Assembly (NCBI GenBank): GCA_963713955.1 | Contig: OY970216.1 | Span: 570,252 to 634,251 of the forward strand | DNA length: 64,000 nt | Origin: an uncultured bacterium | Lineage (GTDB): Bacteria > Patescibacteriota > Minisyncoccia > UBA6257 > GWB1-50-10 | Direction of reading: 5' to 3' | Shown: piece after piece, positions 1 through 64,000 of the stretch | Numbering within the stretch: the first letter of the stretch is position 1 | Layout: the number at the start of each line of letters is the position of its first letter | Notes under the pieces: generated by a model | What the model was told of the DNA's origin: nothing | The model's database searches: none | The model's input: the letters and a program-made list of their open reading frames with translations, nothing else | Position numbers and translations under genes: made by a program

Positions 1-559
1 CAAAGTGACATACCTCCACAGCGACGTCGAAACACTGGACAGGATACGAATTCTCACAAAGCTCAGAAAAGGTGACATCGACGTCCTTGTGGGCGTGAAT
101 CTACTTCGCGAAGGATTGGACCTGCCGGAAGTGTCACTCGTGGCTATTTTGGATGCCGACAAGGAAGGATTTTTAAGAAGCGAGACGTCACTCATCCAAA
201 CGATTGGGCGCGCCGCAAGGAACGCCGAGGGTGAGGTTCTCATATACGCCGATAATATCACGGGCTCGATAGAGCGGGCGGTGAAAGAAACCGACCGCAG
301 GAGAAAACTCCAGATCACCTACAACAAAAAACACAACATTACGCCGAAGACAATCGTGAAGGAGATAAAGGATATTCTGCCGACGGAGGAGATCCTCGAC
401 CTCGAAACAAAGCCGCTCCCGAAGTCTAAGACGACACTCGAAAAGCTCATCAAACAGAAAGAACGGGAAATGAAAGAAGCGGCGGAACGTCTCGATTTTG
501 AATTAGCCGTGATCCTCCGGGACGAGATCAGGGTACTCAGCAAGAAAATAAAAAAATAA
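1..559 (+). CDS. uvrB: Excinuclease ABC subunit B, C-terminal part; the gene begins upstream of the window
   Basis: The translation shows the helicase C-terminal motif (QTIGRAARN) and the terminal UVR domain ([21 protein letters not shown]). The ORF is open to the window edge. Confidence 0.85.
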
Positions 560-646
560 CCAATCGGCGTCCCAGCGAATTCCTCCTTTCAGAACCGCGG
601 TTCTCTTGCTCCAGCGGCAAGAGCCCGCTGCTTCTCAGCGAAAAAT

Positions 647-690
647 CCGCCTCTGCCGGCTGGCAGAGCGGCGGAACCAAGCTTTTTCGC
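647..690 (+). terminator. GC-rich hairpin (ccgcctctgcc...ggcagagcggcgg) followed by a T-run; candidate uvrB terminator
   Basis: An inverted repeat at 647-674 is followed by ctttttcg. Further palindromes lie upstream at 590-640. Confidence 0.35.
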
Positions 691-732
691 TTCCGTAAGC
701 TTCTTCAAGAAGGAATTCGCTGGAACTAAGCA

Positions 733-761
733 TCAAAACTGCAAAACAAATCGTATATAAT
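733..761 (+). promoter_or_regulatory. Sigma70-like promoter for hpf; the -10 TATAAT at 756-761 lies only 6 nt upstream of the ATG, so the transcript is probably leaderless
   Basis: The sequence tcgTATATAATtagtgtATG is present, with no Shine-Dalgarno sequence between the -10 box and the start codon. Confidence 0.35.
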
Positions 762-767
762 TAGTGT

Positions 768-1100
768 ATGAAAATAAACATTGAGAGCACGGGACTAGAT
801 TTGACGCCGTCGATAAAAACCTATATAGAGAGCAAACTGATACCCTTGGGGAGGATCATCAAGCGATTCGAAACGAAAGGGGAAATAACCGCATTCGTCG
901 AGGTGGGACGTTTCACCAAGCATCATAAGCACGGCGACGTTTTCCGAGCTTCCGTAGACATAGACCTGCCGGGGAAAAAACTCTTTGCCGGGAACGAGAA
1001 TATCGATCTCCGGACTGCCGTTGATGAGATTAAGAACAAGATCAAAGATGATCTCCAGAAATTCAAAGAAAAAACAGTGGACCAGAGCAAAAGAAAATAG
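768..1100 (+). CDS. hpf: Ribosome hibernation promoting factor / ribosome-associated inhibitor A (YfiA/HPF family)
   Basis: A 110-aa protein that begins MKINIES...IKTYIE..L and matches the sigma-54 modulation protein fold family. Confidence 0.8.
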   Translation: MKINIESTGLDLTPSIKTYIESKLIPLGRIIKRFETKGEITAFVEVGRFTKHHKHGDVFRASVDIDLPGKKLFAGNENIDLRTAVDEIKNKIKDDLQKFKEKTVDQSKRK

Positions 1101-1278
1101 TCTTGGCTTTGACTCCCGCCAAGTTTAGTACTAAACTGGCTGCATACCCTCTCAGGAAGCGAACCGAGGGGTAAATTGCGCTATGACCAACCCCGCACCA
1201 AAACGAGCGCTGCGTTTGTGCGGCTGCCGTCGAAGCGATACAAAGGCACTCATTTGGTGACGGGGCAGGTAAAATCAT

Positions 1279-3801
1279 ATGAAGGATAAAATCATTATTA
1301 AAGGGGCTCGTGAACATAATTTAAAAAACATAAACCTGGAAATTCCCAGGGACAAAATGATCGTCATGACGGGGCTTTCGGGATCCGGGAAATCGTCCCT
1401 GGCGTTCGACACGATCTTCGCCGAGGGACAGCGTCGGTACGTCGAATCACTCTCCGCCTACGCCCGGCAGTTCCTGGGCCGCCTCGACAAGCCGGACGTC
1501 GACGAAATCGAAGGGCTTTCGCCCGCCATCTCAATCGATCAGAAACATCACTCGGCGAACCCGCGTTCCACCGTCGCGACCATCACGGAAATCTACGACT
1601 ATCTCCGCGTCCTTTTCGCGCGCGTCGGCGTCCCACACTGCCCAATCTGCGGACGCGAAATCAAGAAAATGACACAGGAAGAAATCGTCGACATTGCTGT
1701 CCAGATATATAAGGAAACCAAGGACAAGCGTAATATGGTAATCTTGGCGCCTGTCGTAAGAGGCCGAAAAGGGGAATATTACCAAATGCTTTACGATTTC
1801 CTGAACGCCGGATTTTCTGAAGTCCGGATCGACGGAAAGCTTATGAGTCTCAGGGAACGGATTGACCTCAGCCGCTACAAGCAGCACTCGATCGATCTCG
1901 TTGTTGACCGGATACCGGCCGCCCTTGACTTCAGGAGCAAGGAAAACCGCCTCCGTCTTGCCGAAAGTGTCGAAAACGGCCTCAAATACGGCAACGACGT
2001 CGTGACCATCATCACGGACAAAGAGGTGTCCCTCTCCGCGAAATACACGTGCCCGAACGACGGATTCTCCTTCCCGGAAATAGAGCCGCGGCTTTTCTCG
2101 TTCAACAGTCCTTTCGGAGCCTGCGACACGTGCCACGGCCTCGGCGTCGAAAATCCCTGGTCGGAGAAAATATGCCCGACATGCCTCGGGAAGCGGCTCA
2201 AAGAGGAAAGTTTGAACGTCTTGATAGACGAAAAAAATATCGCCGAAGTGACCGCTTTTTCAATCGACGACTCATTCAACTTCTTCACGAAACTAGAAGT
2301 GAAGCTCAAAAAAAACGAGAGTTCGCTCGCCATCGCCGAAGTGCCGATGAAGGAAATCAAAAATCGCCTGAAGTTCATGATCGACGTAGGGCTTGAGTAT
2401 CTCACGCTCGACCGGAAGGCCGGCACCTTGTCCGGCGGCGAATCCCAACGAATCCGGCTCGCTTCCCAGATCGGATCGCGCCTCGTGGGAGCGCTTTATA
2501 TCCTCGACGAGCCGACCATTGGGCTCCACCAGAAGGACAACGCGAAACTTATTCAAACCCTCAAAAGCCTCCGCGATCTCGGAAACACCATCATCGTCGT
2601 CGAGCACGACGAAGAAACCATACGCGAATCGGACTACCTCGTGGACATCGGCCCCGGTGCCGGCATCCACGGCGGGAAGATCGTCGCCCAGGGACCCATC
2701 CCCGAAGTATTGAAAGATAAAGGACAAACTTCTCTGACCCTGGATTATCTAAGAGGTAAGGAATTCATCGGGGTCCCCAAAACAAGGAGAGCGGTCCCGA
2801 GGACTCACGAATATCTGAGAATTCAGGGCGCCACGGAAAACAATTTGAGAAACCTTGATATCGAGATCCCGCTTCGGAGATTTTCCCTCGTAACCGGCGT
2901 TTCCGGCTCAGGCAAATCGACACTCGTCTACGACGTGCTCTTCAAGAATTTGTCCAACAGGTTCAACGGATCGCATTTCAAGGCGGGGCAGTGCAAGGGA
3001 ATAACGGGAACGGAATACATCAATCGCGTCATCAATATTGACCAATCGCCGATCGGGCGCACGCCGCGTTCCAATCCGGCCACGTATGTCGGCGCTTGGG
3101 GACCGATCCGTGACCTCTTCGCTTCGACGCCCGACGCGCGGGTCCGAGGGTACAAACCGGGGCGGTTCAGCTTCAACGTCCGAGGCGGCCGGTGTGAGAA
3201 TTGCGAAGGCCACGGCGTGATCGCGATCGAGATGCACTTCCTCCCGACCGTTTATGTGACCTGCGATGTCTGCAAGGGCAAGCGTTTCGACCGGGAAACA
3301 CTGGAGGTCGAATACAAAGAGAAAAATATTTTCGACGTCCTCGAGATGACAATCGAAGAGGCAACGAAATTCTTTAATGACATTCCCTGGGTCTACGACA
3401 AATTGAAGATATTGAACGAAGTCGGCCTCGGCTATCTCAAGCTCGGCCAGTCAGCGACTACCTTGTCCGGCGGCGAAGCGCAACGAATCAAGCTCGGCGC
3501 TGAACTCGGCAAACGGGACACGAGGCGCACGCTCTATCTTCTGGATGAGCCGACGACCGGTCTTCACTTCGCCGACGTGAAAAAACTCATTGAAGTACTC
3601 CAGAAACTCGTTGAGCGAGGAAACACTGTCGTCGTCATCGAACATAACTTGGATGTCATAAAAACGGCCGATTGGATCATCGACCTCGGACCCGAAGGAG
3701 GGGAAAAAGGTGGCCGTCTCGTCGCCGCGGGCACCCCCGAGGCAATAACCAGGAAAGTCGGCAGTTTCACTGGAGAGTACCTGAAAAAAGTTTTAAAATA
3801 G
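1279..3801 (+). CDS. uvrA: Excinuclease ABC subunit A, short form of 840 aa
   Basis: Two ABC ATPase modules are present ([15 protein letters not shown] and VSGSGKSTL, with the signatures [12 protein letters not shown] and [11 protein letters not shown]). Zinc-finger cysteines are present (CPICG, CxxC). An SD sequence precedes the ATG. Confidence 0.9.
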
Positions 3802-3807
3802 ATAGGT

Positions 3808-4668
3808 ATGGTAAAACCTAAAACGATAGGTTTGGCGCTGGGGGGTGGGGGAGCCAAGGGACTAGCTCATATCGGCGTCTTGAAGACACTCCTCAGGGCC
3901 GGATTCAAAATCGATTACCTCGCAGGCACAAGCATGGGATCCCTTATCGGCGGGCTCTACGCCGCGACGGAGGATATCAACTTCATAGAAAATCTGTTCC
4001 TTGAAATAGCAGAAAAATATGCATTCCACCGGAAGCATTTGCGAAAGAAGGGTGGCATGTTTTTTAAGGACGAGAAGATCGTAGAGGAACTCCTCTCCGA
4101 GAAAATAGACGGCCTTGATATCAAAAACACGAAAATCCCATTTAAGGCCATTGCGACTGACGTCAAGAAAGGTGATGAAGTGGTGATGGAAAGAGGGAGC
4201 CTTGTTGAAGCCATCAAAGCGAGTTCCGCCATGCCGGTTGCCTTCAATCCCGTCGAGATAGACGGAAGACTTCTCATGGACGGCGGATTCGTAAATCCGA
4301 TTCCCGTGGACGTCGTGAAGGAAATGGGAGCCGAATTCGTAATCGGCGTCGACGTCTCAAGCAAGTGGCCAAACATAGAGGAAGAAAGTTTCTCGATCCA
4401 CGGAATCAAATCGATCATCATCGACGCATTCTCAGCTCTGGAATATCAGGTAGCCAAGGAGAGAATCAAGAGCGCCGATTTCATGCTCCACCCTGCAATC
4501 CTGAGCTACCACTGGGATGATTTCCGACTGGCGGAAGAAATAATAGAAAAAGGAGTGAATGAAACGGCGAACAATATCGGCGAAATAAGAGCGGCAACCC
4601 ATTATCCCAAGCCGGTGAAAAAACCTCTCCAAAGTTTTATCGATTTCATCTCAGGAAACGACTACTGA
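3808..4668 (+). CDS. Patatin-like phospholipase
   Basis: The oxyanion-hole motif GGGGAKG and the nucleophile elbow GTSMG (GxSxG) are present, and a catalytic Asp occurs in the DGG motif. The gene ends with TGA. Confidence 0.8.
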   Translation: MVKPKTIGLALGGGGAKGLAHIGVLKTLLRAGFKIDYLAGTSMGSLIGGLYAATEDINFIENLFLEIAEKYAFHRKHLRKKGGMFFKDEKIVEELLSEKIDGLDIKNTKIPFKAIATDVKKGDEVVMERGSLVEAIKASSAMPVAFNPVEIDGRLLMDGGFVNPIPVDVVKEMGAEFVIGVDVSSKWPNIEEESFSIHGIKSIIIDAFSALEYQVAKERIKSADFMLHPAILSYHWDDFRLAEEIIEKGVNETANNIGEIRAATHYPKPVKKPLQSFIDFISGNDY

Positions 4669-4672
4669 GGCG

Positions 4673-4830
4673 CAAGCAGCTGATACGTTCTTCAGACACG
4701 CGTCGGTCCGCCCCAGCCGGCGGACCACGCTCGACCTCGTCCTCACTCTTCTGCCTTACTGGCAGAAACCATGCCCGCTCGGACTCCGCACGGTCTTCAA
4801 AACATATCAGCTGCTTGCTTTTTTATTTTT
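4673..4830 (+). repeat. Structured intergenic element: a 14-bp perfect inverted repeat (gcaagcagctgata / tatcagctgcttgc) encloses a 118-nt GC-rich segment and ends in a T-run
   Basis: The repeat arms lie at 4673-4686 and 4805-4818. Inner perfect hairpins are ggtccgcc/ggcggacc and ctgcc/ggcag. The element is followed by ttttttattttt. Confidence 0.45.
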
Positions 4831-4847
4831 AAAGGGAAAAATTATAG

Positions 4848-6077
4848 ATGATGAAATTGTACGAAAAGCTGCCCGATACTCCCGGTGTCTACACCATGGA
4901 AGACGCCAGCGGCCGGATTCTTTACATCGGCAAAGCCGTCAATTTGAAGCGGCGAGTTTCGAGCTACTTCCTGAAGCCGCACGATGCGCGGATTGAAAGT
5001 CTCGTGAAAGAGATTAAGAAAATTGATTTTAAGAAAACCGACACCGCGATTGAAGCACTCATCCTGGAGTCAGAACTGATAAAAAAGCACCAGCCGCCGT
5101 TCAATGTCAAGGAAAAGGACGACAAGAGTTTTCTCTATGTCGGGATAACCACGGAGAAATTTCCTCGCGTCCTCTTAATCCGCGGCAAAGACATCGGCCA
5201 AACAAAAGAGTTCAGGGTCGTCCACGGGCCATTCACGTCCGCTTCGAGCATTCGCGAAGCCCTCCGGATCATAAGAAAAATCTTCCCGTACGCGACGCAT
5301 CCAGAACCCAAGAGATCACAAGTGAGGGCTTGCTTCGACTACCAAATCGGCCTTTGCCCGGGAACGTGCATCGGCGCGATCTCGCAGAAGGATTATATGA
5401 AAAACATCAGGAACATCGAACTTTTCTTCAGTGGAAAAAAAGAAAGGATCATCAAAAATTTGGAGCGCGAGATGAAAACGGCGAGTAAGATGTTGAATTT
5501 CGAGCGAGCGGGGGAATTGAAGCGCCAACTTTTCGCTCTCCAACACATTCAGGACGTTGCAGTCATCAAGGGAGACGAGATATCCGATACTCGAAATTCG
5601 AAATTAGAAGTTAGAAATTCCACGAAGCGGATAGAGGGTTATGATATATCGAATATCTCGGGTACTTCGGCCGTAGGCTCGATGGTCGTTTTCACCGACG
5701 GGAAACCAGACAAAAAAGAATACCGCAAATTCAAGATACGAACCGTTCTCCAACCGAACGATTTCGGGATGCTCCGGGAAGTCCTAGAAAGACGCCTGAA
5801 AAGAATTCCGCCGGCTGGCGGATGGCCGTTGCCCGACCTGTTTCTGATAGACGGCGGCAAAGGGCAAGTCAGCGCCGTGAAGAGCGTCATCCGAAAGGCG
5901 GGATTAAAAACGCCCGTCGTCGGGATCGCGAAGGGCCCGGAACGGAAGCGGAACGACATCGTGGGAAAGATTCCCGACTTCACAGATCTCCAAACACTCG
6001 TAAAAGTACGAGACGAAGCTCATCGCTTCGCCATCACCTACCACAAGAAAGTGAGGGAATATAATTTCCTGAAATAG
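4848..6077 (+). CDS. uvrC: Excinuclease ABC subunit C, short form (GIY-YIG + UVR + endonuclease domains; no C-terminal HhH domain)
   Basis: A GIY-YIG motif (GVYTMEDASGRILYIGKAVNLKRRV) is present. A UVR domain follows (FERAGELKRQLFALQHI), then the EndoV-like region (IEGYDISN). The protein is 409 aa, whereas canonical UvrC is about 600 aa. Confidence 0.8.
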   Translation: MMKLYEKLPDTPGVYTMEDASGRILYIGKAVNLKRRVSSYFLKPHDARIESLVKEIKKIDFKKTDTAIEALILESELIKKHQPPFNVKEKDDKSFLYVGITTEKFPRVLLIRGKDIGQTKEFRVVHGPFTSASSIREALRIIRKIFPYATHPEPKRSQVRACFDYQIGLCPGTCIGAISQKDYMKNIRNIELFFSGKKERIIKNLEREMKTASKMLNFERAGELKRQLFALQHIQDVAVIKGDEISDTRNSKLEVRNSTKRIEGYDISNISGTSAVGSMVVFTDGKPDKKEYRKFKIRTVLQPNDFGMLREVLERRLKRIPPAGGWPLPDLFLIDGGKGQVSAVKSVIRKAGLKTPVVGIAKGPERKRNDIVGKIPDFTDLQTLVKVRDEAHRFAITYHKKVREYNFLK

Positions 6078-6079
6078 GT

Positions 6080-6418
6080 TTATCCCCGCCGGTACTCCGC
6101 GAGGGATTTTTCAACTCTTTCTTTGACTTTCCCGATCGTCTCTGCCGAAACTTTCTCGCTCGGCACCAACTGAGTGTCCAGCTCCGTTTCGATGCTCACC
6201 ATCAACCGCTCCACATATTCACTGCCAAACCCCCGCACGCGTTCCAGCGCATCCACCACCATTTTATTCAATTCCTTCCCGACCACATCAGGATCAACTC
6301 CTGCCTCCAAAGCTCCACGGTAGTTCTTCATAAAAGCCTCAATGAGATCCTGTGAAATCTCATCGGGAGAAACCGCTGGTTCTTCAAGGCTCTCGCTAAA
6401 ATTACCCTCCCTGCTCAT
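6080..6418 (-). CDS. Hypothetical acidic protein (112 aa)
   Basis: A clean ORF with no recognisable motifs. Confidence 0.35.
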   Translation of the reverse strand: MSREGNFSESLEEPAVSPDEISQDLIEAFMKNYRGALEAGVDPDVVGKELNKMVVDALERVRGFGSEYVERLMVSIETELDTQLVPSEKVSAETIGKVKERVEKSLAEYRRG

Positions 6419-6457
6419 AACATTTTTATTGTATCACTATTTCAAAGCAAGAGCAAC

Positions 6458-7546
6458 CTAGAGCACTGGTTTATACTCCTTCTTCCTAAAAAAGTAACCC
6501 TCAAGGGAATATCCGTCGTACCCGTAGAAGATGTAGGCGATGGGGATTCCAATGAGGATAAGATGGGGCCACACGATCTCTCCGAAAAAAATCAAGGAAA
6601 GCGTGAGCCAAAAAAGGAAAAAAAGCGACGTGAAACGAATCTCGAATCCCAGGATGAAAAAGAGACCGATGAGGAGTTCGATAATGGCTGCACCGAGGAC
6701 GAGAAAGTGCGGTTCGAAACCGAGAATCTTATCGAGGTGGTACTCTTGAACAGTAAAAAGCGCCAGATTGTTGTGGATGATCTTGGCGTACGCGGAGGCG
6801 TAGATAAGCGCGACGCCGAAAAGAACGCGCAGAATCGCGAAACTACGGGGGACCAGGTACTGCTTGATTTTAGAAAACCAAGTTACAGTCGTTGGTTTTG
6901 TGTTCTTCACTTTTCCATGCTGAGCGGTGAAATGAGCATCAAGGCTCAAGCCGTGAGCGCCAAGGACGAGGAGAACGATGATCTCACCAAGATAATTCAC
7001 ATACGTGAGCATATAAACGCCATGGAACCAAATGGTAAAACCGAAGATTACGAGGGCGACGAAAGCAGCCGGTCGAACCCAAAGACCGATGATAGCTAAA
7101 ATTCCGAGAATGGCGAATATAACCGTTACGACGCTAGAAAACTGTCCGAAGGTGGATGACAACGGCAGTTCGGGTCCGAAGGTTGCTTGGTAATAAGCGC
7201 AAGCGAGGAAAGAAATGCCGATGGCCAGTCGAGCAATGAATGGCGCATATTTCTTTATCTTCATAAAAATCGGACTGAGCCGGCGCTCGAGAAAGCGCAG
7301 GGTTGAAATGAAGAAAACGCAGAAGATAGTGAAAATCGCGATGAAAGCCCAAAAGACGAATTGATGCAAGTTCTGAATAGCGACATCAAGGAGACTAAAC
7401 GAGGGCGCGTCGACAGCCCGCACAATTGATGAGGAGGAGAGGACATACACCTCGTGCGCGGAAGCAGCGGGCGCCAAAAACAAAAAGAGCATCGTCATGA
7501 ACGCTGCCCCCCCGAAGCAAATAAACAATCGTCTTTTCCTTCCCAT
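6458..7546 (-). CDS. Polytopic membrane protein, DoxX-like
   Basis: The protein has about 9 predicted transmembrane helices and an N-terminal signal-like segment. The C-terminal half resembles DoxX/DoxD-family membrane proteins. Confidence 0.4.
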   Translation of the reverse strand: MGRKRRLFICFGGAAFMTMLFLFLAPAASAHEVYVLSSSSIVRAVDAPSFSLLDVAIQNLHQFVFWAFIAIFTIFCVFFISTLRFLERRLSPIFMKIKKYAPFIARLAIGISFLACAYYQATFGPELPLSSTFGQFSSVVTVIFAILGILAIIGLWVRPAAFVALVIFGFTIWFHGVYMLTYVNYLGEIIVLLVLGAHGLSLDAHFTAQHGKVKNTKPTTVTWFSKIKQYLVPRSFAILRVLFGVALIYASAYAKIIHNNLALFTVQEYHLDKILGFEPHFLVLGAAIIELLIGLFFILGFEIRFTSLFFLFWLTLSLIFFGEIVWPHLILIGIPIAYIFYGYDGYSLEGYFFRKKEYKPVL

Positions 7547-7610
7547 CTCTTTCCATTATAAACCATAAAATTTTTGACAACAGGGGAAAACTCTGGTTCA
7601 ATAAGGCGTC

Positions 7611-9458
7611 ATGGTAACCGAACGGAAAGATATCAGAAATATCGCAATAATAGCGCATGTCGATCACGGCAAGACTACGCTGGTTGACGCGCTTTTGAAG
7701 CAGTCCGAAGGGTTCAAAATGAAAGGGGATGCACCCCAGGACCTCATCATGGATTCGAACGAGCTGGAACGGGAGCGGGGAATCACCATATTTTCCAAGA
7801 ACGCCGCGGTGCACTATAAAGGCGTGAAAATCAACATCGTGGACACGCCGGGCCACGCCGACTTCGGCGGGGAAGTGGAGCGCATTATGCGCATGGTGGA
7901 CGGCGTTTTGCTTCTCATCGACGCCAAGGAAGGCCCGATGCCCCAGACGAAATTCGTGCTCCGGAAAGCGATCCAAGCGGGACACAAGGTAATTCTCATC
8001 GTGAACAAAATCGACAAGCCGGACGCACGCCCCGAGTGGGTTTTGAACGCCACGTACGATCTATTCATAGAACTCGGCGCGACGGAAGAACAGATAGAAT
8101 TCCCGGTAATTTACGCTTCGGCGATCAAGGGCAAAGCCGGATTAAAGCCTGATCTCGACGGGATGAAGGACGTGGAGCCCGTTTTCGACGCCATCCTTTC
8201 GTATATTCCGGCCCCCGCGATCGACGATTCGAAACCTCTCCAGATGCTCACCGTGAACCTCGTCTACGACAATTACAAAGGTAAGGTCGCCGTGGGACGC
8301 TTGTACTCCGGAACCTTGAAAAAGGGGACGACCGTGGCCCACATCACGCGGAACGGAGAAATCAAGAAAGAACAGCTGAGCGCTGTCATGCTCTTCGACG
8401 GCCTCGCCCGCGTGGACGTGGATACAGCCGAGGCGGGCGACATCGTGGCCGTTGCGGGAATTCCCGACATTTCGATCGGCGAGACCATCGCCGATTCAGA
8501 AAACCCCGTCGCACTCCCCATAATCAAGATCGACGAACCGACGATAAAAATGACGTTCAGCGTGAACACTTCGCCATTCGCCGGCCAAGACGGAACCTAC
8601 ACGACTTCGAGAAACATAAAAGAACGGCTGGAGCACGAGCTCGAGACCGACGTCGCGCTTTCCGTGACCCCGACTGACTCCTTCGACCGCTGGGTGGTTG
8701 CCGGGAGGGGGGAACTCCATCTTGCCATCCTCATCGAGAAAATGCGGCGGGAAGGATTCGAAATGGAAGTTTCGAAACCGCAGGTTATTTTTAAGGAAGA
8801 TCCATCAGGCGGCGGAGGAAAAAAACTCGAGCCGATCGAACTCGTCTCGATAGAGATTCCAGAGGCTTATTCCGGCACGATCATAGAGATGATGGGCAAA
8901 CGTCTAGGAATCATGAAGGATATGAGAGTTGACAATGGAACGGCCTTCATGGATTTCGCGATCCCCACGAGAGGTCTCATCGGCATACGAAACAGGTTCC
9001 TAACTTCAACCAAAGGAACGGGAATCATGAACAGCATCTTCCTGGGATATGAGCCGTATAAAGGTGACCTGAACAGCGAGGAACACGGCTCGATCGTGAA
9101 TACCGAAATCGGAACGACCAACAACTACGGCCTCGTGGCCGCCCAGGGGAGAGGAAAGCTCTTCGTCGAAGCCGGCATCCAGGCCTACGAAGGGATGGTA
9201 GTAGGCATGAACGCCAAGGCGGGCGACGTCCTCGTGAACGCCTGCCGGACGAGAGAACTCACCAACTTCAGGGCCAAGAATGAGGGTCTTCAGGACCAGC
9301 TCGAAGTGCCTCTGAAACTAACACTTGAGGATGCTTTGAACTACATCGGCGATGACGAATTGGTTGAAATAACGCCGAAAAACATACGGATCCGGAAGAT
9401 GTTTTTGACCGAAAACGAGAGAAGGAAGGCAAGAAGAGAGGAAAAAGACCGGCAGTGA
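7611..9458 (+). CDS. typA: Translational GTPase TypA/BipA
   Basis: The N-terminus reads IRNIAIIAHVDHGKTTLVD with the G-motifs DTPGHADF and NKID. The length of 615 aa is typical of BipA. Confidence 0.9.
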   Translation: MVTERKDIRNIAIIAHVDHGKTTLVDALLKQSEGFKMKGDAPQDLIMDSNELERERGITIFSKNAAVHYKGVKINIVDTPGHADFGGEVERIMRMVDGVLLLIDAKEGPMPQTKFVLRKAIQAGHKVILIVNKIDKPDARPEWVLNATYDLFIELGATEEQIEFPVIYASAIKGKAGLKPDLDGMKDVEPVFDAILSYIPAPAIDDSKPLQMLTVNLVYDNYKGKVAVGRLYSGTLKKGTTVAHITRNGEIKKEQLSAVMLFDGLARVDVDTAEAGDIVAVAGIPDISIGETIADSENPVALPIIKIDEPTIKMTFSVNTSPFAGQDGTYTTSRNIKERLEHELETDVALSVTPTDSFDRWVVAGRGELHLAILIEKMRREGFEMEVSKPQVIFKEDPSGGGGKKLEPIELVSIEIPEAYSGTIIEMMGKRLGIMKDMRVDNGTAFMDFAIPTRGLIGIRNRFLTSTKGTGIMNSIFLGYEPYKGDLNSEEHGSIVNTEIGTTNNYGLVAAQGRGKLFVEAGIQAYEGMVVGMNAKAGDVLVNACRTRELTNFRAKNEGLQDQLEVPLKLTLEDALNYIGDDELVEITPKNIRIRKMFLTENERRKARREEKDRQ

Positions 9459-9496
9459 TATAATCAGGTAAGTAGCATAGAAAGGAGGGAAAAGAT

Positions 9497-9766
9497 ATGA
9501 AAATATCTTTTCGCATGAATCGCAGCAGGTTGGAACAGATCTTAGAAATAAACGAGGCGGCAACATCGATAGAAGACCTGATAATAAAGGTCAACAGCCG
9601 CGTGGCTAGTAATTTCTATCGCAATGACCTCCTCTTGTTCGACTTCGACAACACGGGAGTAAAAACGGAAGGGGAAGAGATAAAGATAACCTTCGTAGTT
9701 ACCACTTTTTCCAAAGCCGTTTTCCACTTCATCGCCGGAAAGATCAGAGAATTGTTTCCAGCCTAA
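9497..9766 (+). CDS. Hypothetical protein (89 aa)
   Basis: A strong SD (aaaggaggg) precedes the ATG. A 9-bp hairpin (agagggctt/aagccctct) lies after the stop. Confidence 0.4.
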   Translation: MKISFRMNRSRLEQILEINEAATSIEDLIIKVNSRVASNFYRNDLLLFDFDNTGVKTEGEEIKITFVVTTFSKAVFHFIAGKIRELFPA

Positions 9767-9810
9767 AAGAGGGCTTGTTCTAAACCAATAAGCCCTCTAA
9801 AATATAGTGA

Positions 9811-10566
9811 ATGTCCATTTATTACACAGCCCAGAGAAAAACGAGAATATTCGATCCGGCGGCGAAAGAACCGTTCCTGATATCGCGGAGCGGGATAGAA
9901 CTCTTCATGGAATGCCCCCGCTGCTTTTACCTGGATAAGAGAAAAGGCGTCGCGCGGCCGAACGGGTTTCCGTTCAGCCTGAACAACGCTGTCGACGCAC
10001 TGTTGAAAAAAGAATTCGACGTCCACCGGACCGCCGGATCTAAGCATCCTCTTGTGAAGGCATACGGCATCGATGCCATCCCGTACGCCGACGAAAGGCT
10101 AGAAGAATGGCGCGACTCGCGAACGCGAGGCGTAAAATTCGTCCATGAGCCGACCAATCTCGCCATCCACGGCGGGATCGACGACGTCTGGGTGAACCCG
10201 AAAGGGGAGCTTCACGTCGTCGACTACAAAGCGACATCAAAGAGCGGGGAAGTGAGTTTAGATGCAGATTGGCAGATATCGTACAAGCGCCAGGTGGAAG
10301 TGTATCAGTGGCTTTTCCGACGGAACGGATTTAAGGTGTCCGATACTGCGTACTTCGTGTATTGCAACGGCAATGCCGACAAGGAGGCTTTCGACGGCAA
10401 GTTGGAATTCGACGTGAAAATTATCCCGTATGACGGGAATGATGAATGGATTGAGAAGGCTTTGAGCGACATAAAAAAATGCTTGATGGCCGATAATATT
10501 CCCGACCCAGACCCGGATTGCGATTACTGCAAATACCGATTCGCCATGCATAAAGTGGAAAAATAA
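9811..10566 (+). CDS. PD-(D/E)XK nuclease-superfamily protein, Cas4/RecB-like, with putative Fe-S cysteines
   Basis: The RecB-nuclease motifs are present: GGIDDV (D), VVDYK (D/ExK) and QVEVYQW (QxxxY). An N-terminal CPRC and C-terminal C...CDYC give a Cas4-like cysteine arrangement. No CRISPR context is present. Confidence 0.5.
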   Translation: MSIYYTAQRKTRIFDPAAKEPFLISRSGIELFMECPRCFYLDKRKGVARPNGFPFSLNNAVDALLKKEFDVHRTAGSKHPLVKAYGIDAIPYADERLEEWRDSRTRGVKFVHEPTNLAIHGGIDDVWVNPKGELHVVDYKATSKSGEVSLDADWQISYKRQVEVYQWLFRRNGFKVSDTAYFVYCNGNADKEAFDGKLEFDVKIIPYDGNDEWIEKALSDIKKCLMADNIPDPDPDCDYCKYRFAMHKVEK

Positions 10567-10880
10567 AATGAGACCTCGACCCAATCTACCTCGACGAATT
10601 GACAAGAGAGAAAGTTCTATTACAATATACTATTCAAGCACCTTGATTTTTTAATTTTTAGGAGACTGCCCAGACACGACGACATAACTCTCTTTTCCCC
10701 ACACCCGAGAAGAGAACCTCCGTCTGCGGCAGTCTCAAATTTCTGGAGAAGGCTCCAGAACAGAATGGTTGAATCTAGATCAAAATTGACCGACCATCCT
10801 GGAGCCCCACTCCCTTTCTTATAAAACAACTCTCACCCTTGTGGGAGTTTCGTTTTTTATTGTAGAATGACGAGGTATTT

Positions 10881-10952
10881 TGCCGGGTCGTCTAGTGGTA
10901 GGACGTTTGGCTCTGAACCAGAAAACTGGGGTTCGAATCCCTGCCCGGCAGC
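10881..10952 (+). tRNA. tRNA-Gln, anticodon CUG
   Basis: A cloverleaf can be read by eye. The acceptor stem is tgccggg/cccggca, the D-arm is gtcgtctagtggtaggac, the anticodon stem is tttgg/ccaga with loop cuCUGaa, and the T-arm contains GGTTCGAATCC. CCA is not encoded. Confidence 0.8.
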
Positions 10953-11004
10953 TAATACCACGACACTCGCTACTCTAATGTAGCGGGTGTTTTGGTATCT
11001 AAAT

Positions 11005-11026
11005 TGTCGGCAGGGATTCGAACGGG
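11005..11026 (-). repeat. Inverted partial copy of the tRNA-Gln 3' end (15/15 nt, ggcagggattcgaac)
   Basis: The segment is the reverse complement of tRNA positions about 10931-10945. Confidence 0.55.
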
Positions 11027-11116
11027 AGTGGGGTAGGGAAAACATCTGGTCTCCCTTGGCGGAAATATTAAAACCGAGGGGTTTAAAAACAGCGATTTGC
11101 TGTATAGCGAATCGCC

Positions 11117-11142
11117 GTTGTTCGACTCCCTGCCCGGCAGCT
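11117..11142 (+). repeat. Direct partial copy of the tRNA-Gln 3' end (gttcgaCtccctgcccggcagct, 22/23 identical); looks like an attachment-site remnant
   Basis: It compares with tRNA positions 10930-10953. No 5' half is present that could make a second tRNA. Confidence 0.6.
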
Positions 11143-11192
11143 GAGGTGTTTTTAGTGTGCAGACCGTTTTCTGCATGTGCTAAACTTAATCT

Positions 11193-11927
11193 ATGAATCC
11201 CAAAAAAGATGCATACGGTCAGGAGATACTGACATATCTCAATAAAAAGCCTTCGTATGAGATCGTTGAAAGGGAAGACGGTTTTGTCGGACTATCCGGC
11301 GGGGTAAAGAACTATTTCGCCGATTTCAAGCATTGGCCCGAGTGGCAGAAGCAGGGTATCAAGTTCGCCAAGGGGAGAGTATTGGATATCGGAACCGGTG
11401 CCGGGAGAGTCGCTCTGTACCTCCAGAAAAAAGGCCACAAAGTGACGGCAATAGACAATTCACCACTTGCGATCCAAGTATGTAAGAGAAGGGGAGTGAG
11501 AGATGCGAGGGTTCTTCCTATCGAGAAGGTTGGCGCATTCAAACCAAGTACATTTGACACCGTCGTCATGTATGGAAACAATTTCGGTTTGTTCTGCAAT
11601 TTCAAAAAAGCAAAAACTCTTCTCAGGGAACTCCATAAGATCACGGCACCCGCTGCCCTGATTATTGCGGAAAGCAACGATCCGTACGAAACCAACAATC
11701 CGGTTCACCTCGCGTACCACAGACTTAATCGAAAGCGTGGCCGGATGACGGGACAAACAAAGCTTAGGATACGGTTCAGAAACTACATCGGGGATTGGTT
11801 TGACTATCTCCTCGTATCCAGACAGGAAATGAAAGATATCCTCAGGGGCACTGGCTGGAAAGTGAAGAAATTCATCGGTTCCGGCGCACATATGTACATA
11901 GCAGTCATTGGAAAGGATAAGAATTAA
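11193..11927 (+). CDS. Class I SAM-dependent methyltransferase
   Basis: Motif I is VLDIGTGAGRVALYL, and a post-I acidic residue follows (TAIDNSP). Confidence 0.7.
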   Translation: MNPKKDAYGQEILTYLNKKPSYEIVEREDGFVGLSGGVKNYFADFKHWPEWQKQGIKFAKGRVLDIGTGAGRVALYLQKKGHKVTAIDNSPLAIQVCKRRGVRDARVLPIEKVGAFKPSTFDTVVMYGNNFGLFCNFKKAKTLLRELHKITAPAALIIAESNDPYETNNPVHLAYHRLNRKRGRMTGQTKLRIRFRNYIGDWFDYLLVSRQEMKDILRGTGWKVKKFIGSGAHMYIAVIGKDKN

Positions 11928-11928
11928 G

Positions 11929-12267
11929 ATGATCACCTACGACGATTTTGAAAAAGTAGATATGCGCCTTGGAAAGATAGTGGAAGTCGAGGATCTTAAG
12001 AAAGCCAGGAATCCGTCTTTCAAGTTGAAAATAGATTTCGGTCCGGAGATTGGCGTCAAGACCTCAAGCGTCCAGGCTGTCGGCGCGCACATCAAAGAAG
12101 AACTCCTGGGGATGTTGGTCATCTGTGTCATCAATTTCTCGCCGAAAAGGGTTGCTGACTTCGATTCGGAAGTTCTGACGCTTGGATTCAGGAACAGTGA
12201 GGGAACCGGCTGGGTACTTATAACCCCATCAAAAAAATCAGTCAAAATTGGCGACAGGTTAAAATAG
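11929..12267 (+). CDS. tRNA-binding protein, CsaA/Trbp111/EMAP-II-like OB fold
   Basis: The protein begins MITYDDFEKVDMRLGKIVEVE and contains KIDFGPEIGVKTSSVQ, which resembles the MetRS C-terminal tRNA-binding domain. The ORF track starts 21 nt earlier, at 11908. Confidence 0.6.
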   Translation: MITYDDFEKVDMRLGKIVEVEDLKKARNPSFKLKIDFGPEIGVKTSSVQAVGAHIKEELLGMLVICVINFSPKRVADFDSEVLTLGFRNSEGTGWVLITPSKKSVKIGDRLK

Positions 12268-12289
12268 CCGCGCGGCTAGAAAATTTACC

Positions 12290-12787
12290 ATGGTAGACCC
12301 AAACAGTGCCTATGAAAAGTTAATAAATCTGCTGGATAGCAACCACGTTGAATACAAGCTGTTCTCCCACAAGGAAGCATTGACCTGGGAAGAACTGGCT
12401 GAGGTGCAAAAGGAAACCGGCTTCTTCGGAACGGAGATGAAATGCATGGTCCTGAAAGCTGGTGATGATTTTATCGTCTATATAACCCTCCAAGGGAAGC
12501 GATTAAATTTCGATGCGATCAAGGAAAAACTCGACGTAACCAAGGTTCGGTTATCCACCCCGGAAGAATTGAACGAACATTTTGGTGCGAAGCCAGGCTG
12601 CGCCTATCCCTTTGGTTTCGACAATCAATACGACATCTACATTGATCCCGAAATCTATAAACAGGAATGGATGCTCTTTAGTCCTGTTTTCCCGAATAAG
12701 ACTGCGCAGGTCAGGGGATCGGATTTGAAGAAAGTGTTTGATTCTCTTGAAAATAAAGTGGAAGAGGTTACGGGATTTAATCAATGA
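12290..12787 (+). CDS. YbaK/ProX-family aminoacyl-tRNA deacylase (trans-editing domain)
   Basis: A 165-aa protein containing the motif GAKPGCAYPFG, within the YbaK-family size range. Confidence 0.6.
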   Translation: MVDPNSAYEKLINLLDSNHVEYKLFSHKEALTWEELAEVQKETGFFGTEMKCMVLKAGDDFIVYITLQGKRLNFDAIKEKLDVTKVRLSTPEELNEHFGAKPGCAYPFGFDNQYDIYIDPEIYKQEWMLFSPVFPNKTAQVRGSDLKKVFDSLENKVEEVTGFNQ

Positions 12788-13539
12788 AAATAATTTCCTG
12801 GAACGTTAACGGGTTGAGGTCAGTGTATCAGAAGGGATTTTCCGCTTGGCTTGGAAAAAGTAACGCTGACATTGTTTGCCTTCAGGAAATAAAAGCGCAG
12901 GAAGGGCAAATCCCTACGGATTTACTTTCATTTAAGAACTATCATCTCTACATCAATCAAGCCCAGAAGAAAGGCTATAGCGGAGTTGCGGTATTTACGA
13001 GGGGGAAGCCCTTGAAGGTAAGTTATAAGTTAGGTCTGCGTCGTTTTGATAGTGAGGGGAGAATGATACAGCTCGAGTACAAAAACTTTATCTTAGTTGC
13101 GCTTTATATGCCCCACGGGGGAAGGTTTAAGGAAAATCTCCCCTACAAATTGGAGGCCTATAAAAATCTGTTTAATTGCCTCCGTAAACTGAAAAACAAG
13201 AACATCATTCTGGCGGGAGATTTTAACGTGGCTCATGAGGAAACTGACCTTGCGAGGCCGGATTCGAATAGAAACAACATCATGTTTACGCCAGGGGAAA
13301 GGAAGAAAATAGACATGTTGATGGAGAGCGGCTTCACGGATACCTTCAGAAAGTTCCACGGGGGAGGTGGCCACTACACTTGGTGGCCATATATGGCGAA
13401 TGCTCGTGAGAGAAACCTTGGATGGAGGATTGATTACATATTTACCTCCAGTCCGATCTCGAGAAGAGTTAAAGACGCCTTTATCTTAGATAAAGTACAT
13501 GGCTCAGACCATTGCCCTGTAGGGATAGATTTGTTGTAG
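12784..13539 (+). CDS. xth: Exodeoxyribonuclease III / AP endonuclease
   Basis: The N-terminus reads MKIISWNVNGLRS...DIVCLQEIK. The C-terminus contains SDHCPV. The start overlaps the upstream stop by 4 nt. Confidence 0.85.
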   Translation: MKIISWNVNGLRSVYQKGFSAWLGKSNADIVCLQEIKAQEGQIPTDLLSFKNYHLYINQAQKKGYSGVAVFTRGKPLKVSYKLGLRRFDSEGRMIQLEYKNFILVALYMPHGGRFKENLPYKLEAYKNLFNCLRKLKNKNIILAGDFNVAHEETDLARPDSNRNNIMFTPGERKKIDMLMESGFTDTFRKFHGGGGHYTWWPYMANARERNLGWRIDYIFTSSPISRRVKDAFILDKVHGSDHCPVGIDLL

Positions 13540-13559
13540 TTGTGTTAAACTGAAAACAT

Positions 13560-14108
13560 ATGAAATGCCCCAGGTGCAAAAGGGAAATGATAAAAAGGGT
13601 GAAAGATGTGAGTTATAACTTGAGAACTGGCAAACAGTACAGCAGGACTGTGTATTTGTGCGAGAAGGATGATGTGTGGTGGGCCAGGGTGGAAATTCCG
13701 AATGGAAAGATGACCAAGAAAGCCACGGGGGAGAAAGGAATCATAAAACACATAGAATTTTGGGTTTTTGATTTGAAGCGATCAATGAGATTCTATAAGG
13801 GTATTTTCAAACTTATTCACTGGGATCATGTCGAGAAAAACGCTTTCAGTAACGGCCAAACAAAGATCTACTTTATTGAGCAGAAGGTAGAACCCCAGAG
13901 AACGGTCGGCCCCAGGCATATATGTTTCTTGGCTGATTCGTGTGAAACCGTCGATGAGATTGCCCGGTTTTTGATCAAGAACAAAAGCGATATTATTCGG
14001 GGCCCCCTTGAGTACCAATACAGAAATCGGATCTCCTACACTATAGATTTCAGGGACCCTGACGGATATGTTATAGAGGTAGCGACCAAGTCGGTCATCC
14101 GGCATTAA
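13560..14108 (+). CDS. VOC/glyoxalase-bleomycin-resistance-fold protein with an N-terminal zinc-ribbon
   Basis: The N-terminus carries a zinc-ribbon (CPRC...C). VOC beta-alpha-beta-beta-beta modules follow (HIEFWVFDL, GPRHICFLADS, IDFRDPDGYVIEV). Confidence 0.5.
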   Translation: MKCPRCKREMIKRVKDVSYNLRTGKQYSRTVYLCEKDDVWWARVEIPNGKMTKKATGEKGIIKHIEFWVFDLKRSMRFYKGIFKLIHWDHVEKNAFSNGQTKIYFIEQKVEPQRTVGPRHICFLADSCETVDEIARFLIKNKSDIIRGPLEYQYRNRISYTIDFRDPDGYVIEVATKSVIRH

Positions 14109-14116
14109 ACCTTGAG

Positions 14117-14914
14117 ATGAAACGGGAGGACTACATAAAAGCAATTCAAACCTTTGAACCGGTCTTTTTCGATGCTGGTAAGTTAGCGGTGGAATTGCAA
14201 AAAGGTATTGTGCCAAAAACGAAGCTCGGTACGGGGGTGCACGACATAGATGTGGTGACGGATGCGGACACCGCGGTCCAGGAAATGGTTCTATCAGCTG
14301 CGAGCAAGACCATATTGTCAGAGTGCCGCCTCGTGGCCGAAGAAGATACGGAATCAGTCGGCAAATTCAATCCAAACGGAGAATTTTTGTTCGCCATTGA
14401 CCCAATCGACGGAACACATCGGTACGCTGAAGGTGGCCAGATTTTTAGTCTTATAGTTAGCCTTCAAGCCCCGGGTTTACCCATCTACACCTTTGCGCAT
14501 TATCCCGCCATCAGATGGACTCATTGGTTCATTGGCAACACGCATCGCGAAGAAGGACAGAAACCCGGAATATCAATTAAAAGAACAGATAAGGCGATCA
14601 CGTATTCGTATGGTGATCCAAAGAGTAGAGTATCTGATTTAGAAATCCAGAAGATGAAAACCAGGGGTTATGACTTTGTAGACAAGGAATCACTAACTTC
14701 CGATTGCGGTGCGACGACTACCCTCCTCGCCGGAGTGGTTGAGGGATACTATTGCGAAGATCCTCTTGCCGTCGATGGATTAGTTGGCATGCATTATGGC
14801 CTGGCACATAATTGTGAAATTCACAGTACCTTGCAGAAAGAATGGCCGAAACCTGGGTTTGGCGGCATTAGATACTCTGGCTATTATTTTGTTATTCGAG
14901 AGGGGAAGAATTAA
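14117..14914 (+). CDS. Inositol monophosphatase / CysQ-family phosphatase
   Basis: The metal-binding motif AIDPIDGT and an upstream acidic cluster (EED) are present. Confidence 0.65.
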   Translation: MKREDYIKAIQTFEPVFFDAGKLAVELQKGIVPKTKLGTGVHDIDVVTDADTAVQEMVLSAASKTILSECRLVAEEDTESVGKFNPNGEFLFAIDPIDGTHRYAEGGQIFSLIVSLQAPGLPIYTFAHYPAIRWTHWFIGNTHREEGQKPGISIKRTDKAITYSYGDPKSRVSDLEIQKMKTRGYDFVDKESLTSDCGATTTLLAGVVEGYYCEDPLAVDGLVGMHYGLAHNCEIHSTLQKEWPKPGFGGIRYSGYYFVIREGKN

Positions 14915-15009
14915 GACAAATAGGGTGGGTGTTAATGCTAGTTTATGCCCTTAAGCAATTCCCGACACCTTCCAGCGCGCCGAGCTGAAGTATTTTTTAT
15001 CGCGCCGCG

Positions 15010-15029
15010 CAGACCGAAAGGTCTGTTTT
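15010..15029 (+). terminator. Rho-independent terminator (cagacc-gaaa-ggtctg-tttt)
   Basis: A 6-bp perfect stem with a GAAA tetraloop and a T4 run lies downstream of the 14117-14914 gene. Confidence 0.45.
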
Positions 15030-15068
15030 GGCAACCTAATTCCAAGCTATTGGGATATTACGATGCTG

Positions 15069-15097
15069 TTGACATCAGTGCTGTTTCGGTATATAAA
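15069..15097 (+). promoter_or_regulatory. Sigma70 promoter for rnc: TTGACA, 17-nt spacer, TATAAA
   Basis: The sequence ttgacatcagtgctgtttcggtatataaat matches the consensus closely. It lies about 50 nt upstream of the rnc ATG. Confidence 0.5.
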
Positions 15098-15145
15098 TCA
15101 CAACAGAAACTTCACTTAACTAACCTCTCAAAGGAAGGAGACAAT

Positions 15146-15847
15146 ATGAGAGACTTTATTGACTGTGAAAAGAAACTGGGCGTGGAGTTTAAGAACAAAG
15201 AACTCCTCAAGAATGCTTTTACTCACCGTTCGTATGTCAACGAGGTTAAGGGATTAAATACGAGGCACAATGAGCGCCTGGAGTTTCTCGGGGATGCAGT
15301 CCTTGAACTTATAGTAAGGGAATACCTTTACACGGCATTTCCCGAAAAACCCGAGGGTGAGCTTGCCGCCATCCGTAATACGCTTGTGGGTATGGAAATA
15401 CTCTCCGGTGTTACCCGTCGTTTGGAGGTAAGTGAGTTCCTGCTCACTTCAAATGGTGCCATAAAAGAGGGGGAACGCGCCTTGAGGACCATACTCGGCA
15501 GGCTCTATGAGGCCATCGTCGGTGCAATATACCTTGATCAGGGATATGAGACAGCGCAAAACCTCGTCTATGAGACTCTCCTGCCCGAACTCAAGACAGC
15601 CATTAACTTCCGCGACGCCAAGTCCTTTTTCCAAGAAGTAGCCCAGGCGTTGATGAAAATCACGCCGCACTATGAGCTCCTTAAGGAAGAAGGGCTCGAC
15701 AATAAGAAATGCTTTGTCGTCGCAGCCTGCTTAGGTGAAGAGCAAGTCGCGACCGGTGTAGGCACCTCCAAGAAGGAAGCAGAAACCAGAGCAGCGGAAG
15801 CCGCCCTGAAAGTAAAGGGTTGGCTTAACAAAATACCAGTCGTCTAA
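15146..15847 (+). CDS. rnc: Ribonuclease III
   Basis: The RNase III signature ERLEFLGDAVLEL is present, with a C-terminal dsRBD. An SD (aaggaaggag) precedes the ATG at 15146. The ORF track start at 14945 is upstream read-through. Confidence 0.85.
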   Translation: MRDFIDCEKKLGVEFKNKELLKNAFTHRSYVNEVKGLNTRHNERLEFLGDAVLELIVREYLYTAFPEKPEGELAAIRNTLVGMEILSGVTRRLEVSEFLLTSNGAIKEGERALRTILGRLYEAIVGAIYLDQGYETAQNLVYETLLPELKTAINFRDAKSFFQEVAQALMKITPHYELLKEEGLDNKKCFVVAACLGEEQVATGVGTSKKEAETRAAEAALKVKGWLNKIPVV

Positions 15848-15866
15848 CGACGGTAACTTTATTCAA

Positions 15867-15910
15867 GCCCCCGTTCGTGTCATCGATTTGACCGGCGGGG
15901 CGCTTTATTT
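15867..15910 (+). terminator. Hairpin (gcccccg...cgggggc) followed by ctttatttt; candidate rnc terminator
   Basis: The feature begins 20 nt after the rnc stop. Confidence 0.4.
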
Positions 15911-15911
15911 T

Positions 15912-16800
15912 CATGAAGGGAATACTTTGATAAGGGTATCCCTAGTCAATTGGCGCAAAGGTTAACGACTTTTTGAGGTAGTTCCTGGGGTTTTGAAACA
16001 ATTCCGGTGAGGAAAATCTGACGGAAAATTCCCTCACGTAGTCAGGCATCTTCTCCGCGGTCACGTGATGGTACATTCTCCTCACGAATGTCCTGAAGTT
16101 CCCGAACATCCCCTCGATCTCGGAGGTCTTCCCGAACTCCCATTTAGCATGGATGTCCCGTTCGTGTCTCACTGGCCACCATCTCTCGATGCCCCGGTAT
16201 ATGGCTGCCCCATCGGTATGGAGCCTCGCCCTCGGCTTCACGTACTCCATGAGGAACCGAACCGCTTCTGCTCGGTCAACCGACTTCTCGGGCAAAACCA
16301 CGTACGCGACCTTTCTCGAGCGCTCCTCTTTCCCCATGATGAGTGACCAGCCCTTGCCGTATGCCTCATCGAGCTGCACGATCCGTGAGAGAATATCATG
16401 GTTTTGAGGCAGGTGTTCCCGGAAGCGGTCGTACCAGCGACGGATGGCCATCTCGGAAAGCCCCGAGAGGTTCATGGCTTGAACAACGGGTATCTTTTCG
16501 CACCACGCCCAGAGGACGAGCCACCACGTCTCAAGCGGGAGCTTCAGATCGCTTAACCAGGTGTATGAGAGGAGGGTGAACCTTCTCCGACATCGGGGGC
16601 ACCAGTACCGATCCTTCTCCTTCCAGACATCCCGGTACCGACAGCGGGGACAGTACACATTCTTGCCAAAGAGCGTTCTCCGGAGAAACTTCCTGATCTG
16701 GGCTTCCGACGGTATTTGATTCAATTGGTACATATCCTTCATGGTATGCGATATGCGCCAACATGATTAGAGTACCCCTTTGATAAAACCTTGACATATT
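15912..16800 (-). mobile_element. IS1595-family insertion sequence; boundaries not resolved
   Basis: The extent is set around the transposase CDS. Flanks show short palindromes (gggaatac/gtatccc) but no clear terminal inverted repeats that I can see. Confidence 0.3.
15942..16742 (-). CDS. IS1595-family (ISXO2-like) transposase
   Basis: An N-terminal transposase zinc-ribbon is present (CPRCRYRDV...CPRCRRRF). DDE-type region motifs follow (QLDEAY, LHTDGAAIY, EIEGMFGNFRTFVRRMYHHV). Confidence 0.75.
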   Translation of the reverse strand: MKDMYQLNQIPSEAQIRKFLRRTLFGKNVYCPRCRYRDVWKEKDRYWCPRCRRRFTLLSYTWLSDLKLPLETWWLVLWAWCEKIPVVQAMNLSGLSEMAIRRWYDRFREHLPQNHDILSRIVQLDEAYGKGWSLIMGKEERSRKVAYVVLPEKSVDRAEAVRFLMEYVKPRARLHTDGAAIYRGIERWWPVRHERDIHAKWEFGKTSEIEGMFGNFRTFVRRMYHHVTAEKMPDYVREFSVRFSSPELFQNPRNYLKKSLTFAPID

Positions 16801-16884
16801 CACCGAAAGGTGGTATTTTATTTACACGCATATTTACTTTTTAATATTAGCTGAAAACTTAACCGAAAGGAGGGATAAGCAGAC

Positions 16885-17784
16885 ATGAGATTGGAATGGA
16901 GTGAAATGCTTGTGATTGCGGCTATTAGAGAGCTTCATAGGACTGGAGTAAGGATAAATTCCAATTACATCCAGGAACACTACAGGAGTTTGTACAATGC
17001 TGCAGTGTGGCGTTTCGGTAGTTGGGGCGACGCAGTTGAGGCGAGCGGATACAGTTATGCAAAGATTCTCGCACTCAAGCTACTTCGCCATCCGAAATGG
17101 AGTAAACAAATTGTAATCTCGAGAATAAGGGAACTCCATGAATCCGGTGAAAAGCTGAACTCGAATTATATCCAGACACACCACCAATCTCTCTACGGAG
17201 CTGCTATTAGATACTTCGGGAGTTGGGGGAAGGCCGTTAAAGCCGCTGGGTACGATTATGGTTCGGTCCGGGTTCGGAAACCTTTTCGTTCTTGGACGAA
17301 GGACAAAATTGTGAGTGCCATTAAGACCAGGTACCGGAAAGGATTGCCAATCAACACAATGGCAATCTACTCACAGGATCGCGGTCTTTATAGCGCGGTC
17401 AGACGTCATTTTGGGAAAGACGGTATGAAGAAAGCTCAAAAAAAAGCCGGCTTCAATCCGCGAGATTTAGATCCCAAGAGAATATGGACTTCTAAGAAGG
17501 TGTTGCGGGAAATAAGGAGATTGAAAAAACTTCATGTCCCGCTCTACCACTTTTATCTTCTGAATCACGGTTACCAAAGCTTGACCTACGCCGGAGTAAG
17601 GCTCTTCGGCAGCTGGAGAAAGACAATCAAAGCCGCCAGACTTGATTACGATCGTATTAAAGCGGTCAGGAATCATTTCTGGAATAAGGGGCGAGTGATT
17701 GTAGAGATCAGACGTCTTGCCAGAAAAGGTGAGCGCCTGAGTTCGAAACACATCCACCTTACTGTGATGGATAGGTTTCTTTAG
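16885..17784 (+). CDS. Tandem-repeat protein (about 5 degenerate repeats of roughly 62 aa); C-terminus replaced by IS sequence
   Basis: The repeat consensus is W[ST]Kxx[IV][IV]xxIRELHxxGxx[IL]NSNYIQxHxxSLYxAA[IV]RxFGSWxxAVxAAGY, and resembles homing-endonuclease-associated helical repeats. The last 7 codons lie inside IS copy 1. Confidence 0.5.
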   Translation: MRLEWSEMLVIAAIRELHRTGVRINSNYIQEHYRSLYNAAVWRFGSWGDAVEASGYSYAKILALKLLRHPKWSKQIVISRIRELHESGEKLNSNYIQTHHQSLYGAAIRYFGSWGKAVKAAGYDYGSVRVRKPFRSWTKDKIVSAIKTRYRKGLPINTMAIYSQDRGLYSAVRRHFGKDGMKKAQKKAGFNPRDLDPKRIWTSKKVLREIRRLKKLHVPLYHFYLLNHGYQSLTYAGVRLFGSWRKTIKAARLDYDRIKAVRNHFWNKGRVIVEIRRLARKGERLSSKHIHLTVMDRFL

Positions 17785-17824
17785 ACAGTCACTCGACAAG
17801 TTTTCTCGTCGTTTTTTCATTCTC

Positions 17825-18607
17825 TCACACTGCTATCTTCTCTGCAAACACCGAAGGCGGCATCCTGAGAGCGGAGTGGATTCTTGTATGGTTGTACTCC
17901 CAAAGCGTTCGGTAGATCTCCGCCACAAGTTCCCCTAAGGATCTGAACCGATTAGGATCGCCAAGATCCATTTTGAATTTTCCGTAGAAAGATTCTTGGT
18001 ATCCGTTCTCCCACGGCGATCCGGGGCGTGAGCGGGAGATGGTGATGCCGTAGCGCTCAAGCATAGCGATGAACGCCTTCGCTTCGTATTCCCTCCCGTT
18101 GTCAGAATGGAAGATCACGGGTCGCGGGCAATGGAAGAGCGCGTTCGCCAGAGTTTGGATGGTGAGCGTCGATCCCTTCCGGGTCGCCACATGAACGCCC
18201 ATCAGTTGCCTCGTAAACAGGTTAAGGATCGTTGATACGTACAGCTTCTTCCCGTGAAAGACAAGCTCCGTGAAATCCGTCGCCCAGACATGGTTCGCAT
18301 ATGATGGCATAATGCCGAGGAGGAGGTTCGGGAAGTGCCGTTCCGCCTTGGATTTCCTGTATTTTCTCCCATGCCTGCGGTAGGGCTTGATGCCGTAAAT
18401 CCGCATGACCCGTTGCGCTCTCGGTCTGCCGATGCCGAGCGCAATCGCCAGTCGGCGTGAGCCGTATGAGGGATGCTCGTGAAGCACCTCCTCCGTCCGG
18501 ACCTTTAATGCCCAATCCTTCTTGTCCTGCGTTGCGACGTAATAGAGCGATGAGCGCGAGACACCCATGGCGCGAGCCAGGGCGGATACGTTCCTTTCCC
18601 TGCTCAA
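17825..18607 (-). CDS. IS3-family transposase OrfB (rve integrase core, DDE)
   Basis: The rve-core segments WATDFTE, FHSDNGREY and SPWENGYQESF are present. Confidence 0.85.
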   Translation of the reverse strand: MSRERNVSALARAMGVSRSSLYYVATQDKKDWALKVRTEEVLHEHPSYGSRRLAIALGIGRPRAQRVMRIYGIKPYRRHGRKYRKSKAERHFPNLLLGIMPSYANHVWATDFTELVFHGKKLYVSTILNLFTRQLMGVHVATRKGSTLTIQTLANALFHCPRPVIFHSDNGREYEAKAFIAMLERYGITISRSRPGSPWENGYQESFYGKFKMDLGDPNRFRSLGELVAEIYRTLWEYNHTRIHSALRMPPSVFAEKIAV

Positions 18608-18867
18608 TTCTTTTTTTGGGTCTGGGACAGCTTGATCGTGAGTTCACCGATCACTTCGAAGAGTTCCTGATTCTGTTTCTTTAGGCGATTGATTTCTCCC
18701 CAGGAGGGAGCGCTCGTGGCACCGGCGCCGAGCCATCCATACACGGTTGTCTCGTGGACGCCTGCATCTTTTGCCGCTTCTGCGACGGAGACGCCTTCTT
18801 CCTTCACGCGGCGGACAATCTCCGCTTTTACCTCTTTCGCTACCCGATATCCTTTTTTGTTAGCCAT
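18604..18867 (-). CDS. IS3-family transposase OrfA (HTH)
   Basis: An 87-aa protein with a helix-turn-helix and leucine zipper. It ends at the A_AAA_AAG slippery site. Confidence 0.8.
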   Translation of the reverse strand: MANKKGYRVAKEVKAEIVRRVKEEGVSVAEAAKDAGVHETTVYGWLGAGATSAPSWGEINRLKKQNQELFEVIGELTIKLSQTQKKN

Positions 18868-18921
18868 GACACAATGGTAATTTGTTCCGACCTTTGTGTC
18901 TAAATTTTCCTATCCGGAACA

Positions 18922-19134
18922 GTCGCCGAAGACCCAAACTATCTTCAGCTCTATCTGAGAAAGGTCTCAAAAGATCAAATTGGAATCGGTCTCACCTACC
19001 AGATACCGGAGGGCAAGGATGTCAAAACAGCTCAGGGGGAGTATTTTGACAAAGTCTCCGACTATCTTAAGCGGAACTTCGGGAACGATCTTGTGGGCTG
19101 GGATATGGCGGCCACCGTTCAACTCGTCAAATAA
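18922..19134 (+). pseudogene. 3' remnant (70 codons) of a gene truncated by IS copy 1
   Basis: The frame is open from the IS boundary to the TAA at 19132-19134 (...GWDMAATVQLVK*). It has no start codon. Confidence 0.4.
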
Positions 19135-19169
19135 ACAATAACAGTCGAAAAAGGACTGGAACTAGAAAA

Positions 19170-19205
19170 CCTGCCGATATGGCGGGTTTTCTACTTTTAT
19201 ACAAC
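19170..19205 (+). terminator. Hairpin (cctgcc-gatat-ggcggg) followed by a T-rich tract
   Basis: The sequence is aaaacctgccgatatggcgggttttctacttttat. Confidence 0.4.
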
Positions 19206-19316
19206 CCCCACCTTTCAGAACTATAAATGTAATAAGTGCGGCGAGCTTTCTAACATCTAACTAGAAGCCTTATAATTTCACTGGTATTACTCATTAAAAA
19301 GAGTTATCTTTTTGTT

Positions 19317-19823
19317 ATGGCGGAAAATAATGCTGCCTTTATTGACAGTAATAATCTTTATCAGGCGATCAAGAAGCTAGGCTGGAAACTAGATTATTTG
19401 AAATTTAAGACATATCTCTTAGAGAAATACAAAGTTAGAAATGCTTATCTATGTATTGGATACCTACCTCAGAATCAGGCAATGTATACCAACCTACAAC
19501 AGAGGGGTTATATTCTCGTTTTTAAACCAGTTTTAACACTCAAAGATGGCACCACGAAGGGTAACTGTGACGCCGATCTAGTTCTAAGGGCTATGATTGA
19601 ATATCCTAATTATGATAAAGCGGTGATCGTGGCCGGAGACGGAGATTATTATTCCTTAATCGATTACTTGAAATCTAAAGATAAACTGGAGCAAGTTCTG
19701 ATTCCAAATGAGTTCAGGTATTCAGCACTATTAAAAAAGGTCAATGACGAACACTTAAAATACACTTCTTTCATAAGTAGGTTGAGAAATAAGTTGGAAT
19801 ATTTTAGCACTGAAGCCTCATAA
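19317..19823 (+). CDS. NYN-domain (LabA-like PIN-fold) protein
   Basis: The acidic residues are arranged as in PF01936: IDSNNLY, GNCDADLVL and VIVAGDGDYYSLIDYL. The gene lies in an AT-rich islet. Confidence 0.65.
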   Translation: MAENNAAFIDSNNLYQAIKKLGWKLDYLKFKTYLLEKYKVRNAYLCIGYLPQNQAMYTNLQQRGYILVFKPVLTLKDGTTKGNCDADLVLRAMIEYPNYDKAVIVAGDGDYYSLIDYLKSKDKLEQVLIPNEFRYSALLKKVNDEHLKYTSFISRLRNKLEYFSTEAS

Positions 19824-20112
19824 AAATGAAAAGGGCCCCAGAAGGATTGAACCCCAAGGGAGCCTTTTCGTGGTGATACAATATAAATATACACCCCCTC
19901 CTATTGGGAAGTCAAAAGCCGAACGAACGGCTGCCTGTGGATAACCGATAACCCAGCGATTTCTCCTTTATTAACAGCATTCCAACATTGTCCCACTCGG
20001 AGAGCTGGATGCTATAGCGCAGCATATCAACGTATGTAAGCATGGCATAGGAAAAAGAGTAAATCCCGCATAGACCGAAATCTAGCGGGATTTATCGGCA
20101 ATGTAGATATAC

Positions 20113-20997
20113 TCATTCTGTTTCTTTGAAGCCTATCATAACCAGCCCCTTGTGCTCGGTCATAAATCTATTGTCCGGCTGAATCTTTAAAAGTTCTGTT
20201 CTCAGCTCATTTTCAAAATCTTTCAGGCGATCCACGAAAAGACTCTTTGCCGCATAAGAGGTGGTAAATTGTTCGGCGATCACCTCATCAACCGTCTTCA
20301 CGACCGAGGGAAAGAAATAATTGAATTTTTCTATTCGCTTGAAGCCAGCTTCCCGAAGATAAACGTCGAAAGATTTCTCGGGAGCTTTGAATTTTCCCTC
20401 TGTCGTTCTCCGCTCGGGCCCAAGATATTTTTTAATAACCTCAACGATCTTCCGTTCCCAAGCGGTGGGTGCATTGGTCCAAATGCTCTTGCCGCTCAAG
20501 ATCACTACGGCTCCATCCTCCGTCAAAAGCTTGTGGCTCAAAGAAAGCACCTTCTCTACATCCAGCCAGTGGAGAGCTTGAGCAAAAACCACACACTTGA
20601 ACCGACCCAGTTTATCATCCAAATCTTCTGCCCTACTCACGATCCACGTAACATTGCTGACTCCTAAATCTCCAGCTCGCTTTTTAGCCTCCTTGATCAT
20701 ATCCCCACTCGCATCTACGGCAACAATCTCATTAAAATATTTGACGAAAGGAAAAGTGGATCTACCGTCACCACACCCTATATCCAGCAAGCGCTCATTC
20801 CCGGCCAGATGGAGTTTCTCCGCAATGGTTCGGATGGTCTCTTCGGGGTACTCTCTACGATACTTAGTATAGGTTTTTGCCACTCCGGGAAATAAGTCCA
20901 TGGTTAAACTATAATCCAAATGCTCTTTACCGTCGACGAGTTCAAGAAGACATATGAAGAGGATAGGATGGAGATATCCGAGTTGGAATTGCCGCAC
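20113..20997 (-). CDS. Class I SAM-dependent methyltransferase
   Basis: Motif I is LLDIGCGDGRST, followed by VAVDASGDMI. A downstream hairpin (aaatcccgc/gcgggattt) on the minus strand looks like a terminator. Confidence 0.7.
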   Translation of the reverse strand: MRQFQLGYLHPILFICLLELVDGKEHLDYSLTMDLFPGVAKTYTKYRREYPEETIRTIAEKLHLAGNERLLDIGCGDGRSTFPFVKYFNEIVAVDASGDMIKEAKKRAGDLGVSNVTWIVSRAEDLDDKLGRFKCVVFAQALHWLDVEKVLSLSHKLLTEDGAVVILSGKSIWTNAPTAWERKIVEVIKKYLGPERRTTEGKFKAPEKSFDVYLREAGFKRIEKFNYFFPSVVKTVDEVIAEQFTTSYAAKSLFVDRLKDFENELRTELLKIQPDNRFMTEHKGLVMIGFKETE

Positions 20998-21169
20998 CCA
21001 GCAATTATGTCCTCCTTGTTTTCTGGTTCTCTTTATCAGAAAATGATCTTACGAGTTCACTGAACGGTAAAAGTTGAGTAAGTCCACACGTTCGAACAAC
21101 GTTCAAGCTCCGTAGCAAATCAAATTCAACATCAATAATTTAATAAAGAAAAATCAATATCAGATCTTT

Positions 21170-21595
21170 TTGTTTGCTTGCCCCGCAAACCTGCCTTTTA
21201 GTTTCGCAATACATCCATGGCTCGTGGTCAATCGCAAGGGAGTGATCTCGCGGTGGGAGGTCTCTGCCACAAAATGGCAACGCATCATGTGTTGGGGTCA
21301 CCTAAACAAGGATTTGTTTCCGCCATTTCAGGGAATAGGAATATTTCCGTTTCTACGAACGTTTCACTGGAAAGGTAAACTGCTGCGTTGTATAGAAGGA
21401 GATGAAAAATCGCTAGCGGCGCAGATGGTTGAGTTCATTGAGCAATCCGATAAAATTTATCCGTACAGCCAGACGTACTCTCTCATTGGACCAAACAGCA
21501 ACACCTATGTGCAGTGGATTCTCAATCACTTTCCACAATCGAACATGCGTTTGCCGTGGAATGCGCTTGGAAAGAATAAAATGCCTAAAAATTAG
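21170..21595 (+). CDS. Hypothetical protein (141 aa)
   Basis: An ORF with no confident family assignment. The GTTCGAAC motif lies upstream. Confidence 0.35.
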   Translation: MFACPANLPFSFAIHPWLVVNRKGVISRWEVSATKWQRIMCWGHLNKDLFPPFQGIGIFPFLRTFHWKGKLLRCIEGDEKSLAAQMVEFIEQSDKIYPYSQTYSLIGPNSNTYVQWILNHFPQSNMRLPWNALGKNKMPKN

Positions 21596-21692
21596 GCAAT
21601 TTCTTTCCCTTCTATTATCGTTCGAAAATCGTCCAAGCCAGCCACAGTCAGCGCAGTACCGAGGGAAACCAAAGAGGATCGAGTCCCTCCGA

Positions 21693-22313
21693 TCAAAATA
21701 CTATTCCTAACTTTCTAAGTTTACCCTCTAAATCTTCCTGTCCTCGAAAGAGTATCGTCATCATCCCAACCTCTCGGGCTACTGCCACATTTCTCTCTGT
21801 ATCATCAACAAATAGACATTCCTCTGGCTTCGCACCTAATCCTCTAAGAGTCAGCTCATAGATCCTCTCATCGGGCTTAGCGAGTCCTGAATAAGCAGAA
21901 CTCACCATCACGCGGAAGTAATCGTCGAGTTTGTACTTTCCGCGTTTGAAATCGAACCATTCCTTACTAGTGTTTGTGAGAGCCGCCAGCTCATAATGCG
22001 GCTTCAACTTGGAGAGTAAATCCAACATACTCTCAATCGGCTTCTGGCACTTTCTCCAGAGTTCTTTTGCGCGTTCAATGTCGATAACCCGAGTACCGGC
22101 TGTTTTGAGGAATATTGTCCAGAATTCATCCTCGGTTATCTGACCGATACGGAACTGAGGCCATGCAGCATTCCATCCTCTTTTCATGTCGTCAGGGGAG
22201 ATGCTAAAGCTAGCAGTGTATACATCATATTGTTCAGAATCACCATGATACCAAACGTCGTCATCTGTTAGAATCACATTTCCGAGATCAAAAATTATTA
22301 TTTTTGGAGGCAT
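21693..22313 (-). CDS. HAD-superfamily hydrolase
   Basis: Motif I is IIFDLGNVIL (DxG), and motif IV is FVDDTERN. Confidence 0.7.
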   Translation of the reverse strand: MPPKIIIFDLGNVILTDDDVWYHGDSEQYDVYTASFSISPDDMKRGWNAAWPQFRIGQITEDEFWTIFLKTAGTRVIDIERAKELWRKCQKPIESMLDLLSKLKPHYELAALTNTSKEWFDFKRGKYKLDDYFRVMVSSAYSGLAKPDERIYELTLRGLGAKPEECLFVDDTERNVAVAREVGMMTILFRGQEDLEGKLRKLGIVF

Positions 22314-22567
22314 AACTACGTTTCAACTTTAAGGGCCAGGGTCTAATTTATTATACACGGGGACCGGTTGATCCTGAAAAGAGATAGTGAGTAGTAGAGT
22401 GGGGTAGAGGATTACACGTTAGCGTATTCTTTCAAATCGGGGATGTGAATATACTCATTTTGCCGTTGTATAATAGTTCTAACGCTGTTTACAACGTGCA
22501 GCTAAAAAATACTCATCTGAAAACATAAAGCCCCACAACGAAGTGGGGCAATGTGATTCCGAATCGA

Positions 22568-22859
22568 TTACAATCTCTTGAACAACGCCAGTTTTTCGCC
22601 CTGGAACGTATCGAAACCCAGACCCTTAAAGAGATGGGGACGACCGGTGATCGCAAAAATCTCCTTGATGTTTCTATTCTTCGCAAGGGCAAGACATTTG
22701 CGTACCAACTGAGTTCCTATCCCGGACCCATGGTATTCTTTGTTCACCGCCAAGCTTCTAACTTCAGCAATTCTCTTGGAATAGATATCAAGGGCGCAGC
22801 AACCGATAATCTTGCCGTCTTCAACCGCAACAAAGAAACGGTTTATGGACGGAATCTCG
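22568..22859 (-). pseudogene. GNAT N-acetyltransferase fragment (ArgA-like C-terminal domain), 5'-truncated by IS copy 2
   Basis: The acetyl-CoA motif is present (LAVNKEYHGSGIGTQLV). The ORF's 5' end runs into the IS terminus at 22860. Confidence 0.55.
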
Positions 22860-22913
22860 TGTTCCGGATAGGAAAATTTAGACACAAAGGTCGGAACAAA
22901 TTACCATTGTGTC

Positions 22914-23177
22914 ATGGCTAACAAAAAAGGATATCGGGTAGCGAAAGAGGTAAAAGCGGAGATTGTCCGCCGCGTGAAGGAAGAAGGCGTCTCCGTCGCA
23001 GAAGCGGCAAAAGATGCAGGCGTCCACGAGACAACCGTGTATGGATGGCTCGGCGCCGGTGCCACGAGCGCTCCCTCCTGGGGAGAAATCAATCGCCTAA
23101 AGAAACAGAATCAGGAACTCTTCGAAGTGATCGGTGAACTCACGATCAAGCTGTCCCAGACCCAAAAAAAGAATTGA
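22914..23177 (+). CDS. IS3-family transposase OrfA
   Basis: Identical to the OrfA at 18604-18867. Confidence 0.8.
   Translation: MANKKGYRVAKEVKAEIVRRVKEEGVSVAEAAKDAGVHETTVYGWLGAGATSAPSWGEINRLKKQNQELFEVIGELTIKLSQTQKKN
23165..23171 (+). promoter_or_regulatory. Programmed -1 ribosomal frameshift heptamer A_AAA_AAG at the OrfA/OrfB overlap
   Basis: The sequence cccAAAAAAAGaattga places the slippery site 2 codons before the OrfA stop. OrfB is in the -1 frame. Confidence 0.6.
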
Positions 23178-23956
23178 GCAGGGAAAGGAACGTATCCGCC
23201 CTGGCTCGCGCCATGGGTGTCTCGCGCTCATCGCTCTATTACGTCGCAACGCAGGACAAGAAGGATTGGGCATTAAAGGTCCGGACGGAGGAGGTGCTTC
23301 ACGAGCATCCCTCATACGGCTCACGCCGACTGGCGATTGCGCTCGGCATCGGCAGACCGAGAGCGCAACGGGTCATGCGGATTTACGGCATCAAGCCCTA
23401 CCGCAGGCATGGGAGAAAATACAGGAAATCCAAGGCGGAACGGCACTTCCCGAACCTCCTCCTCGGCATTATGCCATCATATGCGAACCATGTCTGGGCG
23501 ACGGATTTCACGGAGCTTGTCTTTCACGGGAAGAAGCTGTACGTATCAACGATCCTTAACCTGTTTACGAGGCAACTGATGGGCGTTCATGTGGCGACCC
23601 GGAAGGGATCGACGCTCACCATCCAAACTCTGGCGAACGCGCTCTTCCATTGCCCGCGACCCGTGATCTTCCATTCTGACAACGGGAGGGAATACGAAGC
23701 GAAGGCGTTCATCGCTATGCTTGAGCGCTACGGCATCACCATCTCCCGCTCACGCCCCGGATCGCCGTGGGAGAACGGATACCAAGAATCTTTCTACGGA
23801 AAATTCAAAATGGATCTTGGCGATCCTAATCGGTTCAGATCCTTAGGGGAACTTGTGGCGGAGATCTACCGAACGCTTTGGGAGTACAACCATACAAGAA
23901 TCCACTCCGCTCTCAGGATGCCGCCTTCGGTGTTTGCAGAGAAGATAGCAGTGTGA
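23174..23956 (+). CDS. IS3-family transposase OrfB (rve)
   Basis: Identical to the OrfB at 17825-18607. Confidence 0.85.
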   Translation: MSRERNVSALARAMGVSRSSLYYVATQDKKDWALKVRTEEVLHEHPSYGSRRLAIALGIGRPRAQRVMRIYGIKPYRRHGRKYRKSKAERHFPNLLLGIMPSYANHVWATDFTELVFHGKKLYVSTILNLFTRQLMGVHVATRKGSTLTIQTLANALFHCPRPVIFHSDNGREYEAKAFIAMLERYGITISRSRPGSPWENGYQESFYGKFKMDLGDPNRFRSLGELVAEIYRTLWEYNHTRIHSALRMPPSVFAEKIAV

Positions 23957-24018
23957 GAGAATGAAAAAACGACGAGAAAACTTGTCGAGTGACTGTCTAA
24001 AGAAACCTATCCATCACA

Positions 24019-24171
24019 ATCAGAGAGTCTCGTGGAATCTCTTCCCTGAGCCAGGAGCTGGGAGGGGTTCAAGACCAGGACGACGGCGGTCGCTAAGACG
24101 GCAAGGATCGCGATCACGACAAGGAGCTCGATCAATGTAAAAGATTCTCTGCTTCGGGAGTGGAAATTCAT
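24019..24171 (-). pseudogene. 5' fragment of a type IV pilin/pseudopilin-like gene, truncated by IS copy 2
   Basis: The minus-strand ATG at 24171 gives MNFHSRSRESFTLIELLVVIAIL..., which is a prepilin-type N-terminal cleavage/methylation motif. The frame runs into the IS end. Confidence 0.5.
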
Positions 24172-24189
24172 CTATTCAATTATAACATT

Positions 24190-25056
24190 TCAGTTGATGG
24201 TCTGGGGATTCTTGCCTTCTACCTGTATCTCCTTTAGCTTTAATTTCCCACCGATAATCTCCGACTCAAGCAGTTTGGTTCGTTTTCCGCCGATAATAGA
24301 CCATGTTCCCGGCTCCGGATTCAAACCGCGGATTTTTCTGTCTATCGCGACAGCAACGTCGCCGCCACCTTTTTGCGCTTCTTCCAAATCGCTCTCGGAG
24401 ACAAAAGCATCTTCGGAAGTAAACTTCTTGGTGTACGTCGCTTTTGACTCATCCTGCGCCGTCGGCTCTATCTCACCGCTCAAAAATCTCGGAATCGTCT
24501 CAATAAGCAAGTCCGCCGAAAGTTTCGCCAGCTTGTCGTGCAAAGTACTATATGTCTCTCTACTTTCTACTTGATACTTTCTACTCGCTACTATCGCCCC
24601 GTGATCCACTTTTTCATCCATGAGAATCAGCGTCGTGCCGGTTTCCTCGTCGCCGTTCAAAATAGCCGCCTGGATCGGAGTTGCACCGCGGTATTTGGGG
24701 AGAAGGGAAGGATGAACGACGATGATACCCTTGGGAAATAGTTCAATGACTCCTTTTGGGATTATTTTCCCGTAGGAGGCGAGGACGGCAAAACTGGGAC
24801 GGTCAGTATCAGGTAGCGAGTATAAAGTATTAAGTATGTCCTCGACTTTTTCCGGCTGAAGGATTTTGATACTACTCTTTATACTTTCTACTTGATTCTC
24901 TATACATAATTTGACGGGCGAGGAGGTCATGATTTGCTTTCGCCCGATCGGCCGATCGGGATTCGTGATAACGAGCGAGGGCGACATGCCGGCATCAATC
25001 AACCGCTCCAATATCACGGCGGAGAATTCAGGTGTCCCAAAGAATACATAGTTCAT
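24190..25056 (-). CDS. fmt: Methionyl-tRNA formyltransferase
   Basis: The N-terminus reads NYVFFGTPEFS. The formyl-transferase motif HPSLLPKYRG and the C-terminal domain are present. The gene lies downstream of def. Confidence 0.85.
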   Translation of the reverse strand: MNYVFFGTPEFSAVILERLIDAGMSPSLVITNPDRPIGRKQIMTSSPVKLCIENQVESIKSSIKILQPEKVEDILNTLYSLPDTDRPSFAVLASYGKIIPKGVIELFPKGIIVVHPSLLPKYRGATPIQAAILNGDEETGTTLILMDEKVDHGAIVASRKYQVESRETYSTLHDKLAKLSADLLIETIPRFLSGEIEPTAQDESKATYTKKFTSEDAFVSESDLEEAQKGGGDVAVAIDRKIRGLNPEPGTWSIIGGKRTKLLESEIIGGKLKLKEIQVEGKNPQTIN

Positions 25057-25084
25057 AGATCGGGGATATGTTTATTCATTCCAA

Positions 25085-25624
25085 CTACTCGCTACTGATT
25101 ACCGGTACTTCAACCTTGTGCAGTGCCTTCGCCTTGTCGATGAAAACCTTGCCGTCCAAGTGGTCAACCTCGTGTTGGAACACTCTCGCGAGGAGCCCCC
25201 ATGCTTTTATCCTTATCTTCTTGCCATCGGCATTCTGGCCGTCGAGAACCACTCGGTAGTGGCGCTCAACCGGACCGAAGGTCTGGGGCACGCTGAGACA
25301 CCCTTCTTCCATTTCCTCGACTTCTTTGGAAAGTTTCGATAAGACGGGATTGAACACGGCGTAAAATTTCATATGGCCCTGATCGTCCGGAACCTGCGCG
25401 ACAAACATGCAATAGGGGAGACCCACCTGATTTGCTGAAAGTCCTATGCCGTCAGCTTCCCTCATGATCTGCCTCATTTCCCTGACGAGATTTTTTACTT
25501 CCGTTTTGGCATGACCTGAAAAATCGAAAGGCTGGGTTCCAGAACGCAAAAACTTCTCGTCGTTCTTGTCGGCAACCTCCAAAATCCTGTGCTTGTTATT
25601 TGTCTCCATCTTTTTTATTCCCAT
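25085..25624 (-). CDS. def: Peptide deformylase
   Basis: The three deformylase motifs are present: GIGLSANQVG, EGCLSVP and HEVDHLDG. Confidence 0.85.
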   Translation of the reverse strand: MGIKKMETNNKHRILEVADKNDEKFLRSGTQPFDFSGHAKTEVKNLVREMRQIMREADGIGLSANQVGLPYCMFVAQVPDDQGHMKFYAVFNPVLSKLSKEVEEMEEGCLSVPQTFGPVERHYRVVLDGQNADGKKIRIKAWGLLARVFQHEVDHLDGKVFIDKAKALHKVEVPVISSE

Positions 25625-25868
25625 CGAAAAGAACTCTCATGAAATAAGCTCCCTTGTTTTTCACGTTCTTATTCCCGGCAACCCGCTTTGCGAGGCTCAA
25701 AAGTTCTCCCTTATCCCGCTCTTTGGCCAGCTTGATGTACAATGCCTTATGCTTCAAATCGCTTAAAATGTCAGCCAGCATGAGGCCCGTATCCTGGAAT
25801 TCTTTGTACACATGGCCTTTTTTTCCTCTTTCCTTGAGCTTCTCAAGGTAATTATCATCGAGAGCCAT
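25596..25868 (-). CDS. Hypothetical lysine-rich protein (90 aa)
   Basis: An ORF that overlaps the def start by 29 nt. It has no recognisable motifs. Confidence 0.3.
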   Translation of the reverse strand: MALDDNYLEKLKERGKKGHVYKEFQDTGLMLADILSDLKHKALYIKLAKERDKGELLSLAKRVAGNKNVKNKGAYFMRVLFDGNKKDGDK

Positions 25869-25898
25869 TGAAGAAATTATATGCTACAATTCGGTTTG

Positions 25899-26468
25899 AT
25901 GACAAACGCGCGGCGGCTTTTCGTGAGTGTGAAGATTCCGGAAGAAATAAAGCGGGAAACGGCACATATTTTGAACTCGGTGAAATTGCCCCAAAAATTC
26001 GCCGCAAGATTCCTACCGGAGAAAGGCTGACACCTGACGCTCCTCTTCCTGGGATCCGTCGCGGAGGCAGATGTTCCGCTCGTGACCGAGGCTGTCGAAA
26101 AAGCCGGACGGACGACGGGAGGAAAGGGCATAGGGATAAATTTCGAAGAGATCACTTTCGGACCGGAGGGGAAATTCAAGAGAATGATTTGGCTCACAAC
26201 CAGCAAGGAAACAAGCGTCCTCCTCGGCAGAATGAAAAACGAACTGAAAAAGAATCTCGGCGAAAAAGGAATCGGATGCGAGGAAAAGGAAAGAGAATTC
26301 GACGGACACGTGACACTCGCGAGATTCCTGCCGGCCGCGCCGACCGAGCTGCCGGACGTGCGGCAAAGCGTTCTCTTCCGGTTCCGGGCCGGTAAGATGT
26401 ATCTCACGGAATCGCACCTCAGCCGCTCCGGCGCCGAATACGAAGACCTCATGGAGGTTGATTTATAA
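25899..26468 (+). pseudogene. thpR: RNA 2',3'-cyclic phosphodiesterase / 2'-5' RNA ligase (LigT/ThpR, 2H family) interrupted by one in-frame TGA
   Basis: The ATG gives MTNARRLFVSVKIPEEIKRE...FLPEKG. An in-frame TGA follows at 26028-26030, and then HLTLLFLG (first HxTx motif) continues through FDGHVTLARF (second HxTx motif) to a stop at 26468. Both catalytic motifs are intact. Confidence 0.6.
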
Positions 26469-27723
26469 GGGAATTAAATTAGAATGTAAAAGGATGAAAA
26501 ACAAACCGCGCATTTTGAGAACAGCCCTCATCACCATCTCGATCGCCGTCTTCGGGGCCGTTTTGTTTTACGCAGGCTTGAGACTTGGAACTTCAGGATA
26601 CTCTGGACCGGAGTACTCATATTCGATACCGCCGAATGGCACAAGTACACTCCTCGGCGGCGATTTCTCGCTCTTCTGGGATGCGGTGCAACTCGTGAAA
26701 GAAAAATATTACGATCCATCAGCTATCAACAACAACGAAATGCTCTACGGGGCTATCAACGGGGCTGTGGGATCGCTCGGCGATCCCTATTCGGTATTCT
26801 TTTCCCCAAGCGACTCAACGAAATTTGACCAGGACCTCTCCGGCAGCTTCGGAGGCATCGGAGCTGAGATAGGAACCAAAAACGGCCAAATAGTCGTTGT
26901 CGCCCCCCTCAAAGATACACCGGCTGACGAAGCCGGGCTCCGTGCCGGGGATGAGATACTGAAAGTGGACGGCACTTCAACGATGAACATGACGCCGGAC
27001 GATGCCGTGAAGATCATACGGGGGAACATCGGGACAACCGTCAAGCTTCTCGTCATGAGGGATGGATGGAAAGAAGCGAAGGAATTCACCCTGACGAGAG
27101 TCTTGATCAGCGTCCCGACGCTCGACTGGAAAATGATCGACGGCGACATCGCCTACGTACAACTCTATAATTTCAATTCCAACGCCGCGTCCAAGTTCTA
27201 CGACGCGGCTCTCGGAGCCCTCACGGGGCGCGCGAAAGGAATGATACTGGACTTGAGAGACAACCCGGGAGGGTTTCTGGATGCGGCTCAAAACATAGCC
27301 GGCTGGTTCCTGAACCGCGGAGACACAATCGTCACGGAAAAATTCAGGGGGAACGCTGAGCAATCTCTCATCGCGAACGGCAATGAAGCCCTTGCCAAAA
27401 TGCCGACTGTGCTCATCGTGAACGGCGGATCGGCATCGGCTTCTGAAATTTTGGCTGGCGCCCTCCGGGACGACCGGGGAGCGAAGCTCGTGGGCGTTCA
27501 AACCTTCGGCAAGGGGAGCGTGCAGGAGATAGAAGACCTGCCGGGAGGTTCCTCCATGAAGATTTCAATAGCCGAATGGCTGACGCCCGAGGGGACGACG
27601 ATCAATAAGATCGGCCTGAAACCCGACTACATCGTCCCCCTGACTGATGAAAACATCCAAAATAAGCAAGATCCGCAACTCGACAAGGCGATCGAAGTAT
27701 TGAAAGCGGAAATGGGACAATGA
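26458..27723 (+). CDS. ctpA: Carboxyl-terminal processing protease (S41 family, PDZ domain)
   Basis: An N-terminal transmembrane/signal segment is present. The PDZ domain reads GIGAEIG...[13 protein letters not shown]. The S41 region contains [13 protein letters not shown] and the [11 protein letters not shown] motif. Confidence 0.8.
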
Positions 27724-28157
27724 AGGTGATCCTCCTTAAAGACGTTATGGGTCTCGGGAAGAAAATGGAAGTGAAAAACGTTTCCGACGGGTACGCGAGA
27801 AATTTCTTGCTTCAAAAAAAGTTGGCGATACCAGCAACGCCGGACGAACTCAAGAGGCTCGAGAAACAGATGAGCGACGTAAACGCCAAGCGCGAGAAAC
27901 TCGTCGCCGATTTGAAGGTGAAAGCTGATCAAATAGAAAAGCTGGTTTTTCCCTTTAGGCTGAAAACGGGGGAGAAGGGAGAAGTATTCGGGGCCATTCA
28001 CGATAAAGACATAGAAGGGAAGCTCGCCGAGGCCGGGTTCGGCCATGCAACGGTGGAATTAGAAAAGCCGATAAAGATCATCGGCGAAACGTCCGTAACG
28101 GTAGACTTGGGAGAGAAAATAAAGGCTCAGGTGAAGATTATCGTCAAGCCGGAATAA
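27720..28157 (+). CDS. rplI: 50S ribosomal protein L9
   Basis: The protein begins [25 protein letters not shown] and is 145 aa long. Confidence 0.85.
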
Positions 28158-28422
28158 TATTCACCACTTTGACGGTTTTCTTCGATCCGTCGAAGCTGGT
28201 TTTCCTTTTACTCGCGAATTTCACCTTGCCGCTTTTGACTGAATAAAGGGTATCGTCTCTGCCTCTTTTGACATTGGTGCCGGGGTAATATTTCGTGCCG
28301 CGTTGTCTTACCAGTATGTCTCCAATTTTTGCCGTCTCGCCGTCAAAAAGCTTGACGCCCAAGCGCTTCGATTCCGATTCTCTTCCCAGTTTTGTGGATC
28401 CTTTTGCTTTGGTATGTGCCAT
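28144..28422 (-). CDS. rpmA: 50S ribosomal protein L27
   Basis: The N-terminus reads [24 protein letters not shown], and the protein is 92 aa long. Confidence 0.85.
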
Positions 28423-28468
28423 AGATCGTTAAAGTTGTAAAATTAATAATAATCGAAAAGAGGGGATT

Positions 28469-28636
28469 ATGTCAACGATTTATCACAGAATCAAGAATTG
28501 GCTCGTGGAGCAGAAGGGGTGGATCACGCTCTGGGCGATAGCCGTTGTTCTTGTTCTGCTAAGCTTCGGTCTCGGCTATCTTCTCGGCAAGAGTGATAAC
28601 CCGGCGCCGATCATCATCGAGAAACATTCAAATTGA
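28469..28636 (+). CDS. Small membrane protein (about 55 aa); below the ORF-track size cutoff
   Basis: A strong SD (aaaagagggga) precedes the ATG. One transmembrane helix is predicted (WITLWAIAVVLVLLSFGLGYLLG). Confidence 0.3.
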   Translation: MSTIYHRIKNWLVEQKGWITLWAIAVVLVLLSFGLGYLLGKSDNPAPIIIEKHSN

Positions 28637-29242
28637 TTTTTTGATGTCTCTTATAAGCTCCGGGAGCCTTCCCTGGAGGAAGTGTCCTCGGGCGGCAAAT
28701 GTCCTCCTAGTCACCATCTTCAACGCCTTCTCGTATTTTTCCGAATCGACAAAAGGAACCAACGGATCGTCCTTGCTGTGGTAGATGAAAATCTTTCCTG
28801 CCTGCCCCGAGAATCTGTTCAAGCTTTTCGGCAGCTTGAAATCGGCCAGTGAATAAGAACTGTCGCGATTTTTATCGTCGTAGGGAACCGCTACGAGAAA
28901 AGTGGCCTTTATCTTTTTAGGGAACTCATTTTCGGATAAATATTTAGCCAGGAATATACCTCCCAGCGAATGGCCGACCAAGATCGCATTCGTCCTCAGG
29001 TGGGGAACAAATTTATCGAACCATATTTTCCATTCCCGGTATTTAGCGTTCAAGCTGTTTGGCATCCGGGGCGCGATCACTTCGAACCTCTTGCCGAGTG
29101 CTTTGCCCAAGTTTTCCTTCCAATTCTTTTTCCGATGCCGGTATTCTTCGAAATCTATTTTCCATTTCTTGAGAAATGAAATGTATCCCTCGTACGTATC
29201 AAACGTACCTCCGCCGTGAATGACGACAACCTGCCTTTTCAT
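28628..29242 (-). CDS. Alpha/beta-hydrolase-fold serine esterase
   Basis: The nucleophile elbow GHSLGG is present, and the N-terminus reads VVVIHGGG. The protein is 204 aa. Confidence 0.55.
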   Translation of the reverse strand: MKRQVVVIHGGGTFDTYEGYISFLKKWKIDFEEYRHRKKNWKENLGKALGKRFEVIAPRMPNSLNAKYREWKIWFDKFVPHLRTNAILVGHSLGGIFLAKYLSENEFPKKIKATFLVAVPYDDKNRDSSYSLADFKLPKSLNRFSGQAGKIFIYHSKDDPLVPFVDSEKYEKALKMVTRRTFAARGHFLQGRLPELIRDIKKSI

Positions 29243-29246
29243 GCAT

Positions 29247-30050
29247 TTATACTACGCTTTCCGCGCTGTAGCGGGCAATGAGACCAGTCTTGATAGCTTT
29301 CCGATAGATACTCAAGAACAGGAGATACGCGAGGATGATGTAAACGGCGGACAACGCCAAGCCGCCGATAAGTGTCGGTACCGAGAGCGGCCCACCCTCA
29401 ATGAGCGCTCGGACGCCCGCGAAAACGTATGACGGTGGGAGAAGCCAGCCCACATGCTGCATCCAGAGCGGAAGAACGCTCAACGGATAGAAAACGCCGA
29501 CGAAAGGGGAAAGAAGTGCCGGGATAGGCCAAATGAACCACTCTGCTGACGGCCCCCACCGGAGGACGATGGAGATTCCCACGAGACCGAGGGCGATCCC
29601 AAAGAGGAAGAGGATTAGAACGAAAAGAGCGAGGAATGCGCCGTAAACGGCCATGGAAAATCCGAACGCTAAGCTCGCCAAAAAGAGCATCACGACAAGC
29701 GCGAGAATACTTCGGCCGATACTCACAAAAACCAAGCCGCTCACGTATTCGGACACCCGGAGCGGAGAAGCAAAGATATTCAAGAAATTCCGCGACCAGA
29801 CGTCCTCAAAGAAGAGCATCGTTACACCTTGCATTGCTTGCGTCGAAAAATCCCAGAGGAGTACCGCCCCGATGAAAACTGCCATGAAGCTGAAACCGCT
29901 GCCCGTCATGCCCGCCAAGTACTTGCTGATGAAACCCCAAAGCGTGATGTCGACGACGATCCAGATGAAAATCTGAATGAACCGCGTGCCGGTGCCACGG
30001 ATGAGGTAAACCTGGCGGAGAACGACGGCGTAAATTCTTTTCCAGTTCAT
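29247..30050 (-). CDS. ABC-2 family transporter permease
   Basis: A 6-TM protein that lies 4 nt downstream of the ATPase gene. Confidence 0.65.
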   Translation of the reverse strand: MNWKRIYAVVLRQVYLIRGTGTRFIQIFIWIVVDITLWGFISKYLAGMTGSGFSFMAVFIGAVLLWDFSTQAMQGVTMLFFEDVWSRNFLNIFASPLRVSEYVSGLVFVSIGRSILALVVMLFLASLAFGFSMAVYGAFLALFVLILFLFGIALGLVGISIVLRWGPSAEWFIWPIPALLSPFVGVFYPLSVLPLWMQHVGWLLPPSYVFAGVRALIEGGPLSVPTLIGGLALSAVYIILAYLLFLSIYRKAIKTGLIARYSAESVV

Positions 30051-30054
30051 GTGA

Positions 30055-30801
30055 TTATACCGATTCCAATATCAACGGCTCTCTCGCGACCGCGATGAAA
30101 AGCTCCTCGAGGTTTTTCTTGCCGTACTGGCGGGGAAGCTTTTTCGGGTCTCCTTCCATGAGGATTTCACCGTGGGAAAGAAAGAGCACCCGATCGCAAA
30201 CATCCGTCACCTCGTACATGTTGTGAGATGTCCAAAGGACACCCGCCGTATTCTTGGAAACGTAAGTTCGTATCTTCTCGCGGATGATTTCGGCCGTCGA
30301 AGGATCAAGGGAAGAAGTTGGTTCATCGAGAAGGAGAAGACTCGGATCGTTCAGCATCGTCTTCGCCAAATTTACCCTCGTCTGTTCGCCCGACGAAAGG
30401 ACGCCGTATTTAACGTCTCTGAACTGATCAAGATCAAAATCACCCATGACATCCTTTATCTTTTCTTTCAAATCACGCACGCCGTAGATGAGACCGAATA
30501 TCTTGAGATTCTGATACACCGTGAGGTTGCCCGGCAGCTGCGCGTAGACCGCGGCGAAGTTGGTTAAGGAAAGTGCTTCACTCCGGTCACTCGCAATGTC
30601 GCGTCCGCCGATCGTAACCGACCCCTTGGTGGGTTTCAAAACGCCGAGAATCATATCGATTGTCGTCGTTTTTCCAGCACCGTTCGGCCCCAAAAGCCCC
30701 ACGATCTCCTTCGAGTGCACGACGAACGAAACACCCCTTACGGCTTCGGTCTTGCCGTAATTTTTACTCAGATTTTCTACCTCCAATATGGAACTTGCCA
30801 T
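30055..30801 (-). CDS. ABC transporter ATP-binding protein
   Basis: Walker A is GPNGAGKTT. The signature LSSGEQTRV and Walker B LLLDEP are present. Confidence 0.85.
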   Translation of the reverse strand: MASSILEVENLSKNYGKTEAVRGVSFVVHSKEIVGLLGPNGAGKTTTIDMILGVLKPTKGSVTIGGRDIASDRSEALSLTNFAAVYAQLPGNLTVYQNLKIFGLIYGVRDLKEKIKDVMGDFDLDQFRDVKYGVLSSGEQTRVNLAKTMLNDPSLLLLDEPTSSLDPSTAEIIREKIRTYVSKNTAGVLWTSHNMYEVTDVCDRVLFLSHGEILMEGDPKKLPRQYGKKNLEELFIAVAREPLILESV

Positions 30802-30979
30802 CTCAATGTTTCCATATTATCAGAACCGGCTTCATTTCCAAAGGGTAAAAAATAATCCGAAGGGTTACCCGCTCGACTTGACTCGGAACCCATATAAGTA
30901 TTTTAATCAAGGAAGAATCTTTCGGCAGAGTCTCGTAACTCGTAAAATGGATGTATTAACCAATAAAAAGAGGTGAACA

Positions 30980-31414
30980 ATGACACCGTCGTCGCAGGTT
31001 CTGGAAGAAACCGCCGTTGTTTCGCGGTGGTACTGGAAAACGGATTTTTCTGTATGCGAGAGGCCGCCCTCGTTTCAAATCGAACGGTCAGGCATTATGG
31101 AAGTCATTTCCGTAGCCTCCATGCGTGGATCAGAATTCAAGAAAGGGAGAATTCTCGTCACGGTCGGGCGCGATAAAATGGACGAAACGGAGGAGCACTT
31201 CGAAGAGGCATGCCTGATCGTTCTCACTTCCAACAACAAGATTCTCTCCGGCGTACACTTGGATTCTGGAGGTAACTTGGAATTCGAGTTTAACAGGGAA
31301 AGAGTGCGTGATGAGGATGCCGCAAAAGAGGTGTTCGTCTTCTCGAGATCAATGACTACTGGGGGTCGGGGAGAAACATCGACCCCAACTGAATTTTTGG
31401 ACCACGGCTTTTGA
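30980..31414 (+). CDS. Hypothetical protein (144 aa)
   Basis: An SD (aagaggtga) lies 6 nt before the ATG. Confidence 0.4.
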   Translation: MTPSSQVLEETAVVSRWYWKTDFSVCERPPSFQIERSGIMEVISVASMRGSEFKKGRILVTVGRDKMDETEEHFEEACLIVLTSNNKILSGVHLDSGGNLEFEFNRERVRDEDAAKEVFVFSRSMTTGGRGETSTPTEFLDHGF

Positions 31415-31478
31415 TACACAAAAGTCGTGGTCCTAAACATTTTTAGAGCCTACGTATGGAAGCTATCCCCAGAATCTA

Positions 31479-31512
31479 TGGCTTCCCGCTCTCCCTAAGG
31501 AGAGCGGGAAGC
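31479..31512. other. Perfect 15-bp stem hairpin (ggcttcccgctctcc-ctaa-ggagagcgggaagcc) with no adjacent U-tract
   Basis: Seen directly in the sequence, in the intergenic gap before the 31577 gene. Confidence 0.5.
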
Positions 31513-31576
31513 CGAATTAAAGCCGCTTGGCCAGTTTGATATAATAAAAGAGTCGAAAAAAAACCTAACTAATTCT

Positions 31577-31906
31577 ATGTCCAAATCTTCAAAGTTCATT
31601 ATATGGGTCATCATCGCCGTCGTGGTCGTCGGCGGCGTGATCTGGCTCGCGGGTCGATCCAGCAATCCGACTCAGCCGACGACGGCGACGAACGGGGGAA
31701 CAAGCGCGCCGACAACCGGCAACACTCCGAACGCTCCGGAAAACGTTTCCGGCAACTCAAGCAGTCAGACACCGCCGACTGATACCTCAGATGCCGCTCT
31801 GAACCAGGATCTCTCAAACCTGGATAGCCAGCTGAACGGTCTCAACGCTGACGCATCCAGCGTCGACCAAAGCTTGAACGACCAGCCAGTCCCGCAAGGT
31901 CAATAA
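31577..31906 (+). CDS. Membrane-anchored low-complexity (S/T/N/P-rich) surface protein
   Basis: An N-terminal transmembrane helix is followed by TQPTTATNGGTSAPTTGNTPNAP. Confidence 0.45.
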   Translation: MSKSSKFIIWVIIAVVVVGGVIWLAGRSSNPTQPTTATNGGTSAPTTGNTPNAPENVSGNSSSQTPPTDTSDAALNQDLSNLDSQLNGLNADASSVDQSLNDQPVPQGQ

Positions 31907-31927
31907 AAGTCGATTAATCTAACTCAA

Positions 31928-32734
31928 ATGAAAAATCAAAAAGTAATCTCATTAGTGATCGTCCTTACCGCCCTCACGGCGTTCGGAAGCGCCTTGCTGG
32001 CTTTCGCCCAAACGACCACATCGGCAACCATGACTACAACGACCACCGGCGGCCGCAATCTCACACAAAGGCTCCAAAACATCGTGACCCGCGCCGACCA
32101 GGAAATCAATCGGCGGATCACGGCACTCGACAACCTAGCCTCGAAAATCAGCTCGATGACCAAGATATCCGACACGGAGAAAAGCAATCTCGCTTCATCT
32201 ACCGAAGCACAGATAAGCGAGATGAACGTCTTAAAAGCAAAAGTCAGCACCGATTCCGATTTAACTTCTCTTAAATCCGATGTTCAGTCAATCGCCAAAT
32301 CCTACCGCATCTACATGCTAATCATTCCGCAGGGGACCATAACGGCCGCGGCCGACCGCGTCATGGATGTGGCGAGTTCTGTACAGGCGATTGCCGTAAA
32401 ACTTCAATCGAGGATTTCCGAAGATCAATCCGCCGGCAAGGACGTAACGGCAATCCAACCGGCGCTTTCCGACCTGAACGCAAAGGTGAACGATGCCGAA
32501 ACGCAGGCGCAAGCCGCTACATCCGAGGTAACCGGCCTCACGCCTGATAACGGCAATACGACCCAAATGCAAGCGAACACCGCGGCGCTCAAAGACGCGC
32601 GCACAAAAATCCAAACCGCGATGAAGGATTTGCAAACCGCCCGCAAAGATGCCGGTACCATCGTGCAAGGACTGAAAGCGCTCGAAGGGAACGTTTCCCC
32701 GACAACGCCTCAAACGACGACACCCCAAAGTTAG
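31928..32734 (+). CDS. Secreted coiled-coil protein with a threonine-rich linker
   Basis: A signal peptide is predicted, with a TTTSATMTTTTTGG linker. Heptad-like Q/A/K-rich repeats follow. Confidence 0.45.
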   Translation: MKNQKVISLVIVLTALTAFGSALLAFAQTTTSATMTTTTTGGRNLTQRLQNIVTRADQEINRRITALDNLASKISSMTKISDTEKSNLASSTEAQISEMNVLKAKVSTDSDLTSLKSDVQSIAKSYRIYMLIIPQGTITAAADRVMDVASSVQAIAVKLQSRISEDQSAGKDVTAIQPALSDLNAKVNDAETQAQAATSEVTGLTPDNGNTTQMQANTAALKDARTKIQTAMKDLQTARKDAGTIVQGLKALEGNVSPTTPQTTTPQS

Positions 32735-32758
32735 AAGCCGAATTATTCTCTAACAAAA

Positions 32759-32786
32759 ACACCCGCCAGAAGCGGATGTTTTTTCA
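32759..32786. terminator. Bidirectional rho-independent terminator between the convergent 31928-32734 gene and cspA
   Basis: The sequence is cacccgccagaagcggatgtttttt. Its reverse complement is catccgcttctggcgggtgttttt. A-tracts and T-tracts lie on both sides. Confidence 0.5.
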
Positions 32787-32795
32787 GGGATTGAG

Positions 32796-32993
32796 TTAGG
32801 CGCGCCGCACGTTCGTGGCAGCCGGGCCCTTGTCGGTATTGACGATCTCGAAGGCAACGGCATCGCCGACCTTCAAATCATCAAATGTGACTCCCTGCAA
32901 CTCCTTGGAGTGAAAGAAGAGATCCTTCGCCTCGCCTTCGCGAGAGATGAAACCGAATCCTCGATCCATGAGTTTTGCAATTTTTCCGTCCAT
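32796..32993 (-). CDS. cspA: Cold-shock protein (CspA family)
   Basis: The RNP1 and RNP2 motifs are present (KGFGFI and LFFH). The protein is 65 aa. Confidence 0.85.
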   Translation of the reverse strand: MDGKIAKLMDRGFGFISREGEAKDLFFHSKELQGVTFDDLKVGDAVAFEIVNTDKGPAATNVRRA

Positions 32994-33084
32994 TTATTTG
33001 CTTACTTTATTCAGAAACTCGACGAGATTTCCTAATCGCATTGTCGTGATGGTATCAGATAAAAAGTATTTTGTCAAACAGCAA

Positions 33085-33113
33085 TTGACTAATCGCTAAA
33101 TATAACTTATAAT
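33085..33113 (+). promoter_or_regulatory. Sigma70 promoter: TTGACT, 17-nt spacer, TATAAT
   Basis: The sequence is ttgactaatcgctaaatataacttataat, about 90 nt upstream of the 33200 ORF. Confidence 0.45.
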
Positions 33114-33199
33114 ATAAGCCTAAAGCAGCACTGGGTTTTTTATTCCATTCCAGAAAGAAATAAAAAAATCCATTTGAAAACAGAAAAAAGGAGGTCTAA

Positions 33200-33448
33200 A
33201 TGCTACAAGGATGGCCGACGAAGGGGACAATGCGGAAATGGTCGGAAGAGAGGATAAAGGAGCTTATTGCTCAGTTCACTCCCACCGACCTTAGAAATTT
33301 GGGATCCATGCTCGCAAGGGATCTGAAGAAAAATCCTGAACAAATTCTTCTTTCCATTTTCGAGAGTTTGGGTCATGAGAAAAAGAATACCCAACTCCTG
33401 ATATGGATCAGCCTACCTAATAGGCAAGCTATGCCGTCAATTTTCTAA
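33200..33448 (+). CDS. Hypothetical protein (82 aa)
   Basis: An SD (aaaaggagg) precedes the ATG. Confidence 0.35.
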   Translation: MLQGWPTKGTMRKWSEERIKELIAQFTPTDLRNLGSMLARDLKKNPEQILLSIFESLGHEKKNTQLLIWISLPNRQAMPSIF

Positions 33449-33602
33449 TGGTAAGTTTGTAGCGGTTGTCCCACGGCACGCGAAATCTGCCGCAACGCTT
33501 TTGGTTTGCGCCGCCGATGAAATCCACGTTGGTAATCTTAGTGAACTTGGACCGATAGATCCTCAAATTAATGAATGTAAAGACCTGTAAAGACCCCCAA
33601 AG

Positions 33603-34412
33603 TTAAGACACTTTTTCGACAAGTTTCTGGTAGCGATTCGAGAACAGTGCAGGCGGCATCCTGAGGGCGGAGTGGATTCTCCGGTGGTTGTAGTCCCAGA
33701 CCAGGCGATGGATCTCGTAGACCAGCTCTCCCAGCGATTTGAACCTCTCCGGATCGCCCAGATCCACCTTGAACTGGGAGTAGAAGGACTCCTGGTAGCC
33801 GTTCTCCCATGGCGATGACTTCCTCGATCTCGATATCCTGACGCCGAGGTTCAAAAGAGCTCCGGTGAAGATCCTTGAGCCATACTCCCTTCCGTTGTCC
33901 GAGTGGAAGATGTTGGGTCTCGGATGATGTTCCGCCGCGGAGAAGAGTGCCTGGAGGACCAGAGGCACCGAGTGGGTATTCATCACGGCCCAGCCCACGA
34001 TCTCCCTCGCAAACAAATCCATCACGGTGGCGAGATACAGGAACTTCCCTTGGTACGGGATGTACGTGAAGTCCGCCACCCAGATATCGTTCAATCCTTT
34101 GGGGAAGTTCTTCTGAAGGAGATTGGGATACAGGATACTCGAGAAGCCCGTTTTCCTTGGCCTTCTGCCCCTTCTCCGATATGCCTTCATCCCGAAGAGC
34201 CTCATCACCCGTTGGGCTCTTTTTTTGTTGATCTTGAGCTCCAAAGCCACTCTTCTGAAGCCGTATGAAGGATGGTCTCTCAAGACTGATATGATCCTTT
34301 CCTTGAGCGACCAATCCTTGGGCGATTGTTTCGAGACATAGTAGAGGGAGGCGCGGGAGAGGCCGAGTTCACGGGCAAGTTCCCACTTCGTCTTCTTCTG
34401 CTTTTTGATCAA
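33603..34412 (-). CDS. IS3-family transposase OrfB (rve)
   Basis: The rve-core segments WVADFTY, FHSDNGREY and SPWENGYQESF are present. Confidence 0.8.
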   Translation of the reverse strand: MIKKQKKTKWELARELGLSRASLYYVSKQSPKDWSLKERIISVLRDHPSYGFRRVALELKINKKRAQRVMRLFGMKAYRRRGRRPRKTGFSSILYPNLLQKNFPKGLNDIWVADFTYIPYQGKFLYLATVMDLFAREIVGWAVMNTHSVPLVLQALFSAAEHHPRPNIFHSDNGREYGSRIFTGALLNLGVRISRSRKSSPWENGYQESFYSQFKVDLGDPERFKSLGELVYEIHRLVWDYNHRRIHSALRMPPALFSNRYQKLVEKVS

Positions 34413-34666
34413 CGCTTTTTTTGAGTGCGTGAGGAGGCCAGGGTGAGCTCGCCCACGAGGGCGAGGAGCTCTTCGTTCTGGCGCTTGAGGCGGACGAGTT
34501 CACCGATCGTGGGGGTGCCTTTCACGCCCCTTCCCAGCCAGTTGTATATGGTGGCGGGATTCAGACCGTGTTCCTTGGCGGCCTGGACGACCGGGATCCC
34601 TTCCTCCTTGATTCTCTTCAATATCTGCTCCTTCACCTCGGGAGCAGTGCGATATGTTTTCTTCAT
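34409..34666 (-). CDS. IS3-family transposase OrfA
   Basis: An 85-aa HTH protein, about 50% identical to the other element's OrfA. Confidence 0.75.
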   Translation of the reverse strand: MKKTYRTAPEVKEQILKRIKEEGIPVVQAAKEHGLNPATIYNWLGRGVKGTPTIGELVRLKRQNEELLALVGELTLASSRTQKKR

Positions 34667-34796
34667 GACACAAGGGTATATTGACTTCGACCTTTGTGTC
34701 TAATATATGGGGGTCAGGCCATTCATGACAAATTCATTATATCATAGCTATCTCCCTGTCAACAGTTCTTCTTCCCGTAACTTGTCCAGGAAAAAA

Positions 34797-34820
34797 GTTC
34801 GAACATCGTCCACTACTGCG
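34797..34820 (+). promoter_or_regulatory. Conserved upstream motif GTTCGAACATCGTCCACTACTGCG (copy A)
   Basis: The motif is 22/24 identical to 35746-35769 and related to 21090-21112. Each copy lies 25-60 nt upstream of a small island gene, and a TATAAT box follows. Confidence 0.4.
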
Positions 34821-34862
34821 TTGTGCATAATTTTATCGGAGAATTATTGTATAATTACAGTT

Positions 34863-35714
34863 ATGAATGCTTACGAGCGTCTTAAAATGCCAATCGTATT
34901 TTGCACGGCGGTTGTTGTCTTTATTCTGCTCTTATTCGTAATCCCCCCGAAGTTTATATCTCCCGATTTAGGAAACACCGTTTTAACAATTTCCACATTT
35001 CTTTTTGGAATTATCGCTGGATTCTTTATCGTCGTTACCACAACTGATTACAACACACTTAAAAATCTTGCAGCCTCAGAAACGGGTGGGCTTATTGCCC
35101 TCCATCAGGATGTTCTTATGTACGATAAAAGTTCTGCCACCCGCTTAGAGGAGTTGATTGATGGATATATCCGGAACGCCTTTGACACGGAACTCATTAA
35201 CTCTGCGCAGCACGTCACTCCCGATTTCGATCAAATTAAAAAATTGGCTCGAGAACTTCCTATAAAACAGGAACTCTCTTCGATCCTGCAAGAGATCCGA
35301 ATCACGATGGATGACCTTATTAAGGTCCATCAGGATGAGATTGTATTAGAAACCCGAACCGTGTCTGCATTCCAATGGTTCGTCTTAATCATTCTTTCGG
35401 CCCTCCCCATTGTAACTATGTACGGCTTGAGAACAGGAGGGTTATTTTTTGATATCGTAACCGTCGCTTTTTCGAGTATGGTGGTATTGATCTTATTAAT
35501 CATTCGGGCCATCGATCTCTATGTCTGGAATGAAGAAACGTTTAGTTTCGATATTTATGAAGAAGTGTTGAAATCTATTGGTAAACTTCCCTATTACCCC
35601 AAGGAGTCAATCGAAAAGAGAAGAGTCCATCCTCGAGAAAATGAATATCGTGTTGGTGTATTAGATCCAATTTCACAAAACATGAGGCGGAAGATTGAGA
35701 TAGTTAAAAAATAA
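34863..35714 (+). CDS. Hypothetical polytopic membrane protein (284 aa) in an AT-rich islet
   Basis: I start the CDS at ATG 34863 (MNAYERL...). The ORF track start at 34707 lies inside the IS. At least four transmembrane helices are predicted. Confidence 0.45.
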   Translation: MNAYERLKMPIVFCTAVVVFILLLFVIPPKFISPDLGNTVLTISTFLFGIIAGFFIVVTTTDYNTLKNLAASETGGLIALHQDVLMYDKSSATRLEELIDGYIRNAFDTELINSAQHVTPDFDQIKKLARELPIKQELSSILQEIRITMDDLIKVHQDEIVLETRTVSAFQWFVLIILSALPIVTMYGLRTGGLFFDIVTVAFSSMVVLILLIIRAIDLYVWNEETFSFDIYEEVLKSIGKLPYYPKESIEKRRVHPRENEYRVGVLDPISQNMRRKIEIVKK

Positions 35715-35745
35715 GCTGTTTTCAATAATCTATTAACAAAATCGT

Positions 35746-35769
35746 TCGAACTTCGTCCACTGCTGCGCA
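35746..35769 (+). promoter_or_regulatory. Conserved upstream motif GTTCGAACTTCGTCCACTGCTGCG (copy B)
   Basis: See copy A. It lies upstream of the 35795 gene, and a TATAAT box follows. Confidence 0.4.
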
Positions 35770-35794
35770 TGCCAAGAGTGTTATAATAAAAGAT

Positions 35795-35977
35795 ATGAAG
35801 AAATATCCTCTTTGGATTTATGTCGTGGGTGTCGTCGTTGTACTCGCAATCGTTAACTACATTGTGTGGCTCAGGGGCGGCACAGGCGAGTTTGAAGCGG
35901 TAAAGATACTTTCATTGGGATTCTTGCTGGGGATGCTCGCGATGTATATCGCCGTGCATATTTACCGGTACAAATAG
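35795..35977 (+). CDS. Small membrane protein (60 aa, 2 TM)
   Basis: The ORF encodes two hydrophobic helices. Confidence 0.35.
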   Translation: MKKYPLWIYVVGVVVVLAIVNYIVWLRGGTGEFEAVKILSLGFLLGMLAMYIAVHIYRYK

Positions 35978-35990
35978 GGGGCTTCTTTCG

Positions 35991-37409
35991 TTACAGAAGC
36001 CCATCGGTGTGATTCGCGATCGTGCCGGCGCCCATCATGACGACGACGAACTTCGGCGTTGCACCCTTCGCGCCTCTCGCGGAGAAAGGATGCATAATAT
36101 CATGAAGAACCTTTGGGAGCTTTTGGTAGTCGCGGCAAAACGTGACGTTCAGGTTCTTATTCAAACGTTCCACTCTCTTCGCCAAACTCTCAGATGTGTA
36201 CGCTTTACTTATCTTATCCCGTCCGGCCACTTTATACGTCGGCATGAGGATGAGGTAATCGGCTTTGTCGAACGCGGTCGTGAATTCCCTGAAAAGATTC
36301 TGCAAGCGCTTCGCCTGATGTGGCTCGAAAACGCAGATTATTTTATGGTTGGGGAACTTCTCGCGGAAGGCGGAAAGCGTCGCATCGATCTCCGTCGGAT
36401 GGTGAGCGTAGTCGTCGTAGACGGGGACCTTGGTTTTCTTACGCCATTTGACCGAGCCGATTTTCATTTTTCTCACGTTCAAGTCGCCGCGGTACTCAAA
36501 CCGGCGCCAGGCGCCCTCGTAACCGTGGAGGGCTGCAAGGGCGAGATCTTCGCCTATGCCGAGTTCCCTCGCGAGGACGAGAACGGCAAGGGCATTCATC
36601 AAATTGTGTTCGCCGGGAATCAAGAGAGTTTTTTTGAGCTTGGATTTTAGATCCGGACGATCGGCGAGCGAATACCAAACAACATTCACGGATTTTTCCC
36701 TCGCCGCCCTTTCGATTTCTTTTTTGAGCTTCAAAAGATTCCCGTTGTCCTTGTTCACAAAGAGCGTCCCGCCGAGTTTCATGTTACCTATGAACTTCAG
36801 GAAAGACTTTTCAACATTCTCGAAACTTTTATAGAAATCCAAGTGTTCCTTGTCGATATTCGTGATGATGGTGAAAGTAGGGGAGTAGTTCAGGAAGGCG
36901 GCTTTCCATTCGTCGGCTTCGAGGACGAGATAATCCTTCCGCCCCAGGCGGAAGTTCGTGTCGCCGAACTCCTTGAGCTTGGTGCCGACAATAACCGTCG
37001 GATCAAATCCGGCTTTCATTAAAACCAAAGACAAGAGGGAAGTGGTTGTGCTCTTCCCGTGGGCCCCGGCGACGGCGAAGGTCTCGTATCCTCGGGTAAG
37101 CTCTCCCACAGCCTCCGGGTAGGAGTAAACGGGGAGGCCTCGCTTCCGGGCCTCCAGAAGCTCCGGATTCCCGCCCGGGATGGCATTATTATATACAACC
37201 AGGCCTATTTTCCTCTCCAGATTGCCCTTTTTATGGCCTATTTTGACCTTTATGCCATCTTTCTTGAGTTCCTGGGTTATTTTACTCTCAGCCATATCGG
37301 AGCCAAAAACAGCCCAATTCTGGGCCTTGAACCACCTGGCGAGGGAGCTCATACCGATGCCCCCGATACCTATGAAATAGACGCTTTTTTCATTGATGTG
37401 GTCGAACAT
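35991..37409 (-). CDS. murC: UDP-N-acetylmuramate--L-alanine ligase
   Basis: The N-terminal Rossmann motif VYFIGIGGIGMSSLA and the Mur-ligase P-loop GAHGKSTTTS are present. I place the likely start at MFDH. Confidence 0.85.
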   Translation of the reverse strand: MFDHINEKSVYFIGIGGIGMSSLARWFKAQNWAVFGSDMAESKITQELKKDGIKVKIGHKKGNLERKIGLVVYNNAIPGGNPELLEARKRGLPVYSYPEAVGELTRGYETFAVAGAHGKSTTTSLLSLVLMKAGFDPTVIVGTKLKEFGDTNFRLGRKDYLVLEADEWKAAFLNYSPTFTIITNIDKEHLDFYKSFENVEKSFLKFIGNMKLGGTLFVNKDNGNLLKLKKEIERAAREKSVNVVWYSLADRPDLKSKLKKTLLIPGEHNLMNALAVLVLARELGIGEDLALAALHGYEGAWRRFEYRGDLNVRKMKIGSVKWRKKTKVPVYDDYAHHPTEIDATLSAFREKFPNHKIICVFEPHQAKRLQNLFREFTTAFDKADYLILMPTYKVAGRDKISKAYTSESLAKRVERLNKNLNVTFCRDYQKLPKVLHDIMHPFSARGAKGATPKFVVVMMGAGTIANHTDGLL

Positions 37410-37685
37410 GGAACTAGGGATTAGGGATGCGAGATATAGAAGGACTAACAAGCTATAGGATACTCCGGAAAAGGCAGAAATTCCAGAGGGTTGTCATAAT
37501 AAGAGGCGACAGAGTGATCCTGCCGCCTTTTCTCCAGCTTACCACCTGTCGCACAATGACTCTTTTACGCTAGATGTACCCAATGTGAAATATAACATAA
37601 TACTAATGGATCAGAGCATGCCCTTCTCGCGATTTCCGAAGACAACCGCGAAAAAGATTCTCCACTACGAATTTTTCCGATCCGA

Positions 37686-38066
37686 TTACAAGTGAGAAAG
37701 ACCCACCTGAAGAAGTTTTATGATAATCTCCCAAATCCAGATGATGAGATTGACTACGGCTTTGATGATGTCCGAAAGACTCACACCGGTATTTGCCGCG
37801 AACCAATTGTTCAGACTTTGCCACAAATTGCCCAGTTGATTCAGAATGTCGCCCCCGTTAATGTTAACGGAGCTTGGTGGGCCGCCCGCCGTGTTGAGCG
37901 AGCCCCCAGGCGTATTATTTATGTTTATCTTACTTAACGTATTCAAAAGATCGTTGACCGGCTGGGGTAGATTCTGCTGCGAAACATTCGGCACGGACGA
38001 CTGAGCTCCCGCCGCGAACGGCACCAAGGTTAAGAGCACCGCCGCAATCGCTAATTTTTTATTCAT
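37686..38066 (-). CDS. Secreted hypothetical protein (126 aa) with a C-terminal hydrophobic helix
   Basis: A signal peptide is predicted (MNKKLAIAAVLLTLVPFAAGA), and the body is N/S/G-rich. Confidence 0.4.
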   Translation of the reverse strand: MNKKLAIAAVLLTLVPFAAGAQSSVPNVSQQNLPQPVNDLLNTLSKININNTPGGSLNTAGGPPSSVNINGGDILNQLGNLWQSLNNWFAANTGVSLSDIIKAVVNLIIWIWEIIIKLLQVGLSHL

Positions 38067-39417
38067 GTAGTGTAAATCCCGTATCCGGCAAATAACCCAT
38101 TGGATCTACCGTGACTCCCACCGGTACCAGGCCATTTGCCGGGGGTATTGATTTAAGCTCAAGCTCGGGTGTGTAATAGACTCCAAGATGAAGATGAGGT
38201 CCGAAAGCGTAGCCAGTATTCCCGGAATAGCCTATGAGCTCTCCCCTCTTTATTATATCACCCACCTTTACAACTTGGCGAGAAAGATGTGCATAAAGTG
38301 TCGTGAGGTTATTTTCGTGGTTTATCAATATGTATTTACCGTACTGGTACCGCCTCCACCGGGACGTCCCCTTGTCGTTGTTATCAGCCCTTAGCACCAC
38401 CCCATCGGCAGCCGCATACACTGGCGTGCCGATACTGACGCCGAAATCGACGCCGGTGTGGAAATCGGTTTTGTAAGCTCTCTCGGCAAACTTGGTATAT
38501 CCATACCCCTGCGTAATGATCACATTTTCAACTGGGAAGGACAAAGTGCTGTGTATTTCCGAAGGTAAGAGCTTGGGATTGAATGAAGCCCGTAACTTGC
38601 TTTCTATCCCTTCTATGACTTGCGATATCTCGAGTTGCTGTTCATCGAGCTGATCCATCTGGCTTTGATAAACCTGTTCCTGATTCTTCGTCTCGGTGAG
38701 GACGGCGTTTTTCTCCTGCTTCTGATCCTGCAAGATGTTTTGGGTATTGGCCAAGTTGATTTCTTCCGCCTGCTTTTGCTGTTTTTGCTGGCTTGCCTCG
38801 GTTACTTTCTGTCCCAACGAATCCTGGAGATCGGCGAGCTCGGACAAACTGTCGACGAGCGATTTGTTCAAAAGATACGCCGAGTTGGTTTTGCTGACCG
38901 AATCCGACAGGGTGTCACTGCCAAGAATCGTAAAGAGCGGGCTTTCATTGTCCGCTTGTTCCACCTCGACCATCAGCTTCGCGATGACTTGCTTCCGCTG
39001 GGTTATTTCATCCTGTATACTCGCGATACTTTCATTCGACGATTGTATCTCGAGGCCGAGTTCTTGCGACGTGAGTTGATTCGCCTGTATCTGGAGGTTC
39101 AGTTGGGAAATCTGATAATTCAGACTCTGGACTTCCTGACTCAGTGAACTTTTAGACTGGCCTATCGCGTCGAGTTTGTCCTGCAGGGCCTGCTTTTGAG
39201 CTTCTATCTGCTTCATCTCCTGGCTTTTCTGCTCTATCATCTGCTGTAATGTCGTGACGTCGGTCGTCGTCGCGGACGACGTGGCGCTCGACGCCGCGGC
39301 GCTTTGGGAAACGGTTTGAGCTTTGACCCGCCCCGCGAGTGCCGGCAAAAAAGCGATCAGCAAGAATGTCAAGAGGATCCCGCTGGGACAAAAAAATGTA
39401 AGGCTACTCTTATTCAT
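38059..39417 (-). CDS. M23 (LytM) family peptidase with an N-terminal coiled-coil (EnvC-like)
   Basis: A signal peptide and a long Q/E/L-rich coiled coil are present. The C-terminal LytM motifs are HTGVDF...HLHLGVY. Confidence 0.75.
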   Translation of the reverse strand: MNKSSLTFFCPSGILLTFLLIAFLPALAGRVKAQTVSQSAAASSATSSATTTDVTTLQQMIEQKSQEMKQIEAQKQALQDKLDAIGQSKSSLSQEVQSLNYQISQLNLQIQANQLTSQELGLEIQSSNESIASIQDEITQRKQVIAKLMVEVEQADNESPLFTILGSDTLSDSVSKTNSAYLLNKSLVDSLSELADLQDSLGQKVTEASQQKQQKQAEEINLANTQNILQDQKQEKNAVLTETKNQEQVYQSQMDQLDEQQLEISQVIEGIESKLRASFNPKLLPSEIHSTLSFPVENVIITQGYGYTKFAERAYKTDFHTGVDFGVSIGTPVYAAADGVVLRADNNDKGTSRWRRYQYGKYILINHENNLTTLYAHLSRQVVKVGDIIKRGELIGYSGNTGYAFGPHLHLGVYYTPELELKSIPPANGLVPVGVTVDPMGYLPDTGFTLHE

Positions 39418-40844
39418 TTCTCGGATTTTTCGAGAGAATCCAATTTCTCCAGAGCCTTCTCTATCCTCGACAAGGATTCCTCCTTGCCCAGAATATAGAG
39501 TATCTCAACCGGGCCGGGCGAAGCGTCTTTGCCGGACAAAGCAACCCGGAGCGGCCACAGCACCTCTCCCCTGCCTCGCTGATCGGCGACGGACATGACG
39601 TATTTCTCGACGGCCTCCTTCGACCACAATTCGTGGTTGGGAATGCCTTTCACAACGCTCGCGACGAAACTCAAGTTGTCGGCTATCGCGGCACTCGGCG
39701 CTCCCTTCCAGATCAAAAGCGGAGCCGGATATTCCGGAAGCTCGAAGAAAAATCCGGCGAGACTTTTCAGATCGGACAAACGCCTCAACCGCTCCTTTTC
39801 GATACCGATCACCTTGACAAGCTTCTCCTTGTCGCGAAGCCAGGCTACAGGAACGAAGTCCACTGTCCTTTCCAGCAAAACTTCAGAAGGCAGATTTCTC
39901 AAATAATAGGAATTCAGCCATTCCAGCTTTTCCGGATTGAACACAGCGCCGCCTTTCTGGACTTTCTTGAAACTGAAATCGGCGACCATTTCCTCTCGCG
40001 AAACAACTTCCTTGTCGACCGTGGGATGCCATCCCAAAAGAACCATGAAATTCAAAAAAGCCTCCGGGAGATACTCCTGATCCTTGAAATCCTTGAGGGA
40101 AGCATCCATATACCGCTTCGAGAGTTTCTTCCGATCGGGTCCTAAGATGAGCGGCAGGTGGGCGTAAATCGGCGTTTCGAATCCCAGTGCTTCCTGCATG
40201 GCGACCTGCTTCGGGGTGTTCGAGATATGATCTTCACCTCGGATGACGTGGGTGATTTTCATATCGTGATCGTCGACCATGTTGGCGAAATTGAAGAGCG
40301 GTTCTTCCAGGCCCTTGGCTATGATGACGTCGCCCAAAAGATCCAGATCGAACGTCACCTTGCCCCGTATGAGATCAGTGAAGGAAACCGTGTGCGATGG
40401 CATCCTGAATCGTACGACGTGCTTCTCGGTTTTCGCTCTTTTCTCGGCGACGCCCTTCGGGATCGACCGGCATTTGCCGCTGTACTTGGGCTGGAGACCT
40501 TGGCTCAACTGCGCTTGCCGTTCCGACTCCAATTCTTCGGGAGTGCAGAAACAAAAGTACGCCTTATTCTCGTCAATAAGGCGCTCAAGATATTTTTTAT
40601 AGAGGGGGAGGCGTTCGCTTTGCCTTTCTATTTTCTCATCCCACTGAAGACCAAGCCATTGTAACCCGTCCACGATGCTTTCCTCGTACTCTTTCCGGGA
40701 ACGCTCTTTGTCGGTATCCTCAACGCGGAGAAGAAATTTTCCGCCCTCGTGCCTTGCAAAAAGCCAATTAAAAAGCGCCGTCCGGGCATTTCCCAGGCTG
40801 AAGTATCCCGTTGGCGATGGGGCAAATCTGACCCTAACCGGCAT
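39414..40844 (-). CDS. gltX: Glutamyl-tRNA synthetase
   Basis: The N-terminus reads RVRFAPSPTGYFSLGNART with the HIGH-region motif and the KMSKS-like motif KLSKR. Confidence 0.9.
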   Translation of the reverse strand: MPVRVRFAPSPTGYFSLGNARTALFNWLFARHEGGKFLLRVEDTDKERSRKEYEESIVDGLQWLGLQWDEKIERQSERLPLYKKYLERLIDENKAYFCFCTPEELESERQAQLSQGLQPKYSGKCRSIPKGVAEKRAKTEKHVVRFRMPSHTVSFTDLIRGKVTFDLDLLGDVIIAKGLEEPLFNFANMVDDHDMKITHVIRGEDHISNTPKQVAMQEALGFETPIYAHLPLILGPDRKKLSKRYMDASLKDFKDQEYLPEAFLNFMVLLGWHPTVDKEVVSREEMVADFSFKKVQKGGAVFNPEKLEWLNSYYLRNLPSEVLLERTVDFVPVAWLRDKEKLVKVIGIEKERLRRLSDLKSLAGFFFELPEYPAPLLIWKGAPSAAIADNLSFVASVVKGIPNHELWSKEAVEKYVMSVADQRGRGEVLWPLRVALSGKDASPGPVEILYILGKEESLSRIEKALEKLDSLEKSEK

Positions 40845-40902
40845 ACCTAAATTGTATCCCGGGCAAGCCCTTTTGTCACTTTGATGCCCTATTCTCCCTC
40901 GA

Positions 40903-42042
40903 TCACTTTTTCCCCGAACATAAGAGTAGAATATCCTTGGCTATCAAGTCCGCCGCATCCGGCTTTGCGAAAACCTTGGCGGCGGCGGACATTTTCTCGT
41001 ACGTCCCGGCATCGCCCAAGATATCCTTGAGTTTCACGAGCACCACGTTCAGTTTCAAATTGTCTTCTTCCACGACGACGGCTGCTCCCGTCGCGGCATA
41101 CGCGTACGCGTTGATCTTCTGGTGGTTGCCGGCGGCTTCCGGCAACGGGACTAAAATCGAAGGCTTCCCAAAAAAGGCGGCTTCGAATATTGATGCCGAT
41201 CCTGATCTTGAAAGAACCACGTCCGCCGCCGAATAAGCGGTTCGGAGCCCCTCCGTATCAAAAAATCCAACGAGTTTATACCTCGAGGAATAGAGCGAGC
41301 TCATTTCCCGCGAGAGAGACTCGGTGAGAAGTTTCGCTTCCTCGAAATTCGCTGGGCCGACCTGGTGGTAAATCTGATAATCCTTGAGGAGCGCTTCGAA
41401 GTTGTCAAAGATGAACTGATTGATCCGCGTCGCGCCCTGGGAACCGCCCATGACGACGATGAGCGGAAGACTTTTGTCAAACCCGAGCTTTCCCTTCGCG
41501 TCGTCCTTCTGAAGCGGCATCCCGGTCCAGGTTTCCCGCACGACCGGATTCCCGACGAGGTTCACTCGTTCCCGTTTCTTGAAATAAGCGCGGCATTCCT
41601 CGAAGGAGATCTCTATCTTCTTCGCGAACTTCCCCGACACGCGCCCGGTAAGCCCCGGCACCGTATCCGACTCATGAATCACGACCGGAATCAGATAAAA
41701 CCGCGCGGCGAGAACGATAGGCAGGGCCCCCGGCCCGCCCTTCGAAAAAACGACGTCGGGCATGAGGAAATACAATTTACAAAGCGCCTGGACGAGACTC
41801 AAAAAAAACTTCGGGATGTCCACGAAGTTGGACAGGGAAAAGTACCGGCGGAGCTTGCTCGAGATGATCGGTGAAAACCGGATGTTCCTTTCCGCGAATT
41901 CCTCCTCGTACCGGTCTTTTGGCCCCACGTAGACGAGTTCCACTTCTAGATCGCCGCTCAATCTCGCGAGCGCATCGGCGACGGCAAGGAGAGGATACAC
42001 GTGTCCCCCGCTCCCTCCCCCCGTCAAAACGATTCGTTTCAT
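40903..42042 (-). CDS. murG: UDP-GlcNAc:undecaprenyl-PP-MurNAc-pentapeptide GlcNAc transferase
   Basis: The N-terminus reads LTGGGSGGHVYPLLAVA. A GT28 C-terminal domain is present. Confidence 0.85.
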   Translation of the reverse strand: MKRIVLTGGGSGGHVYPLLAVADALARLSGDLEVELVYVGPKDRYEEEFAERNIRFSPIISSKLRRYFSLSNFVDIPKFFLSLVQALCKLYFLMPDVVFSKGGPGALPIVLAARFYLIPVVIHESDTVPGLTGRVSGKFAKKIEISFEECRAYFKKRERVNLVGNPVVRETWTGMPLQKDDAKGKLGFDKSLPLIVVMGGSQGATRINQFIFDNFEALLKDYQIYHQVGPANFEEAKLLTESLSREMSSLYSSRYKLVGFFDTEGLRTAYSAADVVLSRSGSASIFEAAFFGKPSILVPLPEAAGNHQKINAYAYAATGAAVVVEEDNLKLNVVLVKLKDILGDAGTYEKMSAAAKVFAKPDAADLIAKDILLLCSGKK

Positions 42043-42078
42043 CTTTCTTATTCTACAACCAAAAAGCGGCCGTGAGAA

Positions 42079-42804
42079 TCATTCCAGCTCTCCCAGGAAA
42101 ACCTTTTCAAGAATGCCACTCCCCGTAAGAGAATCAGGGCTACCCTCTTTAATTACCTTCCCTTTATCCATCACGTAAGCTCTGTCGACTAACTTCAGCA
42201 ACGATTTGATATTATGTTCTACGATGATGATCGCCGTCTTGTGCCGTTCGTTGATTTCTTTTATCCTCTCGAAAACCTCAACAACCACTTTCGGTGCCAA
42301 TCCAAGTGACGGCTCGTCCAGAAGCAGAACCTTGGGATTAGTCACCAGCCCCCGCGCCAAAGCCAACATTTGCTGTTCACCGCCAGAGAGCATTCCTGAT
42401 CTCGTCTTCCGCTTCCTCTTCAAAATCGGGAAGGTGTCCATTACTTCCTCCATCCGGCGCTTCAGCTCCGCCTTGTCACCGACGCTAAATCCGCCAATCT
42501 CTAAATTTTCCTCAACCGTGAGATTCGTAAAGACACGCCTTCCTTGGGGAACCAACGCTACACCATAGAGCACCAGCTTATACGGCACTGGCACAATCGG
42601 CTGCTCGTGGAATAGCACCTGACCTGACGAGATCGGCGCTAAACCAAAGATTGCCTTTAAAACAGTTGACTTTCCTGCGCCATTCGGACCCATGAGGGCT
42701 ACCATCTCCCCCTCATCGATGGCGATCGAGACTCCATCCAGCGCTTTCACCCCACCGTAATGAACCTGAACATCCCTCAGTTGAAGAAGAGTTTCTTCTT
42801 TCAT
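42079..42804 (-). CDS. livF: Branched-chain amino acid ABC transporter ATP-binding protein LivF
   Basis: Walker A is GPNGAGKST. The signature LSGGEQQML is present. It is the last gene of the liv-type operon. Confidence 0.8.
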   Translation of the reverse strand: MKEETLLQLRDVQVHYGGVKALDGVSIAIDEGEMVALMGPNGAGKSTVLKAIFGLAPISSGQVLFHEQPIVPVPYKLVLYGVALVPQGRRVFTNLTVEENLEIGGFSVGDKAELKRRMEEVMDTFPILKRKRKTRSGMLSGGEQQMLALARGLVTNPKVLLLDEPSLGLAPKVVVEVFERIKEINERHKTAIIIVEHNIKSLLKLVDRAYVMDKGKVIKEGSPDSLTGSGILEKVFLGELE

Positions 42805-43532
42805 TCTCCGAGATACGCTTCTATAACTTCTCGACGTTTCAACACTTCATCCGGTTTTCCTTCAGCCAAAAGCTTCCCGCTGTCCATGACGATGATGTAA
42901 TCTGACAACTCGCGCACTAATTCCATGTTATGTTCAACGAGAACCACGGTCTTACTCTCAGTATGTAATTCCCTCAATATCGACATCACAACCTTAACCA
43001 TCTCGGGGAAAAGCCCCGCAAACGGCTCGTCAAAAAGAAATATATCTGCATGCATTGCCAGCGCACGGGCAATTTCCAAGAGTTTTCTCTGGCCATAGGA
43101 ACAATTCACAGCGAGTTCGTGCCGCTTTTCCCACAGCCGAACTTTTTTTAAAAGTTCCTCCGCCTGCGACAAATGAAACTTCGTGTGCTTAGTCATAAGC
43201 GCTGGGAACACCGCTCGCTCCGTCAAGACGACAAGGATATTATCCAATACCGTCATCTGATTGAAAAGCCGCACCTCTTGAAACGTCCGGGTGATCCCCA
43301 ATGATGGAAGCTCGCGCGACGGAAGCCTTTGAAATGTTTCGCCCCCGATTACGACAGCACCGCCGTCCACTGGCCATATACCCGTCAAAACGTTGATAAG
43401 CGTCGATTTACCGCTCCCGTTAGGGCCTATGACACTCGTCACGCTCCCCTTCTCAAATGAGAGAGAAAGATTATCCACCGCGTGAACCCCCTTAAAGTAT
43501 TTTTCCAAATTTTTTGTTTCAAAAGCTTTCAT
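42801..43532 (-). CDS. livG: Branched-chain amino acid ABC transporter ATP-binding protein LivG
   Basis: Walker A is GPNGSGKSTL. A 4-nt overlap links it to the flanking genes. Confidence 0.8.
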   Translation of the reverse strand: MKAFETKNLEKYFKGVHAVDNLSLSFEKGSVTSVIGPNGSGKSTLINVLTGIWPVDGGAVVIGGETFQRLPSRELPSLGITRTFQEVRLFNQMTVLDNILVVLTERAVFPALMTKHTKFHLSQAEELLKKVRLWEKRHELAVNCSYGQRKLLEIARALAMHADIFLFDEPFAGLFPEMVKVVMSILRELHTESKTVVLVEHNMELVRELSDYIIVMDSGKLLAEGKPDEVLKRREVIEAYLGE

Positions 43533-43536
43533 GGTA

Positions 43537-44421
43537 TCAATCGTTAATCGCTCTGTTCCACTTAAACTCCCCCAACAGCCCTTGCGGTCTGTACAGCATG
43601 AAAACGATTAAAAAGATGCCGTACAAAAGCTGACGCATCTCGGCAGCGATGTCTTCCGAAAAACCGACAAACCGAAGTGCCTCCGGCAAAAAGGTGAGGA
43701 CGAATGCTCCCAAGAGCGATCCGTTCAAATTCGCCGCACCACCCAAGATCACAATGGAAAAAATGAAAACTGATTCCATGACATCGAATGAAGATGGTGC
43801 GATGAAAGTGAGGTATGACGCGAAAAGCGATCCCGCAATCGAGGCAAAAAGAGCCGCGATGGTGAAAACCGCGAGTTTGTAATGTAAGGTATTGTAACCA
43901 AAAACCGATATGGCTTTTTCATCCTCGCGTATGGCCTTCAAGGTTCTGCCGAAAGACGAGGAAACTATGAACCGACAGGCAAAATACGAAACGACAAGAA
44001 TGAGAAGGCACAAAATGAGGAAGTTATTGGTGGCAGAAAAATCAAGTCCGAAGATGGCGGGGCGCGGAATACCTGGGATACCCAAAGGACCGCGCGTCAG
44101 CGACTGCCAGTTCGTGAAAACGGCAGTCAAAATGAGATTCATGCCTATCGTCCCCAGAACATAATAATCCCAGTTCAGGTTCCGCAAAACTCTTCCTACC
44201 AGATATGACACTATTCCTGCAATCACCATTCCGGTGAGGACGGAAACGAAAAAGTTTGCGTGATAATCGACCGTTAAAATCGCCGTCGCGTACGCTCCAA
44301 TGCCGAAAAATGCAGCGTGCACGACAGACACGAGTCCTGTATAGCCGACCACCAAATTTAAACTCATCGCCAGTATGGCATAAATACAGAACAAGATAAG
44401 GATATTGATCAGGTACGGCAT
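43537..44421 (-). CDS. livM: Branched-chain amino acid ABC transporter permease LivM
   Basis: A polytopic permease positioned between livH and livG. Confidence 0.75.
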   Translation of the reverse strand: MPYLINILILFCIYAILAMSLNLVVGYTGLVSVVHAAFFGIGAYATAILTVDYHANFFVSVLTGMVIAGIVSYLVGRVLRNLNWDYYVLGTIGMNLILTAVFTNWQSLTRGPLGIPGIPRPAIFGLDFSATNNFLILCLLILVVSYFACRFIVSSSFGRTLKAIREDEKAISVFGYNTLHYKLAVFTIAALFASIAGSLFASYLTFIAPSSFDVMESVFIFSIVILGGAANLNGSLLGAFVLTFLPEALRFVGFSEDIAAEMRQLLYGIFLIVFMLYRPQGLLGEFKWNRAIND

Positions 44422-45300
44422 TTATTTTTTCGATACGCCTTGTAGAATCCCTTGCGGACGGAAGATGAGAAACAAAACAAGGAGCCCAAATGCTATAGCC
44501 GGTTTCCATATGGCATTTATCTTCCAAACACCGAAGTTTTCGGTGAACGCGAGAAGGAATGCTCCCAGAACTCCGCCGTAAACGTTGCCGATACCGCCGA
44601 CGATCGAAGCCGTCGCTGCCTCAAGAAGGAAGAAGAATCCCATCGTCGGGAAAATGCCTACGTCGAACCCAACAAGAATACCTGCGAGTCCCGCGATAGC
44701 ACCGCTCACGAAAAACACAATGGAGATAACACGGTTGCTGTTAACGCCCATAATTCGGGAAACCTCCTCGTCATCGCTCACCGCCCGTACAAGTTTGCCG
44801 AATTTGCTTCGCTTAAGGATAACCGCCAAACACACAAAAGCCAAAAGAGCCACGATGAGGGTGATCGCTTCCACCAAGGTGATGGAAGCGCCAAGAACCG
44901 TATAAACCGGCGGAAGAAAGTCTTGACTTACCAAACTCTGATACTGCGAGGTGAAAAATATGGCGATTGCCGACTCCAAGAGAAGCATGAGTCCGATCGA
45001 TGCTATGACATGCACGGTGCTCGCCGCTCCTTGCCGGCGAAGTTTCTTGAATATAAGAACATCAGAGAGATACGACACGACCCCGGCACCAACGATTGCC
45101 AAGAGAATCCCGAGCCACAAGGGGAGGGCGTACTGCCGGCAAAATAAAAACACGAGATACGCGCCGACGGCCGCAGTGGCGCCGTAGGCCACATTTAAGA
45201 ATTTCGTAATGCCGTAGAGAAGATTAAACCCGAGAGTGAGAATAACGTATACTGCCCCGGCAATCACAACGTTCATCACCAACTGATTCAAAAAACCCAT
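44422..45300 (-). CDS. livH: Branched-chain amino acid ABC transporter permease LivH
   Basis: A polytopic permease. Confidence 0.75.
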   Translation of the reverse strand: MGFLNQLVMNVVIAGAVYVILTLGFNLLYGITKFLNVAYGATAAVGAYLVFLFCRQYALPLWLGILLAIVGAGVVSYLSDVLIFKKLRRQGAASTVHVIASIGLMLLLESAIAIFFTSQYQSLVSQDFLPPVYTVLGASITLVEAITLIVALLAFVCLAVILKRSKFGKLVRAVSDDEEVSRIMGVNSNRVISIVFFVSGAIAGLAGILVGFDVGIFPTMGFFFLLEAATASIVGGIGNVYGGVLGAFLLAFTENFGVWKINAIWKPAIAFGLLVLFLIFRPQGILQGVSKK

Positions 45301-45395
45301 ATATTTATATTCTATCGAACTTCGAAACGCGAAACAAAGGCACCTTCCGGCGTAAAACCAGAGAGCTCACAAGAACTAAAGCTCCTCCATAATCC

Positions 45396-46535
45396 TTACC
45401 GACTCAACTCTTCGAGTTTCCCGTTCATGAACTCCTTTACGATGAACTTCGCCGTCACATCGTCGCCATTCTGGTCTAACGTATAAGTATCCGCAATCCC
45501 CTTATAGGTGAAGTTATTTTTCAATGCCGCGTTTATTTTCTCACTATCCATTCCGACATTCTGTATGATCGTCGCTAATGCTTTGAGCACATCATAGGCA
45601 CGCGGCGCATAAATCATGAGCTGCTGCCCATTCGTTCTTTTTGCCATTTCATCGACGAATGCCTTGGGCAACTGTTCATTTGCGGCAACCGTGTAGAGAG
45701 CGCCGTCGGCAGCAGAGCCTGCCTCAGCCGGTATCTTGGGATCATCCCACGCATCGCCGCCCATGACTTGACTTTTAACTCCTATCTGCTTTATCTGCTC
45801 TAATCCCACTATGCTGCTGTCCGTATACGACGGGAAGTATATGACATCCGGATTCGCAGCTTTTATCTTCGTGATTTGAGTTCGAAGATCCTGTGCACCT
45901 TGCTGAAACCCCTCTTCGTCCACTACCTTCACGCCCAATTCTCCCAGCCGCTGTTTCACCACATCATGAAGTCCGACACACCAATCACTCAAACAATACA
46001 GAACTGCTACTCGCTTGGCCTTGAGAGTGTTAGCAATATATTCAGCCGCGAACTTCCCCTGGAAATTGTCAGAAGCGATGAAACGATATTTGTAATCACC
46101 GGCTGTCGTGATCTTCGGATTCGTCGAGCCGTAACTTATAATAGGAACGTGCGCTGCTTGAGCAATAGGAATCGTGGCTAACGTCTCTGAAGAACATAGC
46201 CCCCCGATAACGGCGACTACCTTGTCGACATTCATCAATTTATTAGCGGCATCAGCAGCGGCGGTTGGATCGCATTTACTATCCTCGGCAACGACCTCGA
46301 CTTGCCGACCGCCTATACCTCCCGCACTGTTTATTTCGTCTCTTGCAATCTGAACCGCTGCAAGTGAATTTTCACCCGGAGATGCTTCGTCCCCTGTCAG
46401 AGGTCCCAGGAAACCGACCTTAATGATGTTGCCCTGCCCTCCCTTATTGCTCACGCCATAGATTACGATCACCGCCACGACGACGACCGCGACGACGATC
46501 CACGCGATTATCCCCTTCTTCTTTGTTTGATCCAT
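45396..46535 (-). CDS. livK: Periplasmic Leu/Ile/Val-binding protein (LivJ/K family), membrane-anchored
   Basis: An N-terminal transmembrane anchor is followed by a type I periplasmic binding fold. It is the first gene of the operon. Confidence 0.75.
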   Translation of the reverse strand: MDQTKKKGIIAWIVVAVVVVAVIVIYGVSNKGGQGNIIKVGFLGPLTGDEASPGENSLAAVQIARDEINSAGGIGGRQVEVVAEDSKCDPTAAADAANKLMNVDKVVAVIGGLCSSETLATIPIAQAAHVPIISYGSTNPKITTAGDYKYRFIASDNFQGKFAAEYIANTLKAKRVAVLYCLSDWCVGLHDVVKQRLGELGVKVVDEEGFQQGAQDLRTQITKIKAANPDVIYFPSYTDSSIVGLEQIKQIGVKSQVMGGDAWDDPKIPAEAGSAADGALYTVAANEQLPKAFVDEMAKRTNGQQLMIYAPRAYDVLKALATIIQNVGMDSEKINAALKNNFTYKGIADTYTLDQNGDDVTAKFIVKEFMNGKLEELSR

Positions 46536-46603
46536 GATTTGAAATAATGGATTTGACGACTTTTACAAATTATATCACAACAACCCGCGGCGGCAATCGC
46601 CCC

Positions 46604-47122
46604 TCAATTTTGACCGGAATTCTTTCCCAAAAGCAATTCGACGATATGGGACATCGTGGGGGTGTACTTGCCGGGATTTTTTCTCACGTCTTCCCTCAAT
46701 TTTTCTCCAAGGACCCAGGCAATTTCCTCCACTTCGTCTTCCTGAATCTTGAAGTCGCTTAAGGGATGATCTAGCTTCAACGTGAACCACTGCCCGAAGA
46801 AATTATAACTAGAATGTGCTCTTTCCTTCGGGCCGATATCGAATTTGACGCCTTCTATCCCTAATTCCTCCTTCGCCTCCTTGTAGATGTTGTCTTCGTA
46901 CGTCTCTCCTTCATCGACCGTTCCCGCAACAGCTGGTCCCCACTTACCCGGATCGTGCTTCTTGGTGAATTTTCTCTGGGCGATCAGTACCTCGCCCTTG
47001 GAATTGGTTACCCAAAGCGCTGACACGCGATAGATGTCCTTTTTCGGATCTATTTCATCAAAGTCTTTATAACCGATGATTTCATCGTTTTCGTTTACGA
47101 CCGGAATTTTTGGCTTTTTCAT
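46604..47122 (-). CDS. NUDIX hydrolase
   Basis: The NUDIX box is GTVDEGETYEDNIYKEAKEELGI. Confidence 0.7.
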   Translation of the reverse strand: MKKPKIPVVNENDEIIGYKDFDEIDPKKDIYRVSALWVTNSKGEVLIAQRKFTKKHDPGKWGPAVAGTVDEGETYEDNIYKEAKEELGIEGVKFDIGPKERAHSSYNFFGQWFTLKLDHPLSDFKIQEDEVEEIAWVLGEKLREDVRKNPGKYTPTMSHIVELLLGKNSGQN

Positions 47123-47195
47123 GTTGGTTTTCCTTATTGTAATACAAAAATAGACAAGGTAAACCCGATTCTCATGAGCGAACTTCTAGTGCTCT

Positions 47196-48296
47196 CTACC
47201 TCCTCGAAATGTTCACGATGATGCCGGACATGGTCAAGAACACCGCGAGCGCGGTCCCGCCGTAGCTCGTGAAGGGCAGAGGAACTCCCGTGAAGGGCAG
47301 GAGACCCGAAACGGCAGCCATGTGAACAAATGCCTGGAGCCCTATGACGGAAACAAAGCCGACGACGGTGAGTTCAGCGAAGAGGTCCGAGGCTCGCTTC
47401 GCGATTTTGACACCCCGCCAGACGAACATCAAGAAAGCCATGATGAGAAGCGCGACGCCGACGAAGCCGAGTTCTTCGGCTATCACGGCGAAGATTGAAT
47501 CCCCCATCGGCTCGGGGAGATAGTGCAGTTTCGTCGTCGAGCGGCCGTAGCCTACTCCCCAGAGCCCGCCGGAGCCGATTGCAAGAAGCGATTGGTTGAT
47601 TTGGTACGTCTTGCCGAGCGTGTCCGACTCGGGATGGAGGAAACTAAAAACCCTCTCGAACCGATAGGGCGTCACAGCGACGAGGAGCGCAAGACCGAGA
47701 AGCCCCACGATGATGATGAAAGCGAGAGATTTCAACTTGGCTCCGGCGATGAGATACATGATAAGCGCCGCACTCGTGATGAGAATGACCGTCGTCGTCG
47801 CAGGCTGGAGAACGATGGGAACGATGACCAACATGAGAATCACGAGAAACGGCAGCGTGCCTTCCCGGAAGCTCTCCCGCCTCGCCGACGTTTTCGAAAG
47901 CCACGAGGCCATGTAAAGGATAAGCGCGATCTTCACAAACTCCGACGGCTGGAAACCGAAACTTCCGAGGTGGAGCCACCGGTCGGCTCCGTAGGCTTGG
48001 AAACCGAGAGGCGTGAAAACCAGAAGCAGGAACAGGATGCCGACGATGAGAAGATACAAACTCACCTTCTGCCAGATCTTGTAATCGAGGAAAAAACCAA
48101 GGAGAAAACCTACGAGGCCCGGCAAAAGTCCGAAGAGTATCTGATGGGTGAGGTAATAGAAACTGTCGCCGTACTGGGCTTTTGCCACGTCCGACGAAGC
48201 GGAGGTCAACATCACGAGCCCGAAAACCACGAGCACCGTCAAGAGAAATATAAAGACATAATCGGGGCTGGATCGTTTGGAGAGATTTTTACTCAT
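47196..48296 (-). CDS. ftsW: FtsW/RodA/SpoVE-family peptidoglycan glycosyltransferase
   Basis: A 10-TM SEDS-family protein. It sits in dcw-cluster context (mraY...ftsW...murG). Confidence 0.75.
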   Translation of the reverse strand: MSKNLSKRSSPDYVFIFLLTVLVVFGLVMLTSASSDVAKAQYGDSFYYLTHQILFGLLPGLVGFLLGFFLDYKIWQKVSLYLLIVGILFLLLVFTPLGFQAYGADRWLHLGSFGFQPSEFVKIALILYMASWLSKTSARRESFREGTLPFLVILMLVIVPIVLQPATTTVILITSAALIMYLIAGAKLKSLAFIIIVGLLGLALLVAVTPYRFERVFSFLHPESDTLGKTYQINQSLLAIGSGGLWGVGYGRSTTKLHYLPEPMGDSIFAVIAEELGFVGVALLIMAFLMFVWRGVKIAKRASDLFAELTVVGFVSVIGLQAFVHMAAVSGLLPFTGVPLPFTSYGGTALAVFLTMSGIIVNISRR

Positions 48297-49747
48297 CTTG
48301 CAGACTGACTTCCCAGAATCCGGCCGGAGAATTGCGGTTCCACTCTGCCTTCCTTCATGACCATCTTGCCGTTCACAAAAACATAAAAAGGTTTCTCGTC
48401 CTTGAAAACGACGACATCGGCGAAATACCCTTCCTTGATGAGTCCCCTCCGCTGGAGCCCGTATTTCCGAGCGGGCAAACTGGTAATCTTCTCGACCATC
48501 TTGCCCGACGAGATGATATCCCCGAAAACGGCGGGATTTTCTTTTTCGGCATCGTGGTAACTCAAGCTCAAGATTGAACTCCTGCTCTCCATGAGCTTGC
48601 TGAGCGTTTCCGTATCCACGCGATCGGAAAAAAGCGTCGCACGCATTTTCGTCAAAACAGCAAGATCAAGAAGTGCTTCTTCGGACGTTACGTTCCTCGT
48701 CGAGGCGAAATCCCTCATGTTCCTGCCCTCGAGGAACTTGAGCGGGCTCGGAGCCTCGGCGATCGTGAGGTTCTCGAACGCGATGCCCGCGAGATCGGCG
48801 AGCAACCGTTCCCTCAAGTGCTTGCTTTCCGCGGCCGCCGTGAGGTCCTTCAGGTTTTTTCCCTTGATCCACGCGGGGAGGAGATCGTAAATAGGCAACT
48901 TCACGAGCGGGCCCGGGAAAACGTCGAAACGCACGCTTTTCTCGGCTGAATTCTTCTCTATTTCCGAAACCGCCTTCACATATTGATCTTCAAAACCCCT
49001 GAGCGGCTGAAAATGATTGATCTCAATGTTCAGGTCGTGAGCTTTGGAAAGGGAAAGTATCTCTTCGGTGGACTCGACCGCTCTCCGTTCGTCCCTCAAG
49101 TGAAAGGCGAAAACGTTCTTGAAAACGCCGGCGGCATTCATCACTCTGAATATTTCGTCGGACGAAACGCCGTTCAAATACGGCTCCGACAAATCGAACG
49201 CGACGCCGAGCGCTCCCTCCCCGAGGGCGGACGCGATGATTCTCCCCAGGCTTTCTATCTCACCGTCGGTTAAATCCCTCCCCTCGTTTCCTACAAACGC
49301 GCTCCGGACCGTCGCGTACCCCACGAGGGTCCCGAAGTTGATTCCCACTCCCCTCCTCTTCAAAACGGAAAAGAAATCTTTTACGGATTGCCAGTCGGCG
49401 TTGAACTTTGAAGAATATATCGACTTCAAAAAAGAAACGGACTGGGAAAAAATGGGCGCTAAGGATACGCCGTTGCTCCCTCCGATCGCGCTCGTCACGC
49501 CTTTTTTGACAAGGTTCATGGAGTAGACGTCGTCCAGGATACCCCCTTCCCGTTCCGCTTCGAAATTGATTTCGACAAAGCCCGGAGTCACCACCATGCC
49601 CCTCGCGTCGACGACATTTAGCGAGTTCTTCTTGGTCGCCTTCAAAAGACCGGTTATTCTCTCTTCCTTGACGAGAATGTCCGTCTCCACTAGATCGGAG
49701 CCGTCTCCCTTGTACACCAGCCCGTTTTTTATGACAAATTCGTCCAT
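48293..49747 (-). CDS. Amidohydrolase-fold protein (D-aminoacylase-like), lacking the N-terminal HxH metal motif
   Basis: The N-terminus reads VIKNGLVYKGDG...VVDARGMVVTPGFVEINFEAE, where the expected PGFID-HxH is replaced by EINFEAE. A 4-nt overlap links it to ftsW. Confidence 0.45.
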   Translation of the reverse strand: MDEFVIKNGLVYKGDGSDLVETDILVKEERITGLLKATKKNSLNVVDARGMVVTPGFVEINFEAEREGGILDDVYSMNLVKKGVTSAIGGSNGVSLAPIFSQSVSFLKSIYSSKFNADWQSVKDFFSVLKRRGVGINFGTLVGYATVRSAFVGNEGRDLTDGEIESLGRIIASALGEGALGVAFDLSEPYLNGVSSDEIFRVMNAAGVFKNVFAFHLRDERRAVESTEEILSLSKAHDLNIEINHFQPLRGFEDQYVKAVSEIEKNSAEKSVRFDVFPGPLVKLPIYDLLPAWIKGKNLKDLTAAAESKHLRERLLADLAGIAFENLTIAEAPSPLKFLEGRNMRDFASTRNVTSEEALLDLAVLTKMRATLFSDRVDTETLSKLMESRSSILSLSYHDAEKENPAVFGDIISSGKMVEKITSLPARKYGLQRRGLIKEGYFADVVVFKDEKPFYVFVNGKMVMKEGRVEPQFSGRILGSQSAR

Positions 49748-49908
49748 CCCGTTAGAAATAGGACGCAGGCGCATTAAATTGCTTCTGCATCATTGCTTAT
49801 CAATTTTGACCCTTTACACATAATACATTTATTATTTTAAGCTATGCGTCCGCGATTTCTAACGGGACAGGTTTCGTACTTTCGCATGTTTTCGTAATTT
49901 CGTAAGTC

Positions 49909-50955
49909 CTATGCGAAGTGTGCCAAGAAAAACAAAACGAGGCCGATTGTGGTCGTAATGGCACTCACGATCCAGAATCGCATCGTGATCTGGCTTTCCG
50001 GCCACCCGAGTCCCTGGAAATGGTGATGGATGGGCGTCGAGAGGAAAATTTTTTTCTTTCTCACTTTCTTGCTTACCACTTGGATGATCACCGATCCGGA
50101 TTCGACGAGGAGAACGAAACTGAAAAACGGCAAGAAGAGCGAGGTGTCAGTCATGAGGGCGATGACGCCCAAGGTGATTCCCAAAGACATCGAGCCGGTA
50201 TCGCCCATGAAGAATTTCGCGGGATGGATGTTAAACCACAAAAACGCGAGGAGCGCTCCTATGATTGCCGCGATCATGGCCGACAGATCATACTCGTGCA
50301 GGATGAACGCGACGACGTCGAGAGCCGCGAAAGAAAAAAGAAAAACGCCCCCGAGGAGGCCGTCCAAACCGTCGGTTTCGTTCGCCGAGAAAGCCGTCGC
50401 GACGATGATAAAAATGAAGAAAGGGAGGTACCAAAAACCGATATCAAGGGATCCGATGAAGGGGAAGTAAACCGTGTGCCACCCGAGACGGAAGTAGAAC
50501 CATGAGGCACCCACGACCGCGACCAAGGTATAGAGCATGATCTTATACTTCATCTTGAGCCCGCCGCCGTGCGGCCCGATGCCCTTGATCCCCATGAGAT
50601 CGTCGAAAAGGCCCACGATTGCCGCGAAGATAAGGGCGAAGAGCGGCAGATAGGTTTCAGAGCGGTTCACAAAATTGATGTAATTGGCGAAGCCGTCGAA
50701 GATCTTCCCGAGAATCAGGAAAACGAGCGCGAGCGCGAGAACGGTCGCCCAGATGATGATTCCCCCCATGGTCGGCGTTGACGATTTGTCCTTGTGATAC
50801 TGATAAAAAACGGGGGCGCTTTTTTCGTCCCGGATGTTCGCCTTCCGCAGGTTGAACTTTTCCAAAAAGGAAAAAACGAACGGCGTCACGATAAGCGCCG
50901 CCACGAAAGAAAGGGCGAAAACTATGAGAACCCTGGTGGCGGAAAATACGATCAT
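49909..50955 (-). CDS. mraY: Phospho-N-acetylmuramoyl-pentapeptide transferase
   Basis: The GT4 polyprenyl-phosphate transferase motifs are present (VGLFDDLMGIKGI and NETDGLDGL). The protein has 10 TM helices. Confidence 0.8.
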   Translation of the reverse strand: MIVFSATRVLIVFALSFVAALIVTPFVFSFLEKFNLRKANIRDEKSAPVFYQYHKDKSSTPTMGGIIIWATVLALALVFLILGKIFDGFANYINFVNRSETYLPLFALIFAAIVGLFDDLMGIKGIGPHGGGLKMKYKIMLYTLVAVVGASWFYFRLGWHTVYFPFIGSLDIGFWYLPFFIFIIVATAFSANETDGLDGLLGGVFLFSFAALDVVAFILHEYDLSAMIAAIIGALLAFLWFNIHPAKFFMGDTGSMSLGITLGVIALMTDTSLFLPFFSFVLLVESGSVIIQVVSKKVRKKKIFLSTPIHHHFQGLGWPESQITMRFWIVSAITTTIGLVLFFLAHFA

Positions 50956-51090
50956 TATTCCTTCATTTTACCCCCACATCTCACGAGTATCAAACAATTT
51001 AGCAAAGAGGATCGGTAAGGCGAAAAAGTGGGTAAGACTTGGCCTAGCGGCCCGGAGCGCACACTTTTTCGGCTTGCCGAGCCTCCAAGT

Positions 51091-52014
51091 TCAAAACGCA
51101 TATGCCTTCGTGACCCACGTGAGCAAGTTGTCGAGGTCGTCGAACCGCGAGTCGCTCCCCAGGATTACGACCACCACCCTTCTCCCTTGAAATTCCAGAA
51201 TCGTCGCGAAATTCTGCTTGGCCAAGGGGGTAGTGCCGGTCTTTCCGCCCAGGAAATCCGCCCGGGAAGCTACGGGGTCGATATTCGAAACGACGTTGAT
51301 TCGCGAAGAATTCAAGGGTTGGATGTTCAAGGTCGTGAGCCTCGTCCAGGTAAAAATCTGCGGGTCGTTTTCCAAGATGTAGCGCATAAGGAGGTAAATG
51401 TCATGCGGCGTTCCTTCATTCGAATCGTCGAGGCCGGACGAATCGTAGATCACCATCTGGGTCATGCCGATCTGCTTCATTTTCTCCCTCGCTGCTTCCA
51501 AAAACTTGTCCTCACCCATGTATTCCTCGAACGCGGCGGCCGCCCGATTTGAAGATTCCATAAGCATGGTTTTCAGCAAATCTTCCGAGTTGTAAATCTC
51601 GCCCGCCTTGAGATCGCCGGCTTCCCCGTCAATGGCCATGGTCGACGTCGTGATGGGTATTTTCGCGCTGAGTCCCACGTCCTCGACCGCGACGACGGCC
51701 GCAATGAGCTTCGTCAAGGACGCCAGATGCCACATCTTATAGGTATTAAACCGGTAAAACGAGAAATTGTCGTCGAGCGATTCCATGAGAACGCCCTCGG
51801 CCGAGAGGTCCGGATCCAGGACGTCCCAGTTTCTCACGGGTATTTTCTTGACCGAAGAATCATAAACGGAAGTCGAAGAAGAGCTTTGGCTCGTCGTCGC
51901 GGTTGACGAGCTCGCTCCGCCGCCACTCCCCAAGCTGAACGCCGGGAGGACGAATTTGATGAAGGCGATTCCGGCAACGACGATCGCCGCGAAAATTACG
52001 AACTTTTTCGTCAT
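51091..52014 (-). CDS. dacA: D-alanyl-D-alanine carboxypeptidase (S11 family, PBP5/6-like)
   Basis: SxxK (ASLTK), SxN (SSN) and KTG (GKTGTT) motifs are present. A signal/TM anchor is predicted. Confidence 0.75.
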   Translation of the reverse strand: MTKKFVIFAAIVVAGIAFIKFVLPAFSLGSGGGASSSTATTSQSSSSTSVYDSSVKKIPVRNWDVLDPDLSAEGVLMESLDDNFSFYRFNTYKMWHLASLTKLIAAVVAVEDVGLSAKIPITTSTMAIDGEAGDLKAGEIYNSEDLLKTMLMESSNRAAAAFEEYMGEDKFLEAAREKMKQIGMTQMVIYDSSGLDDSNEGTPHDIYLLMRYILENDPQIFTWTRLTTLNIQPLNSSRINVVSNIDPVASRADFLGGKTGTTPLAKQNFATILEFQGRRVVVVILGSDSRFDDLDNLLTWVTKAYAF

Positions 52015-52619
52015 AATGTTTCTTCTTCCGATTCCATCCTCATTTCCTCAGTGGCAGCTTTCGTTTCCTCCGCGGCTTCCGATTTTTCGAAGCTCTGAAG
52101 GATGTTTTTGTATTTGCGGTACTCGGGCAAATCTTCCACGCTCGCGACGCCGAGATGTTTCAGGAAATTGAAACTCACGCTGTACTCGTAAATGTTCCTC
52201 TTCCCTTCCTGGAGCGATCGCATGATGAGGCCTCGGATGAGGAGACTCCTCAGAATGAACGTCGAATTCACCCCCCGAATGTAGTCGATGACTGATCTCG
52301 TGACCGGCTCAAGGTATGCGATGATGGCTGCGGTCTCAAGGGCCGCCGGCGTGAGTTCCTCCCTGAATTCTTCCTCCACGAGTTTTTTCGAAACCCAAGC
52401 GAGCGACGGCTTCGTCGCGAGCTGTATCTTCCCGTCGTTTCTCATGAGCGTGAGTCCCCCGTCCGCGTTGGCATCGAGTTTCTCCGCGAGTTTTTCCGCG
52501 AGGGCGGTGCATTCCTCTTCTTTCATGCTGAGGAGCTTCGCGGCCTTCCCAACCTCAATCGGCTCCCCATAATAGAAAAGGAGCGCCTCAAGTCCCGCCA
52601 TTTTTTCACCTTCATTCAT
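52011..52619 (-). CDS. scpB: Segregation and condensation protein B
   Basis: The N-terminus reads LEALLFYYGEPIEV, and two winged-helix repeats follow. Confidence 0.8.
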   Translation of the reverse strand: MNEGEKMAGLEALLFYYGEPIEVGKAAKLLSMKEEECTALAEKLAEKLDANADGGLTLMRNDGKIQLATKPSLAWVSKKLVEEEFREELTPAALETAAIIAYLEPVTRSVIDYIRGVNSTFILRSLLIRGLIMRSLQEGKRNIYEYSVSFNFLKHLGVASVEDLPEYRKYKNILQSFEKSEAAEETKAATEEMRMESEEETL

Positions 52620-52713
52620 ATACTTTTATCACTTAAAGATACGACAATAGTGTTTTGAGAGAACTCTCGCAGGCCCGGAGCGCACACTTTTTTGCCTCAC
52701 CAAATCTCCCGCT

Positions 52714-53412
52714 TCACAGCTTCGCTACCATTATATCTGAAAACCTCCCTTCTTGTTCAACCCTCACGAGCTGCTCCTTGATGAGGTGAAGGATGGCGAG
52801 AAAAAGCACGACCACTTCCTTCTTCCCACCGCCGCCGTGCAAATCGTTGAACCTCACCGGACTCTCCGCGAGGTGACTGAAGACTTCCTCTATCTTTTTC
52901 TTCAGGTTGATCATCTCGTTCCTGATTTTCACGACCGGCTTCAGGAACTTCTCCATCTCGGCGATGATCCTTTTCAAGGCCGTCTCGAAATCAGAGGCTT
53001 TGCACGATTTGGGAGGATAGAAGGACTGCGCCATCCCCTTTAAAAATTCCCGGGTCATCATAACCTCATTCGCTCGCCACATTTCCTTAATGTACACCTT
53101 GGCTTGCTTGAACTCCTGATAAACCTTGAGCCTTTTCTCCAAACCCTGAATGTCCTCCTCCTCTTCCTCGGACAAGACGAGGGACGGAAGCACGAACTTG
53201 GACTTTATGAGGAGCAACTTCGAGGCGACCGAGAGAAAATCGGCGATCACGAAATTGCCGGCTCCCGCTTCCTCGAGCTTGCCGAGATAATCGAAAAAAC
53301 CTCCCGTGACTTCCGCGAGGCTTACGGTCGTAACCTCCAATTTCTTCTCTTCGATGAGCTCGAGGAGCTTTTCCAGGGGCCCTTTATAGTATTCAAACGA
53401 CAGTTCGTACAT
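52714..53412 (-). CDS. scpA: Segregation and condensation protein A
   Basis: The N-terminus reads YELSFEYYKGPLEKLLELIE. I place the likely start at the MYELSF methionine. Confidence 0.75.
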   Translation of the reverse strand: MYELSFEYYKGPLEKLLELIEEKKLEVTTVSLAEVTGGFFDYLGKLEEAGAGNFVIADFLSVASKLLLIKSKFVLPSLVLSEEEEEDIQGLEKRLKVYQEFKQAKVYIKEMWRANEVMMTREFLKGMAQSFYPPKSCKASDFETALKRIIAEMEKFLKPVVKIRNEMINLKKKIEEVFSHLAESPVRFNDLHGGGGKKEVVVLFLAILHLIKEQLVRVEQEGRFSDIMVAKL

Positions 53413-53438
53413 GGACGGTAATATGATATAATAAATGT

Positions 53439-53816
53439 ATGAAACTGGACAGCGGCATAAAGAAGCTCTCACCCGTCTTCATCTTGCGCCTCGGCATCGG
53501 CTTCGCGTTCGTCTACGCGGGCGTGAACGCGCTCCTCTACCCCGTCATGTGGATGGACTTCATCCCCCACTGGGTCGGCGTGATCGTGCCGCCCGCGACG
53601 TTCCTCTTGGTTTATTCCATCTGCGAACTCATCCTCGGATTCGCCATCTTCTTCGGGAGATTCCTCGCGACCGCCTCGATGCTCGCGTTCTGGAACCTCA
53701 TGTTCATCCTCATCTTCTACGGCGTGAGCGACGTCACGTTCCGAGACTTCGGCCTCGCGCTCGCCTCCCTGGCACTTTTCTTCATCACGCTCAAGGAGAA
53801 AGAACAAAAATCCTAG
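53439..53816 (+). CDS. DoxX-family membrane protein
   Basis: A 125-aa protein with 4 TM helices and the DoxX-like LRLGIGFAFVYAGV N-terminus. Confidence 0.55.
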   Translation: MKLDSGIKKLSPVFILRLGIGFAFVYAGVNALLYPVMWMDFIPHWVGVIVPPATFLLVYSICELILGFAIFFGRFLATASMLAFWNLMFILIFYGVSDVTFRDFGLALASLALFFITLKEKEQKS

Positions 53817-54998
53817 ATGCTGAAAGCGGTTGTTTTCGATTACGACGGGGTGATCGTGGATTCTTTTCCCACGGTTTTTAATGTTTACAAAATAATGTGC
53901 TCCGAGTTAGACATCGAATGCCCCAAGACGATCAACAAATTCAGGCAAGTATACGGCTACACCAAGAAAACCGCTTACGAGAACTTGGGAATTTCCCCGG
54001 AAGATTACGAAAAAGCCGATTCCATATTTAAAAAGGAGGTAGTAAAACAAAAACCGAAACTCTTTCCGGGTATCCGCTCGGTCTTGGAAAAACTGAGTAA
54101 AGATTATCTCCTGATTCTCGCGACGTCGAACTTCGAGTCGGAGGCAATCCAAAAGTTAAAGAGGTTCAGATTGGAGAAATATTTCCCCTACGTCATCGGC
54201 AATAAATCAAGTGGTATATTCAGAAAAAGAGAAACCACGTTGGAATTGCTGAAGAAACTCAAAATCCGCAAAAGCGAAACGGTGTTCCTTGGAGACCGGG
54301 ACGTCGATTACGACGTCGCGAAGAGACTCGGCATCAGTAATATTTTGATGGTCGAGTACGGTTGGGGTTACAGTAACAAGAAAGAAGTTCTCAAGGGACA
54401 AAAACATCTGATAAGGAAACCGGTAGATATCCTGAAAGCGATTAAGCGAGTGGAGAAAAAGAACAGACCCTACGCCGTGGTTCCCTACGATCCCGGCTGG
54501 GTAGTCAAATTCGAGAACGAGAAGAAGATTCTCGCCGACATCTTTAAGAACAAAGCACTCGGTATAGAGCATATCGGATCCACATCCGTGCCGGGTGCAT
54601 GGGCGAAACCCCAGATCGACATTCTCGTGACCGTCAAGAACCTCGACGTCGTGAATGACGTGATCACGAAAAAGATGGAAAAGAAAGGATACACCTACGA
54701 ACCCAATTTCTTCACAACGCACGAAGAAAAATATTTTGCGCGCGACGCCGCGTCAGGCGAGCGCACGGTAAGCGTTCATATTCTCCCCGAAGGCGACCCG
54801 CAGGCGATCGACCACGTCAACTTCCGCGATTACCTGCGGATCCATCCCGAAGAGCGAAACCTCTATTCAAAAACAAAAAGAAAAGCCTATGAAAGCGGAG
54901 CGAACCGCATCGAATATCCCGAAAGAAAAAAAGAAGTCCTCGTGGAACTCCTCAAAAAATCGAAAGAGTGGGCAAAACGAAATAAATCAGCGCGCTGA
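53817..54998 (+). CDS. Fusion protein: N-terminal HAD-superfamily phosphatase joined to a C-terminal GrpB (UPF0157) nucleotidyltransferase-fold domain
   Basis: HAD motif I is VVFDYDGVIVDS, and motif IV is FLGDRDVDYDVA. The GrpB region reads VVPYDPGW...IEHIGSTSVPG...QIDILVTV. Confidence 0.55.
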   Translation: MLKAVVFDYDGVIVDSFPTVFNVYKIMCSELDIECPKTINKFRQVYGYTKKTAYENLGISPEDYEKADSIFKKEVVKQKPKLFPGIRSVLEKLSKDYLLILATSNFESEAIQKLKRFRLEKYFPYVIGNKSSGIFRKRETTLELLKKLKIRKSETVFLGDRDVDYDVAKRLGISNILMVEYGWGYSNKKEVLKGQKHLIRKPVDILKAIKRVEKKNRPYAVVPYDPGWVVKFENEKKILADIFKNKALGIEHIGSTSVPGAWAKPQIDILVTVKNLDVVNDVITKKMEKKGYTYEPNFFTTHEEKYFARDAASGERTVSVHILPEGDPQAIDHVNFRDYLRIHPEERNLYSKTKRKAYESGANRIEYPERKKEVLVELLKKSKEWAKRNKSAR

Positions 54999-55421
54999 CC
55001 GCATGCATCGCAGAGCCGCCGTGTATTTCTTTTTCAAGCGTTCCTGCACGTCTTTCTTCAAGCGCTTCAACCTCCGGGGGTCGAGATTATCCGCCAGGTC
55101 CGCCATTTTAATCCTCCTCGCAAGTTTGTCCTTTTTGACGCGATCAATGTACGCAAGATAATCTTCGTTCTCTTTGCGCGTGAGCGTCTGGAGCGTCCGT
55201 ATCAACCGAGTGCTTACGCCGAGCCTCCGAAGATCTTCAACTGTCGCATCCGTATCCTCGAGAATGTCGTGGAGCACCGCGACGATTTGTTCGTCTTTCG
55301 TCTTCATCCGCGCCATGACGCGCAAGGGATGGAAAATATATGACTCTCCCTCCTTGTCGACCTGGCCACGGTGTTTAGTGGCCGCAAAAATGATGATTTT
55401 CTCAAGTGATACTTTTCCCAT
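54987..55421 (-). CDS. HD-domain protein of the RelA/SpoT hydrolase type (candidate small alarmone (p)ppGpp hydrolase)
   Basis: The motifs ATKHRGQVDKEGESYIFHPLRVMA and AVLHDILEDT are present. Confidence 0.6.
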   Translation of the reverse strand: MGKVSLEKIIIFAATKHRGQVDKEGESYIFHPLRVMARMKTKDEQIVAVLHDILEDTDATVEDLRRLGVSTRLIRTLQTLTRKENEDYLAYIDRVKKDKLARRIKMADLADNLDPRRLKRLKKDVQERLKKKYTAALRCMRSAR

Positions 55422-55550
55422 CGAACTTTCATTGAAAACCATAACTTGGTAAAGGCAAGCTAAACACTCCTCGCGAAGGCTAAGACTTGCCCCTGTACTC
55501 ACAACTTTATTGTAGCACGGGGCTTGGGTATTCCGCCGGTGACATCGTGC

Positions 55551-56380
55551 TCACGCCAAGAGTATCAACCCGCAGATGATGCCCACAGCCACGAACACTT
55601 TGAGGAATCGGCCACTTTCCTTGAAGTAAAGGCCCCCCGACATTGTTGCAAAAAGTACCGCCCCGCCCCGCAATGTACTGATTATCACCGAGGGGACGGC
55701 GAAAGCGTAAGCAAATCCCCCAGCCGCTGATCCAATCCCGTTCGCGATAGCTTGGGTCAGAAAAACCGGCTTGAGGAAAAATCGAAAGGGATTCCCCCCG
55801 TTCTCCTTAATAGACATGAGGAGGAGAAAATAAGTAGAAATCCGGAAACGATGAGCTGCTCCGCGGCAACAGAGTTAAAGTGGTCAATGTCGTACTTATA
55901 TACCGTCAGCGTAACCACGGGTAAAACTGTGCTCAGGAGAAGCAGGATAATACCCTCCTTGCTGAACTTCTTCGATATGCTGACGAAAAACATAATCGCC
56001 GATATGATTCCCATCCCCGCGATCTCGGACAGACTGACGGAATATCCCATCGCGAGATCGGCGATGAGGAGGAGAGGAATGGTCAACGTCCGGACGAAAC
56101 CGAACGTACTGCGGTCGGATTTCGCCAATGTCTTGATAGTGATGTAACTCAATACTATTTCCACCACTATTCTCGGAAGGAGCGTCGGAAGCGATCCGAA
56201 AGAAAAATGAAAGGATCCGCTCACGGCGGCGCCGACGGCGTAGAAAACAATTCCAAACGGCAGCGTCAGGAGACCGGTAGTGAAAATGCCCACCCGGCGA
56301 GCGCCTATTTCGGCTTTCCCGATGGAGTTAGACACCTCACAGAAAAAACTGCTGGAAACGGCTAAAAGGAACCCAAGCAT
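55551..56380 (-). pseudogene. DMT/EamA-family transporter split into two overlapping ORFs (207 + 88 aa) by a frameshift
   Basis: The two ORFs are 55757-56380 and 55551-55817. Together they give about 10 TM helices. The overlap region is rich in homopolymers (A5, A5, C6). Confidence 0.5.
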
Positions 56381-56392
56381 AGTTGCATAAAA

Positions 56393-57388
56393 CTATCCGT
56401 GCCTTACTTCAATCACGTCCCCGTCCTGCACCACATAGTCCTTTCCCTCGAGCCTCAGCCAGCCTTTCTGCTTCGCCTGATGCCAGCCCCCTGCCTCTAA
56501 AAGCTTTTCCCAGCTTACCACTTCCGCCCGGATGAAATTCTTCTCGAAATCCGTGTGGATCACGCCCGCCGCTTGCGGTGCCTTCGTCCCCCGCTCGATC
56601 GTCCACGCCCGTGTTTCATCCTCGCCGGTCGTGAAGAAACTGACGAGATTCAGCGTGAAATATGCCGCCTTCACGAGGTTCGGCAATGATTCCTCGTCGC
56701 TCAAGTCTGCGATCAGAAATTCGAATTTCATGCCGCGGATCTTTTCCTTGACTTCCTCTTTCACGTCTTCCGGCTTTCCGTTCAAAAGGAATATCTGCTG
56801 CTTGGCTGTCAAAAGCTGGAGTTCTTTCATGATCGGCTCATCCGAGAGCGTAATGAGAAGCTCTCCCCTCCCGAGCATTTCCTTTGCTTTCTTCAGGATT
56901 TCCAGACTTGTTTTTGCTTGCTTATCCCCTCCGCGCGCGTCAGCCTCGAGTTTCGTCATCCTTTTTTCTACCGTGTCCAGATCCTTGAAAATCAATTCCG
57001 ACTCGATCGTGTCTATGTCGCGGATCGGGTTCACGTTCCCTTCCACGTGGACAATGTCGCCATTCTCGAAACACCGGACAATGTGGATAATGACCTGCAC
57101 GTTCCGGATATGCGATAAAAATTGGTTGCCCAAACCTTCCCCCTTGTACGCACCCTTTACGAGCCCCGCAATGTCGTAGAATTCGACGACGGCCGGGATG
57201 CGTTTTTTGGACCGGCTCATGTCGGCCAGTTTATCAACCCTTTCGTCCGGAACGGGAACAACGCCCACGTTCGGGTCGATCGTCGCGAACGGATAGTTCG
57301 CGATGTTCACCTCCTGTTTCGTTATGATCTTGAAAAGTGTGGACTTCCCCACATTCGGCAACCCCACGATCCCTATTTCTAGTTTCAT
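56393..57388 (-). CDS. ychF: Ribosome-binding ATPase YchF (Obg-like)
   Basis: The N-terminus reads IGIVGLPNVGKSTLF with the motif ATIDPNVG. A C-terminal TGS domain is present. Confidence 0.85.
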   Translation of the reverse strand: MKLEIGIVGLPNVGKSTLFKIITKQEVNIANYPFATIDPNVGVVPVPDERVDKLADMSRSKKRIPAVVEFYDIAGLVKGAYKGEGLGNQFLSHIRNVQVIIHIVRCFENGDIVHVEGNVNPIRDIDTIESELIFKDLDTVEKRMTKLEADARGGDKQAKTSLEILKKAKEMLGRGELLITLSDEPIMKELQLLTAKQQIFLLNGKPEDVKEEVKEKIRGMKFEFLIADLSDEESLPNLVKAAYFTLNLVSFFTTGEDETRAWTIERGTKAPQAAGVIHTDFEKNFIRAEVVSWEKLLEAGGWHQAKQKGWLRLEGKDYVVQDGDVIEVRHG

Positions 57389-57497
57389 GTGCTCTTTTCG
57401 GCAATTTTACCCTCCTTACAGAAGATTAACAAGTATGTTAAAGTATTTTTTTACTTCACCTTATAAGTTCTAGACGAAAGCTTTCGAAAGAGAGAAC

Positions 57498-57988
57498 TCA
57501 ATACTCTTTCAAAAGAACGGATTCCCCATTTTCGTCTCGTGTAAATTGCTTTGTCTTTAAAAATTTGATTTTAATTTCTTCTCCTTCATTGAAAAACCCT
57601 ACGATATTATCCTTACTGGCTTCGTTATAAAAACTCAGTATCCGATCGGCACTATTGAAAAGCTCCCATTGGTTGTCTATTCTCCCCGGCACGAACACAT
57701 TGTTTAAATCCTCCCCTTTACGTATCGTGTATATCAGGGTGCCTTTGTTGCTGTAGAGTTTGATTTCATCTATTGCTTGTATTTCATAAAGCTCCGAAAT
57801 CCATTTCCGTTTTACTACAAAATCCCTCCCCTGATTTTTAATTATGGCGTCAACCAAGAAATCGAAGCAGAAAACACAAATCTCCCTTGTCCAATTTAGT
57901 TCACCCCATTCAATATCATGATTTAGTACATATTTCCAGTCTCTAGCTTTGTTAATGCCAACTTTCGCAGTCAACTCCTCAAAGCGAT
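57498..57988 (-). pseudogene. 3' fragment of an AT-rich gene; its N-terminal part was replaced by IS sequence
   Basis: The ORF track entry 57498-58190 reads through the IS fragment. Only about 163 codons are native sequence, and they have no recognisable motifs. Confidence 0.4.
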
Positions 57989-58150
57989 TGTAAAGACCCC
58001 CAAAGTTAAGACACTTTTTCGACAAGTTTCTGGTAGCGATTCGAGAACAGTGCAGGCGGCATCCTGAGGGCGGAGTGGATTCTCCGGTGGTTGTAGTCCC
58101 AGACCAGGCGATGGATCTCGTAGACCAGCTCTCCCAGCGATTTGAACCTC
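57989..58150 (-). mobile_element. 162-bp terminal fragment of the second IS3-family element, interrupted by IS copy 3
   Basis: The fragment is 100% identical to 33586-33747. It begins with the TGTAAAGACCCCC terminal inverted repeat. Confidence 0.8.
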
Positions 58151-58204
58151 TGTTCCGGATAGGAAAATTTAGACACAAAGGTCGGAACAAATTACCATTG
58201 TGTC

Positions 58205-58468
58205 ATGGCTAACAAAAAAGGATATCGGGTAGCGAAAGAGGTAAAAGCGGAGATTGTCCGCCGCGTGAAGGAAGAAGGCGTCTCCGTCGCAGAAGCGGCA
58301 AAAGATGCAGGCGTCCACGAGACAACCGTGTATGGATGGCTCGGCGCCGGTGCCACGAGCGCTCCCTCCTGGGGAGAAATCAATCGCCTAAAGAAACAGA
58401 ATCAGGAACTCTTCGAAGTGATCGGTGAACTCACGATCAAGCTGTCCCAGACCCAAAAAAAGAATTGA
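58205..58468 (+). CDS. IS3-family transposase OrfA
   Basis: Identical to the other OrfA copies. Confidence 0.8.
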   Translation: MANKKGYRVAKEVKAEIVRRVKEEGVSVAEAAKDAGVHETTVYGWLGAGATSAPSWGEINRLKKQNQELFEVIGELTIKLSQTQKKN

Positions 58469-59247
58469 GCAGGGAAAGGAACGTATCCGCCCTGGCTCGC
58501 GCCATGGGTGTCTCGCGCTCATCGCTCTATTACGTCGCAACGCAGGACAAGAAGGATTGGGCATTAAAGGTCCGGACGGAGGAGGTGCTTCACGAGCATC
58601 CCTCATACGGCTCACGCCGACTGGCGATTGCGCTCGGCATCGGCAGACCGAGAGCGCAACGGGTCATGCGGATTTACGGCATCAAGCCCTACCGCAGGCA
58701 TGGGAGAAAATACAGGAAATCCAAGGCGGAACGGCACTTCCCGAACCTCCTCCTCGGCATTATGCCATCATATGCGAACCATGTCTGGGCGACGGATTTC
58801 ACGGAGCTTGTCTTTCACGGGAAGAAGCTGTACGTATCAACGATCCTTAACCTGTTTACGAGGCAACTGATGGGCGTTCATGTGGCGACCCGGAAGGGAT
58901 CGACGCTCACCATCCAAACTCTGGCGAACGCGCTCTTCCATTGCCCGCGACCCGTGATCTTCCATTCTGACAACGGGAGGGAATACGAAGCGAAGGCGTT
59001 CATCGCTATGCTTGAGCGCTACGGCATCACCATCTCCCGCTCACGCCCCGGATCGCCGTGGGAGAACGGATACCAAGAATCTTTCTACGGAAAATTCAAA
59101 ATGGATCTTGGCGATCCTAATCGGTTCAGATCCTTAGGGGAACTTGTGGCGGAGATCTACCGAACGCTTTGGGAGTACAACCATACAAGAATCCACTCCG
59201 CTCTCAGGATGCCGCCTTCGGTGTTTGCAGAGAAGATAGCAGTGTGA
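58465..59247 (+). CDS. IS3-family transposase OrfB (rve)
   Basis: Identical to the other OrfB copies. Confidence 0.85.
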   Translation: MSRERNVSALARAMGVSRSSLYYVATQDKKDWALKVRTEEVLHEHPSYGSRRLAIALGIGRPRAQRVMRIYGIKPYRRHGRKYRKSKAERHFPNLLLGIMPSYANHVWATDFTELVFHGKKLYVSTILNLFTRQLMGVHVATRKGSTLTIQTLANALFHCPRPVIFHSDNGREYEAKAFIAMLERYGITISRSRPGSPWENGYQESFYGKFKMDLGDPNRFRSLGELVAEIYRTLWEYNHTRIHSALRMPPSVFAEKIAV

Positions 59248-59297
59248 GAGAATGAAAAAACGACGAGAAAACTTGTCGAGTGACTGTCTAAAGAAAC

Positions 59298-60389
59298 CTA
59301 TCCATCACAGGGCGTAATCTTCAATCTCGGACCATCAGGTACTTCCTTATCGATGAGATCCCTCAATTCTTCGCCAGTCAAAGCGGAACCTGCGATATTG
59401 CCGCGTACGGTGAACAGTTTCCACACATCCCTCAACTTCGCCACCATAGCCATACCTCTTTCACGGCTAATTCCCTCAATGTCGAAATTTTTACCAAGGT
59501 AACGATGAAGCGTTGCCGGTGAAATTCTCTCTTCGCGGACCATTCTTGCTAAAAATTCCACCAGTTTTCGAGCATCGAGGTGATAACCAGGGTAGCGGTA
59601 AATATACAAATCTCTCCCTCTTCGATCCAAAGTTGGGATAGAATCGCCGAAGTCAAGGATTTTTGAGGCGGGAGTGAAAGCAATGGGATACTTATTGCCG
59701 TCAACCTCGACAGTCAAAGTGCTCTCAATGAACCTATCGATGATCACTCCGGTAATGTATCTGGCCTTCGTATTCCTCAAGTCTTCCAACATGTGACAAC
59801 TTATAAGCCCATAGCAAGCGGCGCTATGAGCGTGATGAGACGAAAGACTTTTAGACGAGGGTTCTTCTTCGTTGAGATAGAAAGGATCAATGCCGCACAT
59901 ACGCGAGCATCCAGGGAACACTTCGGTATAAGATTCACCGAGAGCACATAAGTATTCCTGAACGATGTCGGAGACTAGTCTGCCACCGTACTTGAATACA
60001 TCGAGTTCGCCAGCACCAGTTGGTACGCCGTCAGACGGGACAAGACGAATGCTAAACCATTCTTCTACGGGGGTTCCGTCGGCCGTTGAGTACATAACTT
60101 GAGCGGCGTAAATTGCCGACTTCACATCGAATTTATCAAGCGGCGGCCGGTCACCATAGATGTAATAGGACCCTCGCATGGAAAGCAAGAGTTCATAGAG
60201 AACATCATCTATCCATCGCTCGTCGTGAATACTTTTTATGCGGTATACGGAATATGTTTCACCGGGGGTTTGCCACACAGAAACAGGAGGAGGAAGTTCC
60301 TTGAGAAGCAATCTTATTTCGCGGGCATTAAGTTCCCGTGAAATGCTCTCTAGGGGATTTACTTCATTATCCAAGAATTTTATTTTCAT
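59298..60389 (-). CDS. Hypothetical 363-aa protein; third gene of the E1-like/nitroreductase operon
   Basis: A 9-nt gap separates it from the upstream gene. It has several Cys and His residues (CALGESY, GCSRMCG, SHHAHSAACYGLISCH). I recognise no family, and no clear YcaO motifs. Confidence 0.5.
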   Translation of the reverse strand: MKIKFLDNEVNPLESISRELNAREIRLLLKELPPPVSVWQTPGETYSVYRIKSIHDERWIDDVLYELLLSMRGSYYIYGDRPPLDKFDVKSAIYAAQVMYSTADGTPVEEWFSIRLVPSDGVPTGAGELDVFKYGGRLVSDIVQEYLCALGESYTEVFPGCSRMCGIDPFYLNEEEPSSKSLSSHHAHSAACYGLISCHMLEDLRNTKARYITGVIIDRFIESTLTVEVDGNKYPIAFTPASKILDFGDSIPTLDRRGRDLYIYRYPGYHLDARKLVEFLARMVREERISPATLHRYLGKNFDIEGISRERGMAMVAKLRDVWKLFTVRGNIAGSALTGEELRDLIDKEVPDGPRLKITPCDG

Positions 60390-60398
60390 GGCTGCCTC

Positions 60399-61499
60399 CT
60401 AAGATTCTTCAGACGAAATTTCGACCACTTCGTCAACAGGCACACGAGGTGCATGAGGTGGTCGTGCTGTTCGCCCTTCCAAGGAGTACCCAAGTCGAAA
60501 GATGACTGTCGGTCTCCCCTGTTTCCAGAGTCGCATTTTAAGAGCAGTGTTCAGAATTGGTTCTTCTACCATAGCAGCATGCACCGAAAGATCCAGTCCC
60601 TCGAGTTCCGCTAGGAGCGCACATCGCTCGAGCGATCTTCCAGCAGAAACCCAAGAGGAAGGTTTATCCTCTGATGCACCAATAATTCCAATGAGGGGCG
60701 CTGAGAGAAATGTTTCTCGATCGCCGGCAGGAAAGGCGTCCGCAAGGTACGTGTCAAATTGACCGTCACCTAAAAGTGCGCGGTGAACTTTCTCCGCCAA
60801 CTCGTCGTCGAAGTCAAACGTCGCGCCGGGCATACATCTTCCTTCGAGAGTATCGTTTGGGCGAAGGAAATTACCCAACTCGTTCCGGAATTTCGTTAAG
60901 GCAACAACGGCGTTATCGGCAGCATACTGTGCTTCCGCCATCATGCCGCGCGTAAACCGGTCGGTTACGGCACTGAATGAACAACCAAATCGGTTCACGA
61001 TTTTCTTCATCTCCTCAACGAGGTTTTGCGGTACCTTTCTCCCTTCGTCAAATCTCTTGCGGTTCATGCGTCTTTGTTTCATCGCATTCATAATTTGAAC
61101 ATCGGAACCACCTTTCATTGTGGGATCACCAACCTGCACCGTTACAAAGGGTAAGGGGTAACCTTCCGTGCAAAGAGGATATTTCACAGAGCACCAAGAG
61201 CCATAGTGATCAGCCGCCGTGAGAAAATTTTCAAGAGTGCAACCGATACTTATAGCCGCTTGGCGACCCGTTTTGTCAGATGCGGGCAACACGAAGCGCG
61301 AATCAAGACAGATGTCGATGGTGTTCGTCGCCGGACGGACGACGAAACTCCATGGCTGAGTGTTATGACTACTCGCTGCAAGAATCGCCCACGACACAAG
61401 GTGTTTCAGAAACCGCTCCTTCGAAACCGCTTCGGTCAACGGTTCTATCTGCCAAGCGGCATAGTTGGGAGTTCTGGGTGTTGCATCTTCACGAAACAT
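60399..61499 (-). CDS. Nitroreductase-superfamily protein, two-domain (SagB/McbC-like FMN oxidoreductase fold)
   Basis: The N-terminus reads AILAASSHNTQPWSFVV. The second half contains LSAPLIGIIGAS and VHAAMVEE. It overlaps the upstream gene by 11 nt. Confidence 0.6.
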   Translation of the reverse strand: MFREDATPRTPNYAAWQIEPLTEAVSKERFLKHLVSWAILAASSHNTQPWSFVVRPATNTIDICLDSRFVLPASDKTGRQAAISIGCTLENFLTAADHYGSWCSVKYPLCTEGYPLPFVTVQVGDPTMKGGSDVQIMNAMKQRRMNRKRFDEGRKVPQNLVEEMKKIVNRFGCSFSAVTDRFTRGMMAEAQYAADNAVVALTKFRNELGNFLRPNDTLEGRCMPGATFDFDDELAEKVHRALLGDGQFDTYLADAFPAGDRETFLSAPLIGIIGASEDKPSSWVSAGRSLERCALLAELEGLDLSVHAAMVEEPILNTALKMRLWKQGRPTVIFRLGYSLEGRTARPPHAPRVPVDEVVEISSEES

Positions 61500-62724
61500 G
61501 GCTAACCTCCTTCGCTATCGCACTTTGGTCGAAAAATGTTCTTTCCTGCAACTCAAATCCAAGCAATGCTAACCCAATGTGCCGGGCTAACTCCGCCCCA
61601 GCTTTTGTAGCAGTAGAACCTAATTGAGGTAACCCTTTGAACATAGGTTGAATCTCTCGGACCACGGGAGGCCGGTCGCGTAATACAGGAGAGAGCCCTG
61701 GAAGCATCAACTGCTTGAATTCCGGCACGCTCAAACAATCTGTACCGACGATAGCAAGAAAGAGTTCCATAAAATCTTCCTGCTTATGCGTTCTGTGCCA
61801 GCGATCCAGTTTCTCGAACAATTTATCGTCCGATATACTGTTCCCCATGAGCGGAGGTGAATTATCAAGATCAAACCGCTGGACATCGATCTGAAAACAC
61901 TGCCCGAGGTCAGAAACCATAAAAACCGGAATCCTGAAACGACGAGCTACCTCACGGATATGAATTTTCATATCAAGATCGTCCATTTCCTCGACAATGA
62001 TCGTCGCGGGAGGCTCATTGCGAGCAGGGTTACCACCCACAAAGTCCTCTATGTTGTCGATATGGACTCCTTCGTTATAAACTGAGAATGTCATAAAGGG
62101 ATCCATTGATTGCAGTTCAAATGCAGTCGCTTCAGCTTTATTCAAGCCCATTTGCCGATACGTCAAGGGAAGACGATTTGCATTCGAAACGTGAAACGTT
62201 TTCGCATCAGCCAGTTTCATACCACAGGGATGCAGGTCTTCAAAAAGCACGCGAGCGACGTTCCCACCGAGACTACACCCGGCAATTGCGACCACGGGCC
62301 TTTCGAACTTCTCCCGTACATCTCTCCACGACAGTCTCATCTCAGGATCCTGATAGAGCGTCTTATTTCTGACGTAGAACGAGAGTTGATGCCAGCGCGG
62401 TGGCGCATATCTCACCACATCTCCGTTCCGTGGATACCATACAGAGACCCCGTATGATACGTCGTCTCTCTTGGATTTGAACAATTCATATTCCTTCACG
62501 AAATCGTCTTTGAATTCGGATCCAGGAACCAAGTCTTCCAAAAGAGACTCCATGGCAAAAGGTGCCATATCGTAGTAATGAGAAGGAGAAACCTTTATTG
62601 TCTCTTCTCTTCCGTCACTGTCCTTGAGATGAATAGACAATCCAGTAGATGGACTGCCAGAAACACTATCCGGCTCCAAGATGACCGGTGCTCCGTCGTA
62701 CGCAGCGTACAGTCTTGTTTCCAT
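61489..62724 (-). CDS. ThiF/MoeB-family E1-like adenylyltransferase-fold protein with an about 150-aa N-terminal extension
   Basis: The Rossmann motif VVAIAGCSLGGNVARVL is present. The D-x-D-x-V-x-x-SNLNRQ equivalent reads KLADAKTFHVSNANRLPL. GLNKAEATAFELQSMDP and IPVFMVSDLG are also present. Confidence 0.65.
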   Translation of the reverse strand: METRLYAAYDGAPVILEPDSVSGSPSTGLSIHLKDSDGREETIKVSPSHYYDMAPFAMESLLEDLVPGSEFKDDFVKEYELFKSKRDDVSYGVSVWYPRNGDVVRYAPPRWHQLSFYVRNKTLYQDPEMRLSWRDVREKFERPVVAIAGCSLGGNVARVLFEDLHPCGMKLADAKTFHVSNANRLPLTYRQMGLNKAEATAFELQSMDPFMTFSVYNEGVHIDNIEDFVGGNPARNEPPATIIVEEMDDLDMKIHIREVARRFRIPVFMVSDLGQCFQIDVQRFDLDNSPPLMGNSISDDKLFEKLDRWHRTHKQEDFMELFLAIVGTDCLSVPEFKQLMLPGLSPVLRDRPPVVREIQPMFKGLPQLGSTATKAGAELARHIGLALLGFELQERTFFDQSAIAKEVSHVS

Positions 62725-62874
62725 AACTAACCTTCCTTTCTTTGTCTTGTGTGGAATATGTTTATGAATTATGAAATTGTAAACAAGGGTCTCATCCCAC
62801 TACTATAATTAGCGTGACACGCGGAACCGCGCTTGTCAAAACAAGCATCAATCAGAAAATGGTATAATTAACAA

Positions 62875-63285
62875 ATGCCGGACCAAACAATCATTTCACT
62901 GAACGGGGCGACGATTCTCATTGCGGAGGATGACGCACTCGTCTCAAAGCTGTACGAAAAGAAAATCGAACTCTCAGGAGGAAAACCGATCGTCGCGGTC
63001 GACGGGGAGGACACACTCAAAAAACTTGAGAGTACGAAGATCGATCTCATTCTCCTCGACATCAAGATGCCCAAAATGAACGGCTATGAAGTACTCCGGA
63101 GAGTAAAAAACAACCCGGCAACGAAGGACATCCCAGTCATCGTACTCACGAGCCTCGAAACCCATCCGGAATATCTCGAGAAAACAACGGGCATCAAAGT
63201 CGACGAATATCTCATGAAAGCCGATACGTTACCCGACGAAGTCATACAGAAAATATCCGAACACCTCGGCGAGAAAAAAGGATAA
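62875..63285 (+). CDS. Stand-alone response-regulator receiver domain (CheY-like)
   Basis: The acidic pocket reads IAEDD, the phospho-acceptor DLILLDIKMP, then VIVLTS and a conserved Lys. No output domain is present. Confidence 0.8.
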   Translation: MPDQTIISLNGATILIAEDDALVSKLYEKKIELSGGKPIVAVDGEDTLKKLESTKIDLILLDIKMPKMNGYEVLRRVKNNPATKDIPVIVLTSLETHPEYLEKTTGIKVDEYLMKADTLPDEVIQKISEHLGEKKG

Positions 63286-63483
63286 ATGAGGAAAGGTCGG
63301 GGTACGCTTTTTTTCAAATCAATGCCAAAAGCAAAAAAGAAAAAAACGACTAAAAAGACAAGGAAAGCCACGTCAAAGGCGGTATTGAAAAGCACGGCGT
63401 GCGATTGCGCCCTCGGCGTCTGCAGATGCAAGACCTGCGTCTGTACCTGCACCAACGGAAAGTGCAAGTGCGTCTGCAAGTAA
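63286..63483 (+). CDS. Small cationic Cys-rich peptide (65 aa): a Lys-rich N-terminus followed by 11 Cys in CxC repeats
   Basis: It is translationally coupled to the receiver gene (TAAATG). The C-terminus reads CDCALGVCRCKTCVCTCTNGKCKCVCK. Confidence 0.5.
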   Translation: MRKGRGTLFFKSMPKAKKKKTTKKTRKATSKAVLKSTACDCALGVCRCKTCVCTCTNGKCKCVCK

Positions 63484-63501
63484 CCGCTTCTTGTTTCAAA
63501 A

Positions 63502-64000
63502 ATGCAAAAAACCAGACTGGCGGTCGCGGGCGACGAAGGTTCCTTTTCCGAGGAAGCGGGGCTCGCCTACACCCAAAGAACCGGGCTCAAAACGAAGCTT
63601 GTTTTCGCGACTGACATGGAGGGCGTGCTTTCATTAGTCGAAAGGGGCGAGGTCAACTTGGGAATATTCCCGGTCGTGAACTCACGAGGCGGTCTCGTGC
63701 AAACCGCTTTCGAAGCAATGGGCCGCCATTTATTCGCAATCGTCGGCGAGGTCTGGCTCGACGTGCACCAATGCCTCATGACTCTGCCGACGATCAAGAA
63801 ATCGCAAATAAAGAGGATAGCGAGCCATCCCCAGGCGATTTCCCAATGCGAACGGTACCTCGCCAAAGAATTTAAAAACATGCCGCTCGAAGAGCGGGAA
63901 GACACGGCCAAGGCGGCGAGCGACTTGGCCTCCGGGCTTTTATCGAAAAGCACCGCTGTTATAGCCCCAGCCAAGTCTGCTCGCATCTACGGACTGAAAA
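63502..64000 (+). CDS. pheA: Prephenate dehydratase, 5' part; continues beyond the window
   Basis: The N-terminus reads RLAVAGDEGSFSEEA with TLPTIKKSQIKRIASHPQAISQC, matching the PDT domain. The frame is open to the window end. Confidence 0.7.
   Translation, partial: MQKTRLAVAGDEGSFSEEAGLAYTQRTGLKTKLVFATDMEGVLSLVERGEVNLGIFPVVNSRGGLVQTAFEAMGRHLFAIVGEVWLDVHQCLMTLPTIKKSQIKRIASHPQAISQCERYLAKEFKNMPLEEREDTAKAASDLASGLLSKSTAVIAPAKSARIYGLK

Follow-up and report, generated by a model that had tools for sequence, protein, structure and literature searches.

The attP site of CTX-phi consists of two inverted dif-like sites ~90 nt apart that fold into a substrate for XerCD. The integron attC site is likewise a hairpin, with R'' (RYYYAAC) and R' (GTTRRRY) at its base and with extrahelical bases. 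MITEs carry fixed terminal inverted repeats (TIRs) that are bound by a transposase and generate target duplications of 2–10 bp, and the IS110 bridge RNA presents split guides around a dinucleotide core in two internal loops and is encoded adjacent to a DEDD recombinase. Patescibacteria (CPR) have tiny genomes, and the ways in which they gain and lose DNA are little known. In the streamlined genomes of Prochlorococcus, tycheposons have been described as tRNA-linked islands with partial tRNAs, and a minority of the integrase-carrying elements encode large serine recombinases (bioRxiv 10.1101/2020.12.28.424599).

The locus described here lies in a 64-kb stretch of patescibacterial DNA (the window), in which a tRNA-Gln(CUG) gene is followed by one inverted and one direct copy of its own 3' end. 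These copies may quite possibly be parts of one miniature integrative element that is non-autonomous and whose att site is a hairpin mimicking the target, and this tentative reading is the one favoured below.

A structured module downstream of tRNA-Gln

The copies are embedded in a non-coding module of ~190 nt. Its components follow one another in the order T (the tRNA end itself), palindromic trailer, inverted copy (IC), hairpin core P2–P4 and direct copy (DC):

10881–10952, + strand: tRNA-Gln(CUG), the functional copy, found by ARAGORN and Rfam; target copy 1 (T) is formed by the 22 nt from G53 to its end
10931–10953, + strand: T, the tRNA 3' end that is repeated downstream (T-loop, 3' strand of the T-stem, 3' strand of the acceptor, discriminator and 2 further nt)
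10954–11004, + strand: trailer, a palindromic spacer with its apex at ~10957–10992, then UUUU
11005–11023, + strand: IC, inverted copy of the tRNA 3' end, the 5' strand of P1
11024–11055, + strand: P2 hairpin, stem GGGAG/CUCCC, loop motif GGGGnnGGGAAAAC
11056–11067, + strand: conserved unpaired linker containing UUGGCGGAAAUA
11068–11087, + strand: P3 hairpin, with compensatory change in 3 of 8 pairs
11088–11119, + strand: P4 hairpin, a fast-evolving stem (GCGAUUUGCU/AGCGAAUCGC)
11120–11142, + strand: DC, direct copy of the tRNA 3' end, the 3' strand of P1
11158–11192, + strand: small hairpin and extended -10-like box (TGcTAAACT), as read from the sequence

The CUG-anticodon cloverleaf at 10881–10952 is recognised both by ARAGORN and by RF00005, which scores 59.3 bits at 10881–10951 in the Rfam covariance scan against a gathering score of 29. 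Orthologous tRNA-Gln genes lie downstream of a PD-(D/E)XK gene in the related loci L001–L005, L166, L175 and L177. T and DC are identical at 22 of 23 positions (10931–10953 and 11120–11142), the inverted pair is complementary at 15 of 15 (10931–10945 and 11009–11023), and IC is complementary to DC at 14 of 15. A search with the 22-mer, allowing up to 3 mismatches, returned only 2 direct copies in the 64 kb, with 0 expected from 100 shuffles, and the local alignment scores of the tRNA-end repeats exceed those of all 1000 shuffles. ARAGORN, the repeat search and the shuffles thereby confirm an earlier note on this DNA, which had reported the tRNA at 10881–10952 with a direct and an inverted copy of its 3' end. 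ARAGORN finds one tRNA gene here, and a search of 10560–11260 against Rfam 15 at E≤10, which included Y-RNA-like families, riboswitches and ribozymes, returns that tRNA alone, as does the Rfam scan at the gathering threshold.

The direct repeats lie 189 nt apart and bracket 167 nt. As in repeats made by tRNA-targeting integrases, the repeated segment runs from G53 to 2 nt beyond the discriminator and leaves the tRNA gene intact; G53 is reportedly a known crossover sublocation of integrases that target tRNA genes. A direct copy that starts at G53 is the expected leftover of recombination in the T-loop, and DC would then be the displaced original end of the tRNA.

IC can pair in two ways. Leftward, it pairs with T, and T, trailer and IC together form a long imperfect palindrome of >40 bp; in the trailer palindrome 37 of ~50 positions are mirrored, in the window as well as in L002. 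The single-strand fold of this palindrome has z = -9.0 in the window, -8.2 in L002 and -6.4 in L001, which has another trailer sequence. Judged by its sequence, the trailer apex at ~10957–10992 with the UUUU that follows looks like an intrinsic terminator of the tRNA. Rightward, IC pairs with DC, and this closing stem and the three inner hairpins make a four-way junction (fold z = -4.9 on the + strand). The inverted copy had previously been interpreted as a sign of a second integration event; instead, it and the direct copy form the 5' and the 3' strand, respectively, of one conserved helix. The candidate -10-like box stands directly before the leaderless-looking ATG of the first gene of the island described below.

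Conservation, distribution and a second target

The repeat-bearing segment is the most conserved DNA of its neighbourhood and not a decaying scar. Between the window and L002, synonymous sites are saturated (third codon positions 54% identical) and genes are 73–80% identical. Against this background, the 5' two-thirds of the module (10948–11080) are 94% identical, the best 133-nt window in 3.7 kb, compared with a coding maximum of 85.7%. The trailer is 91.5% and the P2–linker–P3 segment 95% identical, and the linker GCGGA is invariant across all copies. The 3' third (P4 and DC) is just 67% identical between the window and L002, and the 3' part of the module is 80% identical between L004 and L002.

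Pairing is maintained through these changes. In L002, DC covaries with IC in P1 (A-U to G-C), and P4 shows a compensatory G-C/A-U change between L002 and the window; P2 covaries in the L003 copy described below (GGAAAA/UUUUCC), which retains the loop motif. Among the window, L001 and L002, the program counts compensated changes in 6 of the 47 predicted pairs. When the L003 copy is added, 17 of 47 pairs are altered on both sides and pairing is kept in 94% of cells, a proportion that is flattered by an alignment fitted to the model structure; in the controls with that copy, slid alignments gave 39–57% paired cells and 0–3 compensated pairs, and 0 of 500 shuffles did as well. L172 equals L002 over 269 aligned nt except for 7 substitutions, all of them in P4 and all pairing-preserving. 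Several G·U pairs favour the + strand. The match of DC to lineage-specific tRNA bases in the window could be simple gene conversion between neighbouring repeats.

A covariance model built from the tRNA-linked copies only found a diverged copy inside the 5' end of typA, at L003:987–1116(-) (34 bits, E ~1e-6). There, the 3' strand of P1 continues into a direct repeat of the typA 5' end, 56 nt long, that regenerates the start of the gene, leaving a pseudo-start, MKRNNIRNIAIIAQVD, besides the real start, MKKREDIRNIAIIAHVD, and the 5' strand of P1 is an inverted copy of typA TTTTCC(GTG)GTCAACGTGAGC. The direct duplicate and the inverted copy were each equalled in 0 of 1000 shuffles, and by-eye comparison identifies the flank past the pseudo-start as the ordinary upstream region of typA. 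This copy is without any tRNA-like arm, and the two targets, the tRNA T-arm and typA GTCAACGTG, share little sequence. The typA copy has the same anatomy as the tRNA-Gln module, made from typA sequence.

The module is present in the window, L001, L002 and L172 and partial in L004 and L177. It is absent from L175, where the next gene begins 3 nt after the tRNA, and from the tRNA-Gln site of L005, L003 and L166. The known set comprises five distinct module sequences at two loci; a single copy occurs in the 64-kb window and likewise in each 10-kb locus that has one. Searches with nhmmer and two covariance models found no copy in ~170 other Patescibacteria loci, and the exact core 20-mer has no match in IMG/VR or JGI metagenomes; two degenerate-motif matches in IMG/VR were rejected by the covariance model and are ascribed to chance. 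Together, these copies form a small family of structured elements within one genus-level group of Patescibacteria. L001 and L002 have PD-(D/E)XK genes that are 98% identical and trailers that are unrelated, and the genes downstream of the module copies are also unrelated (a methyltransferase, a Gmad2-like protein and a 115-aa protein). A faster decay of the truncated L004 copy is not supported, its 80% identity lying within the neutral-to-gene range. Neither a free or circular form nor a clean pair of empty and filled sites was seen in the DNA compared, L175 being without more than the module, and no recombinase is linked to the module in the window or at either locus.

If the module is a miniature integrative element, as favoured here, its mobility would involve a free form that carries a copy of the end of the target gene as a hairpin duplex, in which IC is paired with that copy; the active molecule, whichever its strand, could be DNA or RNA. 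The free form would enter the gene end through Campbell-type site-specific recombination catalysed in trans, and its integration would regenerate the gene (T) and leave the displaced original end (DC). The predicted circle junction would join ..GAATCGCCGTT to GTTCGAATCCCTGCC..TAATACC. In this genome, the tRNA-Gln-to-fmt hot spot has also taken up a 13-kb, low-GC and IS-rich block, just right of DC. As points against a mobile element, the 67% identity of P4 and DC fits vertical descent better than recent common import, a single recombinase of fixed specificity could act on both the tRNA and the typA target only with difficulty, and a double-stranded circle of 190 nt is physically awkward.

The module could instead be a functional small RNA that is immobile and passed on vertically, acting in trans or in cis before the next promoter, with a closing helix built from or gene-converted by its neighbour and with a patchy distribution due to losses. 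Such an RNA would explain why conservation is so strong and includes the loops and the linker, why compensatory changes and G·U pairs fall on one strand and why the 3' part diverges with phylogeny, and a candidate -10-like box followed by a gene on the same strand can be read after every copy. However, at least 3 of ~7 lineages would have to have lost or truncated something whose conservation exceeds that of typA and of the tRNA, and the L003 copy lies at another locus, with a 56-nt target duplication that an RNA gene need not create. The unrelated downstream genes, the exchange of the trailer between L001 and L002, genomes that are 98% identical, and the absence of an Rfam family match also speak against a small RNA, which is considered somewhat unlikely.

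A variant of the integrative reading, in our judgement quite unlikely, makes the module a self-contained dumbbell of ~190 nt, of ssDNA or RNA, whose programmable stem (IC and the carried target copy) sets the insertion site, with the recombinase again supplied in trans. Since the programmable stem would specify the site, the same three-hairpin core could be retargeted, as from the tRNA-Gln 3' end to the typA 5' end or the reverse. If true, the ultra-small genomes of Patescibacteria would contain an insertion system directed by structure or by a guide.

Local, immobile rearrangement, through replication template switching or hairpin-primed repair at quasi-palindromes that would then persist by homogenising their own arms, is improbable as the origin of the module. 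It would account for the palindrome of T, trailer and IC being kept despite the replaced sequence in L001, for the clustered and perfectly compensated P4 changes of L172, which resemble arm-to-arm copying; the T-loop, GGTTCGAATCC, is itself near-palindromic. It would nevertheless have to occur independently at two loci, and it leaves unexplained both the same P2–P3–P4 core with its loop motifs at two unrelated loci and the 94% conservation of unpaired positions.

The accessory block and the tRNA-Gln-to-fmt hot spot

To the right of the module lies a 13-kb block (11193–24189) that is missing by synteny from all close relatives. In L001–L005, L171, L175 and L177, the tRNA-Gln leads, without this block, to the fmt-def-ctpB-rplI genes that are found in the window from 24190 onwards. 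The block and its right flank contain:

11193–15847, + strand: accessory block part 1, with SAM methyltransferase, CsaA-like tRNA_bind, YbaK-like tRNA_edit, Xth-like nuclease, VOC, IMPase-like protein and RNase III with an N-terminal extension (Pfam)
15942–16742, - strand: IS1595-type transposase gene (Pfam DDE_Tnp_IS1595 and Zn_ribbon_IS1595)
17763–18921, - strand: IS3-family copy A, with orfA of 87 aa and orfB (rve) of 260 aa; ends TGT..ACA
18922–22859, unstranded: segment between the inverted IS copies, with NYN, methyltransferase, DUF3750, HAD and a GNAT-like ORF; GC 43.1%
22860–24018, + strand: IS3-family copy B, with the same sequence as copy A in inverted orientation; at the right edge of the 13-kb block
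24190–25056, - strand: fmt, methionyl-tRNA formyltransferase (Pfam), the first gene again common to all relatives

Three lines of evidence identify the block as a genomic island. First, it is absent from relatives, where its genes have no close orthologues; their closest non-self homologues are at 76% (methyltransferase) and 56% (RNase III). Second, its composition deviates, with a GC content of 46.8% against 50.2 ± 0.6% and a tetranucleotide L1 distance of 0.19–0.32 against 0.14 ± 0.02 (background maximum 0.19); for 11193–15847 the values are 45.7% and 0.257 (against 0.14 ± 0.02). Third, it carries mobility genes. The GNAT-like ORF, which has no Pfam match, runs into IS copy B at its start. 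No target-site duplications were found at the IS3 copies, including in an inversion test across the four junctions.

The earlier note had proposed a probably decayed island at 11193–14914, behind the tRNA repeats and left without an integrase. The lower GC of that segment holds (45.2% against 50.1 ± 1.4%, minimum 46.5%, in equal-size windows outside the insert), as does the gene content described (by Pfam: methyltransferase, tRNA_bind, tRNA_edit, Exo_endo_phos, glyoxalase/VOC and inositol monophosphatase-like). A foreign, low-GC block absent from relatives therefore stands, but its extent is 13 kb (11193–24189), and the repeats do not bound it. Among 20 ORFs from 7.6 to 25 kb, no Phage_integrase or resolvase is found in Pfam; the note had missed the three DDE transposase genes of the block.

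The tRNA-Gln-to-fmt interval is a general recombination hot spot. Its content differs among the window, L001/L002, L004, L003, L005, L175 and L166, and the suggestion that tRNA-Gln is an integration hotspot is thus borne out by comparison across lineages. In L166, a 513-aa large serine recombinase, an XRE HTH protein and a DUF5677 protein adjoin the tRNA. This cassette is flanked by inverted repeats of 96–116 nt, of which the left one starts in the tRNA T-loop and the far one carries a degenerate inverted tRNA end. L003 contains extra pieces of tRNA-Gln, from its 5' (51-nt) and its 3' (17-nt) end. A tRNA-Gln fragment is also possible in L082, when read by eye.

That the repeats are decaying attL/attR scars of one or more tyrosine-integrase integrations, delimiting a remnant island from 11193, is very unlikely. 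Such scars would fit a direct copy that begins at G53, a block that is foreign by composition and synteny and the further tRNA-Gln fragments in L003 and possibly L082. However, the direct repeats do not stand on the two flanks of the 13-kb block: they enclose 167 nt lying wholly to its left, its right edge is an IS3 copy, and a search for a further tRNA-Gln 3' end that could serve as attR found no third copy anywhere in the 64-kb window, the right end of the island included. The segment between them is strongly constrained. No integrase gene lies by the att site in the window, the 20 scanned ORFs include no tyrosine recombinase, and the sole recombinase at this site in a relative is the large serine recombinase of L166. 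Because relatives without the block have the module, the module predates the block or is independent of it. At ~24067, GGGGTTCAAGACC was considered as a tRNA-derived copy; it lies inside a pilin-like ORF and was taken as chance.

A second tRNA-like gene at 11005–11142, whether a pseudogene of a tRNA, a minimal tRNA-like domain of tmRNA type or some other known ncRNA (named in the earlier note, together with a uniform composition, as what would undo its island), is scarcely credible: although the 3' arm has a T-loop and an acceptor 3' strand and the 5' arm GGGAUUCGAAC-GGGA resembles the tmRNA 5' motif, GGAUUCGAC-GGGA, neither ARAGORN nor Rfam (E≤10) finds a second tRNA, a tmRNA or any other family, the T-stem 5' strand matches at 3 of 5 positions only and is unpaired in every copy, an indel frameshift between the window and L002 leaves no conserved tag frame, and the L003 copy has no tRNA-like arm.

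Other identities were also rejected. A small ORF through the module lacks a ribosome-binding site and has unrelated C-termini after the indel; its 33-aa N-terminus is common to the window and L002, with 3 of 5 substitutions synonymous, which is not significant (~0.1 per frame). The module shows no similarity beyond chance to the 3' end of an L166-type recombinase gene. In such recombinase genes, the GGTTCGAAC repeats, 101 nt apart, encode the conserved peptides WFEP and KxGSN in different frames and are therefore not DNA sites. A phage or plasmid origin was discarded: the phage match is limited to the tRNA part (tRNA-Gln genes), and plasmids gave nothing.

Significance and comparison with known systems

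The module may be the smallest kind of integrative element, gene-free and composed of a target-mimicking hairpin and a three-hairpin core, and possibly a new kind of miniature mobile element in Patescibacteria. If the stem sets the target, this would be natural retargetable site-specific insertion, and the covariance model would offer a handle for finding the recombinase. If it is a resident RNA, it would be a structured RNA as yet without a class, better conserved than the tRNA next to it. In both cases, the label of att scars of a neighbouring island is wrong for these repeats.

The module resembles the IS110 bridge RNA and the IS200/605 guides as a structured, target-complementary non-coding segment at an insertion edge, and in L003 the complementary stretch spans the insertion junction. 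Unlike in those systems, no IS110 or other DEDD-type recombinase, TnpA or TnpB is adjacent (none of DEDD type among the scanned ORFs), the complementarity of 12–20 nt lies in one block, the target duplication is long and the fold is a four-way junction; the module does not fit an IS110 bridge RNA.

With MITEs and the structured intergenic repeats Correia/NEMIS, ERIC, BOX and REP/BIME, the module shares a length of 130–190 nt, terminal inverted complementarity, a stable hairpin fold, intergenic placement, occurrence at several loci and an edge that bears a promoter-like -10 box. It does not fit a MITE, however: its arms differ between loci and copy the local target, and its duplications measure 23 nt and 56 nt. 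It further differs in a four-way junction of covarying stems and, within the 64-kb window and the 10-kb loci, in having very few copies, and it is not known to have a parent IS.

As in tRNA-targeting islands and tycheposons, a tRNA in a streamlined genome serves as a hot spot, a direct repeat starts at the T-loop, the gene is regenerated and the cargo is lineage-specific; as in tycheposons, a relative (L166) has a large serine recombinase at the tRNA-Gln site. Unlike those islands, the bracketed unit is 167 nt long, without genes or integrase, highly conserved and folded. It has an inverted att copy that pairs with attR, the 13-kb cargo lies outside the repeats, and one member of the family targets the 5' end of a protein gene.

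The module differs from CTX-phi attP and integron attC in having neither a dif-like nor an R''/R' consensus and no linked Xer or IntI gene, and it was rejected as an attC or dif site; the base of P1 is TTGTCGGC / GCCCGGCAG, and its GTT/AAC triplets sit at the inner end of the stem instead of the base. Its stem also mimics a gene end, different at each locus, and the rest of the element would be only 20–60 nt. As in the integrated state of those systems, however, a target-like site is followed by the element, an inverted site, a structured spacer of ~96 nt and a second target-like site, and a target-mimicking duplex can arise from pairing of the inverted with the direct site.

Copies of the tRNA-Gln 3' end and the adjacent island

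The tRNA-Gln(CUG) of the earlier note is placed at 10881-10952 by ARAGORN, with support from Rfam (59 bits), and is the single tRNA in the 64 kb. The direct and inverted copies of its 3' end that the note had described are real: a repeat finder recovers 10931-10953 again at 11120-11142 (22/23 identical), 10931-10945 recurs inverted at 11009-11023 (15/15), and the inverted and direct copies are complementary at 14 of 15 positions. None of these matches is expected by chance. The further downstream copy (attR) that the note had envisaged is absent from the rest of the 64 kb searched. The copies belong to a ~190-nt non-coding module, here called the element:

10931-10953, tRNA-Gln 3' end (T)
10954-11004, palindromic spacer (trailer)
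11005-11023, inverted copy (IC)
between IC and DC, hairpins P2, P3 and P4, with a linker between P2 and P3
11120-11142, direct copy (DC), forming closing stem P1 with IC

The genome is of Patescibacteria (CPR) type. When the PD-(D/E)XK protein encoded at 9811-10566 (+) was searched against GTDB species genomes, every hit was a Patescibacteria-type MAG; five of these, ~90% identical in that protein, provide loci L001-L005. Left of the tRNA, a 4848-6077 ORF (its counterpart in relatives has UvrC-type domains), typA and the PD-(D/E)XK gene encode 77-91% identical proteins in the same order in L001-L004. Nothing from 11193 to ~24000 is found in the L001-L004 loci, and the genes after tRNA-Gln in all five relatives match the window from 24190 onwards (fmt, def, ctpB-like, rplI, rpmA). 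Therefore, 11193-24189 is a 13-kb insertion relative to every one of them, and also to the additional relatives examined. Its GC content is 46.8% versus 50.2 +/- 0.6%, and its tetranucleotide distance 0.26-0.32 versus a background of 0.14 +/- 0.02. The best homologue of its first gene outside its own genome is <=76% identical, in contrast to the typA and PD-(D/E)XK proteins (88-91% identical to those of relatives). The sub-block 11193-14914, to which the note had confined a lower-GC island, does deviate in GC (45.2% versus 50.1 +/- 1.4%). Thus an island exists, but it is 13 kb long and IS-rich, and that the tRNA repeats do not bound it is well supported. Within it lie an IS1595-type transposase gene and, in opposite orientations, two identical IS3-family copies (1159 bp; orfA + rve orfB; ends TGT..ACA):

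17763-18921 (-), first IS3 copy
22860-24018 (+), second IS3 copy (B), the island's right edge

The IS3 pair encloses a 3.9-kb, 43% GC segment (NYN, methyltransferase, DUF3750, HAD and a GNAT-like ORF continuing into copy B) in a layout like that of a composite transposon; a check of all four junctions found no target duplications. The 54-aa ORF at 24007-24171 (-), whose N-terminus (FTLIELLVVIAIL) is like that of a type IV pilin, is interrupted by the end of copy B. The methyltransferase at 11193-12787, the island's first gene, is 65-70% identical to proteins annotated in DPANN archaea (Woesearchaeota, Nanoarchaeota). A YbaK-type tRNA_edit gene comes directly after it in L161, another Patescibacteria genome; in the window a CsaA-like tRNA-binding gene sits between the two. 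The pair is a small module, apparently common to bacteria and archaea. The RNase III at 14945-15847 (+) has an N-terminal extension of ~70 aa and no homologue above 56% identity except itself among 5.8 billion proteins; given its position within the island, it may have been acquired as a second copy.

Upstream of the tRNA, the PD-(D/E)XK (Cas4-like) protein keeps 60-70% identity over very many Patescibacteria lineages (hundreds of loci), a degree of conservation unusual in a protein without an assigned role, and its gene is always in the uvr/typA neighbourhood among close relatives. The stretch at 10599-10862 (+) has a near-consensus promoter (TTGACA-16-TACAAT, 11/12), then ~230 nt without an ORF and a terminator at 10828-10860. 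It folds strongly (z = -6.3), is homologous in L001, L002, L004, L005 and L175 with conserved hairpins GAGaCUGCC..GGCAGUCUC and CUGC..GCAG, and matches no Rfam family at E<=10. We regard this stretch, just before tRNA-Gln, as a candidate small RNA of no classified family.

Structure, conservation and a second copy of the element

Folded alone, 11000-11150 forms the IC/DC closing stem around three hairpins (z = -4.9 on the + strand, -5.3 on the - strand), and the + strand fold is the one of lower energy, with several G.U pairs. IC also pairs with T; T, trailer and IC make a long imperfect palindrome whose tip resembles a tRNA terminator. The L001 trailer is unrelated in sequence and again palindromic. 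The post-tRNA stretch aligns in L001, L002 and partly L004, genomes without the island. Window and L002 are 54% identical at third codon positions and 73-80% across genes, and the parts of this locus compare as follows.

Table. Identity between window and L002
trailer + IC: 91.5%
P2-linker-P3: 95%
tRNA: 85%
P4 + DC: 67%

The best 133-nt window of the 3.7-kb syntenic stretch is 10948-11080 (94%), which exceeds the coding maximum (85.7%) and everything in typA. The repeat segment is thus unlike a neutral scar predating the split of the lineages. RNAalifold on three sequences flags a compensated change in 6/47 predicted pairs, among them an A-U to G-C exchange in P1 and a pair in P4. L172 equals L002 over 269 aligned nt bar seven P4-stem substitutions, with pairing kept in 7/7. 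A deletion from L004, between AATACCAAAA and AATACTAAAA, has removed the terminator, IC and P2.

The three tRNA-linked copies were used to build a covariance model, which matches L003:987-1116 on the minus strand (34 bits, E ~1e-6). The four-way junction recurs in this copy, and its stems covary: P2 changes from GGGAG/CUCCC to GGAAAA/UUUUCC, P4 is wholly different yet paired, and the loop and linker motifs GGGGnnGGGAAAAC, GCGGA, GGGAGC and CGACGT are kept. With it added, in an alignment fitted to the covariance model, 17/47 pairs differ at both positions and 94% of cells pair, versus 39-57% in controls with the partner slid by 1-3 columns. The L003 copy is not beside a tRNA; it lies 15 nt from the typA start codon on the opposite strand, with the window's anatomy and typA sequence in place of tRNA sequence. 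Its P1 3' strand runs on into 56 nt that directly duplicate the typA start codon and first 19 codons (pseudo-start MKRNNIRNIAIIAQVD; real start MKKREDIRNIAIIAHVD), and its P1 5' strand is an inverted copy of typA TTTTCC(GTG)GTCAACGTGAGC; each is better than 1000/1000 shuffles. Past the pseudo-start, comparison of the two sequences by eye finds the ordinary typA upstream region, as in the window. The shared anatomy therefore defines a signature, in order: working gene end, short spacer, its inverted copy, three-hairpin core and its displaced copy. It is well supported that the repeats make up one conserved, structured element and that a paralogue of it exists elsewhere.

The tRNA-Gln-to-fmt interval in relatives

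The existence of a hot spot at tRNA-Gln is well supported by the content of this interval.

Table. Content after tRNA-Gln (to fmt, except L166)
window: element + 13 kb
L001/L002: element + Gmad2-like gene
L003: extra 5' (51-nt) and 3' (17-nt) tRNA-Gln pieces, TreT-like glycosyltransferase, Gmad2-like gene
L005: unrelated 185-aa ORF
L175: Gmad2-like gene alone
L166: 513-aa large serine recombinase, XRE HTH gene, DUF5677 gene

On an NJ tree of the PD-(D/E)XK gene, the window and L001/L002/L172 have the tRNA-linked copy, L004/L177 have part of it, and it is absent from L175 (where the Gmad2-like gene starts three bases after the tRNA), L005, L003 and L166. Despite 98% identity in the PD-(D/E)XK gene, L001 and L002 have unrelated trailers. 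No more copies were found in the other loci examined or in the IMG/VR or JGI metagenome scan.

The L166 recombinase (Resolvase, Recombinase and Zn_ribbon_recom domains) has a reading frame that runs into the tRNA, and fmt was not found in the 18 kb examined for this locus. Its cassette is enclosed by 96-116-nt inverted repeats, the near one beginning in the T-loop and the far one ending in a degenerate inverted tRNA 3' end. Large serine recombinase genes at L166 9392-12130, abutting tRNA-Gln, and at L156 9784-12146 are homologous (47% identical), each between long inverted repeats (in L156, ~500 nt split into pieces). The gene's final ~40 codons overlap one repeat, so that a spare inverted C-terminal coding end lies on the other side, an unusual architecture. 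L003 4750-5008 holds a full tRNA-Gln (4877-4948) nested between an exact 51-nt 5' copy (4750-4800) and an exact 17-nt 3'-end copy (4992-5008) of itself, surrounded by inverted repeats 4805-4830 / 4962-4987 and 4862-4883 / 4940-4961; it looks like a tRNA-bearing hairpin inserted into the T-loop of an older copy. In L082, a more distant relative (PD-(D/E)XK protein 74% identical), AGTCCCGCAGCC at ~2636-2650 (-), which follows its tRNA-Gln at a distance of ~165 nt, is similar to the acceptor 3' strand of the L001-L005-type tRNA-Gln and may, on this likeness, be another displaced tRNA end. Cumulative GC skew peaks at ~15000-19000 of the window, near which the genes appear to turn from mostly + strand to a more mixed or - strand arrangement; the replication terminus may be close to the hot spot.

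Origin of the element and known systems

The unit between T and DC is unusual: 167-190 nt, gene-free, strongly conserved and folded, with an inverted att copy that pairs with either repeat. By classical logic, an integrating element that brings a replacement gene end would generate T and DC at both loci. Our leading, if tentative, reading is a miniature integrative element, non-autonomous and bearing a hairpin that mimics its target, a mechanism we infer; that it is also a retargetable hairpin-guided insertion unit is doubtful. A resident structured RNA, to which the fold and conservation speak, is unlikely, though a serious rival; against it speaks the 56-nt typA duplicate that flanks the L003 copy. 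Local rearrangement driven by palindromes, such as that of T, trailer and IC, is improbable; against it speaks the occurrence of the conserved core at two unrelated loci. The attL/attR reading of the earlier note holds insofar as integration with a replacement gene end explains T and DC, but the island is not so bounded, and decayed att sites in the literal sense are quite improbable. A tRNA-like or tmRNA-like gene is scarcely credible, as the L003 copy lacks any tRNA-like arm.

With CTX-phi attP and integron attC, recombination proceeds through a hairpin folded from a single strand. The topology of the miniature integrative element proposed here matches their integrated state; however, their consensus sites are absent from it and no recombinase is linked to it. 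The closest known case is the tRNA-linked islands of streamlined genomes, with partial tRNAs from successive integrations, such as the tycheposons of Prochlorococcus, whose recombinases are of the tyrosine or, in a minority of elements, the large serine type (bioRxiv 10.1101/2020.12.28.424599). The element differs from such islands in size and fold, in having an inverted att copy inside it, and in taking the 5' end of a protein gene as its second target.

What the first reader, a model, noticed from the sequence alone, without database searches (positions are those of the whole stretch)
25899..26468. ligT/thpR (2H phosphoesterase) interrupted by a single in-frame TGA immediately before the first catalytic HxTx motif
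A single in-frame TGA at 26028-26030 splits the ligT reading frame just before the first HxTx motif, yet the rest of the frame stays open and both catalytic motifs are intact (sequence in the features list). The N-terminal segment is shorter than 60 aa, so the ORF track lists only the second half, from a GTG start.

Elsewhere in the window TGA clearly acts as a stop, for example at the end of the patatin gene. A Gly-recoding genetic code is therefore unlikely.

Three explanations remain: a very recent nonsense mutation, programmed or leaky read-through, or a sequencing error.
Basis: seen in the sequence. Interest (0 to 1): 0.55.

Follow-up and report, generated by a model that had tools for sequence, protein, structure and literature searches.

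The report
Recently broken thpR/ligT gene (nonsense pseudogene)
A small RNA-end-processing gene (thpR/ligT) in this tiny-genome groundwater-type bacterium has a real stop codon where relatives nearly always have tryptophan. It is an ordinary gene caught early in being lost, not a change in the genetic code.

Summary
Window 25899-26468 (+) is a full-length ThpR/LigT 2H-phosphoesterase frame, broken once by TGA at 26028-26030, directly before the first HxTx motif.

- **Not a sequencing error.** Three other assemblies of the same strain carry the identical TGA.
- **One-base change.** The stop aligns with Trp in 139 of 151 homologues, so it is a single TGG>TGA transition (W44*).
- **Not recoding.** TGA ends 26 of 54 good ORFs in the window, and their lengths or Pfam coverage match orthologues. 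There are 190 TGG codons against this one internal TGA.
- **No SECIS-like structure** lies downstream of the TGA.
- **Ancestral but dispensable.** ligT sits directly upstream of the S41 peptidase in 24 of 75 assessable species (25 carry it in the locus), always intact. It is absent from that locus in 50, including every close relative. One close relative keeps a short remnant of the ligT 5' end.
- **No other damage.** The rest of the gene looks undecayed: 187 bits against the family HMM, within the range of intact copies.

Best reading: a young nonsense pseudogene in a gene this clade loses often. Low-level UGA>Trp read-through would restore the native residue and cannot be excluded. Interest is low.

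The parts
25899..26468 (+). thpR/ligT reading frame (RNA 2',3'-cyclic phosphodiesterase, 2H family). It has 189 codons including the internal stop and is a nonsense pseudogene.
   Evidence: TIGR02258 88.6 bits over model positions 2-180 of 180, and Pfam PF02834. Family HMM 187.4 bits with W restored. PDB relatives are 2fyh, 4qak (E. coli ThpR), 5ldi, 1vdx and 1iuh.
25899..26027 (+). N-terminal fragment, 43 codons (MTNARRLFVSVKIPEE...FLPEKG). This is all that normal termination would produce.
   Evidence: Matches family HMM positions 1-43, 23.2 bits.
26028..26030 (+). Premature stop TGA (W44*), followed by C (+4).
   Evidence: Read directly. Identical in L001-L003. The aligned column is Trp in 139 of 151 homologues and in the syntenic orthologues L011, L013 and P0002.
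26031..26042 (+). First catalytic HxTx motif (His45-Leu-Thr47-Leu).
   Evidence: His and Thr are invariant in 151 of 151 homologues.
26307..26318 (+). Second catalytic HxTx motif (His137-Val-Thr139-Leu).
   Evidence: Conserved columns H 0.99 and T 0.97, both kept in the window.
26082..26468 (+). 128-aa GTG ORF, the piece that gene callers annotate (P0001). It lacks the first HxTx motif.
   Evidence: No Pfam family is precomputed for it, and it scores only 19 bits, below the Pfam cutoff.
25596..25868 (-). Conserved 90-aa hypothetical gene, the upstream syntenic anchor (followed by def and fmt).
   Evidence: Present next to def and fmt in all related loci. 85% identical to the L006 protein.
26494..27723 (+). 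S41 C-terminal processing peptidase (CtpB-like), the downstream syntenic anchor. A promoter-like TTGATT-16-TAGAAT lies at 26458-26485, inside the ligT 3' end.
   Evidence: The -10-like box is conserved in relatives with and without ligT.

Best explanation
This is a young pseudogene. An ancestral thpR/ligT gene sits in its conserved position between the fmt-def-90aa block and the S41 peptidase-rplI block. It suffered one G>A transition that turned the conserved Trp44 codon (TGG) into TGA.

**Shown:**
- The stop is real and is present in every available assembly of this strain.
- TGA is a normal terminator in this genome.
- The gene is ancestral at this locus, and relatives often lack it there.
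- The rest of the frame shows no other damage.

**Inferred:**
- Ribosomes stop after 43 residues, before either catalytic HxTx motif. No in-frame start codon lies between the TGA and His45, so no active 2H phosphoesterase is made, apart from whatever trace arises from ordinary UGA misreading.
- The lineage tolerates the loss because the enzyme is dispensable here.
- The mutation is recent.
For: 1. **Real base.** ligT DNA, TGA included, is identical in L001, L002 and L003, which come from other sequencing datasets. L001 and L003 differ from the window elsewhere.
2. **Conserved Trp column.** The stop column is Trp in 139 of 151 of the closest family members, followed by an invariant His. It is also W in the syntenic orthologues. 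TGG>TGA is one transition.
3. **TGA is a genuine stop.**
   - 26 of 54 curated ORFs end in TGA.
   - The S41 peptidase, L27, fmt and the Ser-hydrolase have orthologue-like lengths.
   - gltX, murG and three liv transporter genes end in TGA after end-to-end Pfam matches.
   - There are 190 TGG codons against one internal TGA.
4. **Ancestral and dispensable.**
   - An intact ligT lies directly upstream of S41 in L011 and L013.
   - Among 75 assessable GTDB species loci, 25 carry ligT, 24 of them directly upstream of S41. All are single ORFs covering the whole HMM.
   - The other 50 lack it in the locus, including all four species at 70-75% S41 identity. So do L004-L010 and L012.
   - L009 keeps a collinear remnant of the ligT 5' end in its spacer.
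5. **No other decay.** The W-restored protein scores 187.4 bits, against 148-246 for intact orthologues. It keeps 24 of 28 highly conserved columns (family mean 25.9, sd 1.9).
6. **Genome in flux.** The window holds three 100% identical IS3-like copies and other transposases.
7. **S41 likely has its own promoter.** A conserved -10-like box precedes it, so a polar cost of the nonsense codon is not expected.
Against: - The frame is otherwise perfect, which is also what selection on a read-through product would give.
- UGA is the leakiest stop and is misread by tRNA-Trp in E. coli and B. subtilis (PMC5289835). Misreading here would restore the native residue.
- UGA-C, the tetranucleotide found here, is the prfB slippage site in bacteria, and +4C raised read-through in yeast (PMC5289835).
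- All four assemblies are one strain (99.93-100% identical). There is therefore no population or dN/dS evidence that constraint has been lost.
- Only 64 kb of an approximately 805-kb genome could be searched for a suppressor tRNA or a second thpR copy.
Confidence: 0.8

Rival explanations
1. The gene is still functional through leaky or suppressed UGA decoding. tRNA-Trp (near-cognate), or a suppressor tRNA encoded outside the window, reads UGA44 as Trp often enough to supply a low but sufficient amount of native ThpR. The allele would then be phenotypically near-silent and maintained.
For: - The stop sits exactly on the conserved Trp codon, so misreading by tRNA-Trp gives the wild-type protein.
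- The +4 base is C, which makes the UGA-C tetranucleotide. That is the prfB slippage site, and +4C raised read-through in yeast (PMC5289835).
- There is no second lesion in the gene.
- Suppressor tRNAs occur in about 0.3% of standard-code bacterial genomes, and a 4-bp-anticodon-stem tRNA-Trp promotes UGA read-through in E. coli (PMC13092985).
Against: - No stimulatory RNA structure lies downstream (z = +0.62).
- None of the 27 intact orthologues found next to the S41 gene (26 of them directly upstream of it) has a stop at this or any other codon, so nothing here is conserved or programmed.
- TGA ends about half of the genes in the window. Efficient suppression would extend many proteins.
- The only tRNA in the window is tRNA-Gln(CTG).
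- The gene is missing from the locus in two thirds of related species, so there is little reason to expect selection to keep it.
Confidence: 0.12
2. Genetic-code change or ambiguity: UGA is (also) a sense codon in this organism. It would be Trp as in code 4 and in the Patescibacteriota family JAKLIH01, or Gly as in code 25 of Gracilibacteria/Absconditabacteria.
For: - UGA>Trp reassignment was recently reported in order UBA6257 of class Minisyncoccia (PMC13092985).
- Brennerbacteria, which that paper places in UBA6257, appear among the more distant S41 hits at 58-59% identity.
- The stop is on a Trp column.
Against: - TGA is the commonest terminator: 26 of 54 ORFs, about 48%. The figure is 0% in JAKLIH01 and 4-27% in its relatives.
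- TGA-terminated genes end where orthologues and Pfam models end.
- 190 Trp codons are TGG and only this one position is TGA.
- The column is never Gly.
- None of the related genome accessions fetched by name is in the JAKLIH01 clade table.
Confidence: 0.02
3. Sequencing or assembly error: the true codon is TGG.
For: A single-base difference is the kind of thing an error could produce.
Against: - The same base is present in the window and in three other assemblies from different accessions.
- Two of those assemblies differ from the window by indels or SNPs elsewhere, so they are independent.
- The site (GGCTGACAC) is not in a homopolymer.
Confidence: 0.02
4. Selenocysteine insertion at UGA44, or a two-piece enzyme made from the 43-aa and 128/145-aa fragments.
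For: UGA is the Sec codon. The 2H fold has internal two-fold pseudo-symmetry (general knowledge).
Against: - Homologues have Trp at this column and never Cys.
- No hairpin beyond shuffled expectation lies downstream of the UGA.
- No in-frame start codon lies between the TGA and His45. The first one is GTG 26082, so any restart product lacks the first HxTx motif.
- That fragment falls below the Pfam cutoff.
Confidence: 0.01

Closest known systems
ThpR (formerly LigT) RNA 2',3'-cyclic phosphodiesterase, 2H phosphoesterase superfamily (TIGR02258; E. coli ThpR, PDB 4QAK; 5LDI)
   Same: About 185 aa with two HxT(L)x motifs. It matches the equivalog HMM end to end above cutoff once the stop is read as Trp. 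It gives PDB sequence hits to ThpR and the 2'-5' RNA ligase-like proteins. Its position upstream of the S41 peptidase is the same as in related Patescibacteria.
   Different: The reading frame is cut at codon 44, so the predicted product lacks both catalytic motifs. Immediately before the stop it has G, where 100 of 151 homologues have N.
Nonsense-mutation pseudogenes formed during reductive genome evolution
   Same: A single disabling point mutation in an otherwise intact, non-essential gene. Related lineages have already lost the gene from this locus. Identical IS copies lie nearby.
   Different: Nothing unusual. The only particular feature is that the lesion is the one stop codon whose commonest misreading (UGA by tRNA-Trp) restores the original residue.
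UGA>Trp reassignment in Patescibacteriota family JAKLIH01 (order UBA6257; PMC13092985), and code 4 in general
   Same: An in-frame UGA at a conserved Trp position in a member of the same broad class.
   Different: JAKLIH01 genomes have no UGA stops and no RF2, and 150-303 Pfam columns support the reassignment. In this window UGA ends about 48% of genes and only one Trp position is affected.

Membership tests
ThpR/LigT 2H phosphoesterase (TIGR02258) | Two H-x-T/S-x catalytic motifs at the conserved spacing | tested here: met
   H45-L-T47-L and H137-V-T139-L. Both His/Thr columns are 97-100% conserved in 151 homologues.
ThpR/LigT 2H phosphoesterase (TIGR02258) | Full-length match to the equivalog model above its curated cutoff | tested here: met
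   88.6 bits against a cutoff of 65.7, model positions 2-180 of 180, with Trp substituted at the stop. Pfam PF02834 gives 46.5 bits against 23.3.
ThpR/LigT 2H phosphoesterase (TIGR02258) | One uninterrupted polypeptide carrying both motifs (a functional gene) | tested here: not met
   TGA at codon 44. Neither fragment reaches the Pfam cutoff: the N-terminal piece has no hit and the 128-aa ORF scores 19 bits. This is therefore a pseudogene of the family rather than a functional member.
ThpR/LigT 2H phosphoesterase (TIGR02258) | 2H fold and cyclic phosphodiesterase activity | not tested
   No structure prediction was run. Only sequence hits to solved ThpR/LigT structures are available. Activity needs an experiment.
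UGA>Trp recoded genome (code 4; JAKLIH01-like) | UGA absent from true gene ends | tested here: not met
   26 of 54 ORFs end in TGA, at orthologue-consistent or Pfam-consistent positions.
UGA>Trp recoded genome (code 4; JAKLIH01-like) | Many in-frame UGAs at conserved Trp columns across genes | tested here: not met
   One internal TGA against 190 TGG codons in 16,484 codons. No other split gene is present in the window.
UGA>Trp recoded genome (code 4; JAKLIH01-like) | Loss of RF2 and/or presence of tRNA(UCA) | not testable with these tools
   The window holds only tRNA-Gln(CTG), and no release-factor hit appeared among the roughly 40 larger ORFs scanned against Pfam.
UGA>Gly recoded genome (code 25) | In-frame UGA at conserved Gly columns | tested here: not met
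   The column is W 139, L 6, R 2, M 2, I 1, F 1, with no Gly.
Bacterial selenoprotein | SECIS hairpin just downstream of the UGA; Cys or Sec in homologues | tested here: not met
   Fold of 26020-26110 gives -27 kcal/mol against a shuffled mean of -29.3, z = +0.62. No Cys occurs at the column.

The most novel reading that the evidence does not exclude
The UGA at Trp44 is decoded as Trp at a physiologically useful rate. The agent would be ordinary tRNA-Trp(CCA), a 4-bp-anticodon-stem variant of it, or a tRNA(UCA) encoded elsewhere in the genome. This lineage would then be a standard-code Minisyncoccia bacterium that tolerates an ambiguous UGA, a possible first step on the route to the UGA>Trp reassignment seen in family JAKLIH01.
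Probability: 0.06. Interest if true: 0.6.

Novelty: new member of a known kind. Interest (0 to 1): 0.15.

Why it matters
- **Annotation.** The 128-aa ORF called at 26082-26468 in every assembly is the tail of a broken thpR. It should be annotated as a pseudogene, not as a hypothetical protein.
- **Biology.** This is a small, clean snapshot of reductive evolution in a Patescibacteria lineage. The same gene is intact in some relatives, freshly inactivated here, reduced to a short 5' remnant in one sister species, and gone from the locus in the others.
- **Genetic code.** It does not bear on genetic-code evolution unless read-through is demonstrated.

Tried and rejected
- **First genome-contig scan** with the S41 protein alone found nothing. 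The second scan, using an alignment, worked.
- **JGI metagenome scan** for close ligT relatives gave only 26-31% identical hits. No diverged strain was available for a dN/dS or allele test.
- **Word-indexed protein search** with the joined protein found only the strain's own 128-aa ORF and one 39% homologue. It cannot show whether sister genomes keep ligT elsewhere.
- **Listing all same-frame segment pairs separated by a stop** was too noisy to use directly. I replaced it with the curated ORF set and an HMM scan of all six frames.
- **Other long ORFs over the locus.** The 191-aa antisense ORF (25877-26452, minus strand) and the 175-aa +1-frame ORF (25868-26395) have Ser/Arg/Pro-rich, low-complexity translations. 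No gene caller called them in the three other assemblies. I treat them as spurious.
- **Link to the JAKLIH01 clade.** None of the related genome accessions is in that paper's table.
- **Rejected mechanisms.** Selenocysteine, frameshifting (both halves are in the same frame) and internal restart (no start codon before His45).

Full report
**1. The observation**

The + strand from ATG 25899 to TAA 26466-26468 is one reading frame. Its only interruption is TGA at 26028-26030. An alternative upstream ATG lies at 25881.

The translation reads ...AARFLPEKG*HLTLLFLGS.... The stop therefore sits one codon before the first HxTx motif (His45, Thr47). The second motif (His137-Val-Thr139-Leu, 26307-26318) is intact.

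With Trp at the stop, the 189-residue product matches the NCBIfam equivalog TIGR02258 (RNA 2',3'-cyclic phosphodiesterase). The match covers model positions 2-180 of 180 at 88.6 bits, against a cutoff of 65.7. It also matches Pfam LigT_PEase. The nearest solved structures by sequence are 2FYH, E. coli ThpR 4QAK, 5LDI, 1VDX and 1IUH.

The 128-aa GTG ORF (26082-26468) is the only piece the ORF list shows, and the only piece gene callers annotate. It lacks the first motif and falls below the Pfam cutoff on its own.

**2. It is not a sequencing error**

The 128-aa ORF is recorded on three other contigs: ENA ERZ25039477 (L001), Logan ERR10755942 (L002) and Logan ERR12035932 (L003). All three carry ligT DNA identical to the window, TGA included.

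They belong to the same strain, at 99.93-100% identity over 5.7-10.7 kb. L001 and L003 nevertheless differ from the window by indels in short G runs, and L003 also by two substitutions. They are therefore independent assemblies. The site (GGCTGACAC) is not in a homopolymer.

**3. What the codon used to be**

An exhaustive HMMER search, seeded with the nearest full-length homologue P0002, gave 150 family representatives. In a MAFFT alignment with the window protein, the column under the stop has W 139, L 6, R 2, M 2, I 1 and F 1. An invariant His follows, and an invariant Thr lies two positions after that. The syntenic orthologues L011, L013 and P0002 all read (N/Q)-W-H-x-T.

TGG>TGA is a single G>A transition. 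The lesion is W44*.

**4. It is not a different genetic code**

- In a set of 54 ORFs that are long, non-overlapping and mostly Pfam-supported, 26 end in TGA, 15 in TAA and 13 in TAG (compare).
- TGA-terminated genes end where they should. The S41 peptidase has 409 aa against 405-406 in relatives, and L27 has 92 against 92. fmt has 288 against 278-286, and the Ser-hydrolase has 204 against 204-206.
- gltX, murG and three liv transporter genes end in TGA after end-to-end Pfam matches.
- The same ORFs contain 190 TGG codons in 16,484 codons, against this single internal TGA.
- A six-frame scan of the window with the family HMM finds only the two ligT halves. The dense gene map shows no other gene split by a TGA.
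- The column is never Gly, which excludes code 25.

A 2026 paper reports a UGA>Trp reassignment in the Patescibacteriota family JAKLIH01, in order UBA6257 of class Minisyncoccia (PMC13092985). Those genomes have 0% UGA stops and no RF2, and 150-303 Pfam columns support the reassignment. Their standard-code relatives use UGA for 4-27% of stops. The window uses it for about 48%. None of the related genome accessions I fetched is in that clade's table. So the conserved Trp marks an ordinary point mutation, not recoding.

Selenocysteine is also excluded. No Cys occurs at the column. The 91 nt around and downstream of the UGA fold no better than shuffled sequence: -27 against -29.3 kcal/mol, z = +0.62.

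**5. Evolutionary context**

The organism is a Patescibacteria (Minisyncoccia/Paceibacteria) relative of the Jorgensenbacteria and Brennerbacteria.

The local gene order recurs in relatives: fmt, def and the 90-aa ORF on the minus strand, then ligT, the S41 peptidase and rplI on the plus strand, then rpmA on the minus strand.

- **Distant relatives keep ligT.** L011 (S41 60% identical) and L013 (58%) have an intact 188-aa and 190-aa ligT in exactly this slot.
- **GTDB survey.** I fetched 80 loci from GTDB species representatives and scanned them in six frames with the family HMM.
  - 25 of the 75 assessable loci carry ligT, 24 of them directly upstream of S41 on the same strand.
  - Every copy is a single open frame covering HMM positions about 2-190, at 148-246 bits.
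  - The other 50 lack ligT within the locus.
- **Closest relatives lack it.** All the closest relatives (S41 70-75% identical) have no ligT in this slot. These are L004-L010 and L014-L017. The 90-aa gene and S41 are then only 30-235 nt apart.
- **A deletion scar.** The 235-nt spacer of L009 still aligns collinearly with the window through the ligT start. The segment GATGACAAACG (window 25898-25908) is identical, within a 91-nt local alignment. This suggests a deletion scar rather than a site that was never occupied.

ligT is therefore ancestral at this locus and has dropped out of it repeatedly in this clade. The window strain is the only one of 28 occupied loci (27 intact copies plus this one) in which the gene is present but broken.

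**6. How old is the lesion?**

With W restored, the protein scores 187.4 bits against the family HMM, which was built without it. That is inside the range of intact syntenic copies; L011, L013, L018, L052 and L061 score 183-190.

It keeps 24 of the 28 columns that are at least 80% conserved. The family mean is 25.9 with sd 1.9, and the broken Trp is one of the four misses. There are no frameshifts and no second stop. The mutation is therefore recent, or the frame is still under selection. The data cannot separate these, because all available copies are one strain and the JGI scan found no closer relative.

**7. Mechanism and consequences**

Normal termination yields a 43-residue peptide with no catalytic residue. 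No ATG, GTG or TTG lies in frame between the TGA and His45, so a restart cannot recover the first motif. This is inference from the sequence.

The downstream S41 gene is preceded by a promoter-like TTGATT-16-TAGAAT at 26458-26485. A TAGAAT/TAAAAT box ending 8-9 nt before the S41 ATG is conserved in five of six relatives examined, whether or not they have ligT. S41 and rplI are therefore probably transcribed independently, and the nonsense codon need not be polar. This too is inference.

The window also holds signs of a genome in flux:
- three 100% identical IS3-like copies of 1.16 kb;
- a second IS3-like element, plus a fragment of it;
- an IS1595-type transposase;
- about 13.6 kb of extra DNA between PDDEXK/tRNA-Gln and fmt, compared with sister genomes.

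**8. The remaining rival**

UGA is the leakiest stop codon and is misread by tRNA-Trp in E. coli and B. subtilis. UGA-C, the tetranucleotide found here, is the site of prfB ribosome slippage, and +4C raised read-through in yeast (PMC5289835). Misreading here would regenerate the native enzyme, so a trace of active ThpR is plausible.

Nothing suggests it is programmed or selected:
- there is no downstream structure;
- no orthologue has a stop at any codon;
- two thirds of related species lack the gene at this locus.

I put this rival at about 0.12, and a true code ambiguity or suppressor scenario lower still. A tRNA(UCA) or an atypical tRNA-Trp elsewhere in the approximately 805-kb genome could not be checked. 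The window holds only tRNA-Gln.

**9. Verdict**

The feature is real, and it is a mundane one: a young nonsense pseudogene of thpR/ligT (W44*, TGG>TGA) in a gene that this clade loses readily. It is a new instance of a well-known kind of event.

It is useful for annotation, because the 128-aa "hypothetical protein" is a pseudogene fragment. It is also a tidy example of stepwise gene loss in a reduced genome. A specialist would not find it surprising. Interest 0.15.

Noticed in passing
window 17758-18922 (-), 22860-24023 (+), 58150-59310 (+): Three 100% identical copies of a 1.16-kb IS3-family element. Each has an 87-aa HTH_Tnp_1 orfA and a 260-aa rve orfB. Identical copies imply very recent transposition in a genome of about 0.8 Mb.
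   Followed up: partly
window 33586-34700 and 57989-58151: A second, related IS3-like element with a 269-aa rve transposase, about 75% identical to the first type over 174 nt. A 163-nt fragment, 100% identical to its end, abuts the third IS copy. An IS1595-type transposase lies at 15942-16742.
   Followed up: no
window ~10600-24190: About 13.6 kb lies between PDDEXK nuclease/tRNA-Gln and fmt, where sister genomes (L005-L007) have about 1.5 kb holding a 150-aa gene and a Gmad2 gene. The window segment carries methyltransferases, an Exo_endo_phos nuclease, an IMPase-like gene and RNase III. It also carries an HNH-repeat protein, a NYN-domain protein, a HAD hydrolase and the IS copies. It looks like a plasticity region 2 kb from ligT.
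   Followed up: partly
window 28661 (G-run) and 26947-26953: Assemblies of the same strain differ by one G in a G-run inside the Ser_hydrolase gene, giving 204-aa and 209-aa products. L003 also has a G-run deletion plus two substitutions that split the S41 peptidase into 155 + 246 aa. These are either assembly errors or real strain variants.
   Followed up: partly
window 26458-26485; L004, L007, L009, L011, L012 just upstream of S41: A conserved TAGAAT/TAAAAT -10-like box ends 8-9 nt before the S41 peptidase ATG, regardless of whether ligT is upstream. This suggests an own promoter and a nearly leaderless mRNA. A similar strong match on the minus strand (TTGTCA-18-TATAAT, 25905-25876) ends 7 nt before the 90-aa ORF's ATG.
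   Followed up: partly
window 25877-26452 (-) and 25868-26395 (+): Two long alternative-frame ORFs (191 aa antisense, 175 aa in the +1 frame) cover the ligT locus. Their translations are low-complexity, rich in Ser/Arg/Pro or Arg/Lys. They were not called in the other assemblies and are probably spurious.
   Followed up: partly
L011, L013, P0002 versus the window ligT: Syntenic ligT orthologues are only 32-37% identical to one another, while the adjacent S41 peptidases are 55-60% identical. ThpR evolves unusually fast in this clade.
   Followed up: no
L044 and L050 (MAG WY5.bin81, contigs JAKANQ010000001 and JAKANQ010000019): One MAG carries two separate ligT-S41 gene pairs on different contigs. 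This is either a duplication or a mixed bin.
   Followed up: no

Follow-up and report, generated by a model that had tools for sequence, protein, structure and literature searches.

N-acyl oxazolones are built by an acyltransferase, a cyclase resembling ThiF and an oxidase of the nitroreductase superfamily (PMC10404671, PMC12856293, bioRxiv 10.1101/2020.06.11.147165), and an equivalent trio has been proposed in published work for N-acyl dehydrotyrosines. In the N-acyl tyrazolone pathway TyzACB of Mycobacterium tuberculosis (Rv2336 / Rv2338c / Rv2337c), three separate genes encode the acyltransferase, the ThiF-like cyclase and an Acg-like flavin oxidase of ~370 aa; TyzA is an unannotated 'hypothetical' protein for which FeeM and an AHL synthase are the nearest structures (PMC10404671). 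TrzAS (Rv1356c / Rv1355c) and OxzAB of Pseudoalteromonas rubra each comprise a fused ThiF-nitroreductase synthetase and an N-acyltransferase (PMC12856293; bioRxiv 10.1101/2020.06.11.147165). Published work connects oxazolone loci with stress phenotypes, whereas a signalling phenotype has yet to be reported for them.

Here we describe a cassette of three genes, within a stretch of 64,000 nucleotides (the window), that is probably a split version of an N-acyl oxazolone / N-acyl dehydro-amino-acid lipid pathway of the OxzAB, TyzACB and TrzAS kind. It resembles TyzACB in keeping the three predicted activities on separate proteins, and gene 3, unannotated like TyzA, likewise has FeeM and AHL synthases among its nearest structures. 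In TyzACB, however, tyzA is divergent from tyzBC, whereas all three genes here form one operon; no neighbouring histidine kinase or receiver is described in PMC10404671, and the host belongs to the Actinomycetota rather than to the uncultured bacteria, among them Saccharibacteria-labelled MAGs, that carry the loci related to ours. The likeness to TrzAS and OxzAB lies in genes 1 and 2, of which the first matches the N-terminal half of the NCBIfam Rv1355c-family model and the second its C-terminal half, in an adjoining acyltransferase gene, and in a relative (L028) that has a ThiF~NTR fusion as well. The differences are that the catalytic domains sit on separate proteins here, that the predicted acyltransferase is, by sequence, not of the PF13444/NasY type, and that a 7TM kinase is the linked partner of the cassette, whereas trzAS adjoins c-di-GMP turnover genes.

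The cassette and its three proteins

The features of the locus are collected in Table 1. The original prediction had described three packed minus-strand ORFs with an 11-nt overlap (genes 1 and 2) and a 9-nt gap (genes 2 and 3), and re-derivation of the coordinates gave the same arrangement. The motifs AGCSLGGN, SNANR and SHNTQPW were all recovered in the cassette translations, and the ThiF and nitroreductase assignments stand, with Pfam ThiF matching gene 1 (6.3e-8) and Pfam Nitroreductase matching gene 2 (8.1e-7). A divergent spacer of 150 bp followed by a receiver-only regulator and a directly following 65-aa ORF was likewise found as described. Two small palindromes had been reported in this spacer; one short imperfect palindrome is visible by eye (~62814-62839), the second was not found, and a repeat finder gave no repeats there. 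The spacer also holds sigma-70-like sequences on the plus strand at 62780-62809 (10/12) and on the minus strand at 62783-62755 (9/12), both of them consensus matches only.

Table 1. Features at the cassette locus, in positions of the window
Feature	Positions	Strand	Description
Gene 1	61489-62724	minus	411 aa; most likely a ThiF-like ATP-dependent cyclase, TyzB / TrzS N-half type
Gene 2	60399-61499	minus	366 aa; Acg-type flavin-dependent oxidase by sequence, TyzC / TrzS C-half type, predicted desaturase
Gene 3	59298-60389	minus	363 aa; unannotated family, predicted N-acyltransferase, 3' end cut by IS
Divergent intergenic region, cassette / receiver gene	62725-62874		
Receiver-only response regulator	62875-63285	plus	CheY-like; Response_reg match
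Orphan 65-aa ORF	63286-63483	plus	Lys-/Cys-rich; status as real gene uncertain
IS3-family element	58150-59310	plus	orfA 58205-58468, orfB 58465-59247

Gene 1 finds its best NCBIfam match in the Rv1355c family (1.9e-32, residues 93-299), and the classical ThiF model in the same search reaches only 1.3e-9. Its N-terminal extension is about 135 aa long, and an uncharacterised extension of ~90 residues lies outside the region shared with Rv1355c. The adenylation residues are retained in the family, nine positions being at least 90% conserved among 27 members (G149, S151, G153, D173, N181, N183, R184, K196 and D248). Gene 1 is thus most likely a cyclase of the type found in TyzB and in the N-terminal half of TrzS, with Rv1355c/TrzS as its best match. 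Assignment as an MccB, PaaA or TOMM docking protein was considered and set aside, the best family being the small-molecule oxazolone synthetase Rv1355c/TrzS. The earlier view of an E1-like enzyme serving a specialised pathway, by activating a carboxylate, is upheld.

Gene 2 had been compared to SagB/McbC-type enzymes and proves instead to be of the Acg type. It matches the NCBIfam Acg family NF047509 over residues 34-359 (1.9e-53) with a score of 182 bits, just short of the family cut-off of 199 bits, and further matches the C-terminal half of the NCBIfam Rv1355c model (5.9e-14) and the Acg structure PDB 2ymv (7e-6), to which the oxidase domain of TrzS has also been referred structurally. Its conserved residues are N46, Q48, P49, W50, R79, R143, R147 and R335. 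These matches place the protein among the Acg-type flavin oxidases, within the nitroreductase superfamily, and it is a predicted desaturase.

Gene 3 is the novel member of the trio. That the 363-aa protein cannot be placed in a family was borne out, sequence searches of Pfam, NCBIfam, PADLOC and PDB giving no match; Pfam and NCBIfam searches with 30 members of its family also gave none. Nothing at the sequence level ties it to the synthases known to make N-acyl amino acids or AHLs, and the family profile, aligned with LasI by hhalign, showed no significant similarity. In the structure model (pLDDT 96.4) the nearest folds are those of synthases for N-acyl amino acids and AHLs, ahead of generic GNATs, while a Foldseek search of PDB gave nothing below E = 0.2, with GNATs and LasI ranked at the top. 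After the synthase-like fold comes an additional C-terminal domain, about 150 aa in length. The residues R72, Y78, G79, D85, D88, K90, E110, W111, R115, S162 and R163 are near-invariant in the family. From the modelled fold we predict that gene 3 is an N-acyltransferase resembling N-acyl amino acid and AHL synthases.

How might these proteins work together? Homology is the guide to the chemistry at every step. Gene 3 would N-acylate a free amino acid, with acyl-CoA or acyl-ACP as the donor; gene 1 would use ATP to adenylate the carboxylate of the N-acyl amino acid, so that attack by the amide oxygen would close the oxazolone ring; and gene 2, as an Acg-type FMN oxidase, would put in the alpha,beta double bond.

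Related loci and an adjoining histidine kinase

Our survey covered 37 distinct related loci, namely the one in the window and 36 others. ThiF is present at every locus with a readable flank, and NTR at all such loci except L047, a distant locus with no NTR within 7 kb; desaturation is therefore not universal. Sequence, fold and comparative data agree that the three genes form one co-conserved unit, as had been proposed, although gene order differs and the members are occasionally fused, with the gene 3 family joined to ThiF (L020), ThiF to NTR (L028) or DHODH to the gene 3 family (L048).

A polytopic 7TM histidine kinase adjoins the cassette at 26 of the 27 loci with a readable flank, the sole exception being the window; in intact relatives this dedicated kinase comes after the cassette. 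The linkage holds down to ~25% gene 3 identity despite the shuffled gene order. The kinases carry HisKA_7TM, and a simple hydropathy scan finds 8-9 hydrophobic segments in their first 300 aa. A receiver gene adjoins the cassette at about two-thirds of the related loci, and some loci bear extra kinases and receivers. The regulator in the window (Response_reg, 3.3e-19) has no output domain and is 68% identical to its counterpart beside the L010 cassette; the gene 1 orthologues of these two loci are 89% identical. The kinase and the receiver protein are conserved partners that the original prediction had overlooked.

LuxM-LuxN and CqsA-CqsS of Vibrio are gene pairs of an autoinducer synthase and a membrane sensor kinase. 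The relatives of our locus are similar in that a putative lipid synthase locus adjoins a polytopic kinase without a large extracytoplasmic domain. They differ in their chemistry, an ATP-dependent oxazolone ring and flavin desaturation being unrelated to that of the Vibrio synthases, and in their HisKA_7TM sensor family, which has no known ligand; the copy in the window, moreover, has no kinase.

Why is the kinase missing here? The window holds three IS copies, 99.8-100% identical, whose products carry HTH_Tnp_1 and rve domains; two lie elsewhere (17762-18922, minus strand; 22852-24018, plus strand), and the third touches the cassette, at its 3' end only, so that the operon is not IS-flanked as once described. 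This copy enters the gene 3 ORF by 13 nt, so that 'CDG' at the end of the protein, along with the stop codon, is IS sequence. Between 63263 and 59311 homology to L010, the closest relative, is unbroken (82.7% identity), and it ends exactly at the IS boundary; native gene 3 sequence stops at 59311, and its last 21 codons have been supplanted. No clear target-site duplication was seen at the element, which stands where relatives have the 7TM histidine kinase, and neither a kinase homologue nor the gene 3 tail is present anywhere in the window. With 21 codons of gene 3 replaced and no kinase left, this copy is sensor-less and possibly impaired, and gene 3 as clipped here may be inactive. The clipping, too, had escaped the original prediction.

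Product and role of the cassette

The original prediction leaned towards peptide or protein modification. A RiPP-type cassette, in which the E1-like and nitroreductase-fold enzymes would turn a Cys/Thr-rich peptide into an azole-type product, recalls azole RiPP machinery of the TOMM / microcin B17 type, made up of a SagB/McbC dehydrogenase, YcaO and a ThiF-like docking protein. There, too, an E1-like protein is accompanied by an FMN oxidase of the nitroreductase superfamily, which aromatises or desaturates the precursor of a heterocycle. The E1-like protein here, N-terminally extended, does adjoin a nitroreductase-fold protein, and the Cys-rich ORF begins on the base right after the regulator stop codon, with an AGGA-like motif just 5' of its ATG. 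Yet the cassette lacks YcaO, a SagB-type match and a conserved precursor peptide; its oxidase is Acg-type, its ThiF-like protein is closest to a small-molecule oxazolone synthetase family, and gene 3 has an N-acyltransferase fold instead. The 65-aa ORF (10 Cys on recount, not 11, plus 3 Thr in its last 27 residues) lies on the opposite strand after the receiver gene, beyond the L010-syntenic block whose edge is 63263. It was not called by gene callers, has no homologue among 5.8 billion proteins and is absent from the 36 other related loci, all of which indicates that it is not part of the conserved system. With its comparative support gone entirely, the RiPP reading is highly improbable. We give still less credence to a classical E1 role, in which the target of adenylation by gene 1 would be the C-terminus of a sulfur carrier, a ubiquitin-like protein or the receiver, for cofactor synthesis or protein conjugation. 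The ThiF fold with its intact adenylation motif, weak PADLOC E1-E2 matches (3.5e-6) and the terminal Gly of the window receiver would all suit it, but that Gly is not conserved, the Rv1355c model far outscores those of ThiF and MoeB, and the surveyed neighbourhoods contain no ThiS, MoaD, E2 or JAB genes. The missing ThiS and MoaD, at the window locus and at every related one, agree with the earlier exclusion of thiamine and molybdopterin metabolism.

Gene 3 might also be an acyl- or aminoacyl-transferase of other specificity, the ThiF/oxidase pair then acting on another carboxylate-bearing amide, for example a non-proteinogenic amine acid in N-acylated form or a substrate linked to a nucleotide or cofactor, and yielding a heterocycle unlike the known aryl oxazolones. 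The novelty of the family in sequence, its own near-invariant residues and extra C-terminal domain, the DHODH fusion and the lack of NTR at L047 speak for this, but it appears unlikely, given that N-acyl amino acid and AHL synthases rank above generic GNATs as nearest folds and that the ThiF protein and the oxidase match oxazolone enzymes. A less remote prospect, possible if somewhat doubtful, is that an oxazolone-type lipid is made and not sensed: it would serve not as a signal but as a membrane or stress-protective metabolite, and the kinase would read a different cue, from membrane or stress, and simply control the cassette or another process. The published stress phenotypes fit such a role, as does the receiver-only regulator, and the extra kinases and receivers at some loci suggest a larger relay. 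Against it, a kinase retained so widely, through divergence and rearrangement, has the pattern of a synthase-receptor pair, its nearly wholly membrane-embedded sensor region suits a lipophilic ligand, and a receiver with no DNA-binding domain would be an odd component of a switch that simply governs transcription of the operon.

We therefore return to the oxazolone lipid pathway with a sensory connection. Given the linkage, the most plausible view is that the lipid product, or else its precursor, is connected with the two-component system, serving as a ligand for that system or as an output under its regulation. For oxazolones, the kinase linkage provides a new and testable clue to their role.

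Genes 1 and 2 and their setting

Three minus-strand genes, packed with an 11-nt overlap between genes 1 and 2 and a 9-nt gap between genes 2 and 3, diverge from a receiver-only response regulator gene across a spacer of 150 bp. This layout is as originally predicted, and the motifs quoted at that time are found in the sequence. A small Cys-rich open reading frame (ORF) is also present, its start being the base after the regulator stop codon. Other details have had to be revised. The last 27 residues of the small ORF contain 10 Cys and 3 Thr rather than 11 Cys, and the two palindromes described in the spacer reduce to one short imperfect palindrome seen by eye, the repeat tool reporting none. 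Moreover, the locus is not flanked by insertion sequences (IS); a single copy adjoins its 3' end only, cutting into gene 3. An Rfam scan of the window returned one tRNA and nothing else.

Features of the window and of related loci (L-numbers denote loci encoding a gene 3 relative, L010 being the closest)
Feature	Locus	Position	Strand	Size, match or remark
Gene 1, ThiF-like	Window	61489-62724	-	411 aa
Gene 2, Acg-type oxidase (NTR)	Window	60399-61499	-	366 aa
Gene 3, predicted acyltransferase	Window	59298-60389	-	363 aa
Receiver-only response regulator	Window	62875-63285	+ (divergent)	Response_reg 3.3e-19
Cys-rich ORF	Window	63286-63483	+	65 aa
Prephenate dehydratase gene (PDT in L001 listing)	Window	63503-64000	+	starts just after Cys-rich ORF; runs off window end
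IS3-family element	Window	17762-18922	-
IS3-family element	Window	22852-24018	+
IS3-family element (copy 3)	Window	58150-59310	+	HTH_Tnp_1 + rve
Stretch immediately left of IS copy 3	Window	57989-58151		163 bp
Identical stretch	Window	33586-33748		163 bp
ORFs containing the identical stretch	Window	33568-34412		about 250 aa
Low-GC ORF	Window	57498-58025	-	about 175-230 aa; no Pfam match
Protein with Cys-rich N-terminus	L010	677-1036	+	119 aa; no Pfam match
Family member P0073	L049	4262-5644		460 aa; Acetyltransf_5 fragment, 2.3e-7, residues 29-90
Gene 3-ThiF-7TM kinase	L047	7001-11161
Fusion gene 3~ThiF (P0110)	L020	7001-9388
Fusion ThiF~NTR	L028	7020-9398
Fusion dihydroorotate dehydrogenase~gene 3 (P0141)	L048	7001-9118
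Second histidine kinase and extra receivers	L017, L018	10365-13188
Second histidine kinase and extra receivers	L003	11453-14461

Gene 1 has a ThiF fold (Pfam, 6.3e-8). Among NCBIfam families, that of Rv1355c is far ahead as its best match (1.9e-32, versus 1.3e-9 for classical ThiF); it aligns over the N-terminal part of the 722-aa model, at 112 bits against a cut-off of 476 bits that was chosen for the fused protein of 722 aa. Its scores against the ThiF and MoeB equivalog models lie far under their cut-offs. An oxazolone pathway requires an ATP-dependent ThiF-like cyclase of the TrzS/TyzB/OxzB branch with an intact adenylation motif, and gene 1 is predicted to provide one: the nucleotide loop G149/S151/G153, D173, N181/N183/R184 (SNxNR), K196 and D248 are kept in 27 homologs. 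The flavin oxidase that such a pathway also requires, Acg-like, about 340-370 aa and adjoining or fused to the ThiF-like protein, is present as gene 2. Originally likened to SagB/McbC-type dehydrogenases, gene 2 gives no SagB-type match and instead matches the NCBIfam 'Acg family FMN-binding oxidoreductase' over nearly its full length (1.9e-53), although it is not a curated member of that family because its 182 bits fall below the 199-bit cut-off. The Acg protein 2ymv is its sole clear PDB relative, and the oxidases keep N46/Q48/P49/W50 and several arginines. Gene 2 is matched by the C-terminal part of the Rv1355c model as well, and genes 1 and 2 together therefore represent a split version of an Rv1355c-type ThiF-nitroreductase fusion.

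The gene 3 family and its conserved neighbors

The original prediction could not match gene 3 to any family, and by sequence this stands. Neither the single sequence nor a profile matched Pfam, NCBIfam, PADLOC or PDB, and 30 family members scanned one by one against Pfam and NCBIfam gave no match. Word-indexed searching for homologs recovered no more than 8-9 relatives, even when given a 140-sequence profile. Exhaustive profile searching retrieved 257 representatives (50%-identity level), of which 191 score below 1e-30, and the family thus comprises at least 257 clusters of sequences. An AF2 model from 140 sequences was used for structural comparison, and an 8-sequence model (pLDDT 62.8) was discarded as poor. 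The top-ranked fold match is the N-acyl amino acid synthase FeeM (2g0b; score 11.7, 161 residues aligned), with the AHL synthases LasI (10.8), TofI (10.2), RpaI (9.7) and MesI (9.5) at ranks 2, 3, 5 and 7. On the basis of this fold, gene 3 is predicted to be an amino acid N-acyltransferase. Foldseek of gene 3 against PDB gave nothing significant, with GNATs and LasI at the top of its list, and hhalign of the family profile against LasI (sequence verified against 1ro5) was likewise not significant. An additional domain of some 150 residues, beginning near residue 215, could not be placed. The fold result is like that published for TyzA of M. tuberculosis, also an unannotated 'hypothetical' protein, which has FeeM and an AHL synthase as its nearest structures (PMC10404671).

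In one family member, at L049, a fragment matching Acetyltransf_5 (the N-acyl amino acid synthase GNATs) directly precedes the gene 3-type domain. The fragment may reflect a partial duplication or a fusion made by gene calling, or else be a faint link in sequence to the canonical N-acyl amino acid synthases.

Thirty-seven distinct loci with a gene 3 relative (81% to about 25% identity) were annotated using Pfam listings and HMMs built in this analysis; several derive from MAGs labelled Candidatus Saccharibacteria. The original prediction named conservation of the three genes together as a check, and they do cluster across related loci, fusions included. A ThiF-like gene is present at every locus with a readable flank and an Acg-type oxidase at every readable locus except that of a distant member, L047, where no nitroreductase-type oxidase was found within 7 kb and the variant may make a saturated product. 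The orders seen are ThiF-NTR-gene 3, ThiF-gene 3-NTR and gene 3-ThiF-NTR. Three kinds of fusion, joining gene 3 to ThiF, ThiF to NTR and dihydroorotate dehydrogenase to gene 3, constitute classical Rosetta-stone evidence for one pathway, and the last of these hints that some variants carry out a second redox step that depends on FMN.

The cassette's most constant neighbor is a histidine kinase. One type directly adjoins it in 26 of the 27 loci with a readable flank, an adjacency comparable to that of a signal synthase and its sensor kinase, and the sole exception is the window's own locus; at L020, cassette and kinase are parted by a transposase gene alone. The kinase begins with a polytopic membrane region that gives weak to clear matches to Pfam HisKA_7TM, with 8-9 hydrophobic segments in the first 300 residues by a simple hydropathy scan, followed by HisKA and HATPase_c. 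A receiver-only regulator adjoins the cassette in roughly two-thirds of the loci. At L017, L018 and L003, a second histidine kinase and extra receivers come directly after the 7TM kinase, which suggests a multi-step phosphorelay over a simple two-component pair.

Damage to the window copy

Why does the window lack this kinase? Its three IS3-family copies, each of 1.16 kb, are 99.8-100% identical, which points to recent transposition in this genome. DNA homology to L010 is unbroken from window position 63263 to 59311 (82.7% identity, 3,978 bp) and ends at the IS end. Genes 1 and 2 are full length, 89% and 88% identical to their L010 counterparts, and look intact. The L010 gene 3 runs 21 codons further ('LGELEKSVEAILRVLHVIRV'), and the 7TM kinase comes after it; the window gene 3 ORF ends in 'CDG-stop', read from IS sequence. 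A search throughout the 64-kb window, including beside the other IS copies, found neither the missing gene 3 tail nor a kinase homolog, and the IS copies inspected showed no clear target-site duplications. Immediately left of IS copy 3 lies a stretch that is 100% identical to one elsewhere in the window. It codes for the C-terminus of another IS3-type transposase, and IS copy 3 accordingly abuts the remnant of a second IS type. Read most simply, the kinase was lost and gene 3 shortened in a deletion or rearrangement associated with the IS. The window copy is a decaying example, IS-damaged and kinase-less, and matters mainly as a way into the family. Between the IS remnant and a YchF GTPase gene, in the position expected for the kinase, is an ORF of low GC content (about 43%).

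On the other side of the cassette, the Cys-rich ORF fills the gap between the receiver and prephenate dehydratase genes, carries an AGGA-like motif ahead of its ATG, and sits past the end of the L010 synteny. Gene callers leave it uncalled, a collection of 5.8 billion proteins contains no homolog, and it is absent from all other loci, occurring in this genome's own contigs only. The Cys-rich ORF does not count among the system's conserved components. L010 encodes, convergent with its receiver gene, a protein with a Cys-rich N-terminus (CRCPLCVGGKCTMCGEKGCPACPYC) that is not homologous to the window's ORF, two unrelated Cys-rich products thus occupying the same relative position. The known relatives of the cassette use Tyr, Phe or Trp, and the presence of an aromatic amino acid gene beside it may be coincidence.

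Proposed pathway and the question of signaling

What might this cassette make? Precedents come from the published N-acyl oxazolone pathways. TrzS (Rv1355c) and the acyltransferase TrzA produce N-acyl tryptazolones, the ThiF-like domain of TrzS performing ATP-dependent cyclization and its flavin oxidase domain O2-dependent desaturation (PMC12856293). OxzA/OxzB of Pseudoalteromonas rubra (bioRxiv 10.1101/2020.06.11.147165) catalyze this chemistry too, as do, in the form of three separate proteins, TyzA/TyzB/TyzC of M. tuberculosis (PMC10404671). A trio comprising N-acyl amino acid synthase, ThiF and nitroreductase has been put forward for N-acyl dehydrotyrosines in Planctomycetota and further phyla (PMC12479983). 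In natural-product biosynthesis, according to a 2025 review, OxzB is the sole ThiF-like enzyme known to work outside RiPP pathways. Whereas TrzS is a fused ThiF-nitroreductase, the window cassette is predicted to encode the same two activities as separate proteins. By analogy to the characterized homologs, gene 3 would N-acylate an amino acid, gene 1 would adenylate the carboxylate of the N-acyl amino acid and close the oxazolone ring, and gene 2 would desaturate the product. We consider this three-step oxazolone-type mechanism likely; what the comparisons themselves show is the family and fold of each protein, their joint conservation and the fusions.

The original prediction favored peptide or protein modification, pointing to the small ORF as a possible azole-type RiPP core and to the ThiF-like fold. 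For a TOMM/azole RiPP cluster, none of the five proteins matches YcaO or SagB (Pfam, NCBIfam, E <= 1), both are also missing from the Pfam listings of related neighborhoods, and the Cys-rich ORF lacks homologs and lies outside the syntenic block, leaving the cluster without a co-conserved precursor peptide. Activation of a sulfur carrier by a ThiF/MoeB-type enzyme, as for thiamine, molybdopterin or CysO, finds no ThiS/MoaD-type beta-grasp partner in any surveyed neighborhood; cofactor-pathway genes, already reported missing near the window cassette, are absent around its relatives as well. Nor does the receiver fit as an E1 substrate, since the C-terminal Gly through which it would be joined is not conserved. 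These results all but rule out the RiPP and protein-conjugation readings.

Bacterial N-acyl oxazolone enzymology was worked out in 2021-2025, and oxazolone chemistry as such is already known and no longer surprising. The physiological role of the lipids is described by the authors of these studies as a major unresolved question, with signaling suspected (bioRxiv 10.1101/2020.06.11.147165; PMC12856293). Their oxazolone papers do not mention a histidine kinase, our literature search for HisKA_7TM returned domain censuses only, without a ligand, and we found no paper tying oxazolones to Patescibacteria or Saccharibacteria. What is new is a sequence-novel family of predicted acyltransferases with a near-obligatory 7TM kinase partner in a probable oxazolone-type cassette of uncultured lineages. 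As Pfam and NCBIfam do not recognize this family, annotation-based neighborhood surveys would miss such loci.

We tentatively propose that gene 3, the ThiF-like cyclase, the flavin oxidase and the HisKA_7TM kinase, with or without the CheY-like receiver, could form an unrecognized system for lipid-signal production and perception in uncultured bacteria, with an N-acyl oxazolone or N-acyl amino acid precursor as an autoinducer-like ligand of the kinase. Genetic linkage is what points to the cassette product as that ligand, an identity we regard as possible rather than probable. The main rival holds that the two-component system answers another cue and that the lipid is its output. To the known chemistry, this family adds a dedicated polytopic sensor kinase, almost invariably, and usually a receiver protein. 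The near-invariable linkage of the kinase opens the signaling idea, and with it the purpose of oxazolones, to a direct test. If the proposal is true, it would assign the first physiological role to oxazolones and the first ligand to the HisKA_7TM sensor domain.
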